UHGV virus genome: UHGV-0222911
Reading direction: 5' to 3' (one strand)
DNA from: a virus
Length of the DNA: 64,000 bases
The first letter of the stretch is position 1; each line of letters opens with the position of its first letter. A program made the position numbers and the translations under genes. The notes beneath the pieces were generated by a model. That model did not search any database and was not told the DNA's origin. It saw nothing but the letters and a program-made list of their open reading frames with translations. This document shows positions 1 through 64,000 of the stretch, one piece after another.

Positions 1-1208
1 AAGATTTCGATGAAAACTCTGCTGCATATAAGGCTGCTAAACAACTTTGGAGTCAGACTCCTAAAGTAACTCAGCTTTATATTGGTAGACGTGCTATGCA
101 GTACACTGTATCAATTCCTGATGAGGTTACTGAGAGTACCGACTATTCTTTAACTGTAGCTGTGAGCGGTGGAGTTTCTCAGCCATTCCAGTATACAGCA
201 CAGTCAGAAGATACTGCTGAGAAGGTGCTACAGCAGCTTAAAACTCAGATTGAAGCAGAACCTTCTGTAAAAGACCTTGTTACTGTCAATGTAACTGGTG
301 CTGGCGGTTCAGCAACAATGGTAATCACCAAAGCTGGTGTCAACGACTTCGTGAAGGTTACTACTACAGCACAAACAGTGTCAATTGCAAGCACAACTGC
401 TGACACAGCATCGACTGCTCTGGCAGCTATTGAAGCGTATTCAACTGACTGGTATTTCATTGCAGCAGAAGACAGAACTCAACAGTTTGTCTTAGCAATG
501 GCTTCTGAGATTCAAGCTCGTAAGAAGATTTTCTTTACAGCTAACTCCGATGTAGCAGCACTGCAAGGTACAGAATTAGCCAGTGCAAATGACGTTCCAG
601 CACAACTTGCTAAGAATAAGTACACTCGTACAGTTTGCTTGTGGCATCACGCAGCAGCAGAAGACTATCCAGAGATGGCATACATTGCTTATGGTGCTCC
701 ATATGATGCAGGTTCAATTGCTTGGGGTAATGCTCAGCTAACTGGTGTAGCAGCTTCTCTACAACCATCTAATCAGAGACCTCTGACAAGTATTCAGAAG
801 TCTGCTTTAGATGTACGTCACTGTAACTTTATTGACCTTGATGGTGGTGTTCCAGTGGTTCGTAGAGGGATTACTTCTGGTGGGGAATGGATTGATATCG
901 TCCGTGGTGTTGACTGGTTAGAATCAGACCTGAAAACTTCTCTGAGAGACTTGCTAATTAACCAGAAGGGTGGTAAGATTACTTATGATGATACTGGTAT
1001 TACTCGTATTCGTCAAGTCATTGAAACCTCTCTGCAAAGAGCAGTCAACAGAAACTTCCTGTCATCTTACACAGTTAATGTTCCTAAAGCCTCTCAAGTT
1101 GCTTTGGCAGATAAGAAAGCTCGTATCCTGAAAGATGTTACCTTCGCAGGTATCTTAGCAGGGGCTATCTTGGATGTTGACTTGAAAGGTACAGTGGCTT
1201 ACGAATAA
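1..1208 (+). CDS. tail sheath-like virion structural protein (N-terminus lies upstream of the window)
   Basis: Reading frame of the 96..1208 ORF is open back to base 3, so the gene is 5'-truncated by the window; first gene of a sheath-tube-chaperone-tape measure order; identity by synteny only, could instead be another major structural protein. Confidence 0.4.
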   Translation, partial: DFDENSAAYKAAKQLWSQTPKVTQLYIGRRAMQYTVSIPDEVTESTDYSLTVAVSGGVSQPFQYTAQSEDTAEKVLQQLKTQIEAEPSVKDLVTVNVTGAGGSATMVITKAGVNDFVKVTTTAQTVSIASTTADTASTALAAIEAYSTDWYFIAAEDRTQQFVLAMASEIQARKKIFFTANSDVAALQGTELASANDVPAQLAKNKYTRTVCLWHHAAAEDYPEMAYIAYGAPYDAGSIAWGNAQLTGVAASLQPSNQRPLTSIQKSALDVRHCNFIDLDGGVPVVRRGITSGGEWIDIVRGVDWLESDLKTSLRDLLINQKGGKITYDDTGITRIRQVIETSLQRAVNRNFLSSYTVNVPKASQVALADKKARILKDVTFAGILAGAILDVDLKGTVAYE

Positions 1209-1223
1209 TAGAGGTAAATTGGA

Positions 1224-1670
1224 ATGGCTATGTATCAGCAATATTCCCCTAAAGACGTTGTATGTAGCTGGAATGGTATTGCCATTGAAGGCTTTGCCCC
1301 AGACTCATTCTTGCGTCTACAGAGAACATCACCACTTGTTACACCAGTTGTTGGTGCAGGTGGTCAAGTTGCTCTGACAAGAAATGCAGACAAGACAGGT
1401 ACTATTGAGATTGAGCTAATGCAGACTTCTCTCTCTAACCAGATGCTTTCTGCAATTCAAGCTAAACAAGACAATATGGAACTTGAAGAAGATATCTCTT
1501 CTAACTTCGTAATCTACGACCCATCAGGCTCTGTTCTGGCAACTGGTATTAATGCTTGGTTGCAGGAATTACCACAGATTGAACTTGGTCGTGACCAGAA
1601 CTCTAAAACTTGGATTTTTGGTTGTGAGAAGCTAGACTACACTTCTACAATTCCAGCGTCAAGTGTTTAA
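1224..1670 (+). CDS. tail tube protein candidate
   Basis: 148 aa ORF directly after the sheath candidate, followed by a strong hairpin+T-run terminator; synteny only. Confidence 0.4.
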   Translation: MAMYQQYSPKDVVCSWNGIAIEGFAPDSFLRLQRTSPLVTPVVGAGGQVALTRNADKTGTIEIELMQTSLSNQMLSAIQAKQDNMELEEDISSNFVIYDPSGSVLATGINAWLQELPQIELGRDQNSKTWIFGCEKLDYTSTIPASSV

Positions 1671-1682
1671 TAAATCCTATAA

Positions 1683-1717
1683 GGGGGAGACTTTAAAAGG
1701 TCTTCCCCTTTTTTGTT
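1683..1717 (+). terminator. rho-independent terminator after tube gene
   Basis: GGGGGAGAC / GTCTTCCCC stem followed by TTTTTTGTTT. Confidence 0.6.
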
Positions 1718-1743
1718 TCTTTTAAAAGTATTAAGGAATCACA

Positions 1744-2142
1744 ATGAAAACAGAATCTAGAGTAATTAATGGCAAGAAAGTAAATATCGTTCTGCTTGGG
1801 GCAAGAGATGGTATTAAGATGTCTATGAAGTTGGGTAAAATTGTTGTTCCAACCTTTGCACAGATGCTATCAAGTCTGACTGACAAGGGTAAGAAGGAAG
1901 CTCCAATGGTTCCATTTAAAGAGCTTGTTGAAGCTTGTTTTGACAGAATTGAAGAAATTAACCTTGAAGAGATGGCTACCTTATTATTTCAAGGGGCAAC
2001 TGTTGATGACTTCCCACTTAATATTGATACATACTTCCAAGCAAACTATGGTGAATTTATTGATTACTTAGCATTTGCGCTGGAGGCAAACTTCGGAAGT
2101 TTTTTCGAAGCAAGCATTTTCAAAAGCCTAACTTCTCAGTAA
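1744..2142 (+). CDS. tail assembly chaperone (G-like)
   Basis: 132 aa acidic ORF immediately upstream of tape measure gene; contains slippery heptamer T TTT TTC at 2100-2106 near its 3' end. Confidence 0.45.
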   Translation: MKTESRVINGKKVNIVLLGARDGIKMSMKLGKIVVPTFAQMLSSLTDKGKKEAPMVPFKELVEACFDRIEEINLEEMATLLFQGATVDDFPLNIDTYFQANYGEFIDYLAFALEANFGSFFEASIFKSLTSQ

Positions 2143-2144
2143 AC

Positions 2145-2383
2145 ATGGGTAACACTCTACAGACACCACTAACTGATGCTGCTGTAGAGGCAACCTATGA
2201 AGAAGCAGACGAGATGAAATTTGTGCTTGCTATTTATGGTATGGAAGGGTGTAAAGAAACACTTGACCAACTCTTTGCTATGACATTCTCTGATTTATTA
2301 TCATTGAGACAATTTCTTGAAATTCAGAGGTCGTATAAAGAGGAAATTGCTTACAACGAACTTAGAAGAGCAGGAAAAATGTA

Positions 2384-2384
<1 letters not shown>
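2145..2384 (+). CDS. tail assembly chaperone -1 frame extension (T-like part of a G-T fusion)
   Basis: 79 aa ORF in the -1 frame relative to 1744..2142; -1 frame is stop-free from the slippery site at 2100 to this ORF. Confidence 0.4.
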
Positions 2385-10388
<8,004 letters not shown>

Positions 10389-10390
10389 TA

Positions 10391-11578
10391 ATGGCGGTAG
10401 GTGAAATTCAAATTAGTGCCTTGCCTCAAGCAGCCTTACCAATTGACCTTAGTGATATCTTCCATCTTAAGCAGGGTATTGAGGATAAGAGATGTACTCT
10501 TGAGCAATTACTTGCTCCACACTCAAGCCTAAGAAATAACCCTCATGGTGTTACTAAAACACAAATTGGTTTAGATAACGTTATCAATGCTCTTCAGTTA
10601 GTTGCTGCAAATAACTTATCAGACGTTACTAATGTAGTTCAGGCAAGAGCAAATCTACAGATTATGTCTTCAGAAGAGGTTAATAATCTTGTTCAACAGC
10701 ATATTCAGGACAAGAGCAACCCACATAATACAACTAAGGCACAGGTAGGGTTGAGTAATGTTCAGAACTGGACAACATCGAACCTTTATAACGAAGATGC
10801 AGACAAGTACGCTACAGCAAGAGCAGTAAATAACTTGTACAAGGCTGTTCAGGCTTCCTATCCAGTAGGTACTATCCATCTTTCCATGAACTCTGCAAAC
10901 CCTTCTACATATTTAATTTGTGGAGGAACTTGGGAGTTAGTTTCAAAAGGTAGGGCATTGGTTGGCTATGACTCTGATACAAGACCAGCAGGCTCTGTAT
11001 TTGGTGCTTCAACTGTCACTTTGTCAGTTAATAACATGCCTCAACATTCACACTCCGTGTCTCTTAGTGGTGGTGGTCACACTCATAATGCAACTGTGTC
11101 AATTTCAGCTTTTGATTATGGAACTAAGACTACCAACTCTTTTGACTATGGAACAAAGACCACTAACACGACTGGTAACCACAACCATGTTGGCAGTGGG
11201 TCAACAAGTGCTGCTGGTGCTCATAACCACAGATTGACCTATGAATCAGGTGGTGGTTTATCTGAAAGACCTGCAATGGTTTGGTCTTCAAGAAATGACC
11301 AATCATGGTACTCAGCAGATGCTGTCTGTGAAGTCGCTGGTGCTCACAGCCACTCTTTCAGTGTTACCACTAACACAACTGGTAACCACAACCATACGGT
11401 TGGTATTGGTGCTCACAGCCACACAGTTGGTATTGGTTCACATACACACAATGGTACTGTAACAGTTTCTTCTTCTGAGCATACGCATAGCGGGAACACT
11501 AATAGTGTTGGTGGTGGACAAGCTTTCAACATTGAGCAGCCATCCTTTGTACTGTATGTATGGCAGAGAACAGCTTAA
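10391..11578 (+). CDS. tail fibre protein with His-box (HxH) C-terminal tip
   Basis: 395 aa; C-terminal repeats GNHNH, GAHSHTVGIGSHTH, SEHTHSG, FDYGTKTTN duplicated; shares C-terminal motifs with the next gene; HxH boxes are known from T-even long tail fibre tips. Confidence 0.6.
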   Translation: MAVGEIQISALPQAALPIDLSDIFHLKQGIEDKRCTLEQLLAPHSSLRNNPHGVTKTQIGLDNVINALQLVAANNLSDVTNVVQARANLQIMSSEEVNNLVQQHIQDKSNPHNTTKAQVGLSNVQNWTTSNLYNEDADKYATARAVNNLYKAVQASYPVGTIHLSMNSANPSTYLICGGTWELVSKGRALVGYDSDTRPAGSVFGASTVTLSVNNMPQHSHSVSLSGGGHTHNATVSISAFDYGTKTTNSFDYGTKTTNTTGNHNHVGSGSTSAAGAHNHRLTYESGGGLSERPAMVWSSRNDQSWYSADAVCEVAGAHSHSFSVTTNTTGNHNHTVGIGAHSHTVGIGSHTHNGTVTVSSSEHTHSGNTNSVGGGQAFNIEQPSFVLYVWQRTA

Positions 11579-11588
11579 TTTCTTTACA

Positions 11589-11608
11589 GGGGCTTTGTAG
11601 CCCCTTTT
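11589..11608 (+). terminator. hairpin + T-run between the two fibre genes
   Basis: GGGGCT ttgt AGCCCC followed by TTTT. Confidence 0.45.
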
Positions 11609-11624
11609 AAGAGGAAAATTTATA

Positions 11625-14171
11625 ATGGCAGATTACAAGTTGAGTCAATTAAACTCAATCGACACAATTCGTTCAGAAGACCTATTGCACATCAGAGTTA
11701 AGAAAAGACCTGAAATGTTGGGTGACGAAGACCGTAGAATGACCTATCAAGACTTCTTAGCTTCCTTCAAACTAGAAAGGTTTGTTCAGATTGCTGGGAG
11801 TACTATGGTTGGGGACTTAGGTATTGTCAAGTTACTTTACGGTGGTAAGGCAGTATTTGACCCAACAGGCTCTTCTGAGATTACTATTGGGGATATTTTA
11901 AAGACTTTTAAAATCAACTCAAATGGGCTTAAACTCACTATTGCAGATGCCACAAGGTCGGCAACTGTTTATCATACTTTGAATAAACCAAGCCCTAATG
12001 AACTTGGTATGAGAACTAATGAAGAGAATGATGCAAGATATGCAAGGCTTGCTGTTACAAACACATTCTCTGGAACTCAGAACATTCAAGGTGATGCTAA
12101 CTTACTTCGCCTTAGAAACCGAAATGCAAACAATGCACAATACATTGAAGGTGTAAACCAAGATGGTTCAGCTAGATGGTGGGTTGGTATTGGTAGCAAT
12201 GGTTCTGACGAAGTAAAACTGTACAATAACAAATACAACTCAGTCTTGACTGTTGCAAGTAATATCTCTGTTAATAAGTCTTTAGCAATCACTGGACAAG
12301 TTCAACCTTCAGATTTCTCTAACTTAGATGCTAGATATTTTACTCAGACAGTTGCTAATCAGAGATTTGCACAGTTAGCTGGCAATAATACTTTTACAGG
12401 TGCTAACACTTTCACTAACCTTGTTGCTAAGAAGAATGCTAATGCTATTACTTTGCAGAATACTGATGCAAGTACAGCACTTTACATTCTCGGTAAGAAG
12501 TCTGATGGAACAAATAAATGGTATGTTGGTACAGATTCTGATGAGACACGTCTAAACATTTACAACTACCTTACAGGTTCACAGGTTTCACTAGGTACTA
12601 CTATTGGTATCAATAAAACTGTGCAAATCACTGGACAAGTTCAACCTTCAGATTGGGCTAACATTGACTCTAGATATATTCCGGTAGCAACATTAAGTAC
12701 GATTGCAAGAACTAATGCAAGGAATACTTTTAATGGTGTACAGACAGTTGTTACGGATAATGAAGGTCTGATTGTTAAAAACTCTACTCAGAATAGACCA
12801 TTATATATTCGTGGTGTGGACACTACTAATGTATCAAGATGGTGGATTGGTGTTGGTGGTGCTGATACGAATGATGTTACCCTAAATAACAGTTATTCTG
12901 GAACCCAATTGGTTCTCGGGAATACAACATCATACATTAACAAAACATTGACTATTGCTGGACAAGTTCAACCTTCAGATTTTTCTAACTTAGATGCTAG
13001 ATACTTTACGCAAAGTGCTAGTGATAGCAGATACCTAAGAATCAGAAGCACTAGCTTCAATGTGGGAAACACTGAGAAGTGGGCTAAAATTGCCACTGTT
13101 GTGATGCCACAATCAGCATCCACTGCTGTTATTGAGGTATTTGGTGGGTCAGGTTATAATATTAATACACCACAACAAGCAGGTAAATGTGAAATTGTTC
13201 TGCGAACTTCAAATAACAATCCAAAGGGCTTAAATGTTGTTGCTTGGAGAACATCAGATAACACCATTGTCAGGGATATTGGTTATGTGAATACTTCTGG
13301 AGACACCTATGATATTTACTATCTTGCTGGTACGTTTCAAAACAGTACAACGACAAGGGTTCAGTCTTCTAGTAATGCAAGTGTACAGTTGTTTGAAGTC
13401 CCACAGACATTTGATGATGCTCCACAAGATATTGTGAAGGGTACAATTGCAAAATACTACACAAGTTTGCAAAAACCAACCCCTTCAGATATTGGTGCAT
13501 ACACTAAAGCAGAGACTGACCAGAAAATTGCAGAAGCAATTAGTGACTCTACAGACCTGAATAAAATCTACCCAGTAGGTATCGTGACATGGTTTAATAG
13601 TAATGTTAACCCTAATACAGCACTTCCTGGTCTAACTTGGACGTACCTGAATAATGGTGTTGGCAGAACTATTAGAATTGCAGCAGCAAATGGTTCAGAT
13701 GTTGCTACAACTGGTGGTTCAGACTCTGTAACGTTATCTGTTGGTAACTTACCTTCACACACGCATAGTTTCTCTGCTACTACTTCATCATTTGATTATG
13801 GCACTAAGACTTCTAGTACAACTGGTAACCATAACCATAACAGAGGGACTATGGAGATTACTGGTACAGTAGGTTACTTTAGAAGTGACTCTAGCAGCTT
13901 CTACACAGCAAGTGGTGCATTTACACTTGGTAGCTCAACTGCTTCTAAGGGTTTTACTGGCTCTAACTTCACTTATGGTATCCCTGCTAACTTTAATGCG
14001 TCAAGAACTTGGTCTGGTGTAACGAATACAACAGGTAACCACAGCCACACTGTTGGTATTGGTGCTCACAGCCACACAGTTAGCGGTAACACAGGTGGTA
14101 CTGGTTCTGGTTCAGCATTTAGTGTTACTAACCAGTTCTACAAGTTAATGGCTTGGGTAAGAACTGCTTAA
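11625..14171 (+). CDS. long tail fibre protein with three tandem internal repeats and His-box tip
   Basis: 848 aa; three ~110 aa tandem repeats each ending ITGQVQPSD(F/W)xNxDxRY (near-identical DNA at 12291-12347, 12629-12685, 12957-13013); C-terminus has LPSHTHSF, FDYGTKT, TGNHNH, HSHTVGIGAHSHTV like the preceding gene. Confidence 0.65.
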   Translation: MADYKLSQLNSIDTIRSEDLLHIRVKKRPEMLGDEDRRMTYQDFLASFKLERFVQIAGSTMVGDLGIVKLLYGGKAVFDPTGSSEITIGDILKTFKINSNGLKLTIADATRSATVYHTLNKPSPNELGMRTNEENDARYARLAVTNTFSGTQNIQGDANLLRLRNRNANNAQYIEGVNQDGSARWWVGIGSNGSDEVKLYNNKYNSVLTVASNISVNKSLAITGQVQPSDFSNLDARYFTQTVANQRFAQLAGNNTFTGANTFTNLVAKKNANAITLQNTDASTALYILGKKSDGTNKWYVGTDSDETRLNIYNYLTGSQVSLGTTIGINKTVQITGQVQPSDWANIDSRYIPVATLSTIARTNARNTFNGVQTVVTDNEGLIVKNSTQNRPLYIRGVDTTNVSRWWIGVGGADTNDVTLNNSYSGTQLVLGNTTSYINKTLTIAGQVQPSDFSNLDARYFTQSASDSRYLRIRSTSFNVGNTEKWAKIATVVMPQSASTAVIEVFGGSGYNINTPQQAGKCEIVLRTSNNNPKGLNVVAWRTSDNTIVRDIGYVNTSGDTYDIYYLAGTFQNSTTTRVQSSSNASVQLFEVPQTFDDAPQDIVKGTIAKYYTSLQKPTPSDIGAYTKAETDQKIAEAISDSTDLNKIYPVGIVTWFNSNVNPNTALPGLTWTYLNNGVGRTIRIAAANGSDVATTGGSDSVTLSVGNLPSHTHSFSATTSSFDYGTKTSSTTGNHNHNRGTMEITGTVGYFRSDSSSFYTASGAFTLGSSTASKGFTGSNFTYGIPANFNASRTWSGVTNTTGNHSHTVGIGAHSHTVSGNTGGTGSGSAFSVTNQFYKLMAWVRTA

Positions 14172-14250
14172 TCACTTGTTGACTGATTGTTAAGATGGTG
14201 TTAATATTCTTTATGGGTATTCTCACCATCTTGGCTGATGAGGTGATTAA

Positions 14251-14448
14251 ATGCCTACAATCCTAGCAATTCTTCTAAAAAATCTAGGTAACTTCTTCTG
14301 GAAACTCATTTTATCCCTTCTAAGTGAATACATGATTGAGAAAGTGTTCTTTAAGCTTGCAAGATATCTTGCGAGTAAAACAGACACACCTATTGATGAT
14401 GAGTTCGTAGATAACTTAGAAAAAGCTTTTAAGGGGGAGAATAAATGA
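14251..14448 (+). CDS. small membrane protein (holin-like candidate)
   Basis: 65 aa, hydrophobic N-terminal segment (ILAILLKNLGNFFWKLILSLL), charged C-terminus. Confidence 0.3.
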   Translation: MPTILAILLKNLGNFFWKLILSLLSEYMIEKVFFKLARYLASKTDTPIDDEFVDNLEKAFKGENK

Positions 14449-14816
14449 AGTGGCTAGAGGAAGCTTTTAAAAATAATATTGGTACAATTGTAGTTGGTAT
14501 TTTTAGTGTTATTGGGATGTATACCACCATGCAAGTCTCGGATGGTAAGCAAGAAGTGTCTGTCACAACAAAGTTACAGCAGCTAGATAATTATAGCAAG
14601 TCTAATTACTCAGCTATTCGTGATTTACAGTCTGACATGAGACTGATTCAGCTAGGGATGGAGAACCAGAAAGTTCAGTTAGAGAATGTTAAGGGTGAGA
14701 ACGCAAAACTTACTAAAACTCTGGATAAATTCTCTGACAGTGTGAACAATCTGGCTCAATCAGTATCAGCCTTGCAAGCTATTACTGAAAAGAACACAAA
14801 GAATACTGAAAAATAA
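14445..14816 (+). CDS. membrane-anchored coiled-coil protein
   Basis: 123 aa, one TM segment (IGTIVVGIFSVIGMY) then coiled-coil-like region; overlapping start with previous ORF. Confidence 0.3.
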   Translation: MKWLEEAFKNNIGTIVVGIFSVIGMYTTMQVSDGKQEVSVTTKLQQLDNYSKSNYSAIRDLQSDMRLIQLGMENQKVQLENVKGENAKLTKTLDKFSDSVNNLAQSVSALQAITEKNTKNTEK

Positions 14817-14823
14817 AATTTAA

Positions 14824-14853
14824 GGCTCCTTTTTACGGGAGCCTTTTTGTTTT
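14824..14853. terminator. bidirectional terminator between convergent genes
   Basis: GGCTCC ttttta cGGGAGCC hairpin with T-runs on both sides. Confidence 0.55.
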
Positions 14854-15751
14854 ACTTGCCTACTGACAGAGGTGCTTCAATCTTTCCTGCATGTTGGTAG
14901 TTATTAATCCCACCAATAAAATCACTTGCTGTAAGATGTTTTAAGTCACTTAAAGTATTAAGTGGTAGACCAATCTCAAAAGTTGGTGCATGGAACTCTT
15001 CGTTGTTCATCAGTTCATAAACCTGCTTCATATGGTTCTGATAAATCTGAGTATCTCCAAAGACACCTATCAAGTACCGTGGAGTGTATCCAGTCATCTT
15101 ACAAAGAACTTCCAGAATAAAACCGTAAGATGCAATATTAAACGGAAGTCCTAAAAAGGTGTCTACTGAACGCTGATACCATTGTAAATCAACTTCACCC
15201 TCATTAGTAATATAAATCTGAAACAGAACATGACAAGGTGCTAAAGCCATTGAGTTTGCTGCAATATCTGCTGCATTCCAAGCATTAACAAGCATGTAAC
15301 GGTCTGTGATATCACCCTTCATCTTTGTTACTAATGTATCTAGTTGGTCTACAACACAACCGTTATGACCTTCAAAGTTTCTCCACTGAACCCCATAGAT
15401 TCTTCCACCTGCATCCTCTAACCAATCTTGTTCAGAAGAATAATTAGAGCTTAACCAGCGTTTAAAATCATCTGACCAGATAGTCCAGCGTTCCCCATCA
15501 TTTTCACCCCAAGTGCGGTAACGGAGTTCACCCAGCTTATTCTCACCGTTCAGGAACCATAAAGCTTCCCCAATAACTTGTCGTGTAAACACCTGTTTAG
15601 AAGTTAAGAGTGGGAAACCAGTTCGCATATCAAAACGAAACTGAGGTGGAGCAAATGCAGAGATAACATCTCCAGTTCGTGTAGTACGCAGTTCACCAAC
15701 TGATAAAACATGGTTCAGAATATTTTTGTAACTTGTATCTGCTTGTGACAT
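14852..15751 (-). CDS. thyA: thymidylate synthase (ThyA type)
   Basis: 299 aa; classical ThyA motifs (EALWFLNGEN, DLQWYQRSVD, LGLPFNIASYG). Confidence 0.9.
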   Translation of the reverse strand: MSQADTSYKNILNHVLSVGELRTTRTGDVISAFAPPQFRFDMRTGFPLLTSKQVFTRQVIGEALWFLNGENKLGELRYRTWGENDGERWTIWSDDFKRWLSSNYSSEQDWLEDAGGRIYGVQWRNFEGHNGCVVDQLDTLVTKMKGDITDRYMLVNAWNAADIAANSMALAPCHVLFQIYITNEGEVDLQWYQRSVDTFLGLPFNIASYGFILEVLCKMTGYTPRYLIGVFGDTQIYQNHMKQVYELMNNEEFHAPTFEIGLPLNTLSDLKHLTASDFIGGINNYQHAGKIEAPLSVGK

Positions 15752-15752
15752 A

Positions 15753-16298
15753 TCAAAAGTGTCCTTTTACTTGTGGAACATAAATTTCAAAGGTTGCTTT
15801 ACCATCCTCTGATGGTTTTGACTGTACCTTTGTAAATACACGGTTATCATACAGCTTCTCAAAGAAGTTTTCAAAAGGTAAATACACAGTGGCCTCTTCA
15901 GTAACTTTATGGAAAACTGTATGGAAAACTACACCAGCATATGGTAAAGCATTGACAAGGACACCTGCACCACCAATTACAAAGACATCTTCATCAATAG
16001 AGCTATCAAGATACTTCAAAAATGCTCCAAAGGATTCTTTGCTGGCCTTAGCATACATTACCTCATCTTTGCCAAAATCTATGCCTAAGTATGGTACAGA
16101 ATTTGTTAAGATGAGGTTTGCACGTTCTGGTAAAGGTTTACTACCAAGAGTCTTGAAAGTCTCATTCCCCATTACTACTAAGTTGTTTTTAGTGAGCCTC
16201 TTAAACTCTTGCATATCTTGTTTATGTCGAGGCCACGGCATACCAGTTGGAGTACCAAACTCCCCATTTTCACCACTTGCAAAGATTAATTTAATCAT
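15753..16298 (-). CDS. folA: dihydrofolate reductase
   Basis: 181 aa; DHFR N-terminal signature (IFASGENGEFG...MPWPRHKQD...VVMGNETFKTLG); adjacent to thyA. Confidence 0.85.
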   Translation of the reverse strand: MIKLIFASGENGEFGTPTGMPWPRHKQDMQEFKRLTKNNLVVMGNETFKTLGSKPLPERANLILTNSVPYLGIDFGKDEVMYAKASKESFGAFLKYLDSSIDEDVFVIGGAGVLVNALPYAGVVFHTVFHKVTEEATVYLPFENFFEKLYDNRVFTKVQSKPSEDGKATFEIYVPQVKGHF

Positions 16299-16555
16299 TT
16301 TGTAAATCCTTTCTTAATGAACCAGTTGATAACATTCTTCACCGCTTTATTGCTATGATAGATTAAGTGTGGTGCAGGTTGGTATGAACCATAAGCCCAG
16401 AAAGCAATAATTTCACTACACCCTGTACACCTTGTACTCTCTTCAGCAATATGACCGTTGACTATTTCACTTACCTCACCTTGTAAGTCTGTGCATCCAC
16501 AATGTGGACAACGGATAGGTGCTCCGTCAGACTCATAGCAGTGTTCAATTTTCAT
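16295..16555 (-). CDS. small zinc-ribbon protein
   Basis: 86 aa with CPHCGC...CTGC cysteine pairs. Confidence 0.35.
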   Translation of the reverse strand: MKIEHCYESDGAPIRCPHCGCTDLQGEVSEIVNGHIAEESTRCTGCSEIIAFWAYGSYQPAPHLIYHSNKAVKNVINWFIKKGFTK

Positions 16556-17071
16556 TTATTTAACCTCAAAAACTGGTTCAAGAACCAATATAAAGTCTAC
16601 ACAGTCATCTTCTTCATCCAGAATACCATCAAAGTTCTTAGGAACGAAGTCGAAGAGACTCATCACAAAGCAGTCAGAAGTAACCCTGATAGTTCCTCCG
16701 ATGTTCTCTACAGTTAACACTGTACGACTTTCTTTTACCTCTCGCAAAAGATTACTCACAAAGTCATCTAAGAAGTACTTCATCAGTGACTTAAAACCTT
16801 TAGGGTAATCTGTACCAGAGTATGTTTCAATCTGAGGTACAAGCTTAACATTTATACTAGTCTTTGTTAAGAATGTGCTAGAGAACATACTATCAGGTAA
16901 CTTACAAACAGTCTTTCCAGTGCCTTCATGTTCAATCTCAACAAAACCAGCTTCATCGCCACATGTAACTATTTTAAAAGATGCTTCATTATCACCCTGT
17001 GAAGCCATAAACTTTTTAAGCATCTCTTTAAGGAAATCTGCATGAGCATCTTGTAAGTAGATATCAATCAT
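16556..17071 (-). CDS. hypothetical protein
   Basis: 171 aa ORF, coupled to neighbours. Confidence 0.4.
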   Translation of the reverse strand: MIDIYLQDAHADFLKEMLKKFMASQGDNEASFKIVTCGDEAGFVEIEHEGTGKTVCKLPDSMFSSTFLTKTSINVKLVPQIETYSGTDYPKGFKSLMKYFLDDFVSNLLREVKESRTVLTVENIGGTIRVTSDCFVMSLFDFVPKNFDGILDEEDDCVDFILVLEPVFEVK

Positions 17072-17084
17072 AGTTAATCACCTA

Positions 17085-17444
17085 TTATGGGAACAGACAC
17101 TTGATGTCATCATTTTTGAAAACGAAGCTTGTGTAGTTGTGACCATCAACATCCAGCCAAACAGCCTGAACATCTACACCATCAAGATTGTGGTAAAGCT
17201 CTTTGATGAAGTGGTCTTTCACAATCTGGCTGCTAGTTGTTTCCAGCTTAATGTTTGAGATTGCTGAACCTACAGCCATATAACCCATGACACGTTTCTT
17301 CTCAGTATGCTTAATCTTACCATCTTTGTAAGCCATAATGAGATTGGAAAGAATCTTCACACCATAATACTTTTCAAGGTGAGTTGGTACACCATAAAAG
17401 CCTAATGCGAAGTTTTCAGAGTGGATAATATTTTCACGTTTCAT
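17085..17444 (-). CDS. hypothetical protein
   Basis: 119 aa ORF. Confidence 0.4.
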   Translation of the reverse strand: MKRENIIHSENFALGFYGVPTHLEKYYGVKILSNLIMAYKDGKIKHTEKKRVMGYMAVGSAISNIKLETTSSQIVKDHFIKELYHNLDGVDVQAVWLDVDGHNYTSFVFKNDDIKCLFP

Positions 17445-17445
17445 A

Positions 17446-17775
17446 TTAATCTGCCAGCCTTAAATTAAAATTAACACCAAATTTTTCGCATACTTCCAAC
17501 ATATACTCAAGGGAGACATTACCAGTGAGGTGGATTATGTTGGATACACGAGCCTGAGAGATACCACAAATTTTAGCAACTTGCTCTTGAGAAAGACCTC
17601 TGGATTTAATCTCTCTCTTAAAACGATGTGCAACGAAATCTCTCATTTCGTCTACATCCATTGGACAAATATAACTCTCCATTTCAGCCTCTCTGTCAGC
17701 CTCCCAATCATCTTGTGGAGCATAAGGGTCAAAAACCTCATTCATCTTTCTTCTTCCGTTTGCGTGAAGTGTCAA
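17446..17775 (-). CDS. helix-turn-helix DNA-binding protein candidate
   Basis: 109 aa; HTH-like segment GLSQEQVAKICGISQARVSNIIH. Confidence 0.4.
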   Translation of the reverse strand: MTLHANGRRKMNEVFDPYAPQDDWEADREAEMESYICPMDVDEMRDFVAHRFKREIKSRGLSQEQVAKICGISQARVSNIIHLTGNVSLEYMLEVCEKFGVNFNLRLAD

Positions 17776-17950
17776 TCAATGAATCTATGTTTGTAGCCCT
17801 AACCTTTTCACGTTCATCGTTAAGATAATCATCAAGAACCTTTTCAATCTGTGAATCATCTTGACAGATAACTGTAAAGACTGTAAAGCCGTCTGTATCG
17901 TCAATTATCTTACCATAACCGCTTCTGGGATGTAACTTTTTAAGAGCCAT
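17738..17950 (-). CDS. hypothetical protein
   Basis: 70 aa ORF overlapping start of next gene. Confidence 0.3.
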   Translation of the reverse strand: MALKKLHPRSGYGKIIDDTDGFTVFTVICQDDSQIEKVLDDYLNDEREKVRATNIDSLIDTSRKRKKKDE

Positions 17951-17951
17951 A

Positions 17952-18335
17952 TCAAATACCTGTGCAGCTTCTGTTTTCTAAGAAATACTCAACACCATAC
18001 ATAGCTTTTTGCATCAAATCTTCTTTAAACTGGATACGGTGGTTGAGCATCGCCTGTACATCAATATCGTCATGGTGTTTCTCTTTAATGTTTGCAGATT
18101 GCAGGAAATACTCTGCAAGAACACGATACTGGTAGTCAGTCACCTTATCAGTCATCTCTGTCAAAGATTCTTCAGATATTGGTTTAAGTAGCTCACCATT
18201 AGCTAGAGCAACACCTTTTACAATCTGGCAAGTGTCTTCTGGAACACCTGATAAGTCCACATTTGGAAGTTCTGTTGCATTGACTGGTAAATTCATTGCC
18301 ATAACCATTGCAGCAGCTAATAAAATCTTTTTCAT
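17952..18335 (-). CDS. secreted/periplasmic protein (signal peptide)
   Basis: 127 aa; N-terminal signal peptide MKKILLAAAMVMAMNLPVNA. Confidence 0.45.
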   Translation of the reverse strand: MKKILLAAAMVMAMNLPVNATELPNVDLSGVPEDTCQIVKGVALANGELLKPISEESLTEMTDKVTDYQYRVLAEYFLQSANIKEKHHDDIDVQAMLNHRIQFKEDLMQKAMYGVEYFLENRSCTGI

Positions 18336-18379
18336 AATGACCTCAAAGTTATATTAAATTTTGTATTACATTGAGTATA

Positions 18380-18408
18380 AAAATAAGCTATAACACCTGA
18401 CTTGTCAA
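18380..18408 (-). promoter_or_regulatory. sigma70-like promoter candidate for gene 17952..18335
   Basis: On minus strand TTGACA - 17 nt - TATTTT, AT-rich upstream. Confidence 0.35.
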
Positions 18409-18463
18409 CAGACTTTATAGCTTATTTGGCAGATTTTTTATAAGGCTACTGCCATCCTTCCAT

Positions 18464-18498
18464 ACCAAACCCGACCTCACCTCACCCCACCTCACCTT
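18464..18498. repeat. phased pentamer array 1: (ACCNN)x7 on plus strand
   Basis: accaa acccg acctc acctc acccc acctc acctt, strict 5-nt phase. Confidence 0.8.
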
Positions 18499-18519
18499 AT
18501 TAAAAGACCCTCTTAAAGA

Positions 18520-18548
18520 CCTTTTAAAAAGGAGCCTCCGAAGAGGCT
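18520..18548 (-). terminator. rho-independent terminator for gene 18560..19000
   Basis: Minus strand AGCCTC UUCG GAGGCU hairpin followed by CCTTTTT. Confidence 0.6.
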
Positions 18549-18559
18549 ACCTCGTCAAC

Positions 18560-19000
18560 TTAGAAAGGTTTTCTGCGTTGCTTGTTAATGTTAGCTTTCA
18601 TAGCAGCTAAATGGTTTTGCTGTTCAATCAGTCGTGAACGTTCTTGATGACTAAGTGCCATAGTGTTCACATTCTCAATTGCTTGAGTGGCTTGCTTTAA
18701 AGCTCGACCAATCTTACCAGACATTTTACGTTTTGCAATAGTTGCTTGATGCTTAGGTTCAACCACACGATAACCAACACCCATTGAAGCAACCAGATAA
18801 ATCTTCTCTTCTTTAAGAAGCTTTTCAATAAACTTCTCAAGTCGGTTTAGACGTGTAAGTGCATAAGCCTTCATTTCATCTTCGTACTTAACAATGTCAC
18901 CTTGATAAGTTGGCTTCACAATACCTAAGAAGGTGTCCATCTCAGAATGTGATACAGTGTCACCGTAACTAAACTTTGCTGCTAATGCTTTTGTATTCAT
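18560..19000 (-). CDS. hypothetical protein
   Basis: 146 aa ORF. Confidence 0.45.
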   Translation of the reverse strand: MNTKALAAKFSYGDTVSHSEMDTFLGIVKPTYQGDIVKYEDEMKAYALTRLNRLEKFIEKLLKEEKIYLVASMGVGYRVVEPKHQATIAKRKMSGKIGRALKQATQAIENVNTMALSHQERSRLIEQQNHLAAMKANINKQRRKPF

Positions 19001-19002
19001 AA

Positions 19003-19608
<606 letters not shown>

Positions 19609-19702
19609 TTAGTTGATTGTTAAGTTGTTTGTAAAGAACCCTCAACAGAAGACTCTTTAGAAACTTGGTAGATTTTTAACGTGGCTACTACCATCCACCC
19701 AT

Positions 19703-19792
19703 ACATTACCGGACTTTACCCCACCATGCCGAACCACACCTGACCAAACAACACCACACCGTACCAAACCTTACCCAACCAGACCTTATCTT
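19703..19792. repeat. phased pentamer array 2: 18 consecutive pentamers, 16 beginning ACC/AC
   Basis: acatt accgg acttt acccc accat gccga accac acctg accaa acaac accac accgt accaa acctt accca accag acctt atctt. Confidence 0.8.
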
Positions 19793-19864
19793 ATTAAAAG
19801 ACCCTCTTAAAGACCTTTTAAAAAGGTAAGTCTCATTTTAATGTAGCTGAGACTAACTACCCGC

Positions 19865-19954
19865 ACTTTACCGCACCGGACCTTACCGGACCGCACATCA
19901 CCGCACTAAACCGGACATCACATTACCCGACCACACCAAACCAAACACCACATT
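19865..19954. repeat. phased pentamer array 3: 18 consecutive pentamers all beginning AC
   Basis: acttt accgc accgg acctt accgg accgc acatc accgc actaa accgg acatc acatt acccg accac accaa accaa acacc acatt. Confidence 0.8.
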
Positions 19955-20019
19955 ACTTAAAAAACCTCTTAGAAGACTCTTAAGTGATGCTGGTGAGTAC
20001 CCGTTGGTTTATGCTGCTC

Positions 20020-20047
20020 AGTATACTCACCAAATTTTCTATGTCAA
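20020..20047 (-). promoter_or_regulatory. near-consensus sigma70 promoter on minus strand, reading into pentamer array 3
   Basis: Minus strand TTGACA - 16 nt - TATACT. Confidence 0.55.
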
Positions 20048-20050
20048 CAA

Positions 20051-20200
20051 CTTTTATAAAAAAGTTCTGATAGCTATATGCGTCACGAAACAAAAGATTG
20101 TAAACAAGACACCCATTGCAAAGGATGTGTTCAAAAGCTTACTTGTGATGTAAGACAACACAAAGATAACTAATGCAAACAGAATGATTGTACTTAACAT
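20051..20200 (-). CDS. small hydrophobic protein (49 aa, two predicted TM segments)
   Basis: ATG 3 nt after ligase stop; MLSTIILFALVIFVLSYITSKLLNTSFAMGVLFTIFCFVTHIAIRTFL; below ORF-track size cutoff, no clear SD. Confidence 0.25.
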
Positions 20201-20203
20201 AGT

Positions 20204-21303
20204 TTATTCATAATCCCTAATAACTAGCCCGACAGGGAACTGTAAAGAACCCTTACGAGTCATCTTCTGGAACTGAACCGTTAAAGGTTTCCCGATAAAC
20301 TCTTCAGGATGCTCAGCAAGATACTGTTTCTTCTCATGAGTAGTTTTCCATGAGACATCTACAAAGACGTTAGGAAGAGTCTCTACAACGAACTTGCCAT
20401 GACCACGCTTATCAGTCTTTACACCAGTCACTTTAAACTCTTCAGTGTGCATCTTCTTGTGCTTAATCAAGAAGTATGAACGGTGACAACACTCATAGAA
20501 GGAGTCTTCAGAGATTGAACGGTACATTGCACCTTCAAACTTAGCTTCAACCCACTTATCATGAGCTTCATCAAACTCTTCCCAAGAATTTACACGACGA
20601 GACTTAACAGGAACAACTTTACAGCCGTCTCTAAAGTCATTCAATGGTGAAGTCTCAATAATATCTCTACGCTCAGGCCACGTCTTAGTGCTGTCACAGA
20701 TATCGTACCAGTAGAACTGGAGTAGATGTCGGTCTGGATTGTCAGCATTCTTAATCATAGACACAATATCTTCTAAGTCCCAACCATGAGCATAAATCTC
20801 ACCATCAAAGTCTTCGACTTGTGGATGCAATTTAAGCAACAAAAGCAAATCTGGGATTAGTTCTTCTGGGACGTTGTAAACAGTATTCTCACGAGAATAA
20901 GCCGTGAAGCTAACTAAATCAGCATCTCTTGAAATTCTACAACGAACACCATCAAGTTTTGGTTGAGCATCAGCAGGGAATATCAAATACTTTGCATGGC
21001 TAACCTTTGCAGCATCATGAGCAAGCTGTACACCCACCTTTTCAGTATTCTGTGCAGACTCTTTTGTGTAAGCATAACCTTTGCGGTCAACTTGCTTCTT
21101 GTACTTAGCAGTAACTTCAAAGAGAGCTTGCTGTTCAGCGTTACGCTCATTCTTTTTACCGATGTTTTTAGGTTCTGCTGTATACTCTTCAAACATCATC
21201 TTGCCATTTTCTTTACCGTAGGTTGTAATAACTTTGTCACCTACAGCAACGCATGACCAGACGTTGAATGAGCCGTCTTTATTTTGTTTGTACAGTATTG
21301 TCA
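20204..21303 (-). CDS. ATP-dependent DNA ligase
   Basis: Adenylation motif I KLDGVR; start set at internal Met (MTILYKQ) preceded by GAGGA SD; longest ORF would start at 21340. Confidence 0.8.
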
Positions 21304-21305
21304 TT

Positions 21306-21497
21306 TTATTCCTCTGAATGATACCAAGTGTTGCAAGCATTACATGCGTAAAGCTCTAAGTCATTTTTATCTGGTTTATGAAAACAGTTTGCTCCGCAGT
21401 GGCAACGAAATGGCTTTCCACCAACTGTTAGGATGAAGGATTGAACCTTTCCATCAGGAGTTCGTACAGCATTTTTATGCTTATCTTCTTTGTTCAT
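21306..21497 (-). CDS. small Cys-rich zinc-finger protein (paralog 1)
   Basis: 63 aa; FRCHCGANCFHKPD...YACNACN; paralog of 21822..22025. Confidence 0.4.
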   Translation of the reverse strand: MNKEDKHKNAVRTPDGKVQSFILTVGGKPFRCHCGANCFHKPDKNDLELYACNACNTWYHSEE

Positions 21498-21576
21498 TTG
21501 TCTCTTGCCTCACAAGCTATGCAGCATTTTGAGTAGAAGTTGTGCCAAGCATGTCCACCAAAGTCTTCTTTGATAA

Positions 21577-21825
21577 TTAAATTGAATTTATCGCTTCCAT
21601 GTGTTTTTCGTAGAAATCTAAACATTTTTCATCTTGCTCCTTTATGTAACTATCATAAAATTCCGGTGATTCTGGTCTTTCGCCAAAGGAAATAACCTTC
21701 AGGTAGTACTTCCCATATGTGGAGCCATCTAACCAAGAATCAAATAGTAATTTCTTAGTATTAGTCTTTGGAGGGATTACCAAGCTTTTCTCATACAATT
21801 CCTTCATTTCTTGAGTTATCTTCAT
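21577..21825 (-). CDS. hypothetical protein
   Basis: 82 aa ORF. Confidence 0.4.
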   Translation of the reverse strand: MKITQEMKELYEKSLVIPPKTNTKKLLFDSWLDGSTYGKYYLKVISFGERPESPEFYDSYIKEQDEKCLDFYEKHMEAINSI

Positions 21826-22025
21826 TGCATATCCTTAATCTTACCTAAGAACCTTACACCACAACTATTACACTCGTATATGTCTAAATTTGTGTTATCA
21901 GGTTTATGAAAACAGTTTGACCCGCAACGACACCTGAATAGCTTACCATCGACACGAAGAATGAATGTTTCAAGCTCACCATCTTCTGTAAGAACTGCGT
22001 TCTTAAATTTATCTTCTACAGTCAT
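21822..22025 (-). CDS. small Cys-rich zinc-finger protein (paralog 2)
   Basis: 67 aa; FRCRCGSNCFHKPD...YECNSCG; same architecture as 21306..21497. Confidence 0.4.
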   Translation of the reverse strand: MTVEDKFKNAVLTEDGELETFILRVDGKLFRCRCGSNCFHKPDNTNLDIYECNSCGVRFLGKIKDMQ

Positions 22026-22228
22026 TTTCTCTTACCACCAATCTCTACGTCGATAACCTGAACATCACCAGCAACATCAAACTTATGGATGATGCTTTCC
22101 ACAGTGTAAGTCCAACCCTCGATGCTAACCAACTCACCTTCTCGTGGGACGATTGGGTTACGTTGAGCTACGGTTGTAGTGGAGTGAACAACATCATAAC
22201 AATAGATATAGTTTACTAGGACTTCCAT
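22022..22228 (-). CDS. hypothetical protein
   Basis: Start chosen at internal Met to avoid 89-nt overlap with lipoprotein gene; longest ORF extends to 22327. Confidence 0.3.
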   Translation of the reverse strand: MEVLVNYIYCYDVVHSTTTVAQRNPIVPREGELVSIEGWTYTVESIIHKFDVAGDVQVIDVEIGGKRK

Positions 22229-22238
22229 CGTGAAAACC

Positions 22239-22496
22239 TCACTCAATAACCGTAGTGTGTGATTGACCATTTTTCCCATAACTATAAGATGTTGTTGTTT
22301 GAGAGTTTGGACATCTGACAACAACAATATCTCTGCTTATGGCATCACCATGTAACTTATAGACTTTGCAATCTTGCATCTCTGGTGGGAGGCTATAAGA
22401 AGCGTTTTTGTCCTCGTAAGAGGGGTTGCAGCCAGATAGAAAAATTACTCCAAGTGCAACCATTGCTTTCACACAACTCTTAACCTTATTGTTCAC
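22239..22496 (-). CDS. lipoprotein
   Basis: 85 aa; signal peptide with lipobox ...GVIFLSGC (MNNKVKSCVKAMVALGVIFLSGCNPSY). Confidence 0.5.
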   Translation of the reverse strand: MNNKVKSCVKAMVALGVIFLSGCNPSYEDKNASYSLPPEMQDCKVYKLHGDAISRDIVVVRCPNSQTTTSYSYGKNGQSHTTVIE

Positions 22497-22628
22497 GATA
22501 GTCTACCTCTCTGTATGTTTTTAAATAGTGGGTAATGAGTTCTGGTAATTCACTACGTTTAACGTTTGAACGAAGAAGTGTCCAGTCAAAACCTTTACCA
22601 ACCCTTCCCCAGAGACTGTACATTTTCT

Positions 22629-22862
22629 TCATAGCAACTCCAGAATATCAATACGTTCACCTTTAAGTACTCCAGTACGGTCTTTTGCAATCTTACCGTC
22701 AACGATAAGGATGTGTGTAGACCTTAAAGCGTCGTTGTTAAAGGTTTTTACGAACTTGCTAGGCATGACTACAATGGACATCTCCTGAATTAACTCTGGA
22801 GTGTAGCAGTTATCATGAAGTTGCTGAATAACGTCTGCAAGTGTCATTTTTGATGTCTCCAA
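22629..22862 (-). CDS. hypothetical protein
   Basis: 77 aa ORF. Confidence 0.4.
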   Translation of the reverse strand: METSKMTLADVIQQLHDNCYTPELIQEMSIVVMPSKFVKTFNNDALRSTHILIVDGKIAKDRTGVLKGERIDILELL

Positions 22863-23053
22863 TATTCAATATCTACAAGTTCTTGTGCAATGCTTTTCAG
22901 ATTACCTTTCAAGAAAACCTTCTCAGAACCTGAAAGAGATGAATTGTCAATCAACCTGTTTATTCTCTCAAACAACTTCTGCTTACGATTCTTGATAGTT
23001 TCCTTTGAAGCACCTTTCATCATTGCTGCATGGGTTCTTCCACGGTGGCTCAT
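22844..23053 (-). CDS. hypothetical protein
   Basis: 69 aa basic ORF. Confidence 0.35.
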   Translation of the reverse strand: MSHRGRTHAAMMKGASKETIKNRKQKLFERINRLIDNSSLSGSEKVFLKGNLKSIAQELVDIEYWRHQK

Positions 23054-23114
23054 AAGCCCTCCTATATAAGATATTGTATAAGGTACTCTTCCATGAGTAC
23101 CTTGTCAATACTAA

Positions 23115-25814
23115 TTAGTGCACTTCAAGCCAGCTTTTACCAACCTTACCAGTACCTGTTACAAGTGTTTCTTTCTTAAGACCTAAATTCTTAGAAGCTT
23201 GTCCATAATACCAGTCAGTAACTGCTTTCACTTCTGCCGTCATACTTTCTGGACATTCCCAGCTTGTTTCATCGTGATATGCGCAGAGCAAACGAGCACC
23301 AATAGCTGGTTTACGACCATTTAACTTCATCAAACCTTCGTCAATCATACGACGACAAGCAAGGTTAATTGCCTCATTTTGAATCTGAGCCTCTGAACCC
23401 ATCAAAAGATAGTTCAACAGTTTGTGTGGAGATTTACACCACAACCAAGCTCCAGCAACCTTTACAAATCCCCCTTTAGAGATTGCAGCGGTCTTACCAA
23501 AAACCTCTTCAAGTGCCTTTTTAGTCGCTTTGTAGTCAGCTTCCAAGTCATCTAGCAACTTCTTAATTTTAGGCAAACGAATAAAGTAAGTCTGTTTAGT
23601 CAGTGCACCTTCCTGAGTAGTTGCAGCTTTAATTGTCTTAGCAAACTTCTCATCACCTGCACCGAACAGCAGTGCATAGATACCATTCTTAGCTTTTTTA
23701 CGACCCTTACTAATCTCATGGAGAAGATTCTCATCCTGAGTGGCTCGACAAGTCAAGATATCCTGCTCATCATTCAAGCTAAAGTAAATACTGTTCAGTG
23801 TGTGTGCATCAGTCCCTGAATAGACAACGTACAGGTCATTCTCAGAGTCATAGCGGAGGTACTTATCAATCTCTGGGTTGAGGTACTCATCAAAGTGTTT
23901 GCAGTAATAGCGTCCATCTTCTTGACGAATAAACTCAATCTCTTCTTTACCTTGCGTTACCGCTTTGGTGAAGTCTTTGTCACCCATAAAGTTACAAAGA
24001 AGAACTAGCTGGGCTGAGTTCATGTCTACAGAGACAACGTTAGTACCTTCTTCACAAATCCATACTGCCCTCATTGGTTCCCCATAGACAGCAGCACCAG
24101 ACGGTACGTTTACAATACCATATTGTGTCATACGTCCAGTTGAAGTACCAAATACCATTGCACCAGCACTAAGGCGACCATCTGGACGAATCTGGTTTAG
24201 CCAACCTTTTTCATCATCCTTTGAGTTCTCAATGGTTCTGCGTCGGTGCATCAAAGTATAGTATTTAGCAATCTTCTGTCCAAGCTCACCTTCAATCGTA
24301 TCATAAGAAGATTCAGTAAGTTTTGGTGAAGTACGGATTAAGCAAGGTTCAAGCAAATCCGTGTACTTCTTCACAGACCAGTTATGTTCGATGTACTGGA
24401 CACCTTCGTGTTCAACATAACTCAACCCACACCGTTCAACCATCTCCTGCCACTTAGGATGCTTTGTAATCATCTTTTTGTTGTCTTTGAAACGACAAAC
24501 TTTGACAGGGCGACCGTCTGAATCTTTCTTGTAGTTCCAGTCATCTGGAATCCAACCAACTGATTTCAAGTAGTCTTTAACAACTGCTACCTGAGTCATA
24601 CGAGAAACTTCAAACTCAATTGGTGTATATGGTGCATCAATCAATCCTGTGTAGCGACTTGACTCAAGCTCAAAGTGGTTAACAACATGACTGTTATAGT
24701 ACTTCACAGTTTTAACTGTTTTTACTGGCTTCCAGTCTTTGCATTTCTTACCAATCTTTGCATTCAACTCATTGCAAATTGCACGAGCATCCTTCATTGC
24801 TACAAAACCCTCCTTGTACTCTTCACCAGTTACAGAGTTGGTTGGTGTATAGCAATTTCTCTTTTCAATGTTAAAAATCTTTGTAGTTGGCTTACCAAAT
24901 GGCTTGATTTCATATGTCTGCATCTCACCGTTACGTACCTGCTGACGATACTTTGTCTTAGGGTACTTGGTAATTCTCTTCAGTCCATCTGCGTGACCAA
25001 ATGCTTCAACATACTCATTCCAAGCTTTTGCAAACTCTTCTCCAGTGACTTTACCTTTGGTCTTAATAGTTGGAGGAAGATGTGGTTCAACTTCTGAAGC
25101 AAGCTCATTAGTCAACTTGTCAAGTTCCTTTACATGGAACTCCATAAGCTCTTTATCAGCTTTCCAACCATTGATAGCTTGTTGACTCATCCAGAAAGAT
25201 GTTTCTTTAGCTCGCATATAGGTTTCATAAGTGTCTATGCCACACTTCTTTAGCTTGAGATACTCATTATCCAGTGCGCGTTTAGTTTTGGCGTTAATAC
25301 GGATATCTTCCACAACACGAGTGAAGATTTCTGCATTCCACACACCCCAATGTTCAATCTCTGGTTTACGGACACCAACACGAGCACCCCATGCAGCCAA
25401 GCCATGAGCACCTTTATAGCCTTTTGGAGTTGGTCTATCCATCCACTGAACACGAGACTGGATAAGAGAATCCTGAAAGAAATTACTCCACGGCTTACAC
25501 TTTGGATTATCAAAGTTCCATAAATCAGGTGCAATGTGATTGAAAACCCACCAGTCATAACCCAGACCATTATGGATGCAAAGTCGTTTTGCCTTTAACG
25601 CAAACTCAATACCTTCACGCAAACCACCCTTGATGTACTTGGTGTATTTGTGACCGAGGATAGGCTCATCTGTAAAGACCCATACAGGTGGCTCTTCATC
25701 GTCAGATTTATAGTCTGCGAAAGCCATTACGTGCACTTTAGTGAACTCAAGGAGTAAACCATCAGTTTCTGTATCACCAACTAAATGTAAGTTTTTAAAA
25801 TCTACGTTTTCCAT
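23115..25814 (-). CDS. DNA polymerase, family A, with 3'-5' exonuclease domain
   Basis: Exo I motif GDTETDG; Pol motif A-like VSVDMNSAQLVLL, motif B KNGIYALLFGAG, motif C CAYHDE; start set at Met preceded by GAGGGAG SD (longest ORF starts 25844). Confidence 0.9.
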   Translation of the reverse strand: MENVDFKNLHLVGDTETDGLLLEFTKVHVMAFADYKSDDEEPPVWVFTDEPILGHKYTKYIKGGLREGIEFALKAKRLCIHNGLGYDWWVFNHIAPDLWNFDNPKCKPWSNFFQDSLIQSRVQWMDRPTPKGYKGAHGLAAWGARVGVRKPEIEHWGVWNAEIFTRVVEDIRINAKTKRALDNEYLKLKKCGIDTYETYMRAKETSFWMSQQAINGWKADKELMEFHVKELDKLTNELASEVEPHLPPTIKTKGKVTGEEFAKAWNEYVEAFGHADGLKRITKYPKTKYRQQVRNGEMQTYEIKPFGKPTTKIFNIEKRNCYTPTNSVTGEEYKEGFVAMKDARAICNELNAKIGKKCKDWKPVKTVKTVKYYNSHVVNHFELESSRYTGLIDAPYTPIEFEVSRMTQVAVVKDYLKSVGWIPDDWNYKKDSDGRPVKVCRFKDNKKMITKHPKWQEMVERCGLSYVEHEGVQYIEHNWSVKKYTDLLEPCLIRTSPKLTESSYDTIEGELGQKIAKYYTLMHRRRTIENSKDDEKGWLNQIRPDGRLSAGAMVFGTSTGRMTQYGIVNVPSGAAVYGEPMRAVWICEEGTNVVSVDMNSAQLVLLCNFMGDKDFTKAVTQGKEEIEFIRQEDGRYYCKHFDEYLNPEIDKYLRYDSENDLYVVYSGTDAHTLNSIYFSLNDEQDILTCRATQDENLLHEISKGRKKAKNGIYALLFGAGDEKFAKTIKAATTQEGALTKQTYFIRLPKIKKLLDDLEADYKATKKALEEVFGKTAAISKGGFVKVAGAWLWCKSPHKLLNYLLMGSEAQIQNEAINLACRRMIDEGLMKLNGRKPAIGARLLCAYHDETSWECPESMTAEVKAVTDWYYGQASKNLGLKKETLVTGTGKVGKSWLEVH

Positions 25815-26071
25815 TTTTACTCCCTCTAAAATCATTAACCTCATACATTACTGCAAAAAATTATAAAAAGCAAGTTGACAATGTACTTGACAAGGTGTTA
25901 ATCTTTGCGAAGTGGGTTTTTACTTAAAAGGTTACTTAACAGTTTAACTATACAGATACTTTAAAACTCTTAAAAGATTATTTAATAGCTTTTAAAAAGT
26001 TTTAAAGTATAACGTATAGAATACGTTAAGATAAAAGATTAAAACTTAATAGTTACTTAAAAGAGGCTTAC

Positions 26072-26494
26072 ATGCAGAAAATGTTTGTTCACCCAGACAT
26101 AGCTGACTTTGTTAGAGCTTTGCAGAAGTTGGAAGAACTTGACATTGCTGCTCAACGGGAATATGCTCACCATCACAGGAGAATGGTTGATATACAACAT
26201 GAAATAGAGTTGTCTGAAAACTATGAAGATGACTTAAAATGCTCTGTATTTGAGCATATGAAAGATGTTGCTACAGCTAGACGTAAAGCTAAAGACACAG
26301 TTGCTTTACTAGATTCTCTTAAAAAGAGGTTGCAAAGTGGTACAGACCTGTGTAATCTAGCATCACTGATTAATGATGTTGAAACTTCTTGGGATAGACA
26401 TTACTATCCACGTTCTGAAAAGACACTTGACTTTTCTTCATCCGAAAACTTAAAATGTTCTAGAAAGAAACTTAACCAACTGAGAGAGAAATAA
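26072..26494 (+). CDS. hypothetical protein
   Basis: 140 aa ORF, first gene of plus-strand block after divergent AT-rich region. Confidence 0.4.
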   Translation: MQKMFVHPDIADFVRALQKLEELDIAAQREYAHHHRRMVDIQHEIELSENYEDDLKCSVFEHMKDVATARRKAKDTVALLDSLKKRLQSGTDLCNLASLINDVETSWDRHYYPRSEKTLDFSSSENLKCSRKKLNQLREK

Positions 26495-26495
26495 T

Positions 26496-27308
26496 ATGAA
26501 TACTACTGTAGACCAGATGCTTGAAGAAAAAGGTATTGACGAAGCTTTCTTAATCAATGCCGTAGAAAGCATGGCTATGATTCTTCGTGGAAACAACTAC
26601 ACAGAACAGTTTATGCCTGCAAGCTATAACCTGCCTAAAGACAAGTCTGATAACGGTGCTTTTGCAGAACAGGTTAATATGATGCTGTGTGACAAAACAC
26701 TTGCTTTAGCATCTATTGTTGTAGGTGTTGATGCTCTTGCAGAGTTCATTTTTTATGAGATGCAGAAAAATGACTATATTGCCATGACCTCTGAAGAAAA
26801 AGACTCACTATTGCTCTTAGATAATAATGAGCTAGTTGACCTGTTAATTTCGTCAACGAGTGCTGTTATGGCTGCTCTTGAGAAGCGCATGGAAGAGAAG
26901 CTGTCACGATATGAAAAACTTGATTGGGGTGTAGAAGAGTTAAACCCACGAATCAAAGAGATTATCCAGCAAACTAAAGATTCTTTAGAAGAAGCTGTGA
27001 AAGATGATTCTGTAGCTGATGTAGAACCACTACAGGTGAAGGTTGCTCTGATGATTCCAGCTATTTCTACAATGATGAATATCGTTGCACTAATCCAACT
27101 TTCTCAGATGTTGGGAGTAACCATTGAGTTCGTTGAGGAAATGACTGGCGGTGTGAGTATGCAAGCAATCAATGATGTTTTGGTAAGCATCGGTGCTTCA
27201 ATCATTGAAGAGAAGCTTCGCATTAACTTCGGTGATGATTTTGTTAAGCAAATCTCAGCTATGGCTGAAAAAGAACACTCACAGATTAATACTGACCAAC
27301 TGCACTAA
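26496..27308 (+). CDS. hypothetical protein
   Basis: 270 aa acidic ORF. Confidence 0.4.
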   Translation: MNTTVDQMLEEKGIDEAFLINAVESMAMILRGNNYTEQFMPASYNLPKDKSDNGAFAEQVNMMLCDKTLALASIVVGVDALAEFIFYEMQKNDYIAMTSEEKDSLLLLDNNELVDLLISSTSAVMAALEKRMEEKLSRYEKLDWGVEELNPRIKEIIQQTKDSLEEAVKDDSVADVEPLQVKVALMIPAISTMMNIVALIQLSQMLGVTIEFVEEMTGGVSMQAINDVLVSIGASIIEEKLRINFGDDFVKQISAMAEKEHSQINTDQLH

Positions 27309-27327
27309 GTCTTTATAAAAACTTACA

Positions 27328-27351
27328 AGCCTCCTTAGTTGGGGGCTTTTT
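27328..27351 (+). terminator. hairpin + T-run
   Basis: AGCCTCC ttagtt GGGGGCT (one G-U pair) followed by TTTT. Confidence 0.45.
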
Positions 27352-27370
27352 AGTAATTAAGGGAGATAGA

Positions 27371-28114
27371 ATGAGTAATATTATCGCATTTACTGGAAAG
27401 GCACGTTCTGGAAAAGACACCTCATGTTCTATTGTTAAGAATATTCTAGAAGATGAGTATGGCTACAATGTTGCAGTAATGGCCTATGCAGACAACCTTA
27501 AACTCTCTGCATCAAGGATATTTGACTTGACTTGGAATGACCTGTACGGTGAAACTAAAGAGACTCCACAGGTTTTTGATTTATCATACTCTGAACTGAT
27601 GTTCAAGGTCACAGAAGCTATGGAGTTTACCTTCAGAGGTGAACGTTATCATACGGACTTCAAACTCATGTCAGAGTTAACCGGACGATTAATTATGGAA
27701 CTGAAGAAGGTTGCTAAACCGACTCTATTAACACGTCTGGGATTTAGTAAAAAGTATAAATTTTCATCAAGACAGATTCAACAGATTTGGGGCACTGAAG
27801 TTATCCGTAAAGTTATGGGTGACAAATTCTGGGCTAAAGACCTCGAAAAACGAATGGCAAATTTCTTTGACGTTTGCTCACTTAAGAATCAAGATGGTGT
27901 TGTTTTAATCAGTGACTTAAGGTTTGACTCTGAAGCTGAGTGGTTGAGCAGATTTGCACACCAAATTATTGAAGTAAAAAGAGACAATGTGGATAAGGTT
28001 TCGTCACATGTTTCAGAAAATGGGATTTCTACCAAATATGCGCGTGACATTATTCATAATAATGGTACTCTTGCAGACCTTGAAAGCAAGCTAAGAGCTA
28101 TCCTGAAAATTTAA
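27371..28114 (+). CDS. deoxynucleoside monophosphate kinase
   Basis: N-terminal P-loop IIAFTGKARSGKDT resembling T4 gp1 dNMP kinase (FLSGVKRSGKDT). Confidence 0.6.
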   Translation: MSNIIAFTGKARSGKDTSCSIVKNILEDEYGYNVAVMAYADNLKLSASRIFDLTWNDLYGETKETPQVFDLSYSELMFKVTEAMEFTFRGERYHTDFKLMSELTGRLIMELKKVAKPTLLTRLGFSKKYKFSSRQIQQIWGTEVIRKVMGDKFWAKDLEKRMANFFDVCSLKNQDGVVLISDLRFDSEAEWLSRFAHQIIEVKRDNVDKVSSHVSENGISTKYARDIIHNNGTLADLESKLRAILKI

Positions 28115-28122
28115 AAGAGAGA

Positions 28123-28323
28123 ATGAAGATGAGAGTAAAAGATAATTTTAAAGTTATTGACCATCGTTTAGTGGAACTCTCATCTCTTTCCAATGAGGTA
28201 ATGATTGAACGTCTTAAAAGAGTTGAATCACGAAGGAAAGAGATTGCAGATGAGATTCATGAACTTGACAAGATTGAAAATGGATTGAAGGCAGAACTAC
28301 AACGAAGAGGTGCTAATGTCTAA
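28123..28323 (+). CDS. hypothetical coiled-coil protein
   Basis: 66 aa ORF. Confidence 0.3.
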   Translation: MKMRVKDNFKVIDHRLVELSSLSNEVMIERLKRVESRRKEIADEIHELDKIENGLKAELQRRGANV

Positions 28324-30301
28324 AGGTCGTAAATTGAAAGAGGCTGGTCAGTTTGTTGGTCATTGCGCATGTCCACGTTGTGGTTCATCAGATGCTGGTT
28401 CAATCTACCACCATGACGATGATTCATATTCGATGACTTGCTTTAGTTGTAATAAAGGTTTTCCAGAGTGGGATTTTGATAAAGGACAAATTGTGAGCAC
28501 TTATTCTACTGGTTCAGATAATAAAAACCGTACTTTCCGTGGAATGGATTTAGACGATGTAAAAGAAAACCTTGAAGCAATGGACTTGAAAGACAGGAAG
28601 ATTCCTGCAAAAGTTCTTGAGCGTCTCGGTATCAAGGTTGACATTGACAGTGACGGTGAAATTGATGCACATTTCTATCCGACTTACAAACGTAATGAAG
28701 ATGGCAAACTAGAACATGTCGGCTACCGTGTTCGTCACCGTTACCCAGAAGACCATCCAAAAGAACACCTACGTGGTAAGCTAAAAGACTTCTCAGGTGG
28801 TGTTGGAGACATTAAAGGTGAACTGGCAATGTTCGGTTCATGGATTGCTCCAGAAGGTGGTAACCGTCTATTCATCTGGGAAGGTGAGATGGAATGTGCG
28901 ACAGCAATCTATATGACTTCTCTTGCGATTAAGGACAAGTCTCGTCGTAAGAATTACTGTCACGTATCTGTTCCATCGGGTGCAAACATTAAGTCTATCA
29001 AAGACAACTATCAGTACATCACATCATTTGATGAGATTTACTTGTGCTTTGATAACGATGAAGCAGGTGCTAAAGCTACCAAAGAGGCTGCTGGTATCTT
29101 ACCTATTGAGAAGGTTCGTTTGTTCCAGTATCCAGAAGGTGTAAAAGACCTTAATGAATGGTGGACAAAGTTCTATAAAGAGAAAGATACAGTTCTGGAA
29201 GGATTTAAGCAGCGTATCTACAACGCACCTCGTTATTGCCCTGCTGGTATCAAGAACTTTGCAGATGGTTTTGAGGCAATGAAGAATCGTGGTCAGATTC
29301 CTTTGATTCCTTTCCCAGAATCTTTCGGGGATTTGAACAGACTAACTTACGGTGGTTATGGTTTAGGAGAGATTACAACTCTGGCAGCACCATCTTCAGT
29401 AGGTAAATCAGCTTACACTCGTGAGATGATTTACACTGCTTGGAAAGAAACTGATTATAATATCGGTGTAATTCCTGTAGAAGATACTTACGAAGAGCTT
29501 ATGGAAATGCTCTGTGCAATCCACCTGAGCAAGCAGATTTCTGAGATTCCTTATGACGAACGTGATTGGGATGAACTAAAAGGGGCACACGCCGAGCTTT
29601 CAAAAGGTCGTCGCATCCATATCGTTGACCATCAAGGGGCAATTGACCAAGATAACCTGCTGGAGTTTGTTGACTATCTTGTTAATAGTTTAGACTGTAA
29701 GATTATCATTCTTGACCCTATTACGTTGGCTCTGTCACGTTCTGATACGGATGAAGAGGAAGTCTTGTCTGAACTACTGCGTCGTTGCAAACGCTACCAG
29801 TATGCACAGGTGAACGTCTGTCACGTTCGTAAGAGTGCAGGTGGTCAGAAAGCTAACTCTGAAGGTGGAGATATCTCTGAAGAGGACATTAAAGGTTCTG
29901 GTGCGTATTTCCAGATTTCCATGAACAACATTCTGTTAATGCGTAACAAGGTTGACCCAGACCCTGTTAAGAAAAACTTGACAAAAATCAAGTTAACTAA
30001 GTGTCGTCGTCATGGTAAGTCAACAGGTATTGCTGGTCATACTTGGTACAATCCAGACACAGGACGTCTTATCAAAGCTTCTGGATGTGGTGTTGACATT
30101 GATGGTGCAGCAGAAAATATCCGTCAACAGTTTGGTATTGGTGAAGCTGAAGACCATTATGACGACTCTTTACCTCATTATGAGGATGAAGTGTTTGACC
30201 GTGAGACTGGTGAAGTCTATACTGAAGAACAGCGTCAAAGCTCAATGATTCCACCTGTATTAAGCGAGGATGCAGATGACTGCCCATTCGAAACTGAGTG
30301 A
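28316..30301 (+). CDS. DNA primase/helicase (T7 gp4-like)
   Basis: N-terminal Zn ribbon CPRCGSS...CFSCN, TOPRIM-like EGEMECAT/DNDEAG, Walker A APSSVGKSAYT, Walker B IIILDP; start at Met after GAGGTG SD. Confidence 0.85.
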   Translation: MSKGRKLKEAGQFVGHCACPRCGSSDAGSIYHHDDDSYSMTCFSCNKGFPEWDFDKGQIVSTYSTGSDNKNRTFRGMDLDDVKENLEAMDLKDRKIPAKVLERLGIKVDIDSDGEIDAHFYPTYKRNEDGKLEHVGYRVRHRYPEDHPKEHLRGKLKDFSGGVGDIKGELAMFGSWIAPEGGNRLFIWEGEMECATAIYMTSLAIKDKSRRKNYCHVSVPSGANIKSIKDNYQYITSFDEIYLCFDNDEAGAKATKEAAGILPIEKVRLFQYPEGVKDLNEWWTKFYKEKDTVLEGFKQRIYNAPRYCPAGIKNFADGFEAMKNRGQIPLIPFPESFGDLNRLTYGGYGLGEITTLAAPSSVGKSAYTREMIYTAWKETDYNIGVIPVEDTYEELMEMLCAIHLSKQISEIPYDERDWDELKGAHAELSKGRRIHIVDHQGAIDQDNLLEFVDYLVNSLDCKIIILDPITLALSRSDTDEEEVLSELLRRCKRYQYAQVNVCHVRKSAGGQKANSEGGDISEEDIKGSGAYFQISMNNILLMRNKVDPDPVKKNLTKIKLTKCRRHGKSTGIAGHTWYNPDTGRLIKASGCGVDIDGAAENIRQQFGIGEAEDHYDDSLPHYEDEVFDRETGEVYTEEQRQSSMIPPVLSEDADDCPFETE

Positions 30302-30710
30302 TAGTTATAAAAGAGAGGGGTTTATACCCTTCTTTGAAGAAAAAAGTTTAAATGAATTTCAGGAAGAGTGTTTGACAAAGGTTGATAGGTTCTATAGAAT
30401 GCTCTACATGAAATGTGATGGAGGCGTTGAGGTAGAAGAAAAGTTCCATCACAGCATAATCACAGTCACTATTACTATACCTAAACATAATATTGGTTGG
30501 CTGTTTGTAATAAAAGAAAATGTGTTTGAATATCAAGTATATCGGAGAATATCATGAAACACTCTAAAGCATTTGAAAAAGTTTTTGGGGATTCCTTAAA
30601 AGCCACTGCTGGAAAACCAGCAAAATACTATGAAGAGAAGCGTGTAAGAACTGGAAAAACTGCACGTAAAGCAGCTTCTAAAGATAAGCACAACTTCCAG
30701 TAATTAATGT

Positions 30711-30739
30711 TTGACAATAGAGTATCAACAAATTAGAAT
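30711..30739 (+). promoter_or_regulatory. consensus sigma70 promoter upstream of SSB-like gene
   Basis: TTGACA - 17 nt - TAGAAT. Confidence 0.6.
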
Positions 30740-30775
30740 TGGTACTCTTCATAAATTGAGATAGAGGTTTAAATA

Positions 30776-31633
30776 ATGTCTAAAGTTGTTAAAATGAAAG
30801 CTCCGGTAGAGAAGTACAATGGTACTGAACGTCAAACTCTGCGTTACCTTCTGAAAGATGTTTGGTTTTATTACCTGAACACTTCACCACGTCCGGGGAA
30901 AGGTAAATCCATTGATAAGAAATTCCCAGGCAAAGACTGTAACTACAGTGTTTCAATTCTGGCAGAAGATGGTAACAAACTGTTTAAAGAGTTTACTAAG
31001 TCTAAGAAAAACCCAGAAGGTTGGGATAAAGTTACTACTGAAGCAGTTGATGCAGATGACTTCGAAGAGAAGTTTGGTTGCAAACCACCATTTGAAGCAG
31101 ACACTTACTACATCTTGAAAGTAAGTCGTGCAGCAGCTTATAAAGATGGTGCTGTGTGGACAGCTAAACAGTCATTCCCTGTAATGCTGATTGAAGAAGT
31201 AAATGGTAAGCGTGTAGCTGTTAAACAGCCGATGAAGAAAATCAAAGCTCAAGCATCTGACAAACATGAAGATGACAAGAACTATGATGTAATTCATCCA
31301 GATATTGCAGTCGGTAATGGTTCTTTTGGTAGTGTGATTCTTTCTACTCACTTCTACACTTTTGAGAACAATGTCCTGACAAAACCTATTCAGGAACAGT
31401 TTATCATTGACACCCTTGTACCTTACACTGGTGGTAACGGTGCTAACGGTGAACCTGAACTGGATGAAGACGAACTGGCTATGCTTGGTCTTGACGGCGT
31501 TGAAGATAACGGCGAAATCACTGAAGAAGATGCAAAAGACCACAAACCTTCGAATGATTCTGATGATGGTGACGATGAAGACTTGCCAGACCCAGACGAC
31601 GAAGAAGATGAAGACTTCGATACAGAAGACTAA
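30776..31633 (+). CDS. single-stranded DNA-binding protein candidate
   Basis: 285 aa; extremely acidic C-terminal tail (DEDLPDPDDEEDEDFDTED); follows primase-helicase as in T7-like replication modules. Confidence 0.45.
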   Translation: MSKVVKMKAPVEKYNGTERQTLRYLLKDVWFYYLNTSPRPGKGKSIDKKFPGKDCNYSVSILAEDGNKLFKEFTKSKKNPEGWDKVTTEAVDADDFEEKFGCKPPFEADTYYILKVSRAAAYKDGAVWTAKQSFPVMLIEEVNGKRVAVKQPMKKIKAQASDKHEDDKNYDVIHPDIAVGNGSFGSVILSTHFYTFENNVLTKPIQEQFIIDTLVPYTGGNGANGEPELDEDELAMLGLDGVEDNGEITEEDAKDHKPSNDSDDGDDEDLPDPDDEEDEDFDTED

Positions 31634-31652
31634 TCTTTAAAAAGTTACTTTA

Positions 31653-31682
31653 AAGCCCTGTACTTAGTATGGGGCTTTTTCA
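31653..31682 (+). terminator. hairpin + T-run
   Basis: AAGCCC ... GGGCTT stem followed by TTTTT. Confidence 0.45.
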
Positions 31683-31696
31683 TATGGAGAGTCACA

Positions 31697-32737
31697 ATGG
31701 AGAAGTACACGCTAACAAAACTTCCCGATTCAGTTACACATGTCTTTATTGACTCTGATAGTATTGCCTATAAAGGTGCTTGTGTAGTTGAGAAAGCAAA
31801 ATATAAGTATGTCAATAAACTCACAGCAGAAGAATCTGAACCATTTGATAATGCAAAAGATGCGGCAAGATGGTTAGCAGACCAGAGAATCCTTGTGGAA
31901 GAACTTGGCCTGACATTTGATGAAGATGAATGGGAAAGACAGACTTGGAAAGAAGCTAAGAGTGAAAAAGAAGCTATCATGGCTACTCAGCAGGTTCTTC
32001 AGGAATGGCTTAAGGTTGTTGGTAAAGAAAGAACTTGGGTAGGTTACTTAACAGAGAAGGGTGTACATAAACATAAAGACATTAAAGGTCTTGAGCACCA
32101 ATATCAAGGTAACCGTAAAGAGGCTGTCACACCAACACACTTAGTTGCTTGTCGCGAATATCTTCTGTCAAGACCAGAGTTTAAACTCTTAAAGGGTGGC
32201 TTCGAAGCCGATTCCATCGTAATTGCTAAAGCTGAAAAGATGGGTAAGAAGGCTGCTCTTATGAGTATTGACAAAGACCTTCGACAAGCTGAAGGTACTT
32301 ATTGTATTGATATGACTTATGAAAAGTCACCACTAATTTTTATTGCTGACAATAATGTTGGTGATATCTGGGATTGTCCTATCAAATCAAAACCAAAAGC
32401 TGCAAAAACAGTTGGTGTAGGTTTTAAATTTTTGTGTTATCAGGCTGTTGCTGGAGATAATGCAGACAACTACTTCGGCCTTAAAGGTGCTGGAAAAGTA
32501 GCTGTGATGAATGCTTTAGAGGGTAAAGAGACCTATAAAGAGTGTCTTGATGCTATCTATGAACTCTATGCTAAAAAAGAGTCTTACACCTATGTGTCAT
32601 GGGATGGACAGACTGTTACCAAAACACCATTAGAGTTAATGGAACAACATTTCTGGATAGCATATCAAGAGAGAAATCCAAAAGATAATTTCTCTTTTAA
32701 GAAATATAATTGGGAGCCGTGTATGAATGAAGATTAA
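31697..32737 (+). CDS. 5'-3' exonuclease / flap endonuclease
   Basis: N-terminal HVFIDSDSIAYKGA and H3TH-like AGDNADNYFGLKGAGKVA (cf. GDxSDNIPGVxGIGxKTA). Confidence 0.7.
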   Translation: MEKYTLTKLPDSVTHVFIDSDSIAYKGACVVEKAKYKYVNKLTAEESEPFDNAKDAARWLADQRILVEELGLTFDEDEWERQTWKEAKSEKEAIMATQQVLQEWLKVVGKERTWVGYLTEKGVHKHKDIKGLEHQYQGNRKEAVTPTHLVACREYLLSRPEFKLLKGGFEADSIVIAKAEKMGKKAALMSIDKDLRQAEGTYCIDMTYEKSPLIFIADNNVGDIWDCPIKSKPKAAKTVGVGFKFLCYQAVAGDNADNYFGLKGAGKVAVMNALEGKETYKECLDAIYELYAKKESYTYVSWDGQTVTKTPLELMEQHFWIAYQERNPKDNFSFKKYNWEPCMNED

Positions 32738-33224
32738 AGGATTTGGCAATTGTCCCACCTATGGTCATTGGGTATCTTTGTGTGGGGAAGTTGACCCCAC
32801 TAAACATTTTGGTTTTGTCTATTTAGTATACTGTAAGAAAACCGGACAATATTATATCGGAAAGAAACAACTTAATAGTGTGACCAAAAGAAAAGTTGCT
32901 GGCAAGACTCGGAAGAAGGTAGTCACTAAGGAAAGTGATTGGATGACTTATGAGACTTCTTCTGAGTATATTAAAAAAGATATTGAGAGCTTTGGAAAAG
33001 AATTTTTTGACTTTTACATTATCCAGACCTACTGCACAAAAGGTGGGCTAGTTTATGGTGAAGCAAACCTTCAACATAAATTCGATGTAATGACAAAAAG
33101 GATTGACTCTAAGCTCAGACTCTTCTACAATGCCAATATTGCAGCAATTAAGTTTATTACTAAAGAAACTTATGAAGATGCTGAAAAAAGAATCCATAAG
33201 GTAATGAAAGCAAATTGTGCTTGA
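32727..33224 (+). CDS. GIY-YIG endonuclease-like protein
   Basis: 165 aa; FVYLVYCKKTGQYYIGKK resembles GIY-x(10)-YIG motif. Confidence 0.35.
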   Translation: MKIKGFGNCPTYGHWVSLCGEVDPTKHFGFVYLVYCKKTGQYYIGKKQLNSVTKRKVAGKTRKKVVTKESDWMTYETSSEYIKKDIESFGKEFFDFYIIQTYCTKGGLVYGEANLQHKFDVMTKRIDSKLRLFYNANIAAIKFITKETYEDAEKRIHKVMKANCA

Positions 33225-33230
33225 TAACTA

Positions 33231-33494
33231 TTGAGAGAGAATAAAATGTTTAACAAAAGTAAAGCTGTGAGTCATGTAGCAAAAGTTGACAGCAAGATTG
33301 AAGAACTTGGGCGCATTCTTGCAAATGCCAGAGAGTCAATAATTAGAGAAGTTGAAGCTGTTGAATCTCAAATGCAGCACCTAATGCTTAAACGTCAAGA
33401 GCTACGTGAGCATCTGGAATATATTGAAACACGAGAGCTAAAGGTTAACAGATATTTTAAGGAGTCCAAATGTTTAACTCAAGAGAATCAGTAA
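33231..33494 (+). CDS. hypothetical coiled-coil protein
   Basis: 87 aa ORF. Confidence 0.3.
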   Translation: MRENKMFNKSKAVSHVAKVDSKIEELGRILANARESIIREVEAVESQMQHLMLKRQELREHLEYIETRELKVNRYFKESKCLTQENQ

Positions 33495-34225
33495 AAAACT
33501 GGAATCTTCGTTGTGGGAACACTCAAAAGCAACCTTACAGTAATGAGTATTGGGAATCTTTGAAATCTCAATCTCTATGTATGCTTGAAGAAGCAAAAGA
33601 GCTTGTAAAAGCAATTGAAGAGAAAGACCCCATTGAGACACTTGATGCTCAGGCAGATTTGCAATATGTCCTTGACGGTTTGATTTACCTGTCACAACAT
33701 GACCATAATGGTGCTATGGAAGCTGTTTGCCATAATAATGACCTGAAGTATACAGACGACTATGAAGAAGCTTTAAAGCGTCTTGCAGATATTGAGAAGC
33801 GTACTGGTCAAGAGTGTATCATCAGAATGTCAGTAGTTGATGGTAAAGAGTGGTATGCGATTGTTCGTGCAGCCGATGGGAAGATTATGAAGCAATCAAA
33901 TCTCCCTAAAGTACAGCTTGGTGAATACATTGTAGAGCTTGAAAGCCAAGAACTTTTTGTGGTAGTATCTGAGACATGCGTTATCTGCAAAGGTATTGTA
34001 TGTAGCTTAAAGGATTTGGGTGTAGATGGTTTTGTAGAAGTTAATCCAATTACCTCTAAAGCAGATAAAGATTTCTGTAAAGAGAATGGACTATGGATTG
34101 CAGATATTGTCTACTATGATGGTGAGCAGTTCCATGTAACCTCATACCCGAAACTGAATTATGATGCTAATAACCTGAAGTGCTGGTTAAAAGGGGTTGG
34201 TTATAATGGATTCACAGAACATTAA
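33470..34225 (+). CDS. hypothetical protein (possible MazG-like NTP pyrophosphatase; weak)
   Basis: 251 aa; helical N-terminal segment with EEAKELVKAIEE...DLQYVLDGL pattern; weak. Confidence 0.3.
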   Translation: MFNSRESVKNWNLRCGNTQKQPYSNEYWESLKSQSLCMLEEAKELVKAIEEKDPIETLDAQADLQYVLDGLIYLSQHDHNGAMEAVCHNNDLKYTDDYEEALKRLADIEKRTGQECIIRMSVVDGKEWYAIVRAADGKIMKQSNLPKVQLGEYIVELESQELFVVVSETCVICKGIVCSLKDLGVDGFVEVNPITSKADKDFCKENGLWIADIVYYDGEQFHVTSYPKLNYDANNLKCWLKGVGYNGFTEH

Positions 34226-34529
34226 TAAAGAAGGTGTGGCTCAGAAGAGCCACTTCTCAAACTACAATATTTCTATGACGGTGTTTATGAATGACCCGTT
34301 ACTTGAGAAGTATGGTGAGACTCCAGATACACTTCTGGATAATGAACAAGTTTTAAAAGCAGTCCTGTACAAATACGGGATTGATATTGAGAAAGAGTAT
34401 TCTTTTGAAATCTGTCAACACAGGAATACTTTTGGTAAAGTTGTAATGGCTCCACTCTTCATGGGTGTAGAAAGAACTGACTATGGTTGGTTATATCTAA
34501 AAAGAAACTTGGAGAAATACCGTGTCTAA
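34197..34529 (+). CDS. hypothetical protein
   Basis: 110 aa ORF. Confidence 0.3.
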   Translation: MVIMDSQNINKEGVAQKSHFSNYNISMTVFMNDPLLEKYGETPDTLLDNEQVLKAVLYKYGIDIEKEYSFEICQHRNTFGKVVMAPLFMGVERTDYGWLYLKRNLEKYRV

Positions 34530-34854
34530 AGCAAAAAAGTTATCTTATGATGACATTATCTCAGGTGCTAAACTAGGTGTTGATAGTATCGGACAAGATG
34601 TTAAGCACGGAGACACAGTTATGTACTGTGACGACCGAAGAGGCAGAAGTGCAATCTTGTTTGGAAGAGTTGTTTGCAAGATGCGAGGTAATTACGTTGT
34701 TGAAGACATGAATGTGGATGTCACAAAACAGCTTGAAATAATTATGAATAGTAATATATCATGGTTCGTCAATTGTATGCACACTTCGTCAGTCACAAAG
34801 GTAAGTGATAAGTTTTACGATATGTGGCAGAATGAGCAAATTTTCAAGATTTAA
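34522..34854 (+). CDS. hypothetical protein
   Basis: 110 aa ORF followed by terminator. Confidence 0.4.
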   Translation: MSKAKKLSYDDIISGAKLGVDSIGQDVKHGDTVMYCDDRRGRSAILFGRVVCKMRGNYVVEDMNVDVTKQLEIIMNSNISWFVNCMHTSSVTKVSDKFYDMWQNEQIFKI

Positions 34855-34860
34855 ACTAGG

Positions 34861-34884
34861 GAGCCTCTTCGGAGGCTCTTCTCA
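34861..34884 (+). terminator. UUCG-tetraloop hairpin
   Basis: GAGCCTC TTCG GAGGCTC followed by TTCTCATCT. Confidence 0.45.
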
Positions 34885-34900
34885 TCTGTAGGATTCAAAA

Positions 34901-37135
34901 ATGATTAAGACAATTAAAAAATCAAACGGTACAGTAGTAAGCTTTGACCCAGAAAGACTGAATAAGTGGGCATCATGGGCAGATAAGCGTGGAATTATCT
35001 GGTCAGAAGTCACTATGGAAGCTATGAAGCGTGTCTATGAAGGTTGCACTACAAAAGAGATGCACCAAGCTATGATTGATGTTTGTGTTGATAAACAAAC
35101 TCAAGAGTACTCAGACATGGCTGGACGGCTACTTCTGGGTATTATCTACAAAGAAGCCTTTGGAGGCTTTACTAAGGTTCCTACGCTGGTTACCTTCGTT
35201 AAAAATATGGAGAGAGCAGGACTTTGGGAGAAGATGGATTATTCACAGGAAGAACTTGAATACCTGCAAGGCTACATCGTGCACTCAAAAGATATCTCTT
35301 ACGGCTATGCAGTGTTGAAACAGTTCAGAGATAAATATGGTATCCGTGATATTAAAACGGGAAGACTTTTTGAGTCACCACAATTTATGTTTATGGGTAT
35401 GGCTATGAAAGCCTTTGAGAAGCAACCAAAGCACCGTAGACTGCAAGATGTTATTAAGCTGTACACTTACCTATCTGACCTGAAGATTAATGCTCCTACA
35501 CCTTATCTGAATGGTTTACGTGCTACTAAGTCAGGTTATGCGTCATGCTGTTTGATTAAGGCAAATGATACTGCTGAGTCACTTGGTATTGCTGCAAAGG
35601 TTGCTTATGATATGACTACGAAGCAAGCTGGTATTGGTATGCTGATGGAGACCCGTACTATTGGTGATGGTATCCGTCAAAACACTATCGAACACATGGG
35701 TAAACTACCTTATTACAAGCTTGTACGTTCATCTGTAGAGGCAAATAAACAGAAGAGTCGTGGTGGTTCAGCTAACAACTTCTACACCGCTCTAGACCCG
35801 CAGATTGAAGATTTACTACGTTTGAAGCACCCTACAACGGTTCCTTCTAAACGTATTAACGAGATGGACTACTCATTTGGTACAAATGATTATTTCTGGC
35901 AGTGTGTTCAGTATGATACAGATTGGTTGCTATTCTCTTACAAAGATGCACCAAAACTTTATGATATGTTCTACACCGCATCTGCTGATGAGTTTGCTAT
36001 GGCAGTTGGTCACGCAGTACATGCAGGTGTTAAGCACAGACGAGTAAAGGCTCGTGAAATTGCTAAACTGTTTATCCAGCAGCGTTATGCAACAGGTCGT
36101 GTGTACCCATTCTTCACAAACAATGCAAACACACATACACCATTTAAAGAACCTTTGAAGATGTCAAATCTTTGTATGGAAATTGTATTGCCAGTATATG
36201 GCTTTGAGAAGGAGACAGACCTTTACAGAGACGATGCTGTGAAAGAGGATGGTGAGGTAGCTCTTTGCTTCCTAGCTAGTTTGGTTGCAGGGAGAATTTC
36301 AGAAGATGAATACGCTGACGTTGCTTATTATGCTCTTGCAATGGTTGATTCCGTTATTGACCTTATGGATTATCCGTATCCGTCGATGCGTAACCATGTT
36401 CAGAAGCGTCGTTCTGTTGGGATTGGCCTTACAAATGTGGCTCATTACCTTGCGAAAAACTACGTGAACTATTCTTCAAGAGCAGGTAAGACGAAGCTTC
36501 ATGAGCTTGCTGAAATGCACTCTTACTACTTACACGAAGCTTCTTTAAGACTTGCTAAAGAACGTGGTGTACCTGAGTATATGCAGTTCACTAAGTATCC
36601 TGAAGGATGGGTTCCTCCAAAGACAGCTAACAAGAAGATTGATGAGAAGCATGATGCAAAACTAAGATATGATTGGGATGACTTAGCACAACGTATCAAA
36701 GAAAATGGTGGCATCCGTAACTCTGTATTAGAAGCTTACATGCCTAACGAGAGTTCTTCGCTGGCGACTAATACAACTAACGGCTTGTACCCAATTCGTG
36801 ACTTTATTTTAACTAAAAAGTCTGCAACTGGTAACGTACTGTTTATTGTTCCAGATTATGAAGAGTTGAAGTATGTCTATGAAATTGCTTGGAATATTGA
36901 CACCTTTGACCTGATTGATTGTTATGCAATTGTTCAAAAGTTCACTGGTCAAGCTATCTCTTCAGATTTCTATGTTGACTACGCAAAAGCTAAGAAGGTA
37001 TCATTGGCTCAAGCTTTGAAGTACATGATTTATGCCAACTCGGTAGGTATGAAAACCATGTACTACCTTAACAGTCGCATTGGTGTAGGTAAATCTGCAC
37101 TGCAAGATGCTTATTGCGAGGGTTGTGGTGTTTAG
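34901..37135 (+). CDS. nrdA: ribonucleotide reductase class I large subunit
   Basis: 744 aa; N-terminal ATP-cone (IKKSNGTVVSFDPERLNKW), C-terminal CEGCGV. Confidence 0.9.
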   Translation: MIKTIKKSNGTVVSFDPERLNKWASWADKRGIIWSEVTMEAMKRVYEGCTTKEMHQAMIDVCVDKQTQEYSDMAGRLLLGIIYKEAFGGFTKVPTLVTFVKNMERAGLWEKMDYSQEELEYLQGYIVHSKDISYGYAVLKQFRDKYGIRDIKTGRLFESPQFMFMGMAMKAFEKQPKHRRLQDVIKLYTYLSDLKINAPTPYLNGLRATKSGYASCCLIKANDTAESLGIAAKVAYDMTTKQAGIGMLMETRTIGDGIRQNTIEHMGKLPYYKLVRSSVEANKQKSRGGSANNFYTALDPQIEDLLRLKHPTTVPSKRINEMDYSFGTNDYFWQCVQYDTDWLLFSYKDAPKLYDMFYTASADEFAMAVGHAVHAGVKHRRVKAREIAKLFIQQRYATGRVYPFFTNNANTHTPFKEPLKMSNLCMEIVLPVYGFEKETDLYRDDAVKEDGEVALCFLASLVAGRISEDEYADVAYYALAMVDSVIDLMDYPYPSMRNHVQKRRSVGIGLTNVAHYLAKNYVNYSSRAGKTKLHELAEMHSYYLHEASLRLAKERGVPEYMQFTKYPEGWVPPKTANKKIDEKHDAKLRYDWDDLAQRIKENGGIRNSVLEAYMPNESSSLATNTTNGLYPIRDFILTKKSATGNVLFIVPDYEELKYVYEIAWNIDTFDLIDCYAIVQKFTGQAISSDFYVDYAKAKKVSLAQALKYMIYANSVGMKTMYYLNSRIGVGKSALQDAYCEGCGV

Positions 37136-37190
37136 TTTTAACAACTATGAGGGTCGTAAAAGACCCTCTAAAAATAACTTTGGAGAGACC

Positions 37191-37448
37191 ATGAAAGATT
37201 TAATAGAAAAACATGAGCGACCAATATACCTGCTCTACAAACCCCGCAAAACATTGTACTATGTGAGTAGCACAGGTATCATGATAAAGCAGAATGATGA
37301 CTTATGGGTCACTGGAGCCTCTTACATCTCTACAGCAGATGGTAAAATCTACGCAAGACCTTATGAGATGTTTAACAAAGAAAATTGGGAAGTTTTAGAC
37401 AGAAAACAAGCCTTAGAAATGATAAAGAAAGGAGAAATCACACTATGA
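37191..37448 (+). CDS. small protein between nrdA and nrdB
   Basis: 85 aa from ATG after GGAGAG SD (longest ORF starts 37107 inside nrdA). Confidence 0.3.
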   Translation: MKDLIEKHERPIYLLYKPRKTLYYVSSTGIMIKQNDDLWVTGASYISTADGKIYARPYEMFNKENWEVLDRKQALEMIKKGEITL

Positions 37449-38518
37449 TTAACCAGCACCCAATCTTTTTAGGTGGTGAGAGAAAAACTTTTGACTCACT
37501 TAATAAGCACTACCCAAAAATCTTTGAACTTTATAAACAACAAAAAGCACAAGACTGGTCAGAAGATGAGTTCCCTTTTGAACAATCACGTCTTGATTTT
37601 GAGAGTGTCCCAGCATCAATGTCAGGTGTAATGCTTGAGATTCTTAAGTGGCAATGGGAAGCAGATACTCAAGTTGCTAAGAGCTTGGCATTTGCCTTTG
37701 CACCCTTTATCTCTGATGACATCTATGCAACTGCAATTATGAAGCAGTCTGAGATTGAAAACCTACACGCTCTTACTTACTCAGAGATTGTAAGGCAATG
37801 TATTAAAAACCCTGAAACAATCTTAGATGAGATTAACCAGAATGTTGCTGTACAAGACCGATTAAAAACTGTGAATCGTGTTCTTGAAGAATTGCTGGAT
37901 GAAGGTATAAACTATCGACTGAGTTATGTCCGTGACTCACTTCTGGACAAAGACCCTTTACACTTCCATAAAGTGATTCTGAAAGGTCTATTTGCAGTGA
38001 CTGCACTGGAAGGTATATCTTTTATGGCATCCTTTGCATGTACTTTTGCACTTGATGCTCAAGATAAATTTCAGGGTATTGCTCAAGCTGTCCAGAAAAT
38101 TATGCTTGATGAAATCCTTCACACTAAAATTGATATTGAAGTTTTAAAAGAAACTTTAAGAGATGATGAGTGGCAAAAAGCTTTCCAACAAATTCTTCCA
38201 GAGATTAAAGTAATCTTAGATGAAGTAGTTGAAAGTGAAGAAAAATGGTCGTATTATATCTTCTCCGAAGGACGTGCTGTAGTTGGTTTAAATACAAAGC
38301 TTCTTCATGAGTGGGTTTACTATAATGCTGCCCCACTGTATGATATGTTTGGCATTCCCAGAGATTTTGTAGCTCCTAAAGAACCACCTTTGAAGTATAT
38401 GATTAAGAAGATGGAAATTGATAAAGAGCAGAATGCTAATCAGGAGCAACAGAACGGTGCGTATTTATTGAATACTGTTGTAGATGATTTGAATAGTGGA
38501 TTTTTAGAGGTTCCTTAA
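37445..38518 (+). CDS. nrdB: ribonucleotide reductase class I small subunit
   Basis: 357 aa from MINQHPIF; diiron-site-like segments (EGISFMASFA, LDEILHT); adjacent to nrdA. Confidence 0.85.
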   Translation: MINQHPIFLGGERKTFDSLNKHYPKIFELYKQQKAQDWSEDEFPFEQSRLDFESVPASMSGVMLEILKWQWEADTQVAKSLAFAFAPFISDDIYATAIMKQSEIENLHALTYSEIVRQCIKNPETILDEINQNVAVQDRLKTVNRVLEELLDEGINYRLSYVRDSLLDKDPLHFHKVILKGLFAVTALEGISFMASFACTFALDAQDKFQGIAQAVQKIMLDEILHTKIDIEVLKETLRDDEWQKAFQQILPEIKVILDEVVESEEKWSYYIFSEGRAVVGLNTKLLHEWVYYNAAPLYDMFGIPRDFVAPKEPPLKYMIKKMEIDKEQNANQEQQNGAYLLNTVVDDLNSGFLEVP

Positions 38519-38760
38519 TGACTTATATAATTTACTCCAAAACCGGATGCCCTCAGTGTGAGACTGCAAAGAATTTTGCGAAAGCTCGTGGTATTGGCCA
38601 TGTTGTGAGAATGTTAGGGCAGGATTATGAACTGTCAGACCTGATGGATATTGCACAGATGCCAGTTCGTCAGATGCCATTCATCATGAAAACTGACGGT
38701 CAAAACTTAAAACCTGTTGGAACGCTACAGAATTTTATGGCAGAGGTGAATAATGCTTAA
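38518..38760 (+). CDS. glutaredoxin/NrdH-like redoxin
   Basis: 80 aa; active site SKTGCPQCETAK (CxxC). Confidence 0.75.
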   Translation: MTYIIYSKTGCPQCETAKNFAKARGIGHVVRMLGQDYELSDLMDIAQMPVRQMPFIMKTDGQNLKPVGTLQNFMAEVNNA

Positions 38761-38959
38761 ACGCCTTTGGGAAGGTTTGGTTGTTGATGCACCAGCCATT
38801 GTGATTGGTATGCTTGTTGTTAACCTATTTACTGATTTTGAACAAGGTTCATTGTTTGGAGCCATGCTATTATGGGTTATCTTTGAAATATTAGAGATAC
38901 AGCTAGGCATCACTGAAAAACTAAGAAAACTCGTTTCAAAGTTTTCTAAAAAGATTTAA
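38753..38959 (+). CDS. small membrane protein
   Basis: 68 aa, two hydrophobic segments. Confidence 0.3.
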   Translation: MLKRLWEGLVVDAPAIVIGMLVVNLFTDFEQGSLFGAMLLWVIFEILEIQLGITEKLRKLVSKFSKKI

Positions 38960-38967
38960 AATGAAAG

Positions 38968-38988
38968 GGTCTCTTCGGAGACCTTTTT
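38968..38988 (+). terminator. UUCG-tetraloop terminator
   Basis: GGTCTC TTCG GAGACC followed by TTTTT. Confidence 0.55.
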
Positions 38989-39007
38989 AGCATGTAAAGG
39001 GGCAATA

Positions 39008-41152
39008 ATGAACAAAGTACAGATTATTAAAAAGAATGGCTCACTTGAAGAACCTGATATCAAAAAAGTTTTAGCAGCAGTAACTAAGTCAGCTAACAGG
39101 GTTGGGTATAGAGAACTTCCACCAGATGTTACCCAAGCTCTTGAGTCAGCATTTATGAGGATTCTGGTAAAGTCCACTAAGCAGAATAATTTACTAATTT
39201 CGGTAAATGATATTCACAGTATTGTTGAGGGTGCTTTGGCAGAAGTCAATCACGAGATTTATGAGTCTTACTCAACATATAGAAATTACCGTAAAGAGGT
39301 TGCTCAAAATTGGGATGAACTCTACCAGAAGACTAAAGATACACTCTTCTTAGGTGACCGTGAAAATGCTAACTTTGACAGCAGTTTAATTTCTACGAAA
39401 GGTTCAATTATCCGTGGTTACCTGACTAAAGAAATCTTTAAACAGTATCATCTAACACCAGAGGAACTTGAAGCCATTGAGAAAGGCTTTATCTATATCC
39501 ATGATTTAAGAGACCTGATTTTTGGTGGTATTAACTGTTGCCTGTTTGACATTGGTAAAGTACTAAAAGGTGGCTTTGAAATGTCCGGCATTGAGTACTG
39601 TGAACCTAAATCTGTACTGTCAGCGTTGCAGGTTATTGGTGACGTAGTACTTTCAGCAACTGCACAGCAATTTGGTGGTTTTACTTTAGCAGAGATTGAT
39701 AAGGTACTTGTACCGTATGCTAAGAAGTCTCTACGCTATCATGCTGAGAAAGCATCATCTTATGGTATTCCTAAAGAGCATTACCACAATTATGTAATGG
39801 AGCAGTTACAAATTGAACTGACTCAAGGTTTTCAGTCACTTGAGATGAAACTAAATACCGTACCTTGTAGCCGTGGTGATTTTGCATTCACAACTTTAAC
39901 ATTTGGTTTACTTGACTCAGATATGTCTAATGAGGATAATCGACTACAATACATGATTGCAAGTACTCTCCTAGATGTTCGTATGAATGGACAAGGCAAG
40001 AGTAAAAAACCTGTTGTATTCCCTAAACTGGTTTATATTTATGACCAGAAGAGACATGATGAGAATATCTGTCAAGGTCACCTGTACAGTAAAGCTATTG
40101 AGTGTTGCTCTAAAGCAATGTACCCAGATTTCTTAAGTGTGTCTGGTCATGGTGCTGTAGCAGAGGCTTTTGAGCGTTCTGGTAAGGTAATTTCACCGAT
40201 GGGTTGCAGAGCCTTCTTATCTCCATATTTTAATGAGGATGGGGAAGAGTTTTACGTTGGTCGTGCTAACATTGGTGCTGTATCTTTGAACTTGCCAATG
40301 ATTTACCAGTACTCTAAAGAGAATGGTTTAGATTTCTGGAAAGAGCTTGATAAGTACCTAGAGATGATTCGCAACTTCCACAAGAAACGCTACGAAATGA
40401 TTGCTAATATGCCAGCAAGTTCTAACCCTCTTGCGTTCACACAAGGTGGTCTGTACAAAGGTACTAAGAAACCTACTGATAAGGTTGGTTGGGATATCGT
40501 GAAGTCCTTCACAGCTTCTTTTGGGGTTACTGCACTTGATGAGTTATCTGTTCTTGCTGAAGGTAAACGACTTCATGAAGTTGGAAGCTATAGTTTTGCA
40601 TATGATGTTCTGGCATACATCAACATGAAAACCGAAGAGTTTAAAAATGAAGATGGCTTCTTATATGCCGTCTATGGTACTCCAGCAGAATCACTTTGTG
40701 GAACTCAACTAAAACAGTTCAGAGATATGTTTGGCGTTATCAAAGGCGTTTCTGACAAGGAATACTTTACAAACAGTTTCCATATGAATGTTGCAGCAGA
40801 CATCTCACCATTTGAGAAGCAGGACTTAGAAGAGCCATTCTTCCATATCTGTAGAGGCGGTAGAATCCAGTATGTAAGAGTAGCTAACCCAGAAAACTTA
40901 TCAGCACTTAAAAGTTGTATTACAAGAGGGATGTTGAAAGGTTTCTATCAGGGACTTAACTTTGACTTAGCAATCTGTGAACATTGTGGTAACAGACCAA
41001 AGGCTGATGTTGAAGAATGTGAGGTTTGCCATTCACACGATATCTCTGTGATTAACAGGGTGTGCGGGTACTTGTCATTCACAAAAATTAAAGGTCAGTC
41101 TCGAATGAATGACGCTAAGATGGCAGAAATTAAGGATAGGGTTTCTATGTAG
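39008..41152 (+). CDS. nrdD: anaerobic ribonucleoside-triphosphate reductase
   Basis: 714 aa; C-terminal Cys cluster CEHCGN...CEVC and glycyl-radical motif RVCGYL. Confidence 0.9.
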   Translation: MNKVQIIKKNGSLEEPDIKKVLAAVTKSANRVGYRELPPDVTQALESAFMRILVKSTKQNNLLISVNDIHSIVEGALAEVNHEIYESYSTYRNYRKEVAQNWDELYQKTKDTLFLGDRENANFDSSLISTKGSIIRGYLTKEIFKQYHLTPEELEAIEKGFIYIHDLRDLIFGGINCCLFDIGKVLKGGFEMSGIEYCEPKSVLSALQVIGDVVLSATAQQFGGFTLAEIDKVLVPYAKKSLRYHAEKASSYGIPKEHYHNYVMEQLQIELTQGFQSLEMKLNTVPCSRGDFAFTTLTFGLLDSDMSNEDNRLQYMIASTLLDVRMNGQGKSKKPVVFPKLVYIYDQKRHDENICQGHLYSKAIECCSKAMYPDFLSVSGHGAVAEAFERSGKVISPMGCRAFLSPYFNEDGEEFYVGRANIGAVSLNLPMIYQYSKENGLDFWKELDKYLEMIRNFHKKRYEMIANMPASSNPLAFTQGGLYKGTKKPTDKVGWDIVKSFTASFGVTALDELSVLAEGKRLHEVGSYSFAYDVLAYINMKTEEFKNEDGFLYAVYGTPAESLCGTQLKQFRDMFGVIKGVSDKEYFTNSFHMNVAADISPFEKQDLEEPFFHICRGGRIQYVRVANPENLSALKSCITRGMLKGFYQGLNFDLAICEHCGNRPKADVEECEVCHSHDISVINRVCGYLSFTKIKGQSRMNDAKMAEIKDRVSM

Positions 41153-41159
41153 CATACAA

Positions 41160-41717
41160 ATGAATTACGAACTAATATATAATGCAATTATTAAGAAGGC
41201 ACATTCTGAAAGGGGTGTGCCTCTTACATACTACAAATGTCAAGGTAAGGGTTATGAAAGACACCATATCATACCAGTATGTCTAGGTGGAGATAAAATT
41301 AGTGGAGATAATATTGCTTTGCTTACACCTAGAGAGCATTATATAGCTCATAAATTACTGGTTAAGATGTATCCAAACAATCATAAGTTATGGTTTGCAT
41401 GGAACAGGTTAGCTCATGATGGCCTAGATAGGAAAATATCATCCAGAGACTATGAAAAGGTAAGAGCTTTGAACTCGAAAGCTTTATCTATTGTGAATAA
41501 AGGTAGGGTTTTCACTGAAGAACATCGAAGACGATTAGGAGAATCTCAAATAGGCAATACAAAATCAAAAGGTTGTAAAAGGTCTATAGAAACAAGGAAG
41601 AAGATGTCAGAAGCCGGAAAAAAGCCAAAGAAAAAGAAAACTTGCCCTCATTGTGGTATGACTGGTGGTGCTGGTAACATGACTCGATATCATTTTGACA
41701 ATTGTAAGAAAAAATAA
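41160..41717 (+). CDS. HNH homing endonuclease
   Basis: HNH motif ERHHIIPVCLGGDKISGDNIALLTPREHYIAH; inserted between nrdD and nrdG; start at internal Met after nrdD stop. Confidence 0.7.
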   Translation: MNYELIYNAIIKKAHSERGVPLTYYKCQGKGYERHHIIPVCLGGDKISGDNIALLTPREHYIAHKLLVKMYPNNHKLWFAWNRLAHDGLDRKISSRDYEKVRALNSKALSIVNKGRVFTEEHRRRLGESQIGNTKSKGCKRSIETRKKMSEAGKKPKKKKTCPHCGMTGGAGNMTRYHFDNCKKK

Positions 41718-41881
41718 CCTTATGTAAAACTTGACATGGTGGTGTGAGTCTTGATAGGCTTACATCACCTTTTTATTTGGATGTTAGATATGGCAGAGAG
41801 TATTATTGGGTTGTTCATAGGTTCTGTCTTACTAGGGTTCTTTTTAGGACTTTCTTATTGTGAATTGAAAGGTAAGTTAAA

Positions 41882-42082
41882 ATGTTTAAGATATCAAAAG
41901 CGTTGATATACATACTCCATATTCTAGTCTTCTTCTTTGGGGTTAGTGTTATGGTATGGGGTTTTTCAGACCCACAATGGAGTTTCTCATATCATGGTCA
42001 GATGGATTTATGGTCATGCTTCAAACCATTTTTAGGGTTAGTCATAGCATTCAGTGCATTACCAACTAAGGTGAAATTATGA
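41882..42082 (+). CDS. small membrane protein
   Basis: 66 aa, two hydrophobic segments. Confidence 0.3.
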   Translation: MFKISKALIYILHILVFFFGVSVMVWGFSDPQWSFSYHGQMDLWSCFKPFLGLVIAFSALPTKVKL

Positions 42083-42474
42083 TTAAGTTGAGCCAAAAAC
42101 AGTTAGAGTGGATTAAAGATTATGCCTCAGAGTGTGGCTCTTGTGAAAAGAATCATGTAAGATACTCAACATTCCACACGGTCTTCACATTGTATATCGG
42201 CGACAATGTTCTAAGTGATTCTGTAGAAGATGGTGTAGCATTGCCTAATGAATTGCTTGACAAATTAGCTGTAGTCACTGGAACTTGGTCTGAAGAAGAT
42301 GGTCACGAACTATCTGATGATGTTGTCTTCTACAGTCTTGAAAACATCATGAATCCAGAGTACATTATGCTAATGACTTGCGCACAAGATTGTGTACCAT
42401 TACAAAACTTCATTAAAGAGCACTGTGAAGAATTTATTACTAAACAGGTTCCTTGTCAGGTGGTGTTTGAATGA
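42079..42474 (+). CDS. hypothetical protein
   Basis: 131 aa Cys-containing ORF. Confidence 0.4.
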   Translation: MIKLSQKQLEWIKDYASECGSCEKNHVRYSTFHTVFTLYIGDNVLSDSVEDGVALPNELLDKLAVVTGTWSEEDGHELSDDVVFYSLENIMNPEYIMLMTCAQDCVPLQNFIKEHCEEFITKQVPCQVVFE

Positions 42475-42533
42475 GTAAAACAATTCGAAGAAAAGGTTTA
42501 AAGAACATTTATATTTATTGGTGAGGTAACTAG

Positions 42534-43019
42534 ATGAATTACATGGAGATTAGACCATTTGACACGGCTAATGGTGAAGGGGTTCGTGTAAGCCTCTTCG
42601 TAGCTGGTTGTAAGCATCACTGTGAAGGCTGCTTTAACAGGGAGTCTTGGAAGTTTAATGCTGGTAAGGTATTTACTTATGCAAACCTCTACGGAATCAT
42701 CCAGCTAATGGGTGATAATGCTGTCAGTGGTTTGTCAATACTTGGTGGAGAACCTCTGGATGATAGAAATATTCAAGAGGTTACAGACATATGCAAACGT
42801 GTTAAAACTGTTTACCCAGAGAAGACTATATGGCTCTGGACAGGTTTTCAGTTACACGAAAAAATTCACCTAGATGTAATGAAATATGTTGACGTGGTGA
42901 TTGATGGTAAGTATGATTCATCTAAACCAACAGTTAAACCATATCGTGGTTCTGATAACCAAAACCTCTGGAGAAAAGAGTATGGGTGGCAAGGCGATTG
43001 TCAATGGAGAGCCGAGTAA
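42534..43019 (+). CDS. nrdG: anaerobic ribonucleotide reductase activating protein (radical SAM)
   Basis: 161 aa; radical SAM cluster motif CKHHCEGC. Confidence 0.85.
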   Translation: MNYMEIRPFDTANGEGVRVSLFVAGCKHHCEGCFNRESWKFNAGKVFTYANLYGIIQLMGDNAVSGLSILGGEPLDDRNIQEVTDICKRVKTVYPEKTIWLWTGFQLHEKIHLDVMKYVDVVIDGKYDSSKPTVKPYRGSDNQNLWRKEYGWQGDCQWRAE

Positions 43020-43143
43020 GTCTCGTCGTAAAGCAGGTTATCGGTAAAGGGCACTTTACAATGTTCTACAGAACAAACTTAACCGTTTGTGTCACTGAAA
43101 AAGAACTTAAAACATTTTGTGAAAAGATTGAGAGAGATATGAA

Positions 43144-43401
43144 ATGGGACTCTGGAATAGTTTTAAATCAAAAGTAAAAGCAGCACTAGCTTCATTAGGT
43201 ATGCTCACTGGTGTTGATGTGACTCACCTTATGCAGAACTTCAAGATGGATGAGAAGCTGGCTAATGAGATTATGAAAAGTATCTATGTAGGCCGTGGTA
43301 AAGGTGGTAAGAAACAAGCCCACCGTCCGTCTGGTGCAGCAGCTATTAAACGAGCAGCTAAGAAAGCTCGTAACCGTAAACGTAATAAGAAGGCTAAATA
43401 A
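43144..43401 (+). CDS. small basic protein
   Basis: 85 aa; Lys/Arg-rich C-terminus (AAKKARNRKRNKKAK). Confidence 0.35.
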   Translation: MGLWNSFKSKVKAALASLGMLTGVDVTHLMQNFKMDEKLANEIMKSIYVGRGKGGKKQAHRPSGAAAIKRAAKKARNRKRNKKAK

Positions 43402-43403
43402 TC

Positions 43404-43724
43404 ATGAGCAAAGTTTATAACACTCGCAAATTACAGATTTTCGTACTGTGCCAGTTTATGGCTAAAGAATATAACTTCTACTATTGCGGCACAGGTTTTA
43501 TTAGCGACGATGATGGTTCATACCTACCATTTAAAGAAGCTGTGAAGCTCTTTAATGAAGAGAAAAGCTCTAAGAAAGATATTGAAAAGGTTAAGCTAAC
43601 CTATAGCAAGAAAGATAAGAAGATTATCTGCCTAGATAATTTTGTAAAAGTTACTGGAGAAGCAAAAGAGTTTATGGATGAGAGTGAGATTTCATTCACA
43701 AGCATCTTGAAAGTAGCTCAGTAA
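43404..43724 (+). CDS. hypothetical protein
   Basis: 106 aa ORF followed by terminator. Confidence 0.4.
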   Translation: MSKVYNTRKLQIFVLCQFMAKEYNFYYCGTGFISDDDGSYLPFKEAVKLFNEEKSSKKDIEKVKLTYSKKDKKIICLDNFVKVTGEAKEFMDESEISFTSILKVAQ

Positions 43725-43745
43725 ACAGATACTATAAGGGAACTG

Positions 43746-43770
43746 TAAAGGTTCCCTTTTTATTTTGGAG
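43746..43770 (+). terminator. hairpin + T-run
   Basis: GGGAAC tgtaaag GTTCCC followed by TTTTTATTTT. Confidence 0.55.
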
Positions 43771-43775
43771 ATAAC

Positions 43776-44291
43776 ATGTATCTGACAAATCTGAAACGTT
43801 CGGCTGCAATGTCAGTGCTAAGACTCAGCTTTGAGGAACGTCAAGAGTTCATTGACTCCCACCAATACGACCATTCTAACTCCAATCACATGATTCTCTG
43901 GAATCGTGGCAGTACTCGTGAAAGAGCACTATTCCGCTATTACCCACACTACACCATAGACAACCTGTATGAATGTTTTGTTGTGAAGAACACTATCACA
44001 GTACTCAACAAACTTTGCAGATACACAGGTAACCAGTCCTTCACATTAGGTCACCACAAACCTGTTACAAAAGGTGGTGAACATCACTGTGCAAACTGGT
44101 TTATCCAGACTAAACTTGATAACCAGAAGCAAGGTGATAGCCTTTTAAGCACCCCTAAGATGACCTATGAAGAGCAAGAGAAATATATCAAAAATAATAT
44201 GCCAGATGTGCTTGACAACAACTATACAGATTTGGCAATATCTCTCCTGTTGAAGTTCGAGACAGTTTATAGGGCAACTTATAATGGCTAA
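43776..44291 (+). CDS. HNH-like nuclease domain protein candidate
   Basis: 171 aa; GHHKPVTKGGEHHCANWFIQTKLDNQKQG resembles an HNH core. Confidence 0.35.
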   Translation: MYLTNLKRSAAMSVLRLSFEERQEFIDSHQYDHSNSNHMILWNRGSTRERALFRYYPHYTIDNLYECFVVKNTITVLNKLCRYTGNQSFTLGHHKPVTKGGEHHCANWFIQTKLDNQKQGDSLLSTPKMTYEEQEKYIKNNMPDVLDNNYTDLAISLLLKFETVYRATYNG

Positions 44292-44562
44292 AGAAAAGTG
44301 GGAGATTTTACCATTAGTTAGCGAAGGTGGTAATGGTTGTGAGATGTACATGATACGAGGCCATGTTCCAGAACCAATTGCACTTGAGATGATAAACAAT
44401 TTTACAGATGGTTCTTACAAAGACTTAGGCGAACCAACTGTCAAGCAACAATGGGTTAAACCTGTACCAGACAGCACAGGCAACTGTAGTGTACTTTATC
44501 ACGTTGTGGACCCTGCAAAATGCAAATCTGCAATGGCAGTAACAAACGTAACTTTTGATTGA
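44284..44562 (+). CDS. hypothetical protein
   Basis: 92 aa ORF. Confidence 0.35.
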   Translation: MAKEKWEILPLVSEGGNGCEMYMIRGHVPEPIALEMINNFTDGSYKDLGEPTVKQQWVKPVPDSTGNCSVLYHVVDPAKCKSAMAVTNVTFD

Positions 44563-44574
44563 GAGAGAAAAACT

Positions 44575-45456
44575 ATGAAAACATCTATCCGTGTTACAGT
44601 TCATTCACCAACTAAAGGAACTCATGAAGAAGAGTTTAACATCATCCAATTTCCTTCTGGTGAGATTGGTGGACACTTTTCGCCAGAGTTTGTTGATTTT
44701 ACTGCTTATGCAGCATCATCCATCAACAATGTGATTATGATTGTAAAAGGTTATGATAAGGACACATTGTTTGCTGTGGCACTTGCTAAAGAAGCAATTG
44801 ATGATTTAATTCCTCACGATTATGCTTTAAAGACTGTCATCTTTTACTACTTACCAAATGCACGATATGACCGTCACATGTTTAAAGGCGACGCAGCAGC
44901 TTTAAAGGTTTTTGCTAAACAGATTAATGCAATGGGGTTTGGCGCAGTCTGTGCAGTTGACCCTCACAGCTATGTACCAGATAACCTGTTTAACTGCTTC
45001 CAGAGTATTCCTCAAAAGGAAATTGCAGTCCACTATGCAAATGACCCACTGATTGATTACTTAGTAGCCCCAGATGCAGGTGCTGCTAAGAAGATTGCAG
45101 AGACTGCTAAAGAGGTGGATAAACCATACATCACAATGTCTAAAGTGCGTAACCTTAAGACTGGTGAAATTACTGGTATGCGAATCCTTGATGATGTTGA
45201 TTTGACAGATAAAACCGTTATGATTCTGGATGATATCTGTGATGGTGGTCGAACCTTCATAGAAGCAGCGAAACATCTTCGTGAAGCAGGTGCAAAACGT
45301 GTGGAACTTTATGTAACACATGGTATCTTCTCTAAAGATGTTGAAAACCTTCTTGACAATGGTATCGACCATATTTACACTACAAACTCTTTAGGCGAAG
45401 CTAAAGACCGTGGCTTAACACATTACAGTCAAGTTACTGTAGCAAACCTTGATTGA
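44575..45456 (+). CDS. ribose-phosphate pyrophosphokinase-like enzyme (Prs family; possibly ADP-ribose pyrophosphokinase of an NAD+ reconstitution pathway)
   Basis: 293 aa; PRPP-synthetase-type motif VMILDDICDGGRTF; directly upstream of NAMPT-like gene. Confidence 0.7.
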   Translation: MKTSIRVTVHSPTKGTHEEEFNIIQFPSGEIGGHFSPEFVDFTAYAASSINNVIMIVKGYDKDTLFAVALAKEAIDDLIPHDYALKTVIFYYLPNARYDRHMFKGDAAALKVFAKQINAMGFGAVCAVDPHSYVPDNLFNCFQSIPQKEIAVHYANDPLIDYLVAPDAGAAKKIAETAKEVDKPYITMSKVRNLKTGEITGMRILDDVDLTDKTVMILDDICDGGRTFIEAAKHLREAGAKRVELYVTHGIFSKDVENLLDNGIDHIYTTNSLGEAKDRGLTHYSQVTVANLD

Positions 45457-45501
45457 AAGTTTATAGGGGCTTAAAAGCCCCATTTTGAGAGAGATTAAAA
45501 G

Positions 45502-47283
45502 ATGACTAAATCACTTTATGCAGTACCAGCAGGTTTAAATGCAGATGCTTACAAATCTGGTCATGTTTACCAGTATCCTAGCGCAACAGAGTACTTGATG
45601 TTCAATCTGACACCACGTAGCGACAAATGGTTTAACAGCCCTTTAGCAATTGACGGTGTAGTGGCTTTTGGTATTCAACGTTTTGTTAAAGATTACTTGA
45701 TAGACCACTGGAATGCCACTTTCTTTGAACGTGATAAAAAAGAAGCCATTGATGAAATCTTAGAAGTCATGAATGGTGTTCTGGGTAAAGATGCTATCGG
45801 TCGAGAGCATTGGGAAGCACTTCACGACTTAGGTTATCTACCAGTTGAAGTATACGCTGTAGAAGAAGGCACAGTTGTTCCAATGCGTGTCCCGATGATT
45901 GTCTTTCATAACACTGTTTCAGGTTTTCATTGGGTAGCAGGTTATCTGGAAGATGCTTTCTCTGCTGAAATTTGGAAGGCTTGCACCATTGCAACTATTG
46001 CATTGCATTACAAACGCATCTGTAAGAAGTGGGCTGACCTTACTTGTGACAATGACTTACATTTACCTTATCAGTGCCATGATTTTGCTATGCGTGGTAT
46101 GTCCGGCTTTACTGATGACGCATTTAACGCTGTAGGTCACTTAACCAGCTTTAAAGGGACTGATAGCTTCCCTGCTGTATACACGGCTAAACGAATCTAT
46201 GGACAGTCCTACCCAATCTCTGATATTGGTAGCTCTGTACCAGCCACTGAGCACTCTGTAATGTGTGCAAACATTGCTTGGGAAGGTGGTAACGAGTTAA
46301 TTGAAGAAGAAAGACGCTTTAAAGGTGAGTTACAAACCTTCCGTCGTTTCTTAACAGAAACTTACCCAACTGGTATTGCAAGTGTTGTTTCAGATACTTA
46401 TAACTTCTGGAGAACTGTATCAGTCATATTACCAGAACTCCGTAAAGAGATTATGGAACGTAATGGCAAACTGGTAATTCGTCCTGATTCTGGAGACCCT
46501 GTACATATTGTCACAGGATACAAAGCAATCCATTTAGAGTGTGCTAAAAAGGCTTATTATGAACACTTAAGCAAGCTGGAAGCCAGTGACACAATGTTGA
46601 ATGCTGTTCTGAACATGAAGCTTGAAAACATCAATTATGGTATTGCTGGATGGCTACTGTCAGAAGGCTACGAAATGGTTGTTGACAGAGAAGACTTTGA
46701 AGTTGCTGATACAGTGCTGTTGAAAAACGCTTATATGGTTGGTTCTGCAAACGTTGTAACACGTCCTGTAGCGGAGATTGATGGAGCTATCAAGACACTG
46801 TATAACATCTTTGGAGGAACTATCAACTCTAAAGGTTTTAAAGTACTGGATGAGCATATCGGGCTTATTTATGGCGACTCTATCACGTTGGAACGTGCAA
46901 ACGAAATACTGAAGCGTTTGTATGAAATGGGTTTTGCAAGCTCTAACGTAGTGTTTGGTGTAGGTTCTTACACTTACCAGTACATGACTCGTGACACCTT
47001 TGCATTTGCTGTCAAAGCAACTCTTGGAAGCATTGGTGGTAAAGAGATTATGCTTGCAAAAGACCCTAAAACAGATAGTGGTGTTAAGAAGTCTGCTTTT
47101 GGTGGTGTAGCACCTATGTGGGATGGTGAAAATCTGAAAGCTGTAGATGGCTATGGGTTCCAGAGCTTTGCAGATGCACTTGAACACCCAGCTTGTGCTT
47201 TACGTCTAGTCTTTAGCGACTCTGAGCAGTTCGGCTACACGACTCTTGGTGATATTCGAAATAATATTGACAAGCAGCTTTAA
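45502..47283 (+). CDS. nicotinamide phosphoribosyltransferase-like enzyme (NadV/NAMPT family)
   Basis: 593 aa; N-terminal NADAYKSGHVYQYP matches NAMPT signature (DSYKVTHYKQYP). Confidence 0.8.
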   Translation: MTKSLYAVPAGLNADAYKSGHVYQYPSATEYLMFNLTPRSDKWFNSPLAIDGVVAFGIQRFVKDYLIDHWNATFFERDKKEAIDEILEVMNGVLGKDAIGREHWEALHDLGYLPVEVYAVEEGTVVPMRVPMIVFHNTVSGFHWVAGYLEDAFSAEIWKACTIATIALHYKRICKKWADLTCDNDLHLPYQCHDFAMRGMSGFTDDAFNAVGHLTSFKGTDSFPAVYTAKRIYGQSYPISDIGSSVPATEHSVMCANIAWEGGNELIEEERRFKGELQTFRRFLTETYPTGIASVVSDTYNFWRTVSVILPELRKEIMERNGKLVIRPDSGDPVHIVTGYKAIHLECAKKAYYEHLSKLEASDTMLNAVLNMKLENINYGIAGWLLSEGYEMVVDREDFEVADTVLLKNAYMVGSANVVTRPVAEIDGAIKTLYNIFGGTINSKGFKVLDEHIGLIYGDSITLERANEILKRLYEMGFASSNVVFGVGSYTYQYMTRDTFAFAVKATLGSIGGKEIMLAKDPKTDSGVKKSAFGGVAPMWDGENLKAVDGYGFQSFADALEHPACALRLVFSDSEQFGYTTLGDIRNNIDKQL

Positions 47284-47297
47284 AAGTATATGATAAG

Positions 47298-47320
47298 AGG
47301 CTCCTACGGGAGCCTTTTTA
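47298..47320 (+). terminator. hairpin + T-run
   Basis: AGGCTCC tacg GGAGCCT followed by TTTTT. Confidence 0.55.
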
Positions 47321-47336
47321 ATTTCTGGAGAAGATT

Positions 47337-47672
47337 ATGAAAATCAAAGAGATGAACATCAACATCGTCTTAGAAGAACGTTGGGAGAACATTAAGAAGC
47401 CTGAAAATGGTCATAAGTTCCTTAACAAAATTTTAGTAGCAGCTAAAGAAGAACTGACTGGTAAGATTGCAGCAGCAATCACAATAAAGGTCTGTGTAAA
47501 AGGTCTTCCAGACAATCACCAATTTGCACTTGACGAGTTTAAAGAAAGCTTCTACAATCCAAACAAACAGATGCTTGAAAGTAACTTTGCAGTGTCTACA
47601 AGTATCGTCCATGACAGAAGCTTTATCCTTTACAAGAATATGAGAGGTGAGTCATGCAAGCATATTGGATAG
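47337..47672 (+). CDS. hypothetical protein
   Basis: 111 aa ORF. Confidence 0.4.
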   Translation: MKIKEMNINIVLEERWENIKKPENGHKFLNKILVAAKEELTGKIAAAITIKVCVKGLPDNHQFALDEFKESFYNPNKQMLESNFAVSTSIVHDRSFILYKNMRGESCKHIG

Positions 47673-47830
47673 AAATTTTGCTGTCACTTGGTAGTGTAGC
47701 AGTATTTGTTTACCTCCTTTGTAAGTACTTTGCAGAGCACAAAAAATGTGACTACTGTAATGGAGAGGGGTACATAAGGGCAGGATGTTGCCCTATGTGT
47801 GGTGGTTCTGGTAAAATGTTTAACAAGTAA
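47654..47830 (+). CDS. membrane-anchored mini-protein with two CxxCxGxG zinc-finger repeats
   Basis: 58 aa; SD GAGG before ATG; TM segment then CDYCNGEG and CPMCGGSG (DnaJ-type Cys-rich repeats); below ORF-track cutoff. Confidence 0.35.
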   Translation: MQAYWIEILLSLGSVAVFVYLLCKYFAEHKKCDYCNGEGYIRAGCCPMCGGSGKMFNK

Positions 47831-47858
47831 TTTAACAGTAAACTAAGAGGAAAGTATT

Positions 47859-50225
47859 ATGCGCATGGTAAATGACCACGCAGAAGTGATTAAGAGTTCA
47901 ACTTCTTTAGAGACGTCTCAAGCACAGATTACAATGACACCTGAGATGTTCAGCCTTTTGAGTTCTGGTGTATATACCTTTAAAGAAAGGGCAGTGATTC
48001 GTGAACTGTCATGTAATGCAGTAGATGCTCAGAAAGAAGCTGGAAAAGAAAACATCCCGTTCCATGTGCATTTACCTACTCGATTTGAGCCTTACTTTGA
48101 AGTCCGTGACTTTGGAACTGGTTTAACCCATGACAAAGTAATGAGTTTGTATCTGAACTACGGTGCTTCTACGAAGAATGACTCTAATGACTACATTGGT
48201 GCAATGGGTATCGGCTCAAAGTCACCGTTTGCAATTGCTCAGTCATTCACAGTATCTAGCTATGTTGATGGTGTTGTTAATAAGTACTCTGTTTACCTTG
48301 AGAATGGTATCCCTCAAGTAACTAAGCTTACTACTAACCAAACAAATGAACCTAATGGTTTAGCGGTACGTGTGGCAGTTGCTGACCACCGTATCTCAAA
48401 GTTCTTTGAAGAAGCTGGGAATGTGTACTCATACTTCACTGTAAAACCAGAAAGTAATATTGAGTACGACGATGTATTAGCAGATATGAACGTCATTGCC
48501 CGTGAAGAAGGTGTTTATGATGCCATGATTCATAAGCAAAGCTGGCGTTCTAGTGGTAACAGGACAGAGTTTAATGTGGTGATGGGTAATATTGCCTATC
48601 CAGTGAACATGGAAGCATTACTTGGTGATGATTTCTTCAAAGTCTTGCCAGAGTTTTTCCGTAGGAGCGTAGACCTTGTAAACATCTACATGCCTATTGG
48701 TTCAGTTGCTATAGCAGCTTCTCGTGAAGCATTGCAGATGAATGACACGACAAAAAATGTTATCATTGAGGCTACTAAAAAGATAACTGAAGCCATTACA
48801 AAGGATGTTATCAAGAAAGTTAATAGCCAACCTACACTCATGGATGCTGCACAGGCTTATGCAGAGTTACGTTTGAACTCACGAGAGATGTTTAATGCTG
48901 TGTGTCCAAAGCTAGAGTGGGGAGGCGTTAAGCTTGATTCTCTGGAAGAAGAATTGTTAAACATTCGTCGTGGAATTATCTACGCAGAAGACGGCTCAGT
49001 CATTTATGAACGTGACGGTAAAGGCAATATTAAGGTTGATAGGAACGGGAACAATATCCCTAAAGTAGATTATCTTTATGACCCAGTTGCTTATGTCAAG
49101 TTCAACTCTTTAGAGAGTAAGATTCGTGCAACAGCACTTTCCTACACTCAAGAGGCAAGCATGTTCAATATCTTTGGTGCAATGCGTAAAAGCCAAATTG
49201 AACAGTTTTTGTTCGTGATTAATGACCGTCGCAATAAAAACGGTACTGAGAAGACTGTAGGACGCAATCAAATTTTGCGTGGTGCATGTCGAGACTACGC
49301 CAGTGAGTCAAATCTGTTTCACAGATACAATGGTATTGTCTTTGTATTCTCTACAGAGAAAGAGCTAGATGACTTAATCAATCTGCACAAACTTGATAAA
49401 AGCTTGTTAAAGATTGTGAAGATGTCTGATAAGGAACATCACTATCAGCGTAAAGAAGCTGTAAGAGGTGTTGTAAAACTCTGGAAAGCTGTTCCAGCAG
49501 AAGGTGTAGCTTCCTATAAAGAGGTTTCAGAGGACTTTGATACAATTGAAGAACCTCAGCTTTACATTAAGGCAGTTGGTGACACAGTTGACGGTGAATG
49601 TTTTTGCTCATCTCCAGAAGATGTAGCCAAGTCAGTTGCTAATGTTATAGGGAAGACAGTCTATGTTTTCCGAAAAGCAAATTGGAAAAAGATACCAGAA
49701 GACTGGATTGAAGTAGACGAGAAACTCTTGAACGACAGCTTAACTGACGTTCACTGGATTAACCATAACAGATATATGACACGTATCTATATGAATGGTG
49801 TCCTCGACCTTACAAGCAGTTGGATTATTGCCAGAAACTTTACGTTCAATAACAGGAAGATTTCTCGTGGCTATTGCTATTCACGAGACACAAACAAAAC
49901 TATCTTCTTAGAAGGCAATGAAGATGCTGTTGAGGCAATGTTTGGTAAAATCCAATACGTTGCTGCACCGTTTGCATACACTTACACTATTAGTAGATTG
50001 CAAACTTTGAAAGAATGCCTTGACAATGATACAAAACTGTACAAGAAAATTAAGAAAGCTGGTGACCGCATGGTCATTAAGGTGACAAACTACCTTTCAA
50101 AAAGAAAACAAGAAAACTTCTTGCTTTCACACTTAGATTGGAATAAAGTGTCACCCATCGAAGTGAGTAAGTTCTTAGGCTTTGATGTGAAGTGTGTTCC
50201 AGAAGGGACTACAATTTACGATTAA
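47859..50225 (+). CDS. rIIA-like protein
   Basis: 788 aa; N-terminal GHKL/HATPase-like motifs (NAVDA, EVRDFGTGL, GAMGIGSKS) as in T4 rIIA. Confidence 0.6.
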   Translation: MRMVNDHAEVIKSSTSLETSQAQITMTPEMFSLLSSGVYTFKERAVIRELSCNAVDAQKEAGKENIPFHVHLPTRFEPYFEVRDFGTGLTHDKVMSLYLNYGASTKNDSNDYIGAMGIGSKSPFAIAQSFTVSSYVDGVVNKYSVYLENGIPQVTKLTTNQTNEPNGLAVRVAVADHRISKFFEEAGNVYSYFTVKPESNIEYDDVLADMNVIAREEGVYDAMIHKQSWRSSGNRTEFNVVMGNIAYPVNMEALLGDDFFKVLPEFFRRSVDLVNIYMPIGSVAIAASREALQMNDTTKNVIIEATKKITEAITKDVIKKVNSQPTLMDAAQAYAELRLNSREMFNAVCPKLEWGGVKLDSLEEELLNIRRGIIYAEDGSVIYERDGKGNIKVDRNGNNIPKVDYLYDPVAYVKFNSLESKIRATALSYTQEASMFNIFGAMRKSQIEQFLFVINDRRNKNGTEKTVGRNQILRGACRDYASESNLFHRYNGIVFVFSTEKELDDLINLHKLDKSLLKIVKMSDKEHHYQRKEAVRGVVKLWKAVPAEGVASYKEVSEDFDTIEEPQLYIKAVGDTVDGECFCSSPEDVAKSVANVIGKTVYVFRKANWKKIPEDWIEVDEKLLNDSLTDVHWINHNRYMTRIYMNGVLDLTSSWIIARNFTFNNRKISRGYCYSRDTNKTIFLEGNEDAVEAMFGKIQYVAAPFAYTYTISRLQTLKECLDNDTKLYKKIKKAGDRMVIKVTNYLSKRKQENFLLSHLDWNKVSPIEVSKFLGFDVKCVPEGTTIYD

Positions 50226-50230
50226 AGTGT

Positions 50231-50260
50231 TTGACAAGGGGCTTCAAAGCCCCTTAGAAT
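50231..50260 (+). promoter_or_regulatory. sigma70-like promoter with hairpin in the spacer
   Basis: TTGACA - 18 nt (contains GGGGCTT caa AGCCCC) - TAGAAT. Confidence 0.45.
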
Positions 50261-50304
50261 AGCCTTACAAAATGATTTATTAACTAACAAGAGAGAGTAA
50301 TAAG

Positions 50305-51413
50305 ATGACTACTAAAACTAAAGCACAGATTGACGCAGAAATTTACGAACTGGTTAAAGAAGGTAAGCTGACTAAAACAGCTATTGCACAGAAGTTCAAT
50401 ACTTCAACCCGTTCAGTTGGTCGTGCTGTAGAGCGTCATGAAGCAACCTTAAAAGGTAAGAAGAAGGCGACTTCTACACCAGCTAAGAAGACCCTAAAAC
50501 AAGTTGCTAAGTCAGTTAAAAAGAAAGCTGACAAACCAGTTGAAAAGGCCGTTAAAGACGCTGTACAGAAAGCTCCAGTAAATAAACTGCATGAAGCTAT
50601 GCAGAAAGATGACAAGATTGAGTACATGATTACTGGTGACTCTGTAATTATGACTTACGGTTCAGAATCTGAAATTGTTGAGTCTACTCATCCGAACTAT
50701 CAAGAGATTGTAGTTCATGTTGTGAAAGGTGAGTTCAAGAAAGCATTTGAACTGATGAACATTCGTAAGTCTATCGAAAACTTCACTCAGGGTGCTATCA
50801 CAATCAAAGGTGACAAGCTCTTCTACGGTGCTGTTGAGATGCGTTCTACTCTGGTTGACCGTATTCTTCACATGATGAAAACTGGTGATAAAGGTTTTGA
50901 ACGACTTGTAATGTTCTTCGAAAAACTGATGGAAAACCCATCTAAAGATTCTGTAGAACAACTTTGGGGATTTGTATCTCACCTTGATGTTGAAATTGAT
51001 GAAGAAGGTTACATCATTGGTTGGAAGAAAGTCTCTACTCGTGAAGGCAAGCTGGTTGACTCTCACACCTACAAAGTGCCTAATGATTTGGGTAACATTG
51101 TAGAGATGCCACGTTGGATGGTTGATAACAACCGTAACGTAACTTGCTCTCAAGGTCTTCATGTTGGCGCTTGGATTATGTTCGTTGCTTCTCAGGTGAT
51201 ACCATCCTGAAGGTTCGTGTCCATCCACGAGATGTTGTATCCGTACCAACTGATTACAACGATATGAAGATGCGTTCCTCTCGTTATGAAGTTGCAGCAA
51301 TCGTTGATAATCAACGTAAAGTGCTGAAAGCATGGGATGGTAAGACTGAAGCTTTGCATGTCATCGTTGGCACTGCTGGTGAACTTATCTCTCAACGTAA
51401 ACGTGAAATCTAA
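50305..51413 (+). CDS. rIIB-like protein candidate, split by an apparent -1 frameshift near 51180-51210
   Basis: ORFs 50305..51210 and 51144..51413 overlap by 67 nt in different frames and read as one protein; Lys-rich segment near N-terminus; rIIB identity only from position after rIIA-like gene. Confidence 0.3.
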
Positions 51414-51429
51414 TAAGTAATTTCTTAAA

Positions 51430-51456
51430 AGGCTGCTTCGGCGGCCTTTTTTATTT
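51430..51456 (+). terminator. UUCG-tetraloop terminator
   Basis: GGCTGC TTCG GCGGCC followed by TTTTTTATTT. Confidence 0.55.
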
Positions 51457-51513
51457 GTATTTTGTGCAGAGTGCTGTATAATTGTTGTCACGATAAACTA
51501 AACAGGAGAACCA

Positions 51514-52062
51514 ATGAAGAAATTGATTCTAGGCTTGTGCTTAATGTTTACAGCACACTTATCTTATGCAGTTGACTGCCCAGAGCTATCAATTAGCCAA
51601 AAAGTTAACATGTTAAAAGCTTACCAGTATGGTGAGAATAATATGGGGAAAGGCTGGGGTATTACTCTAGCAGCTATAGCCTTACAAGAGTCAGAGTTAG
51701 GTCTGAAGGTAGAGAATAAAAAGACCCACGACTATGGTATTTTCCAGAATCACTTGAAGACTGTTGTAAAGCGTAACAAAATTAGTCCTAATGTGGCTAA
51801 AAAGAAACTCTTAAAAGATTTTGACTATGCAGCAAAAGAGACACATAAAGAGCTTGAGTTTTGGACTAAGGTACATGGTCACCCGAAGTCAAAGAAGACT
51901 TTACAAAAAGTTTTAGCATCATATAATGCTGGGTATTCGTACAAAATCCCTAAAGCTAAGAAATACTCTCAAGATGTCTATAACAATATGAAAGTTATCG
52001 CTCAATGTGAATTTGCAACAAACATTTCTAAGGTAAATCATGAAAAAATTAAGAAAGTCTGA
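51514..52062 (+). CDS. secreted lytic transglycosylase (SLT domain) - endolysin candidate
   Basis: 182 aa; signal peptide MKKLILGLCLMFTAHLSYA; SLT-like motifs AIALQESELGL...DYGIFQ and SYNAGYS. Confidence 0.5.
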   Translation: MKKLILGLCLMFTAHLSYAVDCPELSISQKVNMLKAYQYGENNMGKGWGITLAAIALQESELGLKVENKKTHDYGIFQNHLKTVVKRNKISPNVAKKKLLKDFDYAAKETHKELEFWTKVHGHPKSKKTLQKVLASYNAGYSYKIPKAKKYSQDVYNNMKVIAQCEFATNISKVNHEKIKKV

Positions 52063-52735
52063 TGAAGTCCTGTGCCATGCTTATGACTTGCATCCTCATG
52101 AGTTAGGTCTTGATTCCTGTGTATGGACTCCAGAACAGTGCAGGGATTTTGAAGACACTGCAAGAGAAGTTGTATGTTCACTTGAAGAGTTCCACACATC
52201 AGAACCAATTGTGAACGTTGTGGACAAAGAGACTGGACAAACTATAGGTGTAAGGCGCGATAGTTTAGTCATAGTCAATAAAGACCTTGTAGAAAAAGGT
52301 AACCTCATCTTAGCAGATATTGATGGTGTTCTTACAAATTTTAATCACGAAGATTGCTCAACGGAATTGACTGATGGGTCATTCTCACAGTACACTAATC
52401 TTCTTGATTCTGTAAGAGCAAAGCCAACATATGTTTTCAACATTATTGATGCAATTGCAAATCATGCAGCAGTTGGACTCTTGACAGCAAGAGGTGAATC
52501 TCAGAGAATACCTACTGAGATGTTTTTAAGGCACAATATAGAGCATGATTACTTGCTTTTTATGCGTGGTTTTGGAACTAACTCTATAAGTGCAGAAAGT
52601 TTAAAAGTGAGGATGATTCAGTCTTGCATTCTTCCTTATTTTAATATAGTATGCTTTATAGAAGATACAGAGAATAATGTTCAGAAGGTAAACAGAATCC
52701 TTCCACACATTAAAACTATGTTAGTTAAACATTGA
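52040..52735 (+). CDS. HAD-superfamily phosphatase-like protein
   Basis: 231 aa; HAD motif I LILADIDGVLT. Confidence 0.4.
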   Translation: MKKLRKSDEVLCHAYDLHPHELGLDSCVWTPEQCRDFEDTAREVVCSLEEFHTSEPIVNVVDKETGQTIGVRRDSLVIVNKDLVEKGNLILADIDGVLTNFNHEDCSTELTDGSFSQYTNLLDSVRAKPTYVFNIIDAIANHAAVGLLTARGESQRIPTEMFLRHNIEHDYLLFMRGFGTNSISAESLKVRMIQSCILPYFNIVCFIEDTENNVQKVNRILPHIKTMLVKH

Positions 52736-53211
52736 GAGAAGAACTTATGAACAATATCATTACGGTAGCACTGGACGATACGGCAAACAAATCTGAAGTA
52801 GTTCGTAAAATGATTCAAGGTAACTTTGAAGGTAAAATTTTCCGTGCTGTTAATGTAAAAGCTGATGGCAGTATTCGTGAATATCGTGCATTGTTGAATG
52901 TTAAGAAGCACGTAAAAGGTGCTGGTTCAACGACTGCACACAAAGAAAACCTGATGACTATCTATGATATGGGTAAGGCTTCAGAGTTAGGTGCTGAAGG
53001 TATCGTTAAAGAAGGTGCTCCATATCGCTCTTTCAATCTGGAAACTACCCTTATGCTTTCCTTTACGAGTGGTTCTAAAACAATCACTTATCTCTTTACT
53101 GATGCTGCAACGGTATCTGCTATTAAGGATAGCACTGTCAAAGCTGGCGTAGTTGCTGCTGCAAAAGCTTCTTCGATGGCTGCAAATATCCTTGCTAAAG
53201 TCCTCGGTTAA
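52732..53211 (+). CDS. hypothetical protein
   Basis: 159 aa ORF followed by terminator. Confidence 0.4.
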   Translation: MREELMNNIITVALDDTANKSEVVRKMIQGNFEGKIFRAVNVKADGSIREYRALLNVKKHVKGAGSTTAHKENLMTIYDMGKASELGAEGIVKEGAPYRSFNLETTLMLSFTSGSKTITYLFTDAATVSAIKDSTVKAGVVAAAKASSMAANILAKVLG

Positions 53212-53224
53212 GGTTAAGATACAG

Positions 53225-53246
53225 GCTCCTTCGGGAGCCTTTTTCA
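53225..53246 (+). terminator. UUCG-tetraloop terminator
   Basis: GGCTCC TTCG GGAGCC followed by TTTTTCATTT. Confidence 0.55.
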
Positions 53247-53263
53247 TTTCAGGAGATTGTTAA

Positions 53264-53611
53264 ATGACATTTAAAGAGTTCTGTCAAGCTACTTTCATAA
53301 TTGTTTTCTTAGTTGGGGCAGGTGTCTGGGGAGGATACTCTTACAGAGACTACCAAGTTGCTGAAGCTGAGTTAAGCAATGAGAAACTAATAAGTATTGC
53401 TAAAGACGCTTATCAGGAAGGTTTAGCCACACTGAGCACCAATTACAAAAATGATTTGAAAGATGTGCTTGCTAAGAATAAGCATACAAAAGAGGTACTA
53501 ACATATGAAAAAACTAAGCCAGAGTTTTATAATGTTTGTGTTACTGATAATTATGTCAGGGTGTTCAACGAACAAAGTGAACAGTACATTCAAAAACTCC
53601 CAAGTAAGTGA
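53264..53611 (+). CDS. i-spanin-like protein (Rz-like)
   Basis: 115 aa; N-terminal TM (FIIVFLVGAGVWGGY) then coiled-coil-like region; overlapped by lipoprotein ORF in another frame. Confidence 0.45.
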   Translation: MTFKEFCQATFIIVFLVGAGVWGGYSYRDYQVAEAELSNEKLISIAKDAYQEGLATLSTNYKNDLKDVLAKNKHTKEVLTYEKTKPEFYNVCVTDNYVRVFNEQSEQYIQKLPSK

Positions 53612-53774
53612 GAGTGATAAGTACACTCAAGAAGATTCAAGATTCACTATCAAAGGTAATACTGGTAGTGATGTGGCAGCAGCCCTTGAGTTCTATCGTG
53701 ATGGATTTTACCAGTGCACAATCAAAGCTAATAGCCTTATTGATATGATTTTATTAGGAAATAAACAGCAATGA
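53505..53774 (+). CDS. o-spanin-like lipoprotein (Rz1-like)
   Basis: 89 aa; lipobox LLIIMSGC; starts inside the 3' part of the preceding gene in a different frame. Confidence 0.45.
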   Translation: MKKLSQSFIMFVLLIIMSGCSTNKVNSTFKNSQVSESDKYTQEDSRFTIKGNTGSDVAAALEFYRDGFYQCTIKANSLIDMILLGNKQQ

Positions 53775-54040
53775 CAGAGAATGAAGATACTTTTTACGTA
53801 GAAGGGTACTTACTGTTACCGCGACCAAAAGAAACTTATATGAGAATTGACTTCATACCAACCATTATGGATAATGTGATGTGTCATATCTTTATGCAGG
53901 GTGTCACAGCACAGCTTAAGCATGTTGGTAAAGAGTGCAGAATAAAGGTTGACACTCATCCAGAAATCAAAGAGAATCACTACACATGGTTCTTACCAGA
54001 CTCTAAAGAAATCTTAGCAGTTCTTAAAACGAGGAAGTAA
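53771..54040 (+). CDS. hypothetical protein
   Basis: 89 aa ORF. Confidence 0.4.
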   Translation: MTENEDTFYVEGYLLLPRPKETYMRIDFIPTIMDNVMCHIFMQGVTAQLKHVGKECRIKVDTHPEIKENHYTWFLPDSKEILAVLKTRK

Positions 54041-54042
54041 CT

Positions 54043-54366
54043 ATGCAGATTAATGGAAGAGACTTTGTAGCCGTTTACTACGAGAAAGGTAAAGAAGTTG
54101 GCGTAGCGCAAGTATCTTATGGCAATGGTGGGTGGCTATATGGAACAATCGCAGTAGTTGGAACGAGAAGTGATACAAAAACTTTTAAAGATTGTGTTGA
54201 CCTTCTTGAAGAATCCATTCAGAATCATTGGTGTCTGATATGGATGACTGACAACGAAGTGATAGAACGCTTCAAAAAGATTGATATCAACATTGATAGT
54301 ATTGAGCATGTTGATTTATATGAGCTAACTGAGAAGGTAAATTATGAAAGCTCTAGAAATAGTTGA
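54043..54366 (+). CDS. hypothetical protein
   Basis: 107 aa ORF. Confidence 0.4.
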   Translation: MQINGRDFVAVYYEKGKEVGVAQVSYGNGGWLYGTIAVVGTRSDTKTFKDCVDLLEESIQNHWCLIWMTDNEVIERFKKIDINIDSIEHVDLYELTEKVNYESSRNS

Positions 54367-54571
54367 CAAAGATACTGGAGAAGTCATCTCTGCATGTGTT
54401 TTCGTGAGCGATGATACAGTGATACCATTTTACAATCTTGATGGTTTTAGTTTTACAGGGATAACTCCAGAAGAATACTTTGAAGACCTCACCTTTGCCA
54501 GAGTATCTATAGATACATTCTATAAATGTTTCTATGATGAAGGTAAAGAATTACGAGAAACTGAACTATAA
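54344..54571 (+). CDS. hypothetical protein
   Basis: 75 aa ORF. Confidence 0.35.
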   Translation: MKALEIVDKDTGEVISACVFVSDDTVIPFYNLDGFSFTGITPEEYFEDLTFARVSIDTFYKCFYDEGKELRETEL

Positions 54572-54582
54572 GGTGTATATTC

Positions 54583-54783
54583 ATGGCTGACTTCTGCAAA
54601 GACTGTTCTATAGAAATGTTTGGACGTGATACAGGTGACTTAAAAGGTCTTATCACTGAAGATGACTTTAAAGCTGGCTATGCAATGCCAGTAATCTGTG
54701 AAGGTTGTGGATGTATCTGGGTAGACCACGAAGGACAACGTGTAAAACCTTCAGAAGATAAAGAATCTTGGGAGAGATGTTAA
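54583..54783 (+). CDS. small Cys-containing protein
   Basis: 66 aa; CKDC...CEGCGC. Confidence 0.35.
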   Translation: MADFCKDCSIEMFGRDTGDLKGLITEDDFKAGYAMPVICEGCGCIWVDHEGQRVKPSEDKESWERC

Positions 54784-55569
54784 ATGGGTATTGTAAAAAT
54801 CATCAATGGCGATATCTTTGCCGCATTTGATAAAGGTAAGTTTGACATCATTGGTCACGGTTGCAACTGTATGAATTTAATGGGCGCAGGTATCGCTGAC
54901 AAGATTTCTAAACTTTACCCAAAAGCATATGAGACCGATACAGAGGTTTATCTATATGCAGGTGGCATAGGTCACAAACCTTGTGAAAATTTACTGGGTA
55001 ATTTCTCTGTAGCACGTTTAAAACAAGGTCGTATAGCTAACCTTTACACTCAGCTTAAGACTGGTAAAGATGCCCGATACAGTGCTTTAGAATCATCTTT
55101 GAAACAGCTTAACAGATACTGTGAAGTTAATCAGTTGAGGAAAGTTGGTTTACCTATGATTGGTGCAGGTATCGGTGGGTTGGACCCTCAAGCCGTCACA
55201 GTTATCATCAATCAGGTGATGAAGAGTGTAGATGTTTATCTATATGTCTATGAAGGAGAGATGTACCACAAGTTACGCTCAGGTTGGAAGAACTACTGTG
55301 AACCAGAATACTTTGCAGGTGTAGTTGTGTTCACGGATAATGCAGTTACCCTCTTCAGACGAAGAAAAGGTAAGATACATCAAAGTAACCCTCCGGTTGA
55401 GAAGATGTCTCTAAGTAACGCTCTAGTTACCCACCTGTCGAAGAGCAATCACAGGATAGCCGTAACATTTGGCAGTGATGCAGATACATATATTTATGCA
55501 AGAACTGATGAGGATATCGAGACGGTCTTCTCTTCACCGGAAGTTACCTTCTTAGACGCAAAGAACTAA
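54784..55569 (+). CDS. macro-domain (ADP-ribose binding/processing) protein candidate
   Basis: 261 aa; N-terminal IINGDIFAAF...DIIGHGCNCMNLMGAGIADKI resembles macro-domain core. Confidence 0.5.
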   Translation: MGIVKIINGDIFAAFDKGKFDIIGHGCNCMNLMGAGIADKISKLYPKAYETDTEVYLYAGGIGHKPCENLLGNFSVARLKQGRIANLYTQLKTGKDARYSALESSLKQLNRYCEVNQLRKVGLPMIGAGIGGLDPQAVTVIINQVMKSVDVYLYVYEGEMYHKLRSGWKNYCEPEYFAGVVVFTDNAVTLFRRRKGKIHQSNPPVEKMSLSNALVTHLSKSNHRIAVTFGSDADTYIYARTDEDIETVFSSPEVTFLDAKN

Positions 55570-55639
55570 GAAACTCTGTATAATATTCACAATAGACTAA
55601 GCCTTTCTTATCTGGTAAATTTTTCAGGTAAGGAGGGCT

Positions 55640-55823
55640 TTTTCATTTCAAGATTGTGCAGGTAGAGTTCTGTAGAGAAATCTGTAGAGAGAATTTTGAA
55701 CTCCAAAGAGAAAATTCATTTTCAAACTGTGCAGGTAATCTCCAAAGAGTTTTTTCATTTTCAAAACGTGCAGACCCCGCTCAGGTCGGGCAAGAAAAAT
55801 CATTTTAGAATTGTGCAGGTAGG
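55640..55823. repeat. four direct repeats of ~CATTTTCAAAnTGTGCAGGTA in ORF-free region
   Basis: Copies near 55640, 55714, 55752, 55798; followed by C-rich tract CCCCTCTCCCCCTCTTACTCCCCCTCTCCCC at ~55826-55876. Confidence 0.6.
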
Positions 55824-55997
55824 TTTTTATAGACAGCCAGCCCAGCCCCTCTCCCCCTCTTACTCCCCCTCTCCCCAAAAGTCAAGAGAAAAATTTGTAG
55901 CGGATTGAAAAATAATTCTTGATTGTAGTTCTGTTTTGTGGTAGTCGCGTGCGCCCGTTTCATTACAGTTTTTTCAAAAATATTTTTAAAATTTTTC

Positions 55998-56026
55998 TTG
56001 ACTCTTTGGATATGGTTATCTAATAT
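55998..56026 (+). promoter_or_regulatory. sigma70-like early promoter (module A1)
   Basis: TTGACT - 17 nt - TAATAT, then hairpin GGGGAGGGAATGACCTTCCCC at 56037-56057 and conserved leader to ATG 56093. Confidence 0.6.
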
Positions 56027-56092
56027 TTGCATCAACGGGGAGGGAATGACCTTCCCCACTAAACAACTAACCTTAAACTAGGAGATTCAAAA

Positions 56093-56473
56093 ATGGCTTA
56101 TCGTGCACCGAAATTCATCAACAAAGACAACTTTCGCAACGTACTGGAGAAGGCACTTGATGAAAAATTTAACGGTAAAATGATTGTTGTTCACGCATTC
56201 AATTTTAAGTATGATATCAACGGGAATAAAATCAACCATTACACGGCTACAATGCTAGATGGTACTCTTTCAAGTGAAAAATCCATTCTCCATGCACTGG
56301 CAGGACGTGGAAAGGTTTTAGTAAGATGTGATAAGCGACGTTATCAAGGTGGCGCATATGGTTATGATGATGCTGTTTACCATCTTGAAAATATGGGCTA
56401 TTCAGTGGAGAAAGCTGGAGCGCCTCAAATAATCGGTAGTGATGGTTATGTGACAATCTTCAAAATTAAATAA
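56093..56473 (+). CDS. early-region small protein (unknown)
   Basis: 126 aa; ATG 8 nt after GGAGA SD in conserved leader. Confidence 0.5.
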   Translation: MAYRAPKFINKDNFRNVLEKALDEKFNGKMIVVHAFNFKYDINGNKINHYTATMLDGTLSSEKSILHALAGRGKVLVRCDKRRYQGGAYGYDDAVYHLENMGYSVEKAGAPQIIGSDGYVTIFKIK

Positions 56474-56559
56474 AGTACTTTACAGGGGGCTTATAGTTCG
56501 ATAAAGTAAGCCCCAGATAAAGAGCTTTACCACTAAATCCTAAATTGGAGAACTTAAAA
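56471..56559 (+). promoter_or_regulatory. conserved intergenic module B1 (hairpin + shared leader)
   Basis: TAAAGTACTTTACA + hairpin GGGGCTTA/TAAGCCCC (56486-56514) + AGATAAAGAGCTTTACCACTAAATCCTAAATTGGAGA..ATG. Confidence 0.55.
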
Positions 56560-56850
56560 ATGGCTATTATCAAAAACGTTGTAATTCCTGCAAAAACTCG
56601 TGACGACGCTCGTATCATGGCGAAAAAGTTAGGCGGAAAAGTGGTTGACAACGGAAAACAATCCACTGTAAGATGGGGCGTGAAGACTGATAAGCAGTTG
56701 AAGTTAAAAAATTCACCAATAAACCTTTTTACATGTGTAAACACTATCGGGAAGGCAAATGTATACACGAAAAAGGCATATATTAGACGCGTAGCCTTAA
56801 CATCCCCCATTCGTACAATGAGAGGCCATGCAAAGCTGAAAATTAACTGA
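56560..56850 (+). CDS. early-region small protein (unknown)
   Basis: 96 aa from ATG placed by conserved leader (longest ORF starts 56545). Confidence 0.5.
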   Translation: MAIIKNVVIPAKTRDDARIMAKKLGGKVVDNGKQSTVRWGVKTDKQLKLKNSPINLFTCVNTIGKANVYTKKAYIRRVALTSPIRTMRGHAKLKIN

Positions 56851-56938
56851 TAAAGTACTTTACAGGGGGCTTAAAAGTTGGTATCTTAAGCCCCAGATAA
56901 AGAGCTTTACCACTAAATCCTAAACTGGAGATTCAAGA
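56851..56938 (+). promoter_or_regulatory. conserved intergenic module B2
   Basis: Same module; hairpin GGGGCTTAA/TTAAGCCCC at 56866-56894 with compensatory changes relative to B1. Confidence 0.55.
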
Positions 56939-57151
56939 ATGAACATTAATCAAAAACTGAAAACCGCCTCACAAGTCCTATTCACAGATGATGACTATTT
57001 CAATAAAGACCTTACAGGTTTGAAATCTCTCAAAGAGATTAAAGAGCGCATGAAAATTTATGGAAAACCTCGGTTAGTTGGTGTATTCTCTAACTGTTAT
57101 GTTTATCAGCTTAATGGTCATTACAATTTTACGATTACTATTTTATCCTAA
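56939..57151 (+). CDS. early-region small protein (unknown)
   Basis: 70 aa. Confidence 0.45.
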   Translation: MNINQKLKTASQVLFTDDDYFNKDLTGLKSLKEIKERMKIYGKPRLVGVFSNCYVYQLNGHYNFTITILS

Positions 57152-57166
57152 ACTGGAGATTCAAAA

Positions 57167-57463
57167 ATGAAATTATCAAATAAAGTCCGTGAAAACCTTA
57201 GCAAGTTACTCAACAAAATTGATTTCATTGAAACATCAAGAAATAGCCATGATGTTATGGAATGGTTACACGGCAAAATAAAAGGCCGTCGTGTAGTGAT
57301 TTGTCTATGGAATAGTTGCAGGGAGTATAAAAAACCTGTATTGCAAATTAATGTTTATGATGATACTTATAAAAGCCCTGTTAAGTCTGAAAGTGATTTA
57401 CTAGATTCTTATGAGATAACTGTAAATGGCAAAGTATCACGTAAAGAGGAAGCACTATGTTAA
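57167..57463 (+). CDS. early-region small protein (unknown)
   Basis: 98 aa; preceded by short form of conserved leader CCTAAACTGGAGATTCAAAAATG. Confidence 0.45.
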   Translation: MKLSNKVRENLSKLLNKIDFIETSRNSHDVMEWLHGKIKGRRVVICLWNSCREYKKPVLQINVYDDTYKSPVKSESDLLDSYEITVNGKVSRKEEALC

Positions 57464-57789
57464 TGATGGGTATCACTGCAATCATAGCCATTATGGCACT
57501 TTACAAGGCTTACAGCGCCTATAATCTGGCAAGTAAGGCAATCACGCAACAGGTTAATAATAACCTTGTAATGAGCTTTCTGGAGCGTTTAAGTGATGAA
57601 CAATTGAAACGGTTAGAAATGAGCTTCAGATTTCAATCGAGAACTTATCAAATCAGCGACATTTTCAAAGATGATTTTCAGCTAGTCGATGATTATAATT
57701 CTCTGATAAATGCTTTAAATATCAGTGACTTAAAAGACTATTACTCTGTAATTGTTCAAGAATTGAGCAAACGAAAACAAAACTGTTGA
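57457..57789 (+). CDS. early-region small membrane protein
   Basis: 110 aa; N-terminal TM (MGITAIIAIMALY); ATG overlaps previous stop. Confidence 0.4.
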   Translation: MLMMGITAIIAIMALYKAYSAYNLASKAITQQVNNNLVMSFLERLSDEQLKRLEMSFRFQSRTYQISDIFKDDFQLVDDYNSLINALNISDLKDYYSVIVQELSKRKQNC

Positions 57790-57814
57790 CACTGATTTTT
57801 AGATAGATTAAATT
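57786..57814 (+). promoter_or_regulatory. sigma70-like early promoter (module A2)
   Basis: TTGACA - 17 nt - TAAATT; hairpin 57825-57845; leader to ATG 57880. Confidence 0.6.
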
Positions 57815-57879
57815 ACACATCAACGGGGAGGGAATGAACTTCCCCACTAAATAAAGTCCTTAAACTAGGAGATTCGAAA

Positions 57880-58152
57880 ATGTATACTACTAACAACGGT
57901 CGTACTCTAAATGTAACTTTGCGCCACTATGTTGACGGTGTAATGCACTTTGAGGATTTACAGGCTGAACAACACATCTTAGATTGGCAAGTAGCAGGAC
58001 TCCAAAAAACTGCTACAGGATACGGGAAAAAGATTCCAACTAGCTGGAAAGTATACTACGAAGGACGTTTGCGCAGAATTTATCAGGATGTATGTAGCAA
58101 TAGCGCAACAAGTTACATCATGGTAAAAGGTAAAAAATTGCACTTAGTATAA
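57880..58152 (+). CDS. early-region small protein (unknown)
   Basis: 90 aa. Confidence 0.5.
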   Translation: MYTTNNGRTLNVTLRHYVDGVMHFEDLQAEQHILDWQVAGLQKTATGYGKKIPTSWKVYYEGRLRRIYQDVCSNSATSYIMVKGKKLHLV

Positions 58153-58237
58153 AGTACTTTACAAGGGGCTTATAGTTCGATAAAGTAAGCCCCAGATAAA
58201 GAGCTTTACCACTAAATCCTAAATTGGAGATTCAAAA
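58150..58237 (+). promoter_or_regulatory. conserved intergenic module B3
   Basis: Near-identical to B1; hairpin 58165-58193. Confidence 0.55.
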
Positions 58238-58642
58238 ATGGCTATTAATAATCGTGAGTTGTCAATCTTAAAAGCACGTTTGACCGTTAACCGGATTAAT
58301 GTTATCACGTCATCAGCACCAGATGAAACACTGCAAAACATTATTGGGAAGATTCAAAGTGTTATCTTAGATGTTGAAAGCGTAAAAAACTCATTGGCTG
58401 ACGTTGCAGCAGGTATCACGCTAGACGGTGCACAATATGAAATGGCTGACATGTTAGGCAAATCAAAGGTAATGAATAAAGAGCTTGATTTAAAAATGTT
58501 TCGTTTTGCCGTGAAAGTGTGGCTATCTGTCGAGTATGACGCAAATTTTGCAATTGCTGACTTTTTTGCAACATGGTTGCAACGTAATTTAACAAATCAT
58601 GATTTTCGTGATATCTGTGACGCAATTTACGCAGAACTCTAA
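58238..58642 (+). CDS. early-region small protein (unknown)
   Basis: 134 aa. Confidence 0.5.
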   Translation: MAINNRELSILKARLTVNRINVITSSAPDETLQNIIGKIQSVILDVESVKNSLADVAAGITLDGAQYEMADMLGKSKVMNKELDLKMFRFAVKVWLSVEYDANFAIADFFATWLQRNLTNHDFRDICDAIYAEL

Positions 58643-58649
58643 AAAACTG

Positions 58650-58678
58650 TTGACACTGATTTTTAGATAGATTAAATT
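58650..58678 (+). promoter_or_regulatory. sigma70-like early promoter (module A3)
   Basis: Identical to A2: TTGACA - 17 nt - TAAATT; hairpin 58689-58709. Confidence 0.6.
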
Positions 58679-58740
58679 ACTCATCAACGGGGAGGGAATG
58701 AACTTCCCCACTAAGTAAAATCCTAAACTGGAGATTCAAA

Positions 58741-58941
58741 ATGGCTATTATTAACGGCTTAACCATTGAAACAACACACATCAAAGACATCAAAGTTGGG
58801 GATGTAGTCCTTTCCCACGGCGTAGAAAAAACTGTCACTGCAAAGGATATCAAAGAGGATTCTTTCATGGGTAGAACTCTCTTTGGTGATTCTTATTGCT
58901 TAGGTTATCTTGCAGTTTTAAAAGTTGTCAAAATTAACTGA
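58741..58941 (+). CDS. early-region small protein (unknown)
   Basis: 66 aa. Confidence 0.45.
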   Translation: MAIINGLTIETTHIKDIKVGDVVLSHGVEKTVTAKDIKEDSFMGRTLFGDSYCLGYLAVLKVVKIN

Positions 58942-59029
58942 TAAAGTACTTTACAGGGGGCTTAAAAGTTGGTATCTTAAGCCCCAGATAAAGAACTTTA
59001 CTACTCAATCCTAAACTGGAGATTCAAAA
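58942..59029 (+). promoter_or_regulatory. conserved intergenic module B4
   Basis: Same as B2; hairpin 58957-58985. Confidence 0.55.
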
Positions 59030-59572
59030 ATGAAATGCTTTCACGGTACTACTCAAGAAAACTTTATCAACCTGATTAATAACGGTGATAAGCCATCAGG
59101 TGCATGGAATTGTTCGGATATGGACGGCAATTTTTACGTTTATCCAGAAAATAAAATCTATGGCGACGATGAGGAAGAGATAACATCTGAAGGCATTCAG
59201 CAAGCTTTAGGTAATGCCACTATTACCGCAGCGTTTCAGATGAAAACTCAAAATATTGTTATCTTGGAACTTGATATTCCAGAGGATGAGTTGAATGATG
59301 ATTATTCTTGTGATAATATGTCGAGTGTGGCAAGTTTTACAGAGTATTTTGATATAAGCTGGATTAAAAAGGTTTACATCACTGAATTTAATGCTATGTT
59401 TTCACCTTTTTGTCTTCCTTCACTGGATAACCCAAATTTGAACTATCTTGATGAGTCTCTGGAACTTCTCGCTAAAAGTGTTCAACAATCAGACAGTGTT
59501 CAGGTTTTTTGTGACATCATGGATACACTAACAGGAAACATCATAGAAAGTGATTTGAAGAGCTTTTTATAA
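59030..59572 (+). CDS. strongly acidic early protein (unknown)
   Basis: 180 aa, Asp/Glu-rich with few basic residues. Confidence 0.5.
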   Translation: MKCFHGTTQENFINLINNGDKPSGAWNCSDMDGNFYVYPENKIYGDDEEEITSEGIQQALGNATITAAFQMKTQNIVILELDIPEDELNDDYSCDNMSSVASFTEYFDISWIKKVYITEFNAMFSPFCLPSLDNPNLNYLDESLELLAKSVQQSDSVQVFCDIMDTLTGNIIESDLKSFL

Positions 59573-59604
59573 AAACCTATGCAATCACCTTATAAACACT
59601 GATT

Positions 59605-59625
59605 AGCCCCTCACAGGGGCTTTTA
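59605..59625 (+). terminator. hairpin + T-run
   Basis: AGCCCC tcaca GGGGCT followed by TTT. Confidence 0.45.
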
Positions 59626-59638
59626 GGAGGCTTTAATC

Positions 59639-59872
59639 ATGCTTACAACCGTTTATCTCATCCTTTCTATTTGTAATGGTCATTCATGCGATTTTAAAGG
59701 GCTTGAGGAGTTTACAGGGAGTAAAGAAAATGCCATTCAGGTCTGTCAGATAGCAAGACAAGACTATCCCGCCAGTGATGATATACAATGTTACTTTAAG
59801 ACAGAAGATAAAGACGGCATCTATTTTGACAGCGTAGACGGTCAATATGAAATCATCATTGAAAAAGACTAG
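59639..59872 (+). CDS. early-region small protein (unknown)
   Basis: 77 aa; SD GGAGG before ATG. Confidence 0.45.
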   Translation: MLTTVYLILSICNGHSCDFKGLEEFTGSKENAIQVCQIARQDYPASDDIQCYFKTEDKDGIYFDSVDGQYEIIIEKD

Positions 59873-59898
59873 ACAAGCTTGATAAAAGTCTGTAAATT
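59870..59898 (+). promoter_or_regulatory. sigma70-like early promoter (module A4)
   Basis: TAGACA - 17 nt - TAAATT; hairpin 59909-59929. Confidence 0.5.
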
Positions 59899-59963
59899 AC
59901 TAATCAACGGGGAGGGAATGGCCTTCCCCACTAAATAAAGTCCTTAAACTAGGAGATTCTAAA

Positions 59964-60305
59964 ATGGCTTATGTAACTGTAATTACCGATAAAGAGAATT
60001 CATCTTGGTCAACTCAGGTTAGTGATAAGATGTCACCTATGCAGTGCCTAAAATACTTTGAGCAGTGGAACAAAGGCGAAGATGTAAGCCCCTTTCAGGT
60101 AATGCAAATCATCCATACAGATAACGAAGGGAATAAAACGACACTGAATAGCGAGTACTACGCAAGCCGTTTTGAAACGAGAAGTAAAACAATGAAGATT
60201 TTACGTGAATCCGGCTATTCTCATATTGCCGCGCTAATCTGGGATGACCTGCTAAAAAGTCAGCGTATCAGCTATGTAAAACCTGAAAAAATATTTATCA
60301 GTTAA
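59964..60305 (+). CDS. early-region small protein (unknown)
   Basis: 113 aa. Confidence 0.5.
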   Translation: MAYVTVITDKENSSWSTQVSDKMSPMQCLKYFEQWNKGEDVSPFQVMQIIHTDNEGNKTTLNSEYYASRFETRSKTMKILRESGYSHIAALIWDDLLKSQRISYVKPEKIFIS

Positions 60306-60434
60306 TCAATAACTTACAAAAAACTTTTAAAAAGATGTTGACAATCCCTCTTGACATTGGTAACTTTGTTCGAGGGGGTTTATCTAAAAGGGATTAACTT
60401 AAAAGATTCTTTATAGATAAACTTAAAAAATTGC

Positions 60435-60463
60435 TTGCAATCAGATATCAAAACAAGTAAATT
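60435..60463 (+). promoter_or_regulatory. sigma70-like early promoter (module A5)
   Basis: TTGCAA - 17 nt - TAAATT; variant hairpin GGGAGG caataa CCTCCC at 60475-60492; two extra TTGACA at ~60345-60366. Confidence 0.5.
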
Positions 60464-60527
60464 ACTCATCAACGGGGAGGCAATAACCTCCCTACTAAGT
60501 AAAATCCTTAAACTAGGAGATTCAAAA

Positions 60528-61058
60528 ATGAACAAGTTCAAAGCTATCAACTATATTCGTTCAAATAATGTAATGTCTAAGCCTGTTAAAGATACCTATG
60601 AATTTCGTTGTAATGGGGTACACTTTGCAACCATTACCAAATCAGAAAACGGAGCTTATTACGTTCATCGTCGTAATGTTGCAACCGTTGTAGTCTCTCA
60701 CTTTATGCAAGCTGTTGCGGAACTTCTCCCGCTGTTTTTAGGTCTTTACTTAGATGAGTGTAAAAACGTTCACAGCCACGTTAAAAACCTTTTAAACAGT
60801 TATAAAATGGCTTATGAACGTTCTATTCATAATTTGAACAAGTTCTATAAAGCCCCTGAAAATACTGTGTCAATAGCTTATGACGTAAGCGGTGAAATGG
60901 TCAATCTCTCCAATGTAGAACAAATTAACCTTTATGATTTACGTCCTAACGGTTACGCTAAAACTCTCGGTGAAGGTTTAACGTTTAATATCAAGAACTT
61001 AGAAAAAACTTTAAAAGATATTGAAAAAGATATTGACGAGACAACCAAAAATCTGTAA
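60528..61058 (+). CDS. early-region protein (unknown)
   Basis: 176 aa from ATG placed by conserved leader (longest ORF starts 60435 within promoter). Confidence 0.5.
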   Translation: MNKFKAINYIRSNNVMSKPVKDTYEFRCNGVHFATITKSENGAYYVHRRNVATVVVSHFMQAVAELLPLFLGLYLDECKNVHSHVKNLLNSYKMAYERSIHNLNKFYKAPENTVSIAYDVSGEMVNLSNVEQINLYDLRPNGYAKTLGEGLTFNIKNLEKTLKDIEKDIDETTKNL

Positions 61059-61061
61059 ATT
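61033..61061 (+). promoter_or_regulatory. sigma70-like early promoter (module A6)
   Basis: TTGACG - 17 nt - TAAATT, inside 3' end of preceding CDS; hairpin 61072-61092. Confidence 0.5.
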
Positions 61062-61123
61062 GTCAATCAACGGGGAGGGAATGGCCTTCCCCACTAAGTA
61101 AAGTCCTAAACTGGAGATTCAAA

Positions 61124-61387
61124 ATGGAACACGTCGAACTGACCACACTTTTACAAATTGCAACCGACAAAGAGGATGTAGCACTATTCCACCGTATCGA
61201 AAGTGATTTGTTCAATGGTGAAATCATCAAAGAGTCTTACGAGGTTGTCGGATTCAAAGACGGTAAAGCATTCGGATTCTTTGACCTCGACAAAGGTAAC
61301 GCTATTACAAAGTACGATGTATTATCTTGTGAGATTCTGGCAAAATACAACGAAAAAAGACTTGCAACATACGCCAACATGCAGTAA
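61124..61387 (+). CDS. early-region small protein (unknown)
   Basis: 87 aa. Confidence 0.5.
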   Translation: MEHVELTTLLQIATDKEDVALFHRIESDLFNGEIIKESYEVVGFKDGKAFGFFDLDKGNAITKYDVLSCEILAKYNEKRLATYANMQ

Positions 61388-61391
61388 ATTA
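61362..61391 (+). promoter_or_regulatory. sigma70-like early promoter (module A7)
   Basis: TTGCAA - 18 nt - TAAATT; variant hairpin GGGAGG taatga CCTCCC at 61401-61418. Confidence 0.5.
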
Positions 61392-61452
61392 CTAATCAAC
61401 GGGAGGTAATGACCTCCCACTAAATAAAAACCTTAAACTAGGAGACTCTAAA

Positions 61453-61701
61453 ATGGCTACTATCCGCGCAACTGTTAATGCTTATGGCTGCTACACTCTG
61501 GATGTTAAATTTGATATTGGTGGAACTGATGAATGCTTTTCATTAGTGAAGACAGTTATCAAGCAAGTTATCCCAGATTATAACCCTACTGATGACTTCT
61601 GGAAAGACGCTGTAAAAGAGGCATTAAACGACGAGCATCACTATCATTACTGGGGTGATTTGATTGTCTCCCTGTACTACAGCAAACAAGGGTACAACTA
61701 A
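61453..61701 (+). CDS. early-region small protein (unknown)
   Basis: 82 aa; followed by two hairpins and a long T-run. Confidence 0.5.
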   Translation: MATIRATVNAYGCYTLDVKFDIGGTDECFSLVKTVIKQVIPDYNPTDDFWKDAVKEALNDEHHYHYWGDLIVSLYYSKQGYN

Positions 61702-61735
61702 TCGACGCAACGGGGCTAAATAGCCCCAGATACCT

Positions 61736-61769
61736 GAAAAGCTCCTTCTCATAGGGGCTTTTTTTTTTA
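61736..61769 (+). terminator. rho-independent terminator closing the early cluster
   Basis: AAAAGCTCC ttctcata GGGGCTTTT with 10-nt T-run. Confidence 0.6.
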
Positions 61770-61779
61770 CGTCTATGCA

Positions 61780-63420
61780 ATAGCCCCTATACAAGCCTTT
61801 CCCTTTCCTTTCCAGAATCTATCCCGTACCTTAAAAGCAATAACTCTATAGCTTACTCTATAGCCCCTTATCAAATCAACTTAAATAAAAGCCAATAACC
61901 CCAGAAAGGGGATGGCCTACTAATTGGTATTGTTACCAATCCCCTAAACGCTCTATAAAGCTCTATAACAGCCTTATCAACCTAACTTAAGGGATTGCAT
62001 TAACCCACTCTAAAAAGCCCTTTATAAAGCTTCCTATAGCCTTAAAAGAATCTTATAAGGGTGTAAGCTTTATCATCTCGTTAGTTATCTTGTGAATAAC
62101 TCAATAGCCCTTGATAGTCTCTAAAAAGTATGTTATAGGGGCTGTTAAGTTACTTTGAAGTTACGTAAAAGAGGCTATAAAGTTACGTAAACGCTAGCCC
62201 CCTTAACATTTTCTTAACAATTTCTTAACAATCCCTACATAGTTATGCTTTTAAGGCACTTGTTAGAGACTTGTTAGCCCCTTGTTAAATCTCTGTTAAG
62301 ACCACGTAAAAGCCTTGTAAGAGTCTTTGGCATAGCCTTTAAAGCTCCTATAAAGCCCTATAAAGAGGTGTCTGTATAGTTGGGGTGTAGTTACTAGGAA
62401 GAGACTTAAAAGAGCTTATAAGGGGCTATAGAGAGCTTTTAAGAGGTATGTTTAGAGAGTCACTAAAAGGGAAGGGAACAATAAGAAAAGAGTAGTGACC
62501 ATGTTAATAGCTTGTTAAAAAGATTAAACACTTGTTAGGAACTTGTTAATTATCTAATTGGTATTGTTACCAATCCCTAACAAAATAACTCTTTAAAATT
62601 AACTTGTTAGCTCTTGTTAGTCATCTGTTAAGATTCTGTAAAGTCTATGTATCAACTGTTAAGAAACTGTTACATCCTTGTTAGTTCTGTTAAGAATCTG
62701 TTAAGACCTTTGAAGAGTTGTTAAGAGGATGTAGTAGCTGTTAAGAGATTGTTAAGGATATTTTAAAATTTTGCAAAGTACTTGTAAGGGAGCTGTTAAG
62801 GGCTACCAAGCAGATATACATCTTCTACAGATATTTTTCAGTTCCTTCAAAGACCCTAAAAAATGACTTGACAGTCCTATTTTATAAAAATTTTAAAATT
62901 CTGAATAATTACCTAGACAGTCTTTTAAAAATACAGGCATAAACAGGCTTATAAGATACCTTGTTAGTACCGTGTTAGACCTTGTGAGATAAGGTCTGTA
63001 AAGATATTCCTGTTAAGTTTGTTAAAACAGTCTATATAGAGGCTTAGTATTTCCTAGTGAACACCTATAGAGAGTAACATAGCTAACCTAATGGGTTACT
63101 GTTAAGTAACACAGGTAACCTAGAGATTAAGAGGTGTATAGGAGCTTCTAAGAGGGTGTAGAGAGATGGTTAAGGTGATTGTATAGGTTGTTAAGAAGGC
63201 TTGTTAGAAGAGTGTTTAGAAGGGCTATACAGAGGGGCTATTAAGACCACTAGATAGATACTAAGATACTATATAGTACTATATAACTATATAGAGAGTA
63301 AGATTAAGAAGGTTGTTAAGAAGGATAGATATTTTATTCACATATGATGGTGACCCAGAGGTTGGGACAACCGATAAAATTTTATAAAAATTAAAAAGCC
63401 CCCAATTAAGGAGGCTCTTA
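61780..63420. repeat. ORF-free repeat-dense region (YTGTTAR and CTATAAAG short-repeat families, palindromes)
   Basis: No ORF of 60 aa or more on either strand; about 30 copies of CTGTTAAG/TTGTTAG-like words; CTATAAAG/CTATAG words at 61.84-62.45 kb; palindrome TTGGTATTGTTACCAA at ~61924 and ~62557. Confidence 0.7.
63393..63416 (-). terminator. terminator for minus-strand gene 63428..63985
   Basis: Minus strand AGCCTCC ttaatt GGGGGCT followed by TTTTT. Confidence 0.45.
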
Positions 63421-63427
63421 AGATATT

Positions 63428-63985
63428 TTAAATCAGTGTTTCCAGAACTGTCTTTAGTGATGACTTGGTTGTCTGATAAAAATGAGTAAATCCATTGTTA
63501 TTATCGAATACCTGCATCATGATATCATCTCCCTTGATTGGGTACACTCGGATATCATAGTGAAAACCATTAAAGACACAAGAACCACTACAGAATGCTC
63601 TAAAGTCATCCACTGAGATATACTCTTCATGACCTGTGATTTTTATACAAACACCTTTACTCGGTCTCTTAGGGTTGATATCTTCCATCACAGACATACT
63701 CTGTCCACCAAGAGATACCATAGTGACCACTTTACGGTTCTTCTGTTTAAAGTACATCTTAACTTTCTGCAAAGTGTCTTCATAGAACGGATACGACTTC
63801 TCTACAAAGATTCCTTCAAGTGGCTCTTTACCATTTTGAACCTCTCTGTAACCCCGTACTGCAAAGATAATTTGTTCTAACCTATTAAGGCTTTCTTCGT
63901 AGAGTGCTCCACGAATATCATTCCAGTCAAGGACTAGGTAGTTACCTTCAACTTCTTTTAAGTTATCTTTTTCCATAGCTATCAC
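63428..63985 (-). CDS. hypothetical protein
   Basis: 185 aa ORF near window end. Confidence 0.4.
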   Translation of the reverse strand: MIAMEKDNLKEVEGNYLVLDWNDIRGALYEESLNRLEQIIFAVRGYREVQNGKEPLEGIFVEKSYPFYEDTLQKVKMYFKQKNRKVVTMVSLGGQSMSVMEDINPKRPSKGVCIKITGHEEYISVDDFRAFCSGSCVFNGFHYDIRVYPIKGDDIMMQVFDNNNGFTHFYQTTKSSLKTVLETLI

Positions 63986-64000
63986 ACCATTATCGTAAAA

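What the first reader, a model, noticed from the sequence alone, without database searches (positions are those of the whole stretch)
47654..47830. Unannotated 58-aa membrane mini-protein with two CxxCxGxG repeats
Below the ORF-track cutoff but with a good SD (GAGG): one TM helix followed by CDYCNGEG and CPMCGGSG, the repeat type found in DnaJ zinc-finger domains. It could tether a zinc finger to the inner membrane.
Basis: seen in the sequence. Interest (0 to 1): 0.4.

Follow-up and report, generated by a model that had tools for sequence, protein, structure and literature searches.

The report
Membrane-anchored zinc-knuckle mini-protein of Felix-O1-like phages
This is a real, strongly conserved 58-residue phage gene that most likely anchors a single DnaJ/Anti-TRAP-type zinc knuckle to the cytoplasmic face of the host inner membrane. 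Public phage genomes already list it as a "hypothetical membrane protein", and its function is still unknown.

Summary
The ORF at 47654-47830 (+) is exactly as described: a strong Shine-Dalgarno sequence, one hydrophobic helix, then CDYCNGEG-x6-CPMCGGSG. These are the only two CxxCxGxG motifs in all six frames of the window.

**Source and prior annotation:** The window is a Felixounavirus (Felix O1-like myovirus). The ORF is not new. It is Felix01p243/NP_945023.1 "hypothetical membrane protein", PHROG 3931 (unknown function), and one GenBank record already notes the DnaJ zinc-finger similarity.

**Evidence it is a gene:** pN/pS is 0.09 in frame against 2.0 and 1.1 off frame. It is intact in about 260 phage records. 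Homologues at 47-59% identity occur in other Ounavirinae, always between nadV and rIIA. A more distant set occurs in Krischvirus (RB49 group), always just after an nrdH glutaredoxin.

**Structure:** AlphaFold gives helix 3-28 plus a small beta knuckle that superposes on Anti-TRAP's Cys4 zinc module (0.9 Å over 28 residues). A family profile matches the DnaJ Cys-rich domain (E 5.6e-9). Charge bias (0 K/R before the helix, 2-7 after) predicts N-out/C-in.

**Best reading:** an early, accessory, membrane-tethered protein-binding zinc knuckle with an unknown partner. It is ordinary and of modest interest.

The parts
47654..47830 (+). CDS of the 58-aa mini-protein, stop codon included (equivalent to Felix01p243 / NP_945023.1; PHROG 3931)
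   Evidence: ORF listing and sequence. PHROG 3931 full-length match at E 1.5e-33. pN/pS 0.09 in frame against 2.0 and 1.06 off frame, with variable sites 9/5/29 by codon position. Annotated in public records.
47642..47650 (+). Shine-Dalgarno sequence GAGAGGTGA, lying inside the 3' end of the upstream 111-aa ORF
   Evidence: Read directly from the sequence. A purine-rich SD at -6 to -13 is conserved in all Felixouna-, Moogle- and Susp-type alleles. Annotated as an RBS in phages Meda and Moogle.
47660..47737 (+). N-terminal helix (residues 3-28) containing the transmembrane segment (core about residues 5-23). E7 and S11 are invariant across families.
   Evidence: AlphaFold helix 3-28. Kyte-Doolittle 19-mer mean 2.11. 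Invariant E7 and S11. TM-part pN/pS 0.14.
47738..47821 (+). Cytoplasm-facing Cys4 zinc-knuckle module (residues 29-56). Motif 1 is CDYCNGEG at 47747-47770 and motif 2 is CPMCGGSG at 47789-47812. Most members have an extra Cys45 forming a 'CC' doublet.
   Evidence: Motif scan. Invariant C32, C35, G37, C46, C49, G51, G53, K54. DnaJ Cys-rich domain E 5.6e-9 and Anti-TRAP E 0.035 by profile. Foldseek to Anti-TRAP at rmsd 0.9 Å over 28 aa. pN/pS 0.064.
47337..47672 (+). Upstream 111-aa ORF (PHROG 4262, unknown function). Its last 19 nt overlap the mini-ORF start, suggesting translational coupling. It is not always present alongside the mini-ORF.
   Evidence: The same 19-nt overlap occurs in Moogle, SUSP1 and CHB7. 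The ORF is absent in Yersinia phage P778 and Pectobacterium phage Arno162. The AlphaFold model (pLDDT 69) shows only a weak resemblance to the IF3 C-terminal domain.
47267..47318 (+). Sigma-70-like promoter (TTGACA-16-TATGAT, 47267-47294) directly abutting a G+C-rich hairpin with a T-run (47295-47318) at the end of nadV. This is the likely start of the 111aa - 58aa - rIIA unit.
   Evidence: Consensus scan, 11 of 12 matches, and terminator scan. Conserved in relatives that lack the inserted ORF, with a changed hairpin loop in L008 and L029. A terminator is annotated at this place in phage Meda.
47859..50225 (+). rIIA, starting 28 nt after the mini-ORF's stop codon. It is the conserved downstream neighbour throughout Ounavirinae.
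   Evidence: PHROG 612, E 5e-189. Gene order. All 25 rIIA loci at 63% identity or more carry the mini-ORF immediately upstream.

Best explanation
The ORF is a genuine, translated accessory gene of Felix-O1-like phages.

**The product.** It is a 58-residue single-pass inner-membrane protein. The short acidic/aromatic N-terminus (MQxYWxE) faces the periplasm. One transmembrane helix spans roughly residues 5-25. The C-terminal ~28 residues face the cytoplasm and fold around one Zn2+ held by Cys32, Cys35, Cys46 and Cys49. This is a DnaJ-repeat / Anti-TRAP-type zinc knuckle.

**Expression.** It is probably transcribed from a host-type promoter at the end of nadV, as the second cistron of a 111aa-58aa-rIIA unit. 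Translation uses its own strong SD, which sits inside the 3' end of the preceding ORF.

**Mechanism (inferred).** In every characterised relative (DnaJ, Anti-TRAP, BSD2, plant FIP) this zinc module is a protein-binding surface. The most likely mechanism is therefore a membrane-tethered protein-binding peptide that captures or modulates a membrane-proximal host or phage protein early in infection. The conserved E7/S11/G13 face of the transmembrane helix possibly contributes a second, intramembrane contact.

**Shown here:** ORF, selection, conservation, fold prediction, charge bias, gene order.
**Inferred:** translation, topology, zinc binding, timing, and the existence and identity of a partner.
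For: - **Coding:** pN/pS is 0.09 in frame against 2.0 and 1.06 in the other frames, with variable sites 9/5/29 by codon position. This is as constrained as the neighbours (111-aa ORF 0.10, rIIA 0.14), and both halves are constrained (TM 0.14, zinc finger 0.064).
- **Spread:** 264 phage records match by tblastn, and 263 of them cover at least 80% of the query. The intact cluster has 262 member sequences.
- **Conservation:** 47-59% identity in Moogle/Susp-type phages with the same gene order. It is also present in Yersinia P778, Pectobacterium Arno162/Arno18 and Erwinia phiEa21-4, and in Krischvirus.
- **Invariant residues:** C32, C35, G37, C46, C49, G51, G53, K54.
- **Fold:** AlphaFold pLDDT 80, helix 3-28 plus a beta knuckle. 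Top PDB matches are Anti-TRAP 3LD0 and 2BX9, 28 aa at rmsd 0.9-1.1 Å and probability 1.0. Profile match to the DnaJ Cys-rich domain 1EXK at E 5.6e-9 with the same 6-residue linker, and to Anti-TRAP at E 0.035.
- **Topology:** 0 K/R in the N flank and 2-7 K/R in the C part in 15 of 15 members, with KD 1.97-3.05.
- **Expression signals:** conserved SD, promoter and hairpin.
- **Protein-binding role of the module:** Arabidopsis FIP has a TM anchor plus one C4 finger with two CXXCXGXG repeats, has the same lumen-out/stroma-in layout, and binds FtsH5 (PMC5915565).
Against: - There is no experimental evidence of translation, membrane insertion or metal binding for any member. Papers found only list the ORF as a hypothetical membrane protein.
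- The Foldseek E-values are weak (0.1-0.4) because the module is tiny.
- All curated family thresholds are missed.
- In Moogle/Susp-type members the 15 residues after the helix are net acidic (-3 to -4), so the charge-bias argument there rests on the basic C-terminal tail.
- Gene order gives no consistent functional partner. It is next to rIIA only in Ounavirinae (25/25) and in none of 48 more distant rIIA loci. It is next to a glutaredoxin in Krischvirus-like phages.
- Some Ounavirinae-like contigs lack it (L068, L072, L073), and rare frameshifted copies exist, so it is dispensable in some phages.
Confidence: 0.55

Rival explanations
1. The cysteines act as a membrane-tethered redox module (thiol-disulfide exchange or a redox-sensitive zinc switch) rather than as a purely structural zinc site. 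It would work with a phage glutaredoxin or thioredoxin, as reported for the DnaJ zinc finger and for thylakoid DnaJ-like proteins such as ZnJ6.
For: In every Krischvirus-like locus examined the gene starts 8-11 nt inside the end of an 89-91-aa NrdH-type glutaredoxin. This pairing is kept between copies only about 47% identical. Most members carry a fifth conserved Cys (the 'CC' doublet at 45-46) that a Cys4 site does not need. Redox and oxidising activities of DnaJ-like zinc fingers are reported in the abstracts of PMC7865324 and PMC8262869.
Against: In Ounavirinae the gene is not next to the phage glutaredoxin: grxC lies about 9 kb away at 38518-38760. The extra Cys is absent in P0010, P0033, P0137, P778 and Arno162. 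The adjacency occurs in one phage lineage, in a region packed with unrelated small ORFs.
Confidence: 0.15
2. The topology is the opposite (N-in/C-out). The Cys-rich tail would then be periplasmic and disulfide-bonded, acting in the envelope, for example in superinfection exclusion or lysis-inhibition signalling alongside rIIA/rIIB.
For: It lies directly upstream of rIIA/rIIB throughout Ounavirinae. The juxtamembrane stretch is net acidic in Moogle/Susp-type members. From general knowledge, early small envelope proteins of T-even phages (Imm, Sp) mediate exclusion.
Against: No member has a positively charged N-region or a signal-peptidase or lipobox site. N flanks contain 0 K/R in 15 of 15 members, while the C-terminal parts are K/R-rich. 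The CxxCxGxG pair with a 6-residue linker matches known cytoplasmic zinc sites. The Krischvirus copies are not near rII genes.
Confidence: 0.1
3. It is the missing holin, or a lysis-timing membrane protein, of Felix-O1-like phages.
For: Felix O1-type genomes have no holin next to the endolysin, and an unidentified membrane protein elsewhere has been proposed to fill that role (PMC4837284). The protein is small, single-pass and has a basic C-terminus.
Against: It sits in a unit with a sigma-70-type promoter among early-type genes (nadV, rIIA/B). Homologues occur in Krischvirus (T4-like) phages in an early region; as T4-like phages these should already have a T-type holin (general knowledge, not checked here). 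No known holin carries a zinc knuckle (general knowledge). Several other 'hypothetical membrane proteins' are available as holin candidates.
Confidence: 0.05
4. It is a chance open reading frame with no product.
For: It is only 58 codons long and missing from some records' annotation: warpig leaves it unannotated and CHB7 annotates another frame.
Against: There is a strong frame-specific purifying-selection signature. It is conserved down to about 42% identity across two phage families, with all motif residues invariant. The SD is conserved. The motif pair was not seen in 200 shuffles.
Confidence: 0.01

Closest known systems
Anti-TRAP (RtpA) of Bacillus subtilis and B. licheniformis (PDB 2BX9, 3LD0, 3LCZ)
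   Same: It is a roughly 53-aa mini-protein whose core is two CxxCxGxG-type motifs separated by 6 residues that together bind one zinc. It is the best structural match to the model (28 aa, rmsd 0.9-1.1 Å, 32-36% identity) and also a profile match (E 0.035-0.053). The module is used to bind another protein (TRAP).
   Different: Anti-TRAP is soluble, with no transmembrane helix. From general knowledge it has a C-terminal helix that drives trimer and dodecamer assembly. It is a Bacillus regulator of tryptophan genes. Curated family scores are not reached (Pfam 11.7 against a cutoff of 32; NCBIfam 14.4 against 65).
Cysteine-rich (zinc-finger) domain of DnaJ/Hsp40 (PF00684; PDB 1EXK)
   Same: The repeat unit CxxCxGxG is the same. 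The family profile hits 1EXK at E 5.6e-9, and the best stretch aligns to repeats 3-4 with identical spacing. One GenBank record already tags the ORF with COG0484.
   Different: DnaJ has four repeats forming two zinc centres, each made from non-adjacent repeats, embedded in a J-protein. Here there are only two repeats, no J domain and no C-terminal substrate-binding domains. The Pfam score is 18.3 against a cutoff of 32.7.
Plant thylakoid DnaJ-like zinc-finger membrane proteins, especially Arabidopsis FIP (At5g02160); also LQY1, CYO1, OR and ZnJ6
   Same: FIP has the same architecture once its transit peptide is removed: one hydrophobic anchor followed by a single C4 finger with two CXXCXGXG repeats, with the N-terminus on the far side of the membrane and the finger on the stromal (cytoplasm-equivalent) side. 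It binds the membrane protease FtsH5 (PMC5915565).
   Different: FIP is a eukaryotic, plastid-targeted and larger protein. Most other plant members have four repeats and/or several transmembrane helices.
Partial DnaJ zinc modules embedded in other phage proteins (HMO-2011-type DNA polymerases; Acinetobacter phage Loki gp45, which is Q-like)
   Same: These have two CXXCXGXG motifs in a phage-encoded protein (PMC9038755 and PMC5313236). Many small phage proteins in BFVD share the knuckle.
   Different: Those modules are inserted in large soluble enzymes or regulators. None is described as a free-standing membrane-anchored mini-protein.

Membership tests
PHROG 3931 (phage protein family, function unknown) | Full-length match to the family HMM | tested here: met
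   E 1.5e-33, 115.7 bits, residues 1-58 on profile positions 1-59 of 59.
DnaJ central cysteine-rich domain (Pfam PF00684 DnaJ_CXXCXGXG) | Score at or above the Pfam gathering threshold (32.7 bits) | tested here: not met
   18.3 bits, E 0.0029, matching only profile positions 34-65. TIGR02349 DnaJ_bact scored 18.6 against a cutoff of 377.
DnaJ central cysteine-rich domain (Pfam PF00684 DnaJ_CXXCXGXG) | Four CxxCxGxG repeats forming two zinc centres, within a J-domain protein | tested here: not met
   There are only two repeats in the 58 residues. The rest is a transmembrane helix, and there is no J domain.
DnaJ central cysteine-rich domain (Pfam PF00684 DnaJ_CXXCXGXG) | CxxCxGxG repeat unit homologous to that of DnaJ | tested here: met
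   The family profile against PDB sequences hits 1EXK at E 5.6e-9 (two stretches, individual E 4e-4 and 1.8e-3) and 2CTT at E 2.7e-5.
Anti-TRAP (Pfam PF15777; NCBIfam NF058604 RtpA) | Score at or above the curated thresholds | tested here: not met
   Pfam 11.7 bits against a cutoff of 32. NCBIfam 14.4 bits against 65.
Anti-TRAP (Pfam PF15777; NCBIfam NF058604 RtpA) | Single Cys4 zinc knuckle formed by two adjacent motifs with a 6-residue linker | tested here: met
   The predicted fold superposes on 3LD0, 2BX9 and 3LCZ over 28 aa at rmsd 0.9-1.1 Å. The linker length is 6. Actual zinc binding was not tested.
Anti-TRAP (Pfam PF15777; NCBIfam NF058604 RtpA) | Soluble protein with a C-terminal oligomerisation helix that binds TRAP | tested here: not met
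   The only helix is the N-terminal hydrophobic one, and the protein ends 5 residues after the second motif. From general knowledge, Enterobacterales hosts have no TRAP system.
DUF5351 (Pfam PF17302) | Score at or above the gathering threshold (27 bits) | tested here: not met
   19.9 bits, E 9.3e-4, covering residues 32-54 only.
Membrane-anchored DnaJ-like (DNAJE-type) zinc-finger proteins such as plant FIP | One hydrophobic anchor followed by a C4 finger with two CXXCXGXG repeats, and no J domain | tested here: met
   The architecture was read from the sequence and the model. The FIP description comes from PMC5915565. This is an architectural class, not a homology family.
Membrane-anchored DnaJ-like (DNAJE-type) zinc-finger proteins such as plant FIP | Sequence homology to FIP and interaction with FtsH | not tested
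Holins | Late expression next to the endolysin, and membrane-permeabilising activity | not testable with these tools
   The gene lies between nadV and rIIA behind a sigma-70-type promoter. The activity needs an experiment.

The most novel reading that the evidence does not exclude
The mini-protein is a phage-encoded, membrane-tethered inhibitor or adaptor of a host inner-membrane quality-control or defence component. One candidate is FtsH, by analogy with plant FIP; others are DnaK or a membrane-acting abortive-infection system. Under this reading it was acquired independently by Ounavirinae and RB49-type T4-like phages of Enterobacterales. It would be the first functionally defined bacterial-virus example of a free-standing, transmembrane-anchored DnaJ-type zinc knuckle.
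Probability: 0.15. Interest if true: 0.6.

Novelty: new member of a known kind. Interest (0 to 1): 0.3.

Why it matters
Small phage membrane proteins are a large and mostly uncharacterised reservoir of host-manipulating factors. This one is unusually well conserved for its size. It has been kept in two unrelated groups of enterobacterial myoviruses, and its fold is readily interpretable: a membrane anchor plus a one-zinc protein-binding knuckle.

If a partner were found, it would give a compact, easily synthesised 58-residue tool for targeting a membrane-proximal host protein. It would also assign a function to a family (PHROG 3931) found in more than 250 sequenced phages, several of which were isolated for biocontrol or studied for therapy. 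As it stands, it is a tidy annotation improvement rather than a surprise.

Tried and rejected
1. **T4 counterpart upstream of rIIA.** T4 rIIA.1 is a soluble helical 67-aa protein with no Cys motif. Rejected.
2. **General link to rIIA.** A survey of 73 rIIA loci from IMG/VR found the mini-ORF in all 25 close (Ounavirinae) loci and in none of 48 distant ones. It is also absent upstream of rIIA in L068, L072 and L073. The adjacency is shared gene order within one clade, not a general functional coupling.
3. **The overlapping 111-aa ORF as a route to function.** It has no Pfam, NCBIfam or PADLOC family and no PDB sequence match. Its AlphaFold model (pLDDT 69) gives only a weak resemblance to the IF3 C-terminal domain (TM about 0.45, E at least 0.008). 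It is absent from P778 and Arno162. Inconclusive.
4. **Frameshifted 63-aa database entries (P0003, P0005-7) as evidence of pseudogenisation.** They are singletons or near-singletons against a 262-member intact cluster. Phage warpig, suspected at first, has an intact but unannotated ORF. Not informative.
5. **Defence-system libraries and RNA families.** PADLOC gave nothing meaningful (E 0.018), and Rfam found nothing in the window.
6. **Cellular homologues.** A pattern scan of GTDB species genomes returned only motif-level hits in long DnaJ-like proteins (median 399 aa) and four soluble two-motif mini-proteins. None had the transmembrane helix.
7. **Parallel between Felix O1 grxC and its downstream 68-aa membrane protein.** That protein has two hydrophobic segments and no Cys, so it is unrelated.
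8. **Literature.** No paper found characterises the protein. It appears only in annotation tables.
Full report
**1. The observation**

The ORF is present exactly as reported. It runs from the ATG at 47654 to the stop ending at 47830 on the + strand and encodes 58 aa: MQAYWIEILLSLGSVAVFVYLLCKYFAEHKKCDYCNGEGYIRAGCCPMCGGSGKMFNK. The sequence GAGAGGTGA lies at 47642-47650, with the GAGG core ending 6 nt before the ATG. CDYCNGEG (47747-47770) and CPMCGGSG (47789-47812) are the only matches to C..C.G.G in all six reading frames of the 64-kb window. Shuffled windows give 0.19 motifs on average, and no in-frame pair appeared in 200 shuffles. The most hydrophobic 19-mer is residues 5-23, with a Kyte-Doolittle mean of 2.11.

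**2. Where the window comes from, and whether the ORF is 'unannotated'**

The 2-kb region around the ORF is 95-97.5% identical to many Felixounavirus genomes (Felix O1-like myoviruses of E. coli, Salmonella and Shigella). In those records the ORF is annotated:
- 'putative membrane protein', similar to Felix O1 NP_945023.1, in KhF2.
- 'possible membrane protein', with an annotated RBS, in Meda.
- 'Hypothetical membrane protein Felix01p243' in the published table for UAB_Phi87 (PMC4837284).

It belongs to PHROG 3931, function unknown (E 1.5e-33, full length). So neither the ORF nor the DnaJ-like motif is new. What is missing in public sources is any functional or structural description. A few records miss it: warpig leaves it unannotated although it is intact, and CHB7 annotates a different frame.

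**3. Is it a gene?**

Yes. Among 23-24 distinct Felixounavirus alleles:
- Variable sites fall 9/5/29 on codon positions 1/2/3.
- pN/pS is 0.09 in the annotated frame, against 2.0 and 1.06 in the other two frames.
- This is as low as the flanking genes (111-aa ORF 0.10; rIIA N-terminal 300 codons 0.14). It holds for both halves of the protein: transmembrane part 0.14, zinc-finger part 0.064.

tblastn finds the protein in 264 phage records, 263 of them covering at least 80% of the query. Divergent homologues (47-59% identity) exist in Mooglevirus and Suspvirus with the same gene order. More distant ones occur in Yersinia phage P778, Pectobacterium phages Arno162/Arno18 and Erwinia phage phiEa21-4. 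A purine-rich SD is kept in every lineage, even though the overlapping upstream protein sequence differs. Rare 63-aa entries are frameshifted copies that read into the +1 frame. They are singletons or near-singletons against a 262-member intact cluster.

**4. A second lineage**

RB49-type T4-like phages (Krischvirus) encode 52-55-aa proteins with the same layout: a short acidic N-terminus, a hydrophobic helix, then C-x2-C-x-G-x-G, six residues, C-C-x2-C-x-G-x-G-K. They are 42% identical to the window protein over 50 residues in pairwise comparison. An exhaustive HMM search of 1.84 billion representatives found further same-length, same-architecture proteins (P0014, P0016, P0020, P0029, P0033, P0092, P0096, P0137). 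Everything else was a motif-only hit to multi-repeat CxxCxGxG proteins.

Invariant positions across both lineages are E7, S11, C32, C35, G37, C46, C49, G51, G53 and K54. Cys45 (the 'CC' doublet) is common but not universal.

**5. Structure and topology**

AlphaFold2 on an 8-sequence alignment gives pLDDT 80, a helix at residues 3-28 and short strands around the two motifs. Against the PDB:
- The best matches are the zinc module of Anti-TRAP (3LD0, 2BX9, 3LCZ; 28 residues, rmsd 0.9-1.1 Å, 32-36% identity, probability about 1.0). The E-values are only 0.1-0.4 because the module is so small.
- These are followed by DnaJA2, the DnaJ Cys-rich domain and BSD2.

By sequence profile, the E. coli DnaJ Cys-rich domain 1EXK scores E 5.6e-9. 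The best stretch falls on repeats 3-4, which have the same 6-residue spacing. Anti-TRAP scores E 0.035-0.053. With only two repeats and this linker, the simplest arrangement is one intramolecular Cys4 zinc site as in Anti-TRAP. That is an inference.

In 15 of 15 family members the segment before the helix contains no Lys or Arg, and the part after it contains 2-7. By the positive-inside rule this predicts N-out/C-in, so the zinc knuckle would sit in the reducing cytoplasm. The argument is weaker for Moogle/Susp-type members, whose juxtamembrane residues are net acidic and whose positive charge is concentrated in the GKKFKK tail. No positively charged N-region, AxA site or lipobox is present; Cys23 is not conserved.

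**6. Genomic context**

In the window the gene order is:
- PRPP synthetase (44575-45456)
- NadV/NAMPT (45502-47283)
- a sigma-70-like promoter TTGACA-16-TATGAT (47267-47294) abutting a hairpin with a T-run (47295-47318)
- the 111-aa ORF (47337-47672)
- the mini-ORF (47654-47830)
- rIIA (47859-50225)
- rIIB (from 50305)

The promoter/hairpin element is conserved in relatives that lack an extra inserted ORF. The 19-nt overlap with the 111-aa ORF is identical in Moogle, SUSP1 and CHB7. However, the 111-aa ORF is absent in P778 and Arno162, where the mini-ORF still follows nadV directly. In P778 rIIA comes next. In Arno162 the record ends after the mini-ORF, and rIIA (40% identical to the window's) is the first gene of the record.

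A survey of 73 rIIA loci shows the mini-ORF upstream of all 25 Ounavirinae-type rIIA genes (63% identity or more) and of none of 48 more distant ones. T4's rIIA.1 is unrelated.

In Krischvirus-like phages the gene instead overlaps the end of an NrdH-type glutaredoxin by 8-11 nt and precedes gp55.2 (DUF7570). This holds across copies only about 47% identical. Context therefore places the gene among early-type, accessory, host-directed genes but does not point to a single partner.

**7. Most likely mechanism**

I commit to the following. The gene makes a single-pass inner-membrane protein (N-out/C-in) that displays one structural-zinc knuckle on the cytoplasmic face of the membrane. The knuckle acts as a protein-binding surface toward a membrane-proximal host or phage protein early in infection.

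The basis is that the same module is a protein-binding element in all its characterised relatives: DnaJ (general knowledge), Anti-TRAP bound to TRAP, and BSD2 bound to RbcL (PDB entry titles). In addition, the one described protein with the same overall architecture, Arabidopsis FIP, binds the membrane protease FtsH5 (PMC5915565). The conserved polar/small face of the helix (E7, S11, G13) and the low pN/pS of the transmembrane part suggest the helix is more than a passive anchor.

The identity of the partner is unknown. FtsH, DnaK, rIIA/B or a defence system are guesses. Confidence is about 0.9 that it is a real protein, about 0.75-0.8 for the topology and the zinc site, and about 0.5 for the adaptor/inhibitor role.

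**8. Rivals**

- **(a) A redox-active cysteine module working with glutaredoxin.** Supported by the Krischvirus pairing and the extra Cys. Weakened by the Ounavirinae context and by members that lack Cys45.
- **(b) Inverted topology with a disulfide-bonded periplasmic tail acting in exclusion or lysis inhibition.** Disfavoured by the charge distribution and the zinc-site match.
- **(c) The missing Felix O1 holin.** Disfavoured by the early-type context and by its presence in T4-like phages, which should already have a holin (general knowledge, not checked here).
- **(d) A chance ORF.** Refuted by selection and conservation.

**9. Comparison with known families**

It is a member of PHROG 3931.

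It is not a member of DnaJ_CXXCXGXG (18.3 bits against a cutoff of 32.7; two repeats instead of four; no J domain). It is not a member of Anti-TRAP (11.7 against 32; 14.4 against 65; no oligomerisation helix; has a transmembrane helix). It is not a member of DUF5351 (19.9 against 27).

It shares the repeat unit with DnaJ and the one-zinc fold with Anti-TRAP. It shares its architecture with plant membrane-anchored DnaJ-like zinc-finger proteins such as FIP. Two-motif partial DnaJ modules are also known inside larger phage proteins (PMC9038755 and PMC5313236). BFVD holds many small uncharacterised phage proteins with the same knuckle.

**10. Verdict**

The ORF is a real, conserved, already-catalogued 'hypothetical membrane protein' of Felix O1-like phages. 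This analysis adds:
- the selection evidence;
- the family's extent (most Ounavirinae lineages plus RB49-type phages);
- the Anti-TRAP-like one-zinc fold and the predicted N-out/C-in topology;
- two distinct conserved gene neighbourhoods.

It is best filed as a new (phage, free-standing) member of the known class of membrane-anchored DnaJ-type zinc-finger proteins. Interest is modest (0.3), because nothing about it is surprising and no function can yet be assigned.

Noticed in passing
window 50305-51413 (frameshift at about 51172-51176): rIIB is split in this window. The ORF at 50305-51210 (301 aa) ends prematurely, and the remainder is readable in another frame (51144-51413, 89 aa). Aligned with KhF2's intact 369-aa rIIB, one G is missing from a 'tggg' run just after Trp290. 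This is either a sequencing or assembly error or a genuine rIIB frameshift allele.
   Followed up: partly
window 47267-47318: A near-consensus sigma-70 promoter (TTGACA-16-TATGAT) overlaps the last codons of nadV and directly abuts a strong hairpin with a T-run. The predicted transcription start would fall inside the hairpin's 5' arm. The hairpin could therefore terminate nadV transcripts while not forming in transcripts that start at this promoter. The element is conserved in relatives, with a different loop in L008 and L029.
   Followed up: partly
between nadV and the 111-aa ORF (window about 47284-47336); L003:1038-1382: This intergenic slot is variable. Some Felixounaviruses (FSL SP-107, LF82P2, typing phage 1) carry a roughly 350-bp insertion with a 114-aa ORF. 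Moogle- and SUSP-type phages carry a 71-73-aa ORF (DUF7279 in one contig). P778 and Arno162 lack even the 111-aa ORF.
   Followed up: partly
P0166 (116 aa; contigs up to 95.7 kb): This database protein is a chimera of the PRPP-synthetase N-terminus (MKTSIRVTVHSPTKGTHEEEF...) and the C-terminal half of the 111-aa ORF. It implies a natural deletion variant that has lost nadV and the 3' part of the PRPP synthetase gene.
   Followed up: no
L006:3001-3177 (phage CHB7) and L037:1162-1338 (phage warpig): These are annotation gaps in public records. CHB7 annotates a 46-aa ORF in a different frame (3113-3253) instead of the conserved 58-aa ORF. Warpig leaves the intact ORF unannotated.
   Followed up: yes
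P0003, P0005, P0006, P0007 (63 aa each): These are frameshifted versions of the mini-ORF, with breaks at different points (codons about 22-37). The inferred breaks fall in short homopolymer runs, and all read into the same open +1 frame, ending ...LISNLTVN (LISNLTAN in P0007). They are singletons or near-singletons, and whether they are sequencing errors or real pseudogenes was not resolved.
   Followed up: partly
window 38518-38959: The phage glutaredoxin grxC (80 aa, CPQC motif) is followed, with an 8-nt overlap, by a 68-aa ORF that has two hydrophobic segments and no cysteine (Felix01p218 'hypothetical membrane protein'). It looks superficially like the Krischvirus nrdH-to-mini-ORF arrangement, but the proteins are unrelated.
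   Followed up: yes
window 47337-47672: The 111-aa ORF (PHROG 4262) has an invariant C-terminal half (FYNPNK..LE..F.VS.SIVHDRSF). Its predicted fold alternates beta strands and alpha helices and gives only weak Foldseek hits to the IF3 C-terminal domain and Schlafen N-domains (TM about 0.45). Its function is unknown.
   Followed up: partly
window 1-64000: No tRNA genes (ARAGORN) and no Rfam family at gathering threshold were found anywhere in the 64-kb window. wV8 and Felix O1 are reported to carry 23 and 22 tRNAs, so the tRNA cluster must lie outside this window.
   Followed up: no

What the first reader, a model, noticed from the sequence alone, without database searches (positions are those of the whole stretch)
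50305..51413. Gene after rIIA-like is split by a frameshift with no slippery site
ORFs 50305..51210 and 51144..51413 overlap by 67 nt in different frames and together read as one ~370-aa protein. No X XXY YYZ heptamer is present in the overlap, so this is more likely a sequencing indel or a genuine inactivating mutation than programmed recoding. The N-terminal part has a Lys/Ala-rich segment (KKATSTPAKKTLKQVAKSVKKKADKPVEKAVKDAVQKAP) after a short HTH-like stretch.
Basis: seen in the sequence. Interest (0 to 1): 0.4.

Follow-up and report, generated by a model that had tools for sequence, protein, structure and literature searches.

The report
Frameshift-broken rIIB gene in Felix-O1-like phage
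The "split gene" is the well-known phage gene rIIB, broken by the loss of a single G; the deletion is real because it recurs in several independent metagenome assemblies, but it is an ordinary inactivating mutation in a conditionally dispensable gene.

Summary
ORFs 50305..51210 and 51144..51413 overlap by 67 nt, and the second lies in the -1 frame. The window is a Felixounavirus (Felix-O1-like E. coli/Salmonella myovirus) and the gene is rIIB, directly after rIIA.

Every relative examined has one uninterrupted 1110-nt, 369-aa rIIB. The window lacks one G of a GGG run (TGG GAT became TGG AT, at 51173-51174). Re-inserting one G gives a protein identical to the intact allele.

The deletion is a real variant. 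The identical broken allele sits on 8 contigs, from Logan and two ENA assembly styles, covering at least two BioSamples that differ by one further SNP. Three contigs from a sister sample match the window over 8-18 kb except that they carry GGG.

There is no slippery heptamer at the junction, and the frameshift is not conserved, so this is not programmed recoding. The predicted product is RIIB residues 1-290 plus 11 wrong residues. It lacks the family's most conserved block (VHPRDVVSxPxDYNDxKMR), so it is very probably null.

Published knock-downs show rII is dispensable on Rex-free hosts, which fits a viable mutant lineage. Interest is low.

The parts
47859..50225 (+). rIIA, intact, 788 aa. 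It is the partner gene immediately upstream.
   Evidence: ORF. PHROG 612 'RIIA lysis inhibitor', E 5e-189. Annotated as rIIA in relatives.
50231..50260 (+). Sigma-70-like promoter match (TTGACA-18-TAGAAT, 11 of 12) in the rIIA-rIIB spacer. The spacer contains an inverted repeat.
   Evidence: This is a consensus match only, and the number of such matches in the region is not above shuffles.
50305..51413 (+). The whole rIIB locus, a frameshifted pseudogene. It is 1109 nt here against 1110 nt (369 aa) in relatives.
50305..51174 (+). Codons 1-290 of RIIB in the original frame, ending with Trp290 (TGG, 51172-51174).
   Evidence: tblastn break at residue 290|291. Sequence.
51173..51174 (+). The lesion: GG where all relatives have GGG. 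This is a 1-nt deletion at the Trp290-Asp291 codon boundary (TGG GAT to TGG AT).
   Evidence: Alignments. blastn gap list. Isogenic intact loci differ only by this G.
51175..51210 (+). Out-of-frame tail of 11 codons (IMFVASQVIPS) followed by a premature TGA stop.
51174..51413 (+). Codons 291-369 of RIIB plus the stop, now in the -1 frame. This part holds the family's most conserved block, KVRVHPRDVVSVPTDYNDMKMR.
   Evidence: tblastn second piece at 100% identity. T4 alignment. PHROG 609 positions 999-1049.
51427..51450 (+). Intrinsic terminator after rIIB: a 10-pair stem followed by a T run.
   Evidence: The same site is annotated as a Rho-independent terminator in phage wV8.

Best explanation
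This is the rIIB gene of a Felixounavirus, inactivated by a genuine single-base deletion in a GGG run at the Trp290/Asp291 codons. Slippage in a short homopolymer is the likely origin. Translation from the normal start yields residues 1-290 plus 11 unrelated residues, then stops. The last 79 residues, which include the block most conserved between Felix-O1-like and T4 RIIB, are not made. The allele is therefore most likely null (inferred). rII is dispensable on hosts without a Rex-type exclusion system, so the mutant lineage stays viable and persisted long enough to be sampled more than once. It should be excluded by RexAB-carrying (lambda-lysogenic) hosts, and by analogy with T4 r mutants it may lyse faster (inferred, not shown).
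For: Identity of the gene:
- 276 phage records match, mostly Escherichia, Salmonella and Shigella Felixounavirus, and are annotated rIIB.
- Relatives carry a single 1110-nt CDS.
- PHROG 609 RIIB matches with E 2.4e-89 once one G is restored.

Exact lesion:
- The window has GG where relatives have GGG.
- Inserting one G gives a protein identical to the intact allele of locus L020.

Reality of the deletion:
- The exact 301-aa product is on 8 contigs read, from Logan and ENA.
- The deleted allele is in ERZ28583644 (SAMN07509848, an 87,967-bp scaffold), ERZ28583467 (SAMN07509879), ERZ27273115 (a k119 contig) and Logan SRR5935990.
- Two of these also carry the SNP 44849 A>G, so they are not copies of one assembly.
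- Loci L020, L023 and L024 (SAMN07521859, ERZ27273728, SRR5946822) are identical to the window over 17.9, 12.3 and 8.0 kb apart from carrying GGG.

Assembly quality:
- Across the window, rIIB is the only conserved gene cleanly split by a frameshift among 95 reference ORFs.
- The other isolated 1-nt indels against phage Pr103Blw fall between annotated genes, apart from one in a 59-aa hypothetical gene.

Loss of the conserved part:
- The T4 alignment places the lesion just before VHPRDVVS.P.DYND.KMR.

Dispensability:
- Knock-down of rIIA or rIIB in T4, MM02, EdH4, SUSP1 and N4 does not harm infection of Rex-free E. coli, but lowers plating efficiency on RexAB hosts (PMC11879866, read).
Against: - No reads were inspected, so the allele frequency within each sample is unknown.
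- Some of the 8 contigs are probably re-assemblies of the same runs. Independent support is firm only for two BioSample accessions plus the distinguishing SNP.
- That the truncated protein is null is inferred from conservation and from classical T4 genetics. It has not been tested in this phage group.
- The deleted allele was not found in IMG/VR, JGI metagenomes or GTDB genomes, so it is confined to one strain or project.
Confidence: 0.87

Rival explanations
1. Sequencing or assembly artefact: the phage really has GGG, and one G was lost when the consensus was built.
For: The lesion lies in a homopolymer, although only 3 nt long. No read-level data could be examined. Several of the contigs may derive from the same sequencing runs.
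Against: The same deletion appears in three assembly styles: Logan contigs, 'scaffold' assemblies and k119 MEGAHIT-style contigs. It is found in at least two BioSamples, one of which carries an extra SNP. The same pipelines return GGG for the sister sample (L020, L023, L024). No other conserved gene in the 64-kb window is frameshifted.
Confidence: 0.05
2. Split but still functional: the N-terminal 301-aa product and a separately initiated C-terminal peptide (for example from TTG 51171 or ATG 51264) together supply RIIB activity.
For: Gene callers in the public assemblies call an 80-aa ORF from TTG 51171 that hits PF26926. The lineage persisted across samples.
Against: No Shine-Dalgarno-like sequence lies at a suitable distance upstream of any in-frame start in the -1 frame (read directly from the sequence). 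No relative has such an arrangement. Persistence is equally explained by rII being dispensable on Rex-free hosts.
Confidence: 0.05
3. Programmed -1 ribosomal frameshift or transcriptional slippage that restores full-length RIIB.
For: The required shift is -1, the commonest programmed direction. A weak 6-pair hairpin lies about 40 nt downstream at 51214-51231.
Against: There is no X XXY YYZ heptamer and no homopolymer of 4 or more in or near the junction. The shift is absent from every relative, including an otherwise identical strain that carries GGG. Programmed recoding sites are conserved. This one is a private 1-nt difference.
Confidence: 0.02

Closest known systems
Phage T4 rIIB frameshift (phase-shift) r mutants, the material of Crick, Barnett, Brenner and Watts-Tobin 1961 (from my own knowledge)
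   Same: It is the same gene family: 41% identity to T4 RIIB over residues 127-347 by tblastn, with the alignment. It holds the same genomic position after rIIA. The lesion is of the same type, a single-base deletion that changes frame and ends at a nearby out-of-frame stop.
   Different: The classical suppressible T4 frameshifts lie in the dispensable N-terminal B1 segment. This one lies near the C-terminus, just before the most conserved block. It arose in a Felixounavirus seen in metagenomes, not in a laboratory T4 stock. Its phenotype is untested.
Intact Felixounavirus rIIB (Felix O1, wV8, Pr103Blw, E9 and others)
   Same: 99.3% nucleotide identity to Pr103Blw across the locus. Same promoter region, terminator and neighbours.
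   Different: One G is missing, so the reading frame is broken. The relatives encode 369 aa, or 379 aa in vB_SflM_004, which has an in-frame 30-nt insertion.
rII knock-downs in diverse phages (T4, MM02, EdH4, SUSP1, N4) by CRISPRi-ART, PMC11879866
   Same: This is loss of RIIB function in a non-T4 phage. It predicts that the mutant is viable on Rex-free hosts and restricted by lambda RexAB.
   Different: Those were engineered knock-downs in laboratory hosts. Here it is a spontaneous allele in an uncultured population, and no Felixounavirus proper was among the phages named in the passages I read.

Membership tests
RIIB (PHROG 609 / Pfam PF26926 Phage_T4_rIIB) | Significant match to the family profile | tested here: met
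   With one G restored: PHROG 609, E 2.4e-89. The fragments alone score E 4.6e-69 and 5.2e-13 and occupy contiguous profile positions. PF26926 is recorded for both called ORFs in the public assemblies. My local Pfam scan did not report PF26926.
RIIB (PHROG 609 / Pfam PF26926 Phage_T4_rIIB) | Located immediately downstream of rIIA on the same strand | tested here: met
   rIIA lies at 47859..50225 (PHROG 612, E 5e-189) and rIIB starts at 50305. Relatives show the same order.
RIIB (PHROG 609 / Pfam PF26926 Phage_T4_rIIB) | Conserved C-terminal block (VHPRDVVSxPxDYNDxKMR) encoded in frame with the N-terminal part | tested here: not met
   The block is encoded at about 51225-51280, but in the -1 frame relative to the start codon. 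The locus is therefore an rIIB pseudogene, not an intact member.
RIIB (PHROG 609 / Pfam PF26926 Phage_T4_rIIB) | Function: protection from RexAB-type exclusion, or lysis-inhibition phenotype | not testable with these tools
   This needs plating on hosts with and without rexAB. Literature support exists only for other phages.
Programmed -1 ribosomal frameshift site | Slippery heptamer X XXY YYZ at the frame junction | tested here: not met
   None in 51120..51215. The nearest in-frame heptamer is at 51087, upstream of residues that are still read in frame 0 by homology.
Programmed -1 ribosomal frameshift site | The two-frame arrangement is conserved in relatives | tested here: not met
   All relatives are in one frame, including the isogenic loci L020, L023 and L024. 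In IMG/VR, 15 contigs carry the in-frame 26-mer and none carries the deleted 25-mer.
Programmed -1 ribosomal frameshift site | Downstream stimulatory structure at 5-9 nt | tested here: inconclusive
   There is only a 6-pair terminator-scan hairpin at 51214-51231, about 40 nt downstream. No dedicated folding was done, because the first two criteria already fail.
Sequencing/assembly artefact | Not reproducible across independent samples or assemblers | tested here: not met
   The deletion is reproduced in at least two BioSamples and three assembly styles, while the same pipelines give GGG for a sister sample.
Sequencing/assembly artefact | Accompanied by other homopolymer indels that break genes | tested here: not met
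   rIIB is the only conserved gene cleanly split by a frameshift. Other isolated 1-nt indels against Pr103Blw lie between annotated genes, apart from one in a 59-aa hypothetical gene.

The most novel reading that the evidence does not exclude
The GG allele is a natural 'r-type' mutant that rose to assembly-consensus frequency within a host-associated Felixounavirus population. It co-exists in the same project with its isogenic wild type. That would be a case of in-situ selection for, or at least tolerance of, loss of the anti-Rex/lysis-timing gene rIIB outside the laboratory. The source is probably a human gut; this rests only on the sample naming and my recollection of the accession range.
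Probability: 0.25. Interest if true: 0.4.

Novelty: already known. Interest (0 to 1): 0.15.

Why it matters
For annotation, the locus should be labelled as one frameshifted rIIB pseudogene, not as two hypothetical genes or as a recoding site. Biologically the result is a small one. It gives a natural, apparently isogenic pair of rIIB-intact and rIIB-broken Felix-O1-like phages in public metagenomes. That pair could be used to ask whether rII loss is neutral or selected in the wild. It does not open a new mechanism.

Tried and rejected
- **Pfam-A (local copy):** it gave only a sub-threshold HTH hit and no RIIB family for either fragment, and nothing for rIIA. PHROGs was used instead.
- **NCBIfam:** no model matched RIIB.
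- **PDB sequence search:** no solved RIIB relative; the best E-value was 0.54, which is chance level.
- **Deleted-allele 25-mer scans:** nothing was found in IMG/VR, JGI metagenomes or GTDB genomes.
- **Paper search for the run and sample accessions:** nothing was found, so sample metadata (subject, time point, habitat) could not be established.
- **Programmed frameshifting:** considered and rejected, because there is no slippery site, the arrangement is not conserved and an isogenic in-frame allele exists.
- **Searches deliberately not run:** the large protein-homology searches and structure prediction. The intact protein is not encoded in the window, so it is not an allowed input for the restricted tools. 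The verdict also does not depend on the RIIB fold.

Full report
**1. Observation**

The ORF list and the sequence show ORF 50305..51210 (301 aa, ATG start) and ORF 51144..51413 (89 aa, TTG start) on the + strand. They overlap by 67 nt, and the second lies in the -1 frame relative to the first. The N-terminal 'HTH-like' stretch has only a sub-threshold Pfam hit (HTH_Tnp_ISL3, residues 10-45, E 6e-4). No X XXY YYZ heptamer and no homopolymer of 4 or more occurs in 51120-51215.

**2. What the gene is**

A megablast of 50250-51450 against GenBank phages finds 276 records, and 257 of them cover at least 80% of the query. They are almost all Escherichia, Salmonella, Shigella or Citrobacter phages of the Felix-O1 group (Ounavirinae, Felixounavirus), and the locus is annotated rIIB.

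- The best hits are Pr103Blw (99.3%) and E9 (99.2%).
- In Pr103Blw, E9 and wV8 the locus is one 1110-nt CDS of 369 aa. It sits directly after rIIA and is followed by a Rho-independent terminator.
- The window has the same terminator at 51427-51450 and a sigma-70-like promoter match at 50231-50260.
- PHROGs confirms both genes. The upstream 788-aa ORF is RIIA (PHROG 612, E 5e-189).
- The two fragments match contiguous parts of the RIIB profile PHROG 609: positions 755-998 and 999-1049.

**3. The lesion**

All of the top 40 matches span 1202 nt for the 1201-nt query, apart from one with an in-frame 30-nt insertion. Alignments and a whole-window blastn gap list put the difference at a single base. 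Relatives read ...GCT TGG GAT TAT... and the window reads ...GCT TGG AT T AT..., so a GGG run has become GG at 51173-51174.

Inserting one G yields a 369-aa protein identical to the intact allele found in locus L020. tblastn of that protein breaks at residue 290|291 in every locus carrying the deletion. It runs uninterrupted in more than 20 relatives, including 15 IMG/VR contigs.

The predicted product of the window allele is residues 1-290 plus IMFVASQVIPS, followed by a stop.

**4. Real mutation or artefact?**

Exact-sequence look-ups show the 301-aa product (and the 80-aa ORF that gene callers place downstream) on 8 contigs from Logan and ENA. The longest is about 88.9 kb.

Loci carrying the deletion:

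| Assembly | Sample | Difference from window |
|---|---|---|
| ERZ28583644 (87,967-bp scaffold) | SAMN07509848 | 0 differences over 22 kb |
| Logan SRR5935990 | not stated | 0 differences over 14.7 kb |
| ERZ28583467 | SAMN07509879 | SNP 44849 A>G |
| ERZ27273115 (k119 contig) | not stated | SNP 44849 A>G |

The SNP 44849 A>G shows that the last two are not the same assembly or population snapshot as the first two.

Looking up the window's exact RIIA protein also retrieves three contigs that match the window except for carrying GGG:

| Assembly | Sample | Length identical to window |
|---|---|---|
| ERZ28586758 | SAMN07521859 | 17.9 kb |
| ERZ27273728 | not stated | 12.3 kb |
| Logan SRR5946822 | not stated | 8.0 kb |

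So the same pipelines give GG for some samples and GGG for a sister sample of what is otherwise the same strain.

Across the 64-kb window, a screen of 95 reference ORFs from Pr103Blw finds rIIB to be the only conserved gene cleanly split by a frameshift. The other isolated 1-nt indels lie between annotated genes, apart from one in a 59-aa hypothetical gene. A sequencing artefact is therefore unlikely (about 5%). I could not inspect reads, and several of the 8 contigs are probably re-assemblies of the same runs.

**5. Why it is not recoding**

The required shift is -1, but the junction (CUU GGA U) has no slippery heptamer and no long homopolymer. The two-frame arrangement is private to this allele. 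The isogenic strain and every relative are in frame. In IMG/VR, 15 contigs carry the in-frame 26-mer and none carries the deleted 25-mer. JGI metagenomes and GTDB genomes also lack the deleted 25-mer.

Independent translation of the C-terminal piece is not supported either. No Shine-Dalgarno-like sequence precedes the candidate starts (read directly).

**6. Consequence (inferred)**

Aligned with T4 RIIB, the lesion lies just before the block best conserved between the two phage groups: KV+VHPRDVVS+P.DYND.KMR. tblastn identity to T4 is 41% over residues 127-347. Losing this block very probably abolishes function. In classical T4 genetics, chain-terminating and frameshift mutations outside the dispensable N-terminal B1 segment of rIIB give the r phenotype (my own knowledge).

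The CRISPRi-ART study (PMC11879866) reports on knock-down of rIIA or rIIB in T4, MM02, EdH4, SUSP1 and N4. Knock-down does not impair infection of Rex-free E. coli, but it lowers plating efficiency on hosts expressing lambda RexAB. The BASEL study shows the same for a T4 rIIAB fusion mutant (PMC8594841).

A broken rIIB is thus expected to be tolerated on most hosts. That fits a lineage that was sampled at least twice and picked up, or segregates with, a further SNP.

**7. Comparison with what is known, and novelty**

This is an rIIB frameshift mutant, historically the most famous class of phage mutation, in a well-sequenced phage genus. It is a pseudogene of a known family and not a new system.

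The only mildly interesting aspect is that the wild-type and mutant alleles of an otherwise identical phage are both present in public metagenomes of one project. The sample names begin 'HMPC19-1'. I recall the run accessions as belonging to the iHMP gut metagenomes, but I could not verify this (one search found nothing). This pair could serve as a natural example of an r-type mutant outside the laboratory.

**8. Verdict**

- Confidence in the best explanation is 0.87.
- Interest is low (0.15).
- The kind of feature is already known.

Noticed in passing
window 44849 (within ORF 44563..45456, the PRPP-synthetase-like gene): Among contigs that carry the rIIB deletion, two (ERZ28583467 and ERZ27273115) have G instead of A here. 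That is a Tyr-to-Cys change, so the deleted lineage is itself polymorphic.
   Followed up: partly
window ~42900-43175: Relative to Pr103Blw the window lacks about 155 nt (L004 42154-42309) inside a hypothetical gene of 125 aa. This leaves a short 57-aa ORF before the next gene. The neighbouring strains in L019/L021 also differ here, so it looks like ordinary mosaic variation rather than an error.
   Followed up: partly
window ~56000-62800: This is a region of many small genes separated by a recurring ~70-110-nt intergenic element, ending in ...CCTTAAACTAGGAGATTC.... The element matches many places in the corresponding region of Pr103Blw. It probably represents repeated early promoter and ribosome-binding cassettes.
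   Followed up: no
L020 9571-9670 (ENA ERZ28586758 scaffold_195), corresponding to window 47529-47583: The public scaffold has a run of 100 N flanked by a 55-nt duplication of window sequence. It looks like a scaffolding artefact in that assembly, not a biological difference.
   Followed up: partly
window 47859..50225 (RIIA), residues ~30-140: The N-terminus of RIIA gives weak, far sub-threshold matches to HSP90-family and sacsin ATP-binding (GHKL-type) models. This is consistent with an ATPase-like fold in RIIA.
   Followed up: no
cluster members P0005, P0006: Intact 369-aa RIIB proteins of this phage group are deposited as 'hypothetical protein [Escherichia coli]' on contigs of about 87 kb. 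Whole Felixounavirus genomes are therefore present in some E. coli isolate assemblies, either as contamination or as a carrier state.
   Followed up: no
L041 (Shigella phage vB_SflM_004, MK295205.1) rIIB 356-1495: This relative's rIIB is 1140 nt (379 aa) because of an in-frame 30-nt insertion. The gene therefore tolerates some length variation.
   Followed up: partly
window 50231-50260: A near-consensus sigma-70 promoter match (TTGACA-18-TAGAAT) has a spacer that is itself an inverted repeat (AGGGGCTT CAA AGCCCCT). One short element may therefore act both as the rIIA terminator hairpin and as the rIIB promoter.
   Followed up: no

What the first reader, a model, noticed from the sequence alone, without database searches (positions are those of the whole stretch)
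54784..55569. Macro-domain protein encoded downstream of the NAD+-related genes
The N-terminal motifs (GDIFAAF...DIIGHGCNCMNLMGAGIADKI) resemble the ADP-ribose-binding macro fold. A phage macro domain could reverse host ADP-ribosylation of DNA or proteins or hydrolyse ADP-ribose-derived signals, and would fit with the ADP-ribose/NAD+ metabolism genes 8 kb upstream. The C-terminal ~100 aa have no recognisable motif.
Basis: partly seen in the sequence, partly recalled or inferred. Interest (0 to 1): 0.5.

Follow-up and report, generated by a model that had tools for sequence, protein, structure and literature searches.

The report
Phage macrodomain enzyme with orphan tail domain
This gene of a Felix O1-like phage encodes a genuine ADP-ribose-handling macrodomain enzyme, related to phage proteins recently shown to defeat bacterial ADP-ribose/NAD+-based immunity, fused to a faster-evolving 100-residue domain with no known relatives; the gene is already annotated in GenBank, but its target has not been tested.

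Summary
The ORF is real and lies exactly at 54784-55569 (+), 261 aa. The window is a Felixounavirus, about 96% nt identical to phage wV8, where the gene is gp012 "phosphatase". Residues 1-157 are a bona fide macrodomain: Pfam PF01661 scores above its cut-off, and an AF2 model (pLDDT 86) superposes on TARG1 and DarG (TM 0.82-0.85). It belongs to the phage "Poa1p-like" family PHROG 335. Two members of that family have reported functions. T4 Tk.4/AdfM (35% identical) counters DarTG2. Adpp (27-34% identical) is an ADPR-1''-phosphate phosphatase that lets the NARP1 pathway beat aRES. The "NAD+ genes" upstream are NARP1 itself (Adps/Namat), which was discovered in the Felixounavirus Bas63. The Ounavirinae proteins form their own clade, and phylogeny does not resolve which relative is closer. 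All these clades carry an invariant Gln (Q90) where TARG1 and DarG have the catalytic Lys. Residues 158-261 form a beta-rich domain with no match in sequence or fold. It is confined to this clade and evolves faster (dN/dS 0.25 against 0.03). I rank DarT2-type DNA de-ADP-ribosylation first and NARP1-feeding phosphatase second. Verdict: a new architectural variant of a known kind, of moderate interest.

The parts
54784..55569 (+). Complete CDS (261 aa plus TAA) of the macrodomain protein. It is the orthologue of wV8 gp012 'phosphatase' and of the 'macro domain protein' of the O157 typing phages.
   Evidence: tblastn gives 99.2% aa identity to phage heid 'putative phosphatase'
54784..55254 (+). 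Macrodomain (residues 1-157). Its ADP-ribose-binding signature is H25-G-C-N28-C-x-N-L-M-G34-A-G36-I-A38, N86-L-Y-T89-Q90 and P124-x-I-G127-A-G129-I-G-G132-L-D134.
   Evidence: Pfam PF01661. AF2 pLDDT 86.3 and pTM 0.86. Foldseek: TARG1 TMt 0.83-0.85, DarG TMt 0.82. The signature residues are invariant in alignment A1. dN/dS is about 0.03.
55051..55053 (+). Codon of Gln90. It occupies the position of the catalytic Lys of TARG1 (K84) and DarG (K80).
   Evidence: HMMER alignments to TARG1 and the MAFFT alignment. The 'TK' motif is listed in review PMC8120803. The Gln is invariant in T4 Tk.4, Adpp and the Ounavirinae clades.
55255..55566 (+). C-terminal orphan domain (residues 158-261). It is beta-rich (6 strands plus 1 helix) and has a basic R194-R-R-K-G-K199 stretch. 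P174, G179 and Y236 are conserved across the clade.
54770..54775 (+). Shine-Dalgarno-like GGGAGA, 8 nt upstream of the ATG. The upstream ORF's stop codon (54781-54783) abuts the start codon, so translational coupling is possible.
   Evidence: read directly from the sequence
55599..55649 (+). Intrinsic-terminator-like hairpin plus T-run that closes the transcription unit.
   Evidence: a terminator is annotated at the same place in wV8
44575..47283 (+). Context, not the same operon: the NARP1 NAD+ reconstitution pathway. Adps (Prs-like) is at 44575-45456 and Namat (NAMPT-like) at 45502-47283. It is a possible functional partner under the Adpp hypothesis.
   Evidence: Pfam. 38% and 40% identity to the Adps and Namat of the Vibrio phage Brizo NARP1-AP operon. 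NARP1 was defined on the Felixounavirus Bas63 genes 79-80.

Best explanation
The gene encodes a phage 'orphan' ADP-ribose-processing macrodomain enzyme used for counter-defence. It belongs to the Gln-type, Poa1p-like phage macro family (PHROG 335), which contains T4 Tk.4/AdfM and Adpp. The most likely job is that of T4 AdfM: it binds the ADP-ribose that DarT2-type toxins attach to thymidines of single-stranded phage DNA and hydrolyses it off, so that replication can continue. Shown here: the ORF, the macro fold, an intact ADP-ribose-binding pocket under strong purifying selection, homology to Tk.4, and the two-domain architecture. Inferred: the substrate, the catalysis (which must work without the DarG/TARG1 lysine) and the biological target. 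The lineage-specific, faster-evolving C-terminal beta-domain is inferred to be an accessory module that recruits substrate or binds a partner, not a catalytic one.
For: Fold and sequence: the macro fold and pocket are confirmed. The best defence-library hit is DarG, with PADLOC 4.4e-13 and NCBIfam DarG 1.4e-12 over the macro part. By fold, DarG (TMt 0.82) and TARG1 (0.83-0.85) are closer than Poa1p (0.75).

Characterised relative: the closest one is T4-type Tk.4, at 35% identity and tblastn E about 1e-16. A clean tk.4 knockout sensitises T4 to DarTG2, and the gene was named adfM. Chimallivirus macro AdfM removes DarT2 ADP-ribose from DNA in vitro. The window protein shares the HGCNC and NLYTQ signatures with Tk.4. 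It scores slightly better on a Tk.4 HMM than on an Adpp HMM, 85.2 against 77.3 bits, and 5 of 6 Ounavirinae members do the same.

Distribution: about 2,800 phage records hold a homologue. Those checked in T4-like phages, Phapecoctavirus and Privateervirus are not next to NARP1 genes. The family's usual role is therefore NARP1-independent.

This gene: it is not in the NARP1 operon.
Against: The catalytic Lys essential in DarG (K80) and TARG1 (K84) is replaced by an invariant Gln. The T4 AdfM evidence is genetic only and comes from a preprint. The only biochemically proven activity within the Gln-type clades is ADPR-1''-P phosphatase, in Adpp. Phylogeny does not place the Ounavirinae clade with Tk.4; the deep nodes have under 50% bootstrap support. 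A NARP1-associated macro from Acinetobacter phage phiAbaA1 also has the HGCNC/YTQ signatures, so they do not discriminate. No data on DarTG2 sensitivity of any Felixounavirus were found.
Confidence: 0.4

Rival explanations
1. The protein is an Adpp-like ADPR-1''-phosphate phosphatase acting in trans with the phage's own NARP1 pathway. RES-domain defence (aRES) cleaves NAD+ to nicotinamide plus ADPR-1''-P, which Adps cannot use. The macro enzyme would remove the 1''-phosphate, and Adps and Namat (44575-47283) would then rebuild NAD+.
For: The phage carries NARP1. Adpp of Vibrio phage Gary is a Poa1p-like macro with demonstrated ADPR-1P to ADPR activity and is required to overcome aRES. The window macro is homologous to NARP1-embedded macros: Brizo and JSF10 27-28%, Pakpunavirus 33-34%, phiAbaA1 32%. 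It shares their invariant Gln. Poa1p is hit in the PDB, with profile E 6.3e-5 and Foldseek TMt 0.75. NARP1 and the macro gene co-occur at conserved positions across Ounavirinae. aRES occurs in E. coli, Klebsiella and Enterobacter, which overlaps this phage group's E. coli/Salmonella hosts.
Against: The gene is 7.5 kb and 12 ORFs downstream of Namat, behind rIIA/rIIB and at least two terminators. Characterised Adpp genes sit inside or within two genes of the operon. Felixounaviruses are absent from the authors' list of NARP1-associated macros. Co-occurrence within one subfamily reflects vertical descent and is not independent evidence. A small-molecule phosphatase gives no obvious reason for an extra fast-evolving domain.
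Confidence: 0.3
2. The protein handles an ADP-ribose derivative other than these two, or only binds one. Candidates are reversal of protein or RNA ADP-ribosylation by host defence ARTs, O-acetyl-ADP-ribose deacetylation, or sequestration or cleavage of ADPR-based immune signals such as His-ADPR or cADPR isomers. The C-terminal domain might directly bind a host defence protein.
For: Macrodomains are generic ADP-ribose binders and hydrolases. Loss of the TARG1/DarG Lys-Asp dyad leaves both mechanism and substrate open. Some GenBank records call the protein an O-acetyl-ADP-ribose deacetylase. Family members carry other C-terminal fusions, for example P0026 with a cREC_REC domain. That suggests varied nucleotide-signal contexts.
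Against: No homologue of this family has been shown to do any of these things. The pocket residues are conserved with two members that have assigned substrates. T4 carries Tk.4 yet belongs to the T-even group against which the mRNA ADP-ribosylating CmdTAC system gives robust defence (abstract of PMC11618068). Whether Tk.4 acts on that modification has not been tested.
Confidence: 0.2
3. The protein does housekeeping RNA-repair chemistry. Like yeast Poa1p, it would clear ADP-ribose-1''-phosphate generated by RNA repair or splicing linked to the phage polynucleotide kinase encoded 2.5 kb upstream.
For: It is annotated 'phosphatase' by analogy to Poa1p. A PNKP-like gene lies nearby in wV8 (gp004) and in the metagenomic relative.
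Against: ADPR-1''-P in tRNA splicing requires a Tpt1-type 2'-phosphotransferase (established knowledge). None was seen among the neighbouring genes examined. I did not scan the whole window for one. Both experimentally supported roles in this family are counter-defence.
Confidence: 0.05

Closest known systems
T4 Tk.4 = AdfM (anti-DarT factor Macrodomain; HIDEN-SEQ preprint 10.1101/2025.11.20.689424)
   Same: It is a phage-encoded orphan macrodomain in the same PHROG 335 family. It is 35% identical over residues 3-157. It shares the HGCNC, GxG[IV]A, NLYTQ and IGAG motifs, including Gln in place of the DarG lysine.
   Different: Tk.4 is a single domain of 155 aa. The window protein adds a 104-residue C-terminal domain. 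The two fall in separate, well-supported clades. The anti-DarTG2 role has not been tested for any Felixounavirus.
Adpp, ADPR-1''-P phosphatase of the NARP1-AP operon (Vibrio phage Gary; bioRxiv 10.64898/2026.01.28.702374)
   Same: It is a Poa1p-like phage macro with the same invariant Gln. Its phage also encodes Adps and Namat. It is 27-34% identical to NARP1-embedded macros.
   Different: Adpp genes lie inside or within two genes of the NARP1 operon and encode about 157 aa. Here the gene is 7.5 kb away in another transcription unit and has an extra domain. Most Adpp carry HQxNC/YGQ rather than HGCNC/YTQ, although phiAbaA1 is an exception.
DarG antitoxin of DarTG2 (PDB 5M31/5M3E, 5M3I) and chimallivirus AdfM (PhiKZ gp104; PMC13309987)
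   Same: The macro fold is shared (TMt 0.79-0.82). The DarG HMMs are the best hits in the PADLOC and NCBIfam libraries. Both are two-domain proteins with an N-terminal macro domain and a C-terminal accessory domain.
   Different: The window protein lacks the catalytic Lys (K80; K78 in PhiKZ AdfM). It scores 47.6 bits against the 250-bit DarG equivalog cut-off. Its C-terminal domain matches neither the DarG HMM's C-terminal half nor any PDB fold. No darT gene is adjacent.
Human TARG1/OARD1 (PDB 4J5R/4J5S)
   Same: It is the best PDB match by sequence (profile E 3.7e-11) and by fold (TMt up to 0.85).
   Different: Neither residue of the catalytic dyad is conserved: K84 aligns with Q90 and D125 aligns with G131.
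Yeast Poa1p (PDB 6LFQ), ADP-ribose-1''-phosphate phosphatase
   Same: It shares the N-terminal H-x-C-N-C...G-x-G-I-A motif and the fold, with TMt 0.75. It is the source of the 'phosphatase' annotation.
   Different: Only the N-terminal ~60 residues align by sequence (E 0.012 for the single sequence, 6.3e-5 for the profile). Poa1p is a eukaryotic tRNA-splicing housekeeping enzyme.

Membership tests
Macro domain superfamily (Pfam PF01661) | Profile HMM score above the curated gathering threshold | tested here: met
   31.7 bits against a gathering score of 22, E 1.7e-7, residues 25-141 covering profile positions 2-117 of 118
Macro domain superfamily (Pfam PF01661) | Three-layer alpha/beta/alpha macro fold | tested here: met
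   AF2 pLDDT 86.3. Foldseek probability 1.0 and TMt 0.79-0.85 to the TARG1 and DarG macrodomain structures, and about 0.70-0.76 to viral macrodomains and Poa1p.
Macro domain superfamily (Pfam PF01661) | Conserved ADP-ribose-binding loops (Asn of loop 1, GxG[IV]A, second Gly-rich loop) | tested here: met
   N28, G34-A-G36-I-A38 and G127-A-G129-I-G-G132 are invariant in 19 family members
T4 Tk.4 / AdfM-type phage macro (PHROG 335) | Significant full-domain sequence homology to Tk.4 | tested here: met
   tblastn E 1e-15 to 1e-16 and 34-35% identity over residues 3-160. The hit gene is tk.4. PHROG 335 gives E 2.5e-113.
T4 Tk.4 / AdfM-type phage macro (PHROG 335) | Single-domain architecture of about 155 aa | tested here: not met
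   The protein is 261 aa, with an added domain at residues 158-261
T4 Tk.4 / AdfM-type phage macro (PHROG 335) | Required for phage growth on DarTG2-expressing hosts | not testable with these tools
   This needs a phage knockout and plaque assays. No literature on Felixounavirus and DarTG was found.
Adpp of NARP1-AP | Macro gene located within two genes of adjacent Adps and Namat genes (the authors' operational definition) | tested here: not met
   Namat ends at 47283 and the macro gene starts at 54784. Twelve ORFs including rIIA/rIIB and several terminators lie between them. The phage is absent from Table S1.
Adpp of NARP1-AP | The same genome encodes NARP1 (Adps plus Namat) | tested here: met
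   Bas63 precedent
Adpp of NARP1-AP | ADPR-1''-P to ADPR phosphatase activity | not testable with these tools
   This requires an LC-MS enzyme assay
DarG (type II antitoxin, NCBIfam NF048014) | Equivalog HMM score at or above the cut-off | tested here: not met
   47.6 bits against a cut-off of 250. Only profile positions 4-153 of 338 are matched.
DarG (type II antitoxin, NCBIfam NF048014) | Catalytic lysine in the T-K motif (K80) | tested here: not met
   The motif is T89-Q90, invariant in the clade. The motif definition comes from PMC8120803. The equivalence runs through the TARG1 alignment; DarG itself was not aligned residue by residue.
DarG (type II antitoxin, NCBIfam NF048014) | C-terminal DarT-binding domain and an adjacent darT gene | tested here: not met
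TARG1-like hydrolases | Catalytic dyad Lys84/Asp125 | tested here: not met
   K84 aligns with Q90 and D125 aligns with G131

The most novel reading that the evidence does not exclude
The Ounavirinae protein would be a bipartite counter-defence factor analogous to DarG but built independently. A Gln-type macro enzyme would erase the ADP-ribose product, either ADPr-DNA or ADPR-1''-P. The fast-evolving, fold-orphan C-terminal domain would directly bind and inhibit, or be recruited to, a variable host defence protein such as DarT2 or aRES, or would dock onto the phage's NARP1 enzymes. If one enzyme handled both ADPr-thymidine and ADPR-1''-P, it would link the AdfM and Adpp functions now described separately. 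It would also show that DNA de-ADP-ribosylation can proceed without the DarG lysine.
Probability: 0.15. Interest if true: 0.6.

Novelty: new variant of a known kind. Interest (0 to 1): 0.38.

Why it matters
Felix O1-like phages are widely used typing and therapy phages. Bas63, a member of the genus, is the phage in which NAD+ reconstitution (NARP1) was discovered. This conserved macro gene sits at the junction of two counter-defence functions reported in 2025-2026 for the same protein family: AdfM against DarTG2, and Adpp against aRES. The gene has not been tested in this lineage. Assigning its substrate would show whether NARP1 phages extend the pathway in trans. It would also show whether Gln-type macrodomains can remove ADP-ribose from DNA without the canonical lysine, and what the clade-specific C-terminal domain adds. 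The finding is not a new kind of system, because hundreds of GenBank records already annotate the gene as a macro domain protein or phosphatase.

Tried and rejected
1. C-terminal domain searches, all negative:
- Pfam and NCBIfam gave nothing.
- phmmer against 1.84 billion representatives returned only its own family, plus a weak match (E 8.5e-4) to a 6x repeated 'GAEADTYTFAA' motif in P0033. I regard that match as inflated by the repeats and spurious.
- A profile search with alignment A2 found nothing outside the family.
- BFVD returned only its own family.
- afdb50 was not available.

2. Is the C-terminal extension of Erwinia phage phiEa104 gp016 homologous? hhalign says no (probability 0.1). 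Both extensions map onto overlapping columns of PHROG 335. The answer is inconclusive.

3. Is the abutting 66-aa CxxC ORF a dedicated partner? Rejected. It is PHROG 2210, common in rV5-like and T5-like phages that lack an adjacent macro gene. The distant relative L003 has an unrelated small ORF in that position.

4. Can HG/TQ against HQ/GQ signatures separate AdfM-like from Adpp-like proteins? Rejected. The NARP1-associated phiAbaA1 macro carries HGCNC/YTQ.

5. Can phylogeny or HMM scoring assign the clade? The deep nodes are unresolved and the scores are nearly equal.

6. A direct residue alignment to DarG could not be printed, because TARG1 entries fill the alignment slots. A plasmid tblastn returned no annotated DarG. 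The Lys equivalence therefore rests on the TARG1 alignment plus the literature.

7. The LeRoux 2022 DarTG paper is not held. No paper links Felixounavirus or Bas63 to DarTG or to its macro gene.

Full report
Observation. It runs from ATG at 54784 to TAA at 55567-55569 on the + strand, encodes 261 aa, and contains both quoted peptide motifs. The opposite strand is closed in the corresponding frame. A GGGAGA Shine-Dalgarno sequence lies 8 nt upstream, and the stop codon of a 66-aa upstream ORF abuts the ATG. A strong terminator-like hairpin follows at 55599-55640.

Source of the window. It comes from a Felixounavirus. The 2.2 kb around the gene is 96% identical to Escherichia phage wV8 and the O157 typing phages. 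In those genomes the gene is annotated 'phosphatase' or 'macro domain protein', and in other records 'O-acetyl-ADP-ribose deacetylase'. The protein is 99.2% identical to that of phage heid. The entity is therefore already annotated in public records. Its function has not been tested: literature searches found nothing on it.

The macrodomain. Residues 25-141 match Pfam Macro above the gathering threshold (31.7 against 22 bits). The whole protein matches PHROG 335 at E 2.5e-113. An AlphaFold2 model built from 19 family members is confident, with pLDDT 86.3 and pTM 0.86. Foldseek places residues 1-160 on TARG1 (TMt 0.83-0.85), on Thermus and Mycobacterium DarG (0.79-0.82) and on Poa1p (0.75), all with probability 1.0. 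In defence-oriented libraries the only hit is DarG (PADLOC 4.4e-13; NCBIfam 47.6 bits). That score is far below the 250-bit equivalog cut-off and is confined to the macro half of the model. Pocket residues are invariant across relatives down to 32% identity: H25, G26, N28, C29, G34, G36, A38, N86-L-Y-T-Q90, P124, G127, G129, G132 and D134.

A mechanistic peculiarity. In HMMER and MAFFT alignments, T89-Q90 aligns with T83-K84 of TARG1. K84 and the equivalent DarG K80 (the 'TK' motif) are the catalytic lysines (PMC8120803). TARG1's D125 aligns with G131. The window protein therefore lacks the TARG1 dyad and the DarG lysine. The Gln is not a local oddity. It is invariant in T4 Tk.4, in RB5 Tk.4, in phiEa104 and in all NARP1-associated macros examined, as [YH]-[TGAS]-Q. 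I could not print a direct residue alignment to DarG, so the equivalence runs through TARG1.

What is known about relatives. Two members of this family acquired functions in 2025-2026.
- T4 tk.4 was the single significant hit in a transposon screen on DarTG2. A clean knockout sensitises T4 to that system, and the gene was named adfM; enzymatic removal of ADP-ribose from DNA was inferred, not shown. I confirmed that the T4-like hits of the window protein are tk.4, at 35% identity. A different, Lys-containing macro from chimalliviruses, also called AdfM, does remove DarT2 modifications from DNA in vitro.
[quoted passage not shown] That molecule is the product of the RES-domain defence aRES. Dephosphorylation lets Adps and Namat rebuild NAD+. 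Vibrio phages Brizo and JSF10 and the Pakpunaviruses show this arrangement. Their macros are 27-34% identical to the window protein.

The upstream 'NAD+ genes'. They are a Prs-like gene (44575-45456) and a NAMPT-like gene (45502-47283). They are 38% and 40% identical to Brizo Adps and Namat. NARP1 was in fact discovered in genes 79-80 of Bas63, a Felixounavirus. This part of the window is a known system.

Which function applies here? Neighbour-joining trees place the Ounavirinae proteins in their own clade with 92-94% bootstrap support. The clade includes Felixounavirus, the Mooglevirus phage Michonne, SUSP-like phages, Kolesnikvirus and metagenomic relatives. It is distinct from the Tk.4 clade (100%) and from several NARP1-associated clades, and the deep nodes are unresolved. 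Clade HMMs score the window protein 85.2 bits (Tk.4) against 77.3 bits (Adpp). A tempting signature, HGCNC/YTQ against HQxNC/YGQ, fails as a discriminator because NARP1-associated phiAbaA1 has the former.

Context argues mildly against Adpp. The gene is 7.5 kb and 12 ORFs from Namat, beyond rIIA/rIIB and terminators, whereas characterised Adpp genes are in the operon. NARP1 and the macro gene keep the same relative positions in phiEa104 and in a 33%-identical metagenomic relative, but that is vertical inheritance and not independent evidence. About 2,800 phage records carry a homologue. The T4-like, Phapecoctavirus and Privateervirus loci I examined have no NARP1 genes beside it. The family's default role is therefore NARP1-independent. 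I rank DarT2-type DNA de-ADP-ribosylation first (0.40) and trans-acting Adpp second (0.30). The two are not mutually exclusive. The only in-vitro activity proven for a Gln-type member is the phosphatase.

The C-terminal domain (residues 158-261).
- It is conserved in length and position throughout the clade, and P174, G179 and Y236 are invariant or nearly so.
- Modelled alone it is a beta-rich domain with pLDDT 78.8. The full-length pTM of 0.86 suggests that it packs rigidly on the macro domain.
- It does not resemble DarG's toxin-binding domain.
- It evolves faster than the macro domain. Identity is 45-52% against 76-81% to Michonne-like and SUSP-like proteins, and 13-19% against 40-54% to distant relatives.
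- In nine Felixounavirus alleles, dN/dS is about 0.25 against about 0.03, with 21 of 104 against 7 of 157 variable residues and no indels. The domain is therefore coding and constrained, but markedly more plastic than the macro domain.
- phiEa104 carries an extension of the same length with no detectable similarity by hhalign. Another family member is fused to a cREC_REC domain. The C-terminus of this family appears to be a swappable accessory position. That is compatible with a partner-binding or targeting role, but this is inference only.

Verdict. The protein is an uncharacterised, architecturally variant subfamily of a known kind of phage counter-defence enzyme. Interest is moderate. The open points are the substrate (AdfM-like, Adpp-like or both), how catalysis works without the canonical lysine, and the role of the orphan domain. 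All three can be tested directly in Bas63.

Noticed in passing
window 44575-47283 (+): The adjacent Prs-like (293 aa) and NAMPT-like (593 aa) genes are the NARP1 NAD+ reconstitution pathway (Adps/Namat). It was first described in the Felixounavirus Bas63. GenBank records still annotate the genes as ribose-phosphate pyrophosphokinase and nicotinamide phosphoribosyltransferase.
   Followed up: yes
window ~51172 (rIIB, 50305-51413): The rIIB reading frame is split into 301 aa plus an 89-aa ORF in another frame. The cause is a 1-nt deletion in a GGG run relative to wV8 (GCTT-GGATTA against GCTTGGGATTA). It is either a genuine rIIB frameshift mutant or a homopolymer sequencing error.
   Followed up: partly
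window 54583-54783 (+): A 66-aa ORF with CxxC...CxxC motifs (zinc-ribbon-like) belongs to PHROG 2210, of unknown function. Its stop codon abuts the macro start codon. Homologues of 55-77% identity occur in rV5-like, T5-like and some Pseudomonas phages that have no macro gene annotated at the match, so it is probably not a dedicated partner.
   Followed up: partly
window 55643-55833 and 55838-55870: The intergenic region downstream of the terminator holds 3-4 copies of a ~34-nt direct repeat (…TCATTTTCAAAnTGTGCAG…) spaced 39-45 nt apart. A C-rich tract follows (CCCCTCTCCCCCTCTTACTCCCCCTCTCCCC), then AT-rich palindromes and a TTGACT-17-TAATAT promoter-like site at 55998-56026. wV8 annotates a 54-aa ORF and 'DR' repeats in the corresponding region. 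Their function is unknown.
   Followed up: partly
L004 2498-3280 (Erwinia phage phiEa104 gp016): The Kolesnikvirus orthologue has the same length (260 aa) and a macro domain 45% identical to the window's. Its C-terminal 103 residues show no detectable similarity to the Felixounavirus C-terminal domain by hhalign. The cause may be domain replacement or extreme divergence.
   Followed up: partly
protein P0026 (metagenomic, 339 aa): A family member with the same NLYTQ macro domain is fused C-terminally to a cREC_REC (PF20274) domain. This is another accessory fusion in the family.
   Followed up: no
T4 Tk.4 (L005 3923-4390, minus strand) and Adpp sequences (Table S1 of 10.64898/2026.01.28.702374): T4 AdfM is reported to counter DarTG2 and is presumed to act like DarG. 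Yet it carries Gln at the position of DarG's essential catalytic Lys, as do the biochemically proven ADPR-1''-P phosphatases. The two published functions therefore sit in one Gln-type family whose DNA-deribosylating chemistry has not been demonstrated.
   Followed up: partly

What the first reader, a model, noticed from the sequence alone, without database searches (positions are those of the whole stretch)
55570..55997. ORF-free 430-bp region with four iteron-like repeats and a C-rich tract upstream of the early cluster
Between the macro-domain gene and the first early promoter there are four direct repeats of about CATTTTCAAAnTGTGCAGGTA (near 55640, 55714, 55752, 55798; spacings 73, 39 and 45 bp), two copies of CTCCAAAGAG and of CTGTAGAGA, then a 50-nt tract CCCCTCTCCCCCTCTTACTCCCCCTCTCCCC and AT-rich DNA. 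Iterons plus AT-rich DNA is the classical architecture of a replication origin or a multi-site operator. The two ORFs the six-frame track places here are repeat artefacts.
Basis: seen in the sequence. Interest (0 to 1): 0.5.

Follow-up and report, generated by a model that had tools for sequence, protein, structure and literature searches.

The report
Conserved four-site DNA array, Felix-O1-like phages
A non-coding gap in a Felix O1-type phage carries four copies of an 18-base motif kept in the same place across the whole phage subfamily, so it is very probably a docking platform for a DNA-binding protein that acts on transcription at the edge of the early genes, although a role in starting DNA replication has not been excluded.

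Summary
The window is a Felixounavirus. Between the macro-domain gene's terminator and the first early promoter lie four same-strand copies of a bipartite motif, (A/T)5-TCATTT-N7-GTGCA, at 55643, 55716, 55755 and 55800. The exact motif occurs nowhere else in a complete 88.4-kb relative. The array sits at the same position in Felixounavirus, Suspvirus, Mooglevirus, Erwinia Kolesnikvirus and a more distant metagenomic phage, and its cores are better conserved than the spacers. It is not coding and not a structured RNA.

A fifth, near-exact copy lies 4.2 kb upstream. It abuts the rIIB terminator and overlaps the -35/spacer of a conserved sigma-70-like promoter, which is how an operator behaves.

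The "AT-rich DNA" is the UP element of promoter P1. The C-rich tract is the genome's only canonical G-quadruplex motif, but most Felixounavirus loci examined carry an unrelated cassette instead. Genome ends lie 6.3 kb away.

Best reading: a multi-site operator or boundary array for an unidentified regulator (about 0.4). An iteron-type origin is the main rival (about 0.2). None of the Felix O1-group papers found in the searchable literature describes it.

The parts
55599..55645 (+). Intrinsic terminator ending the long rightward operon (last gene is the macro-domain protein, 54784-55569). It is a 17-pair stem-loop plus T-tract, and the T-tract is also the A/T5 element of repeat R1.
   Evidence: scan. 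The 3' arm and T-tract are conserved in Felix, Moogle and Susp. A non-homologous terminator allele in the ev035/phiWec174 type keeps the same junction with R1.
55643..55660 (+). Repeat R1, TCATTT-CAAGATT-GTGCA.
55716..55733 (+). Repeat R2, TCATTT-TCAAACT-GTGCA, preceded by CTCCAAAGAG-AAAAT.
   Evidence: Missing in the ev035/phiWec174/L046/L080 lineage, which has 3 copies.
55755..55772 (+). Repeat R3, TCATTT-TCAAAAC-GTGCA, preceded by CTCCAAAGAG-TTTTT. Its 3' tail is GACCCC instead of GGTA.
55800..55817 (+). Repeat R4, TCATTT-TAGAATT-GTGCA, preceded by GGTCGGGCAAG-AAAAA.
   Evidence: The GGTC(G/T)GGCAAGAAAAATCATTTT unit is shared with the Erwinia phage array.
55846..55876 (-). C-rich tract. On the - strand it reads GGGGAGAGGGGGAGTAAGAGGGGGAGAGGGG, a canonical G-quadruplex motif. 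It belongs to a variable cassette (55826-55877).
   Evidence: It is the only G3+N1-7 x4 motif in the window and in the Pr103Blw genome. A G4-aware fold gives -25.3 against -9.3 kcal/mol. Nine of 13 distinct Felixounavirus loci carry an unrelated alternative cassette, whereas Moogle, Susp and Erwinia are C-rich. Several assemblies break here.
55878..55916 (.). Most conserved block of the gap (90% identity between Felix and Moogle). It is A-tract-rich DNA between two divergent promoter-like elements.
55857..55885 (-). P3, a leftward promoter-like site, TTGACT-17-TAAGAG. It reads TAGCCT in the alternative cassette. The positional counterpart in Erwinia phage is TTGACC-18-TATACT. It would transcribe the array antisense. 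Inferred, not shown.
   Evidence: The -10 lacks the canonical final T in the C-tract allele.
55919..55947 (+). P2, a rightward promoter-like site, TTGATT-17-TAGTCG, with a non-canonical -10.
   Evidence: Conserved in Felix, Susp and Moogle, and absent from the Erwinia phage.
55971..56026 (+). A/T-rich UP element (55971-55997) plus promoter P1, TTGACT-17-TAATAT, the first strong early promoter.
   Evidence: Conserved to the Erwinia phage, where it is TTGACT-17-TATATT.
56037..56059 (+). 5'-UTR hairpin GGGGAGGGAATGACCTTCCCC of the first early gene (56093-56473). The same leader recurs after other early promoters. It falls within wV8's annotated repeat DR_6 (about 56031-56083 in window coordinates).
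51427..51482 (+). Outside the finding. This segment holds the rIIB terminator (51427-51450), a fifth motif copy TTATTT-GTATTTT-GTGCA(G) (51451-51468), and the -10 TATAAT (51477-51482) of a promoter for an SLT-like gene (51514-52062). The motif covers the -35/spacer.
   Evidence: TTATTT, GTGCAG and TATAAT are invariant in Felix, Moogle and Susp while both 7-nt spacers vary. Terminator and promoter features are annotated under the match in the AYO145A record, though their exact positions were not checked.

Best explanation
The four repeats are a cis-acting DNA element. They form an array of same-orientation, asymmetric, bipartite binding sites ((A/T)5-TCATTT-N7-GTGCA) for one sequence-specific DNA-binding protein. 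That protein has not been identified and is probably phage-encoded.

The array sits at a transcriptional boundary. R1 shares its T-run with the terminator that ends the long rightward replication/metabolism/rII/macro operon. Fifty to 180 bp beyond R4 begins the promoter block (P3 leftward, P2 and P1 rightward) that opens the roughly 6-kb cluster of small early genes next to the right terminal repeat. The same protein would also bind a single site laid over the -35/spacer of the promoter just after the rIIB terminator.

The proposed mechanism is as follows. Once the regulator is made, it occupies the single site to switch that promoter. It also fills the four-site array, which acts as a multi-site operator or insulator. 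The array would control what crosses the boundary, either terminator read-through into the early cluster or firing of the adjacent divergent promoters.

What is shown: the sites, their uniqueness, their orientation, their conservation, their non-coding and non-structured nature, and the promoter overlap of the fifth site. What is inferred: protein binding, the identity of the protein, and the direction of the regulatory effect.

Probabilities: about 0.8 that this is a DNA-level protein-binding array, and about 0.4 that its job is transcriptional (operator or boundary).
For: - The motif is far beyond chance and confined to two spots. Four exact copies lie in 175 bp and none elsewhere in 88.4 kb. 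The relaxed ATTT-N7-GTGCA occurs only 5 times, all on the + strand and all right after terminators.
- It is deeply conserved. The array lies directly after the macro-gene terminator in Felixounavirus, Suspvirus, Mooglevirus and Kolesnikvirus, and after the macro gene in a distant 88-kb IMG/VR phage where no terminator was evident. Identity between Felix and Moogle is 82-85% in the cores and 45-82% in the spacers. The adjacent macro protein is only 63-65% identical.
- The conservation pattern fits protein-DNA recognition. Two invariant blocks (TCATTT and GTGCA) are separated by 7 variable bases. The flanking 5-mer is either an A-run or a T-run; the 4 positions before its final T are A in 36-37 and T in 39-40 of 76 distinct copies. 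That is equivalent for DNA shape but not for RNA.
- It is not coding. It is not a structured RNA, with z = +1.09 and +0.45 and no Rfam match.
- The fifth site overlaps a conserved sigma-70-like promoter. TTATTT, GTGCAG and TATAAT are invariant in three genera while the spacers vary.
- In two non-homologous terminator alleles, the junction between the terminator T-tract and R1 is preserved.
- The Felix O1 genome paper states that temporal control of transcription in this phage is unknown (PMC3185647). A regulator of this kind is therefore expected but not yet described.
Against: - No binding protein is identified. The ten neighbouring genes have no Pfam DNA-binding domain, and the only HTH protein noticed (XRE type, 17446-17745, - strand) would be expected to prefer palindromes.
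- The array sites do not overlap P1, P2 or P3. R4 ends 40 bp from the P3 -10 hexamer, 100 bp from the P2 -35 and 180 bp from the P1 -35.
- The sites are asymmetric, unlike classical dimeric operators.
- Spacing is neither regular nor helically phased across genera.
- P2 and P3 have non-canonical -10 hexamers ending in G, so their activity is doubtful.
- The fifth site is absent after rIIB in the Erwinia phage.
- A single 1-mismatch match somewhere in the genome is expected by chance. Its significance rests on its position and its conservation.
- No expression or binding data were found for this phage group.
Confidence: 0.4

Rival explanations
1. Iteron-type replication origin. An initiator would bind the four repeats. 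Nearby promoters (P3, P2, P1), A-tract bends and the R-loop/G4-prone G-rich non-template strand of a leftward transcript would help open the DNA or prime synthesis, as at T4 oriE or ColE1.
For: - There are four same-orientation asymmetric repeats in non-coding DNA, unique to this locus and conserved subfamily-wide.
- Promoter-like sites flank the array, including a leftward one pointing into it.
- The only G4 motif of the genome is adjacent.
- An 88% A+T 40-mer lies within 140 bp.
- No origin has been reported for this phage group in the literature searched.
Against: - Spacing is 37-75 bp and irregular, not the roughly 22-bp phased spacing of known iterons.
- The AT-rich DNA is accounted for as the P1 UP element and is not exceptional. 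The least stable 100 bp of the window lies at 25962-26061, between the DNA polymerase gene and the replication module, where GC skew also flips.
- No initiator-like gene is adjacent.
- From my own knowledge, phages that carry their own T7-like primase-helicase and PolA usually start replication from promoters rather than iterons.
- The G4 tract is replaced in most Felixounavirus loci.
- A fifth site sits on an unrelated promoter.
- There is no GC-skew inflection at the array.
Confidence: 0.2
2. RNA-level element. A roughly 250-nt non-coding RNA would be transcribed leftward from P3 through the array to the bidirectional terminator hairpin. It would carry four linear copies of UGCAC-N7-AAAUGA and act as a sponge or platform for an RNA-binding factor.
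For: - A leftward promoter-like site is positionally conserved, and it is strong in the Erwinia phage (TTGACC-18-TATACT).
- The region is less structured than shuffled controls, so linear motifs would be accessible.
Against: - The P3 -10 is TAAGAG, with no final T, in the C-tract lineages.
- The A5/T5 dimorphism next to the core is neutral for DNA shape but not for RNA.
- The fifth site lies in a promoter on the other transcriptional sense.
- There is no Rfam family and no covarying structure.
- The terminator tail is poor in the leftward direction.
Confidence: 0.08
3. DNA-traffic signal. The array, with the G4-prone tract, would mark the inner edge of the right-end early segment. It would act as a pause or stop for genome entry, analogous to the T5 injection-stop region, or as a polar barrier to forks or polymerases heading for the terminal repeat.
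For: - In the Pr103Blw record, which is laid out with its 581-bp terminal repeats at both ends, the array lies 6.7-6.9 kb (7.8%) from the right end. Only small early genes separate it from the repeat.
- T5 stops after 7.9% at a conserved non-coding repeat region (10.1101/866236).
- All sites have one polarity.
Against: - There are no consensus DnaA boxes, large inverted repeats or palindromes like those of the T5 iss.
- Two-step entry has not been reported for Felix O1-like phages in the literature I found.
- Which end enters first is unknown.
- The fifth site, on a promoter, is not explained.
- The 7.8% figure may be coincidence.
Confidence: 0.07
4. The region encodes a small protein (wV8 gp13 on the + strand, or the 51-76 aa - strand ORF ...YLHNSKMIFLARP...LKMKKLFGDYLHSLKMNFLFG...), and the repeats are peptide repeats.
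For: - ORFs of 50-76 aa span the array on both strands.
- The - strand ORF is open in all Felixounavirus loci examined.
- The ORFs are annotated as genes in some records.
Against: - Frame and strand are not conserved between genera. Spacings of 41 and 37 bp break the frame, and indels of -2, +4, +2 and -14 occur.
- Variable sites fall 20/22/28 by codon position, and synonymous-only columns number 7 of 70, no more than in the other five frames.
- Annotators disagree on the strand.
Confidence: 0.02
5. Functionless relic of local duplications of the terminator tail.
For: The left half of the motif (TTTTTCATTT) resembles the tails of other terminators in this genome, for example 53223-53250.
Against: - Ten of 17 core positions are invariant across 76 distinct copies from five lineages, while the spacers diverge.
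- Copy number and order are maintained.
- GTGCA is kept at a fixed 7-nt distance.
Confidence: 0.03

Closest known systems
Iterons of theta-type origins (lambda ori, plasmids such as P1/F/R6K) and the iteron cluster of T4 oriE. This comparison rests on my own knowledge, not on a test here.
   Same: Several direct, same-orientation repeats of about 18-22 bp lie in non-coding DNA next to A/T-rich DNA and promoters, and are expected to bind one protein cooperatively.
   Different: Spacing is 37-75 bp and unphased, not about 22 bp. There is no adjacent initiator gene. The A/T-rich DNA is a promoter UP element. An extra site sits on an unrelated promoter. Origin activity is untested.
Asymmetric operators bound by monomeric or two-module regulators, such as the phage P1 C1 17-bp operators scattered over the genome, or the MarA/SoxS/Rob 'marbox' (GCAC-N7-AAA). 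This comparison rests on my own knowledge.
   Same: The site is non-palindromic and bipartite, with two short recognition blocks about one helical turn apart. The sites have a defined orientation, and at least one overlaps a core promoter.
   Different: The sequence does not match either consensus. On the reverse strand the motif reads TGCAC-N7-AAATGA, against the marbox YAAAY register. Four of the five sites are clustered away from promoters. No regulator is known.
Injection-stop (iss) repeat region of phage T5 (Davison 2020, bioRxiv 10.1101/866236).
   Same: It is a conserved untranslated repeat region at the inner edge of the early segment, about 8% from a genome end. It is better conserved than the neighbouring early genes.
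   Different: The T5 region is 1.2 kb of nested inverted repeats and palindromes with paired DnaA boxes, and it lies inside a 10-kb terminal repeat. Here there are only direct repeats, no DnaA boxes, a 0.6-kb terminal repeat 6.3 kb away, and no evidence of two-step entry.
Canonical G-quadruplex / i-motif tracts near origins and R-loop start sites, such as mitochondrial CSBII and the ColE1 RNA II G-run. This comparison rests on my own knowledge.
   Same: Four G4-5 runs with loops of 3, 7 and 3 nt lie on one strand. The tract is unique in the genome and lies on the non-template strand of a possible leftward transcript.
   Different: The tract is not universally conserved, since an alternative cassette replaces it in many Felixounavirus genomes. 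Structure formation and any function are untested.

Membership tests
Iteron-type replication origin | Three or more direct repeats of about 17-22 bp, in the same orientation, in non-coding DNA | tested here: met
   Four 18-nt cores on the + strand. Non-coding.
Iteron-type replication origin | Regular, helically phased spacing of the repeats (about 21-23 bp or a fixed multiple) | tested here: not met
   Spacing is 73/39/45 here, 75/41/45 in Moogle and 37/37/39 in the Erwinia phage.
Iteron-type replication origin | Adjacent A/T-rich DNA-unwinding element | tested here: inconclusive
   55958-55997 is 88% A+T and is about the tenth least stable 40-mer in the window. However, it lies 140 bp from R4 and is the UP element of P1. 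At the 100-bp scale the region ranks 5098 of 63900, and the least stable 100-mer is at 25962.
Iteron-type replication origin | Cognate initiator gene next to, or containing, the iterons | tested here: not met
   Ten flanking genes show only a Macro domain and a sub-threshold BRCT hit in Pfam, and all but the macro 'phosphatase' family are of unknown function in PHROGs.
Iteron-type replication origin | Initiation of replication at the site | not testable with these tools
   This needs marker-frequency analysis or 2D gels.
Transcription-factor operator set | A site overlaps core promoter elements at one or more loci | tested here: met
   The fifth site (51451-51468) covers the -35/spacer of TTGTAT-16-TATAAT and is conserved in three genera. 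Terminator and promoter features are annotated under the match in the AYO145A record.
Transcription-factor operator set | The clustered sites themselves overlap promoters | tested here: not met
   R1-R4 lie 40-350 bp from the P3, P2 and P1 hexamers. No -10 element lies at a fixed distance from the cores.
Transcription-factor operator set | Dyad symmetry, as in classical dimeric repressor operators | tested here: not met
   The core is asymmetric: TCATTT against GTGCA.
Transcription-factor operator set | An identified cognate regulator that binds the sites | not testable with these tools
   There is no candidate beyond an XRE-type HTH protein at 17446-17745. A single-sequence AF2 model of the macro protein was useless, with pLDDT 34.
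Canonical G-quadruplex motif | Four runs of 3 or more G separated by loops of 1-7 nt | tested here: met
   The - strand at 55876-55846 is the only instance in the window and in the Pr103Blw genome.
Canonical G-quadruplex motif | Conservation in relatives, or demonstrated folding | tested here: inconclusive
   The motif is present in four Felixounavirus loci, in Susp and in Moogle. It is near-canonical in the Erwinia phage and is replaced in 9 of 13 Felixounavirus loci. Folding is only predicted.
T5-type injection-stop region | Paired DnaA boxes and large inverted repeats or palindromes | tested here: not met
   There is no TTWTNCACA in 55570-55997, and only short inverted repeats typical of chance.
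T5-type injection-stop region | Location at the inner boundary of the first-entering roughly 8% of the genome, with demonstrated two-step transfer | not testable with these tools
   The position is 7.8% from the right end. The end that enters first and stepwise entry are both unknown.
Protein-coding gene (wV8 gp13 and similar) | Reading frame conserved across relatives, with a codon-position bias in substitutions | tested here: not met
Structured non-coding RNA | Match to a known family, or folding energy better than shuffles | tested here: not met
   Rfam returned no hit within the gap; the only hit in the scanned 54500-57000 was a chance-level miRNA match at 56839-56921, E = 0.26. z-scores are +1.09 (+ strand) and +0.45 (- strand).
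Genome terminus / terminal repeat | Identity with the experimentally determined terminal repeat of a relative | tested here: not met
   The UAB_Phi87 608-bp terminal repeat (PMC4837284, Fig. S1) maps to window 62205-62809, not to this region. The Pr103Blw record confirms this.

The most novel reading that the evidence does not exclude
The array and the adjoining G4-prone tract would form a polar cis-acting signal marking the inner edge of the right-terminal 7.8% of the genome, which holds only small early genes. It would act as a pause or stop site for genome entry, or for forks and polymerases running toward the terminal repeat. That would make Felix O1-type phages a second, unrelated case of staged genome delivery, after T5.
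Probability: 0.07. Interest if true: 0.75.

Novelty: new member of a known kind. Interest (0 to 1): 0.45.

Why it matters
Felix O1 and its relatives are classical diagnostic phages and are now widely used in therapy. How they schedule transcription and where they start replication are still unknown; the Felix O1 genome paper says so explicitly.

A motif that occurs five times in the genome, always right after a terminator, once on a promoter and four times at the gateway to the early genes, gives a concrete handle. It can be used as bait to fish out the regulator or initiator. It is also a defined target for mutagenesis.

For phage engineering, it marks a conserved cis-element that should not be disrupted blindly.

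The neighbouring G4-prone tract also matters for sequencing quality control, because it seems to break assemblies and seed artefacts.

Tried and rejected
- Genome terminus. Several assemblies start or end in this gap (TH10, three IMG/VR contigs), so I tested whether it is a physical end. The experimentally determined terminal repeat of UAB_Phi87 maps 6.3 kb downstream, and the Pr103Blw record agrees. Rejected.
- Insertion in the repeats. The roughly 480-bp 'insertion' in KhF3-type genomes turned out to be extra early-gene cassettes downstream of P1.
- Known RNA family or structured RNA. None found.
- Host-factor sites. No DnaA or IHF consensus lies in the gap. By eye, using consensus sequences recalled from memory, there is no convincing match to Fis, CRP, sigma-54, sigma-E or marbox.
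- A phage-specific promoter class. The motif is not found before other genes. The promoter-like reading of the minus strand in the Erwinia array (TTGCCA-17-TAAAAT) is not kept in genera with longer spacing.
- Wider distribution. A two-site pattern scan of IMG/VR found only Ounavirinae-type phages, plus coding Ser/Ala repeats in tail-fibre-like genes. The first attempt used the wrong spacer length and found nothing. The same pattern in 185,579 bacterial and archaeal genomes gave no hit whose record title names an enterobacterium.
- Candidate binding protein. The neighbours have no DNA-binding domain. The C-terminal 95 aa of the macro protein has no PDB relative, and a large-database search found only one fragment. 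Single-sequence AlphaFold failed.
- Literature. No description of these repeats, of an origin, or of transcript maps was found for the group. No supplementary files of the Bas63 knockout screen are held as text.
Full report
**What the window is.** BLAST places the window in Felixounavirus (Felix O1/wV8-like myoviruses). The best match is Escherichia phage vB_EcoM-Pr103Blw at 95%, and 240 records match. The finding lies in the 523-bp gap between the macro-domain 'phosphatase' gene (54784-55569, Pfam Macro) and the first gene of a run of small early genes (56093-56473).

**Check of the observation.** The repeats exist at the stated places.
- After aligning 76 distinct copies from relatives, the motif is (A/T)4-T-CATTT-N7-GTGCA, followed by GGTA in the Felix, Moogle and Susp types, or by TAG in the Erwinia type.
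- Ten of 17 core positions are invariant. The seven bases between the two blocks vary.
- The 18-nt cores TCATTT-N7-GTGCA start at 55643, 55716, 55755 and 55800, with spacing 73, 39 and 45 bp.
- With up to 3 mismatches to the 22-mer consensus, the window has 3 matches where 0.01 is expected.
- In the complete 88,421-bp Pr103Blw genome the exact core occurs four times, all in the array.
- The short CTCCAAAGAG and CTGTAGAGA repeats are real and belong to the longer repeat unit or its spacers.
- The C-rich string is 31 nt (55846-55876). Read on the minus strand it is a canonical G-quadruplex motif, the only one in the window and in the Pr103Blw genome.

**Anatomy of the gap.** From left to right:
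- A 17-pair intrinsic terminator (55599-55640) with a T-tract. The T-tract is at the same time the A/T run of R1.
- R1 to R4.
- A 52-nt variable cassette (55826-55877).
- A block at 55878-55916 that is the best conserved part of the whole gap, at 90% identity between Felix and Moogle.
- Two weak promoter-like sites that diverge from this block: P3 leftward (TTGACT-17-TAAGAG) and P2 rightward (TTGATT-17-TAGTCG). Both have an unusual -10 ending in G.
- The A/T-rich stretch 55971-55997 followed by promoter P1 (TTGACT-17-TAATAT).
- A leader hairpin, and then the gene.

P1 and its A/T-rich upstream element are conserved out to the Erwinia phages. As a duplex it ranks only about tenth among the least stable 40-mers of the window, and at the 100-bp scale the region is unremarkable.

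**Conservation.**
- The 428-bp gap matches 289 phage records. Identity is 84-97% in Felixounavirus and 74-77% in Mooglevirus. In the Erwinia Kolesnikvirus phages only the stretch holding repeats R2-R4 still aligns.
- Reading the sequences shows four copies in the same orientation, directly after the macro-gene terminator, in all these genera.
- One Felixounavirus lineage (VpaE1_ev035, phiWec174, two IMG/VR contigs) has three copies and a different terminator allele, yet keeps the fusion of the terminator T-tract with R1.
- A distant 88-kb IMG/VR phage, whose macro region is only about 46-50% identical in translated alignment, has five copies after its macro gene.
- Between Felix and Moogle types the cores are 82-85% identical and the spacers 45-82%. 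The macro protein itself is 63-65% identical. The cores are therefore under purifying selection.

**Not coding, not a structured RNA.**
- ORFs of 50-84 aa cover the gap on both strands, because the repeat lacks stop codons in several frames.
- Annotators have called different ORFs on different strands.
- Between genera the repeat spacing changes by amounts that are not multiples of three, and indels of -2, +4, +2 and -14 occur.
- Within 21 distinct Felix/Susp-type arrays, variable sites fall 20/22/28 by codon position. Only 7 of 70 variable columns are purely synonymous in the best frame, no better than in the other five frames.
- Rfam finds nothing within the gap. Both strands fold no better than shuffles, with z = +1.09 and +0.45.
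- The five bases before each core are either an A-run or a T-run, in nearly equal numbers. That swap preserves DNA shape (an A-tract) but would not be neutral in RNA, which points to recognition at the DNA level. This last step is an inference.

**A fifth site.** Relaxing the pattern to ATTT-N7-GTGCA gives exactly five hits in the whole Pr103Blw genome, against 1.5 expected. All five are on the + strand.
- The extra hit is at window 51451-51468: TTATTT-GTATTTT-GTGCA(G).
- It starts in the T-tract of the rIIB terminator (51427-51450), the same arrangement as R1.
- It covers the -35/spacer of a sigma-70-like promoter (TTGTAT-16-TATAAT) that precedes a 182-aa secreted, SLT-like protein gene.
- In Felixounavirus, Mooglevirus and Suspvirus the TTATTT, GTGCAG and TATAAT elements are invariant, while both 7-nt spacers differ.
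- Terminator and promoter features are annotated under this match in one relative.
- A binding site laid over a promoter is what an operator looks like. This is the main reason I rank a transcriptional role above an origin.
- The site is absent after rIIB in the Erwinia phage.

**Where the genome ends are.**
- Several assemblies break inside this gap. The TH10 record starts and ends in it. Two IMG/VR contigs end at CTCTTACTCC, one of them running into a Nextera adapter. A third ends 30 nt further on.
- I therefore tested whether it is a terminus. It is not.
- The terminal repeat of UAB_Phi87, determined by Bal31 digestion and run-off sequencing (PMC4837284), maps to window 62205-62809.
- The Pr103Blw record, laid out with its 581-bp repeats at both ends (PMC8303462), puts the array at 81552-81726. 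That is 6.7-6.9 kb, or 7.8%, from the right end, with thirteen small genes in between.
- The breaks cluster in the G4-prone tract.
- VpaE1_ev035 even carries an adapter-like palindrome (CTGTCTCTAGAGACAG) inside it.
- One LF110P2 variant has a deletion running from the tract to a downstream leader.
- I read this as difficult, recombination-prone DNA, not as an end.

**The C-rich tract.** It is C-rich in Moogle, Susp and Erwinia phages. In 9 of 13 distinct Felixounavirus loci it is replaced by an unrelated cassette. It cannot be an indispensable partner of the repeats.

**Function.** What is shown is a unique, oriented, deeply conserved, non-coding, non-structured set of five bipartite sites, each cluster abutting a terminator, with one site on a promoter. 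What is inferred is that one sequence-specific DNA-binding protein recognises them.
- My best reading (about 0.4) is a regulator with one simple operator at the post-rIIB promoter and a four-site array at the boundary between the long rightward operon and the early-gene promoter block. The array would act as a multi-site operator or insulator.
- Weak points: no regulator is identified; the array sites do not overlap P1, P2 or P3; and the sites are asymmetric.
- The main rival (about 0.2) is an iteron-type origin. It fits the direct repeats, flanking promoters, A-tracts and the R-loop/G4-prone strand asymmetry. It is weakened by the irregular spacing, the lack of an initiator gene, the replaceable C-tract and the promoter-bound fifth site. 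A more conventional candidate also exists: the very A/T-rich divergent gap between the DNA polymerase gene and the next replication-module gene (25845-26071), where GC skew flips.
- Smaller rivals are a leftward non-coding RNA (0.08), a DNA-entry or polar-barrier signal by analogy with the T5 injection-stop region (0.07), a small protein (0.02), and a relic (0.03).

**Comparison with what is known.**
- The element works like an operator or iteron array. It cannot be filed as a member of the iteron-origin family, because two defining features were tested and not met (phased spacing and an adjacent initiator).
- It cannot be filed as a classical operator set either, because it lacks dyad symmetry and the clustered sites do not overlap promoters.
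- It is not a T5-type iss.
- The Felix O1, wV8 and UAB_Phi87 papers do not mention it, and no paper in the library links Felix O1 with iterons or an origin.
- The wV8 record annotates other direct repeats (DR_1 to DR_9) but not these.
- I rate it a new member of a known kind: an undescribed cis-acting repeat array.

**Verdict.** Interest is moderate (0.45). This is a clean, conserved, experimentally tractable handle on the unknown regulation, or possibly replication, of a much-used phage group, but its function is not yet established.

Noticed in passing
window 51427-51482: A fifth copy of the repeat motif sits right after the rIIB terminator. It overlaps the -35/spacer of a conserved promoter (TTGTAT-16-TATAAT) for an SLT-like secreted protein gene (51514-52062). 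It is conserved in Felixounavirus, Mooglevirus and Suspvirus, but not in Erwinia phage phiEa104.
   Followed up: yes
window 55846-55876 and relatives (L003/L004, L016, L017, L030, L037, L039): Assemblies tend to break or go wrong in the C-rich/G4 tract. The TH10 record is opened there. Two IMG/VR contigs end at CTCTTACTCC, one continuing into a Nextera adapter. VpaE1_ev035 has an adapter-like palindrome CTGTCTCTAGAGACAG inserted. An LF110P2 variant has a deletion starting in the tract. This suggests a coverage hole or structure-prone DNA.
   Followed up: partly
window 62205-62809: [quoted passage not shown] It is packed with CTTGTTA(A/G)/TGTTAAG units, often at 11-bp spacing, with inverted arrays (CTTAACA...) at its left edge and TGTTAAG at its right edge. 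It looks like a dense protein-binding array, possibly for packaging or replication.
   Followed up: partly
window 25845-26071: This is the divergent gap between the DNA polymerase gene (23115-25844, - strand) and the next + strand gene. It contains the least stable 100 bp of the window (83% A+T, TTAAAA-rich), tandem TTGACA boxes, and the point where GC skew flips. It is a more conventional candidate for a replication origin.
   Followed up: partly
L063 (IMGVR_UViG_3300045988_063805, contig positions 1-1100): A distant 88-kb relative has five motif copies in two clusters after its macro gene. They are followed by a 140-bp run of TTAACA repeats resembling the terminal-repeat edge of Felix-type phages, and then by early-type promoters.
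   Followed up: partly
window 56093-62200; L002 2795-3252: The early cluster is modular. Relatives differ by whole small-gene cassettes inserted after P1 (about 480 bp in KhF3, ekra and LF82P3). The same promoter-plus-leader units (for example TTGACA-17-TAAATT followed by ACGGGGAGGGAATGAAC) recur at 57786 and 58650.
   Followed up: partly
L006 2004-2069 (Erwinia phage phiEa104): In the Erwinia array the minus strand of two repeat units scores as a good sigma-70 promoter (TTGCCA-17-TAAAAT, 10 of 12). This is not kept in genera with longer repeat spacing.
   Followed up: partly
window 17446-17745 (- strand): A small protein of about 99 aa, in the 109-aa ORF 17446-17775, carries an XRE/Cro-type helix-turn-helix (…LSQEQVAKICGISQARVSNII…). 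It is annotated 'putative transcriptional regulatory protein' in Pr103Blw and is the only obvious phage-encoded sequence-specific DNA binder noticed.
   Followed up: no
window 55276-55566 (macro protein residues 165-261): The C-terminal 95 aa or so of the macro-domain protein have no Pfam or PDB match. Distant macro homologues (L035, L036) lack this part and also lack the array. A search of the 5.8-billion-protein database returned only one 54-aa fragment, which is odd given the hundreds of phage homologues.
   Followed up: partly
window 53223-53262: Another + strand terminator has the tail TTTTTCATTTCAGGA, identical over 16 nt to R1 of many relatives. It continues into a ribosome-binding site instead of GTGCA. 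The left half of the motif thus resembles a common terminator tail in this genome.
   Followed up: partly
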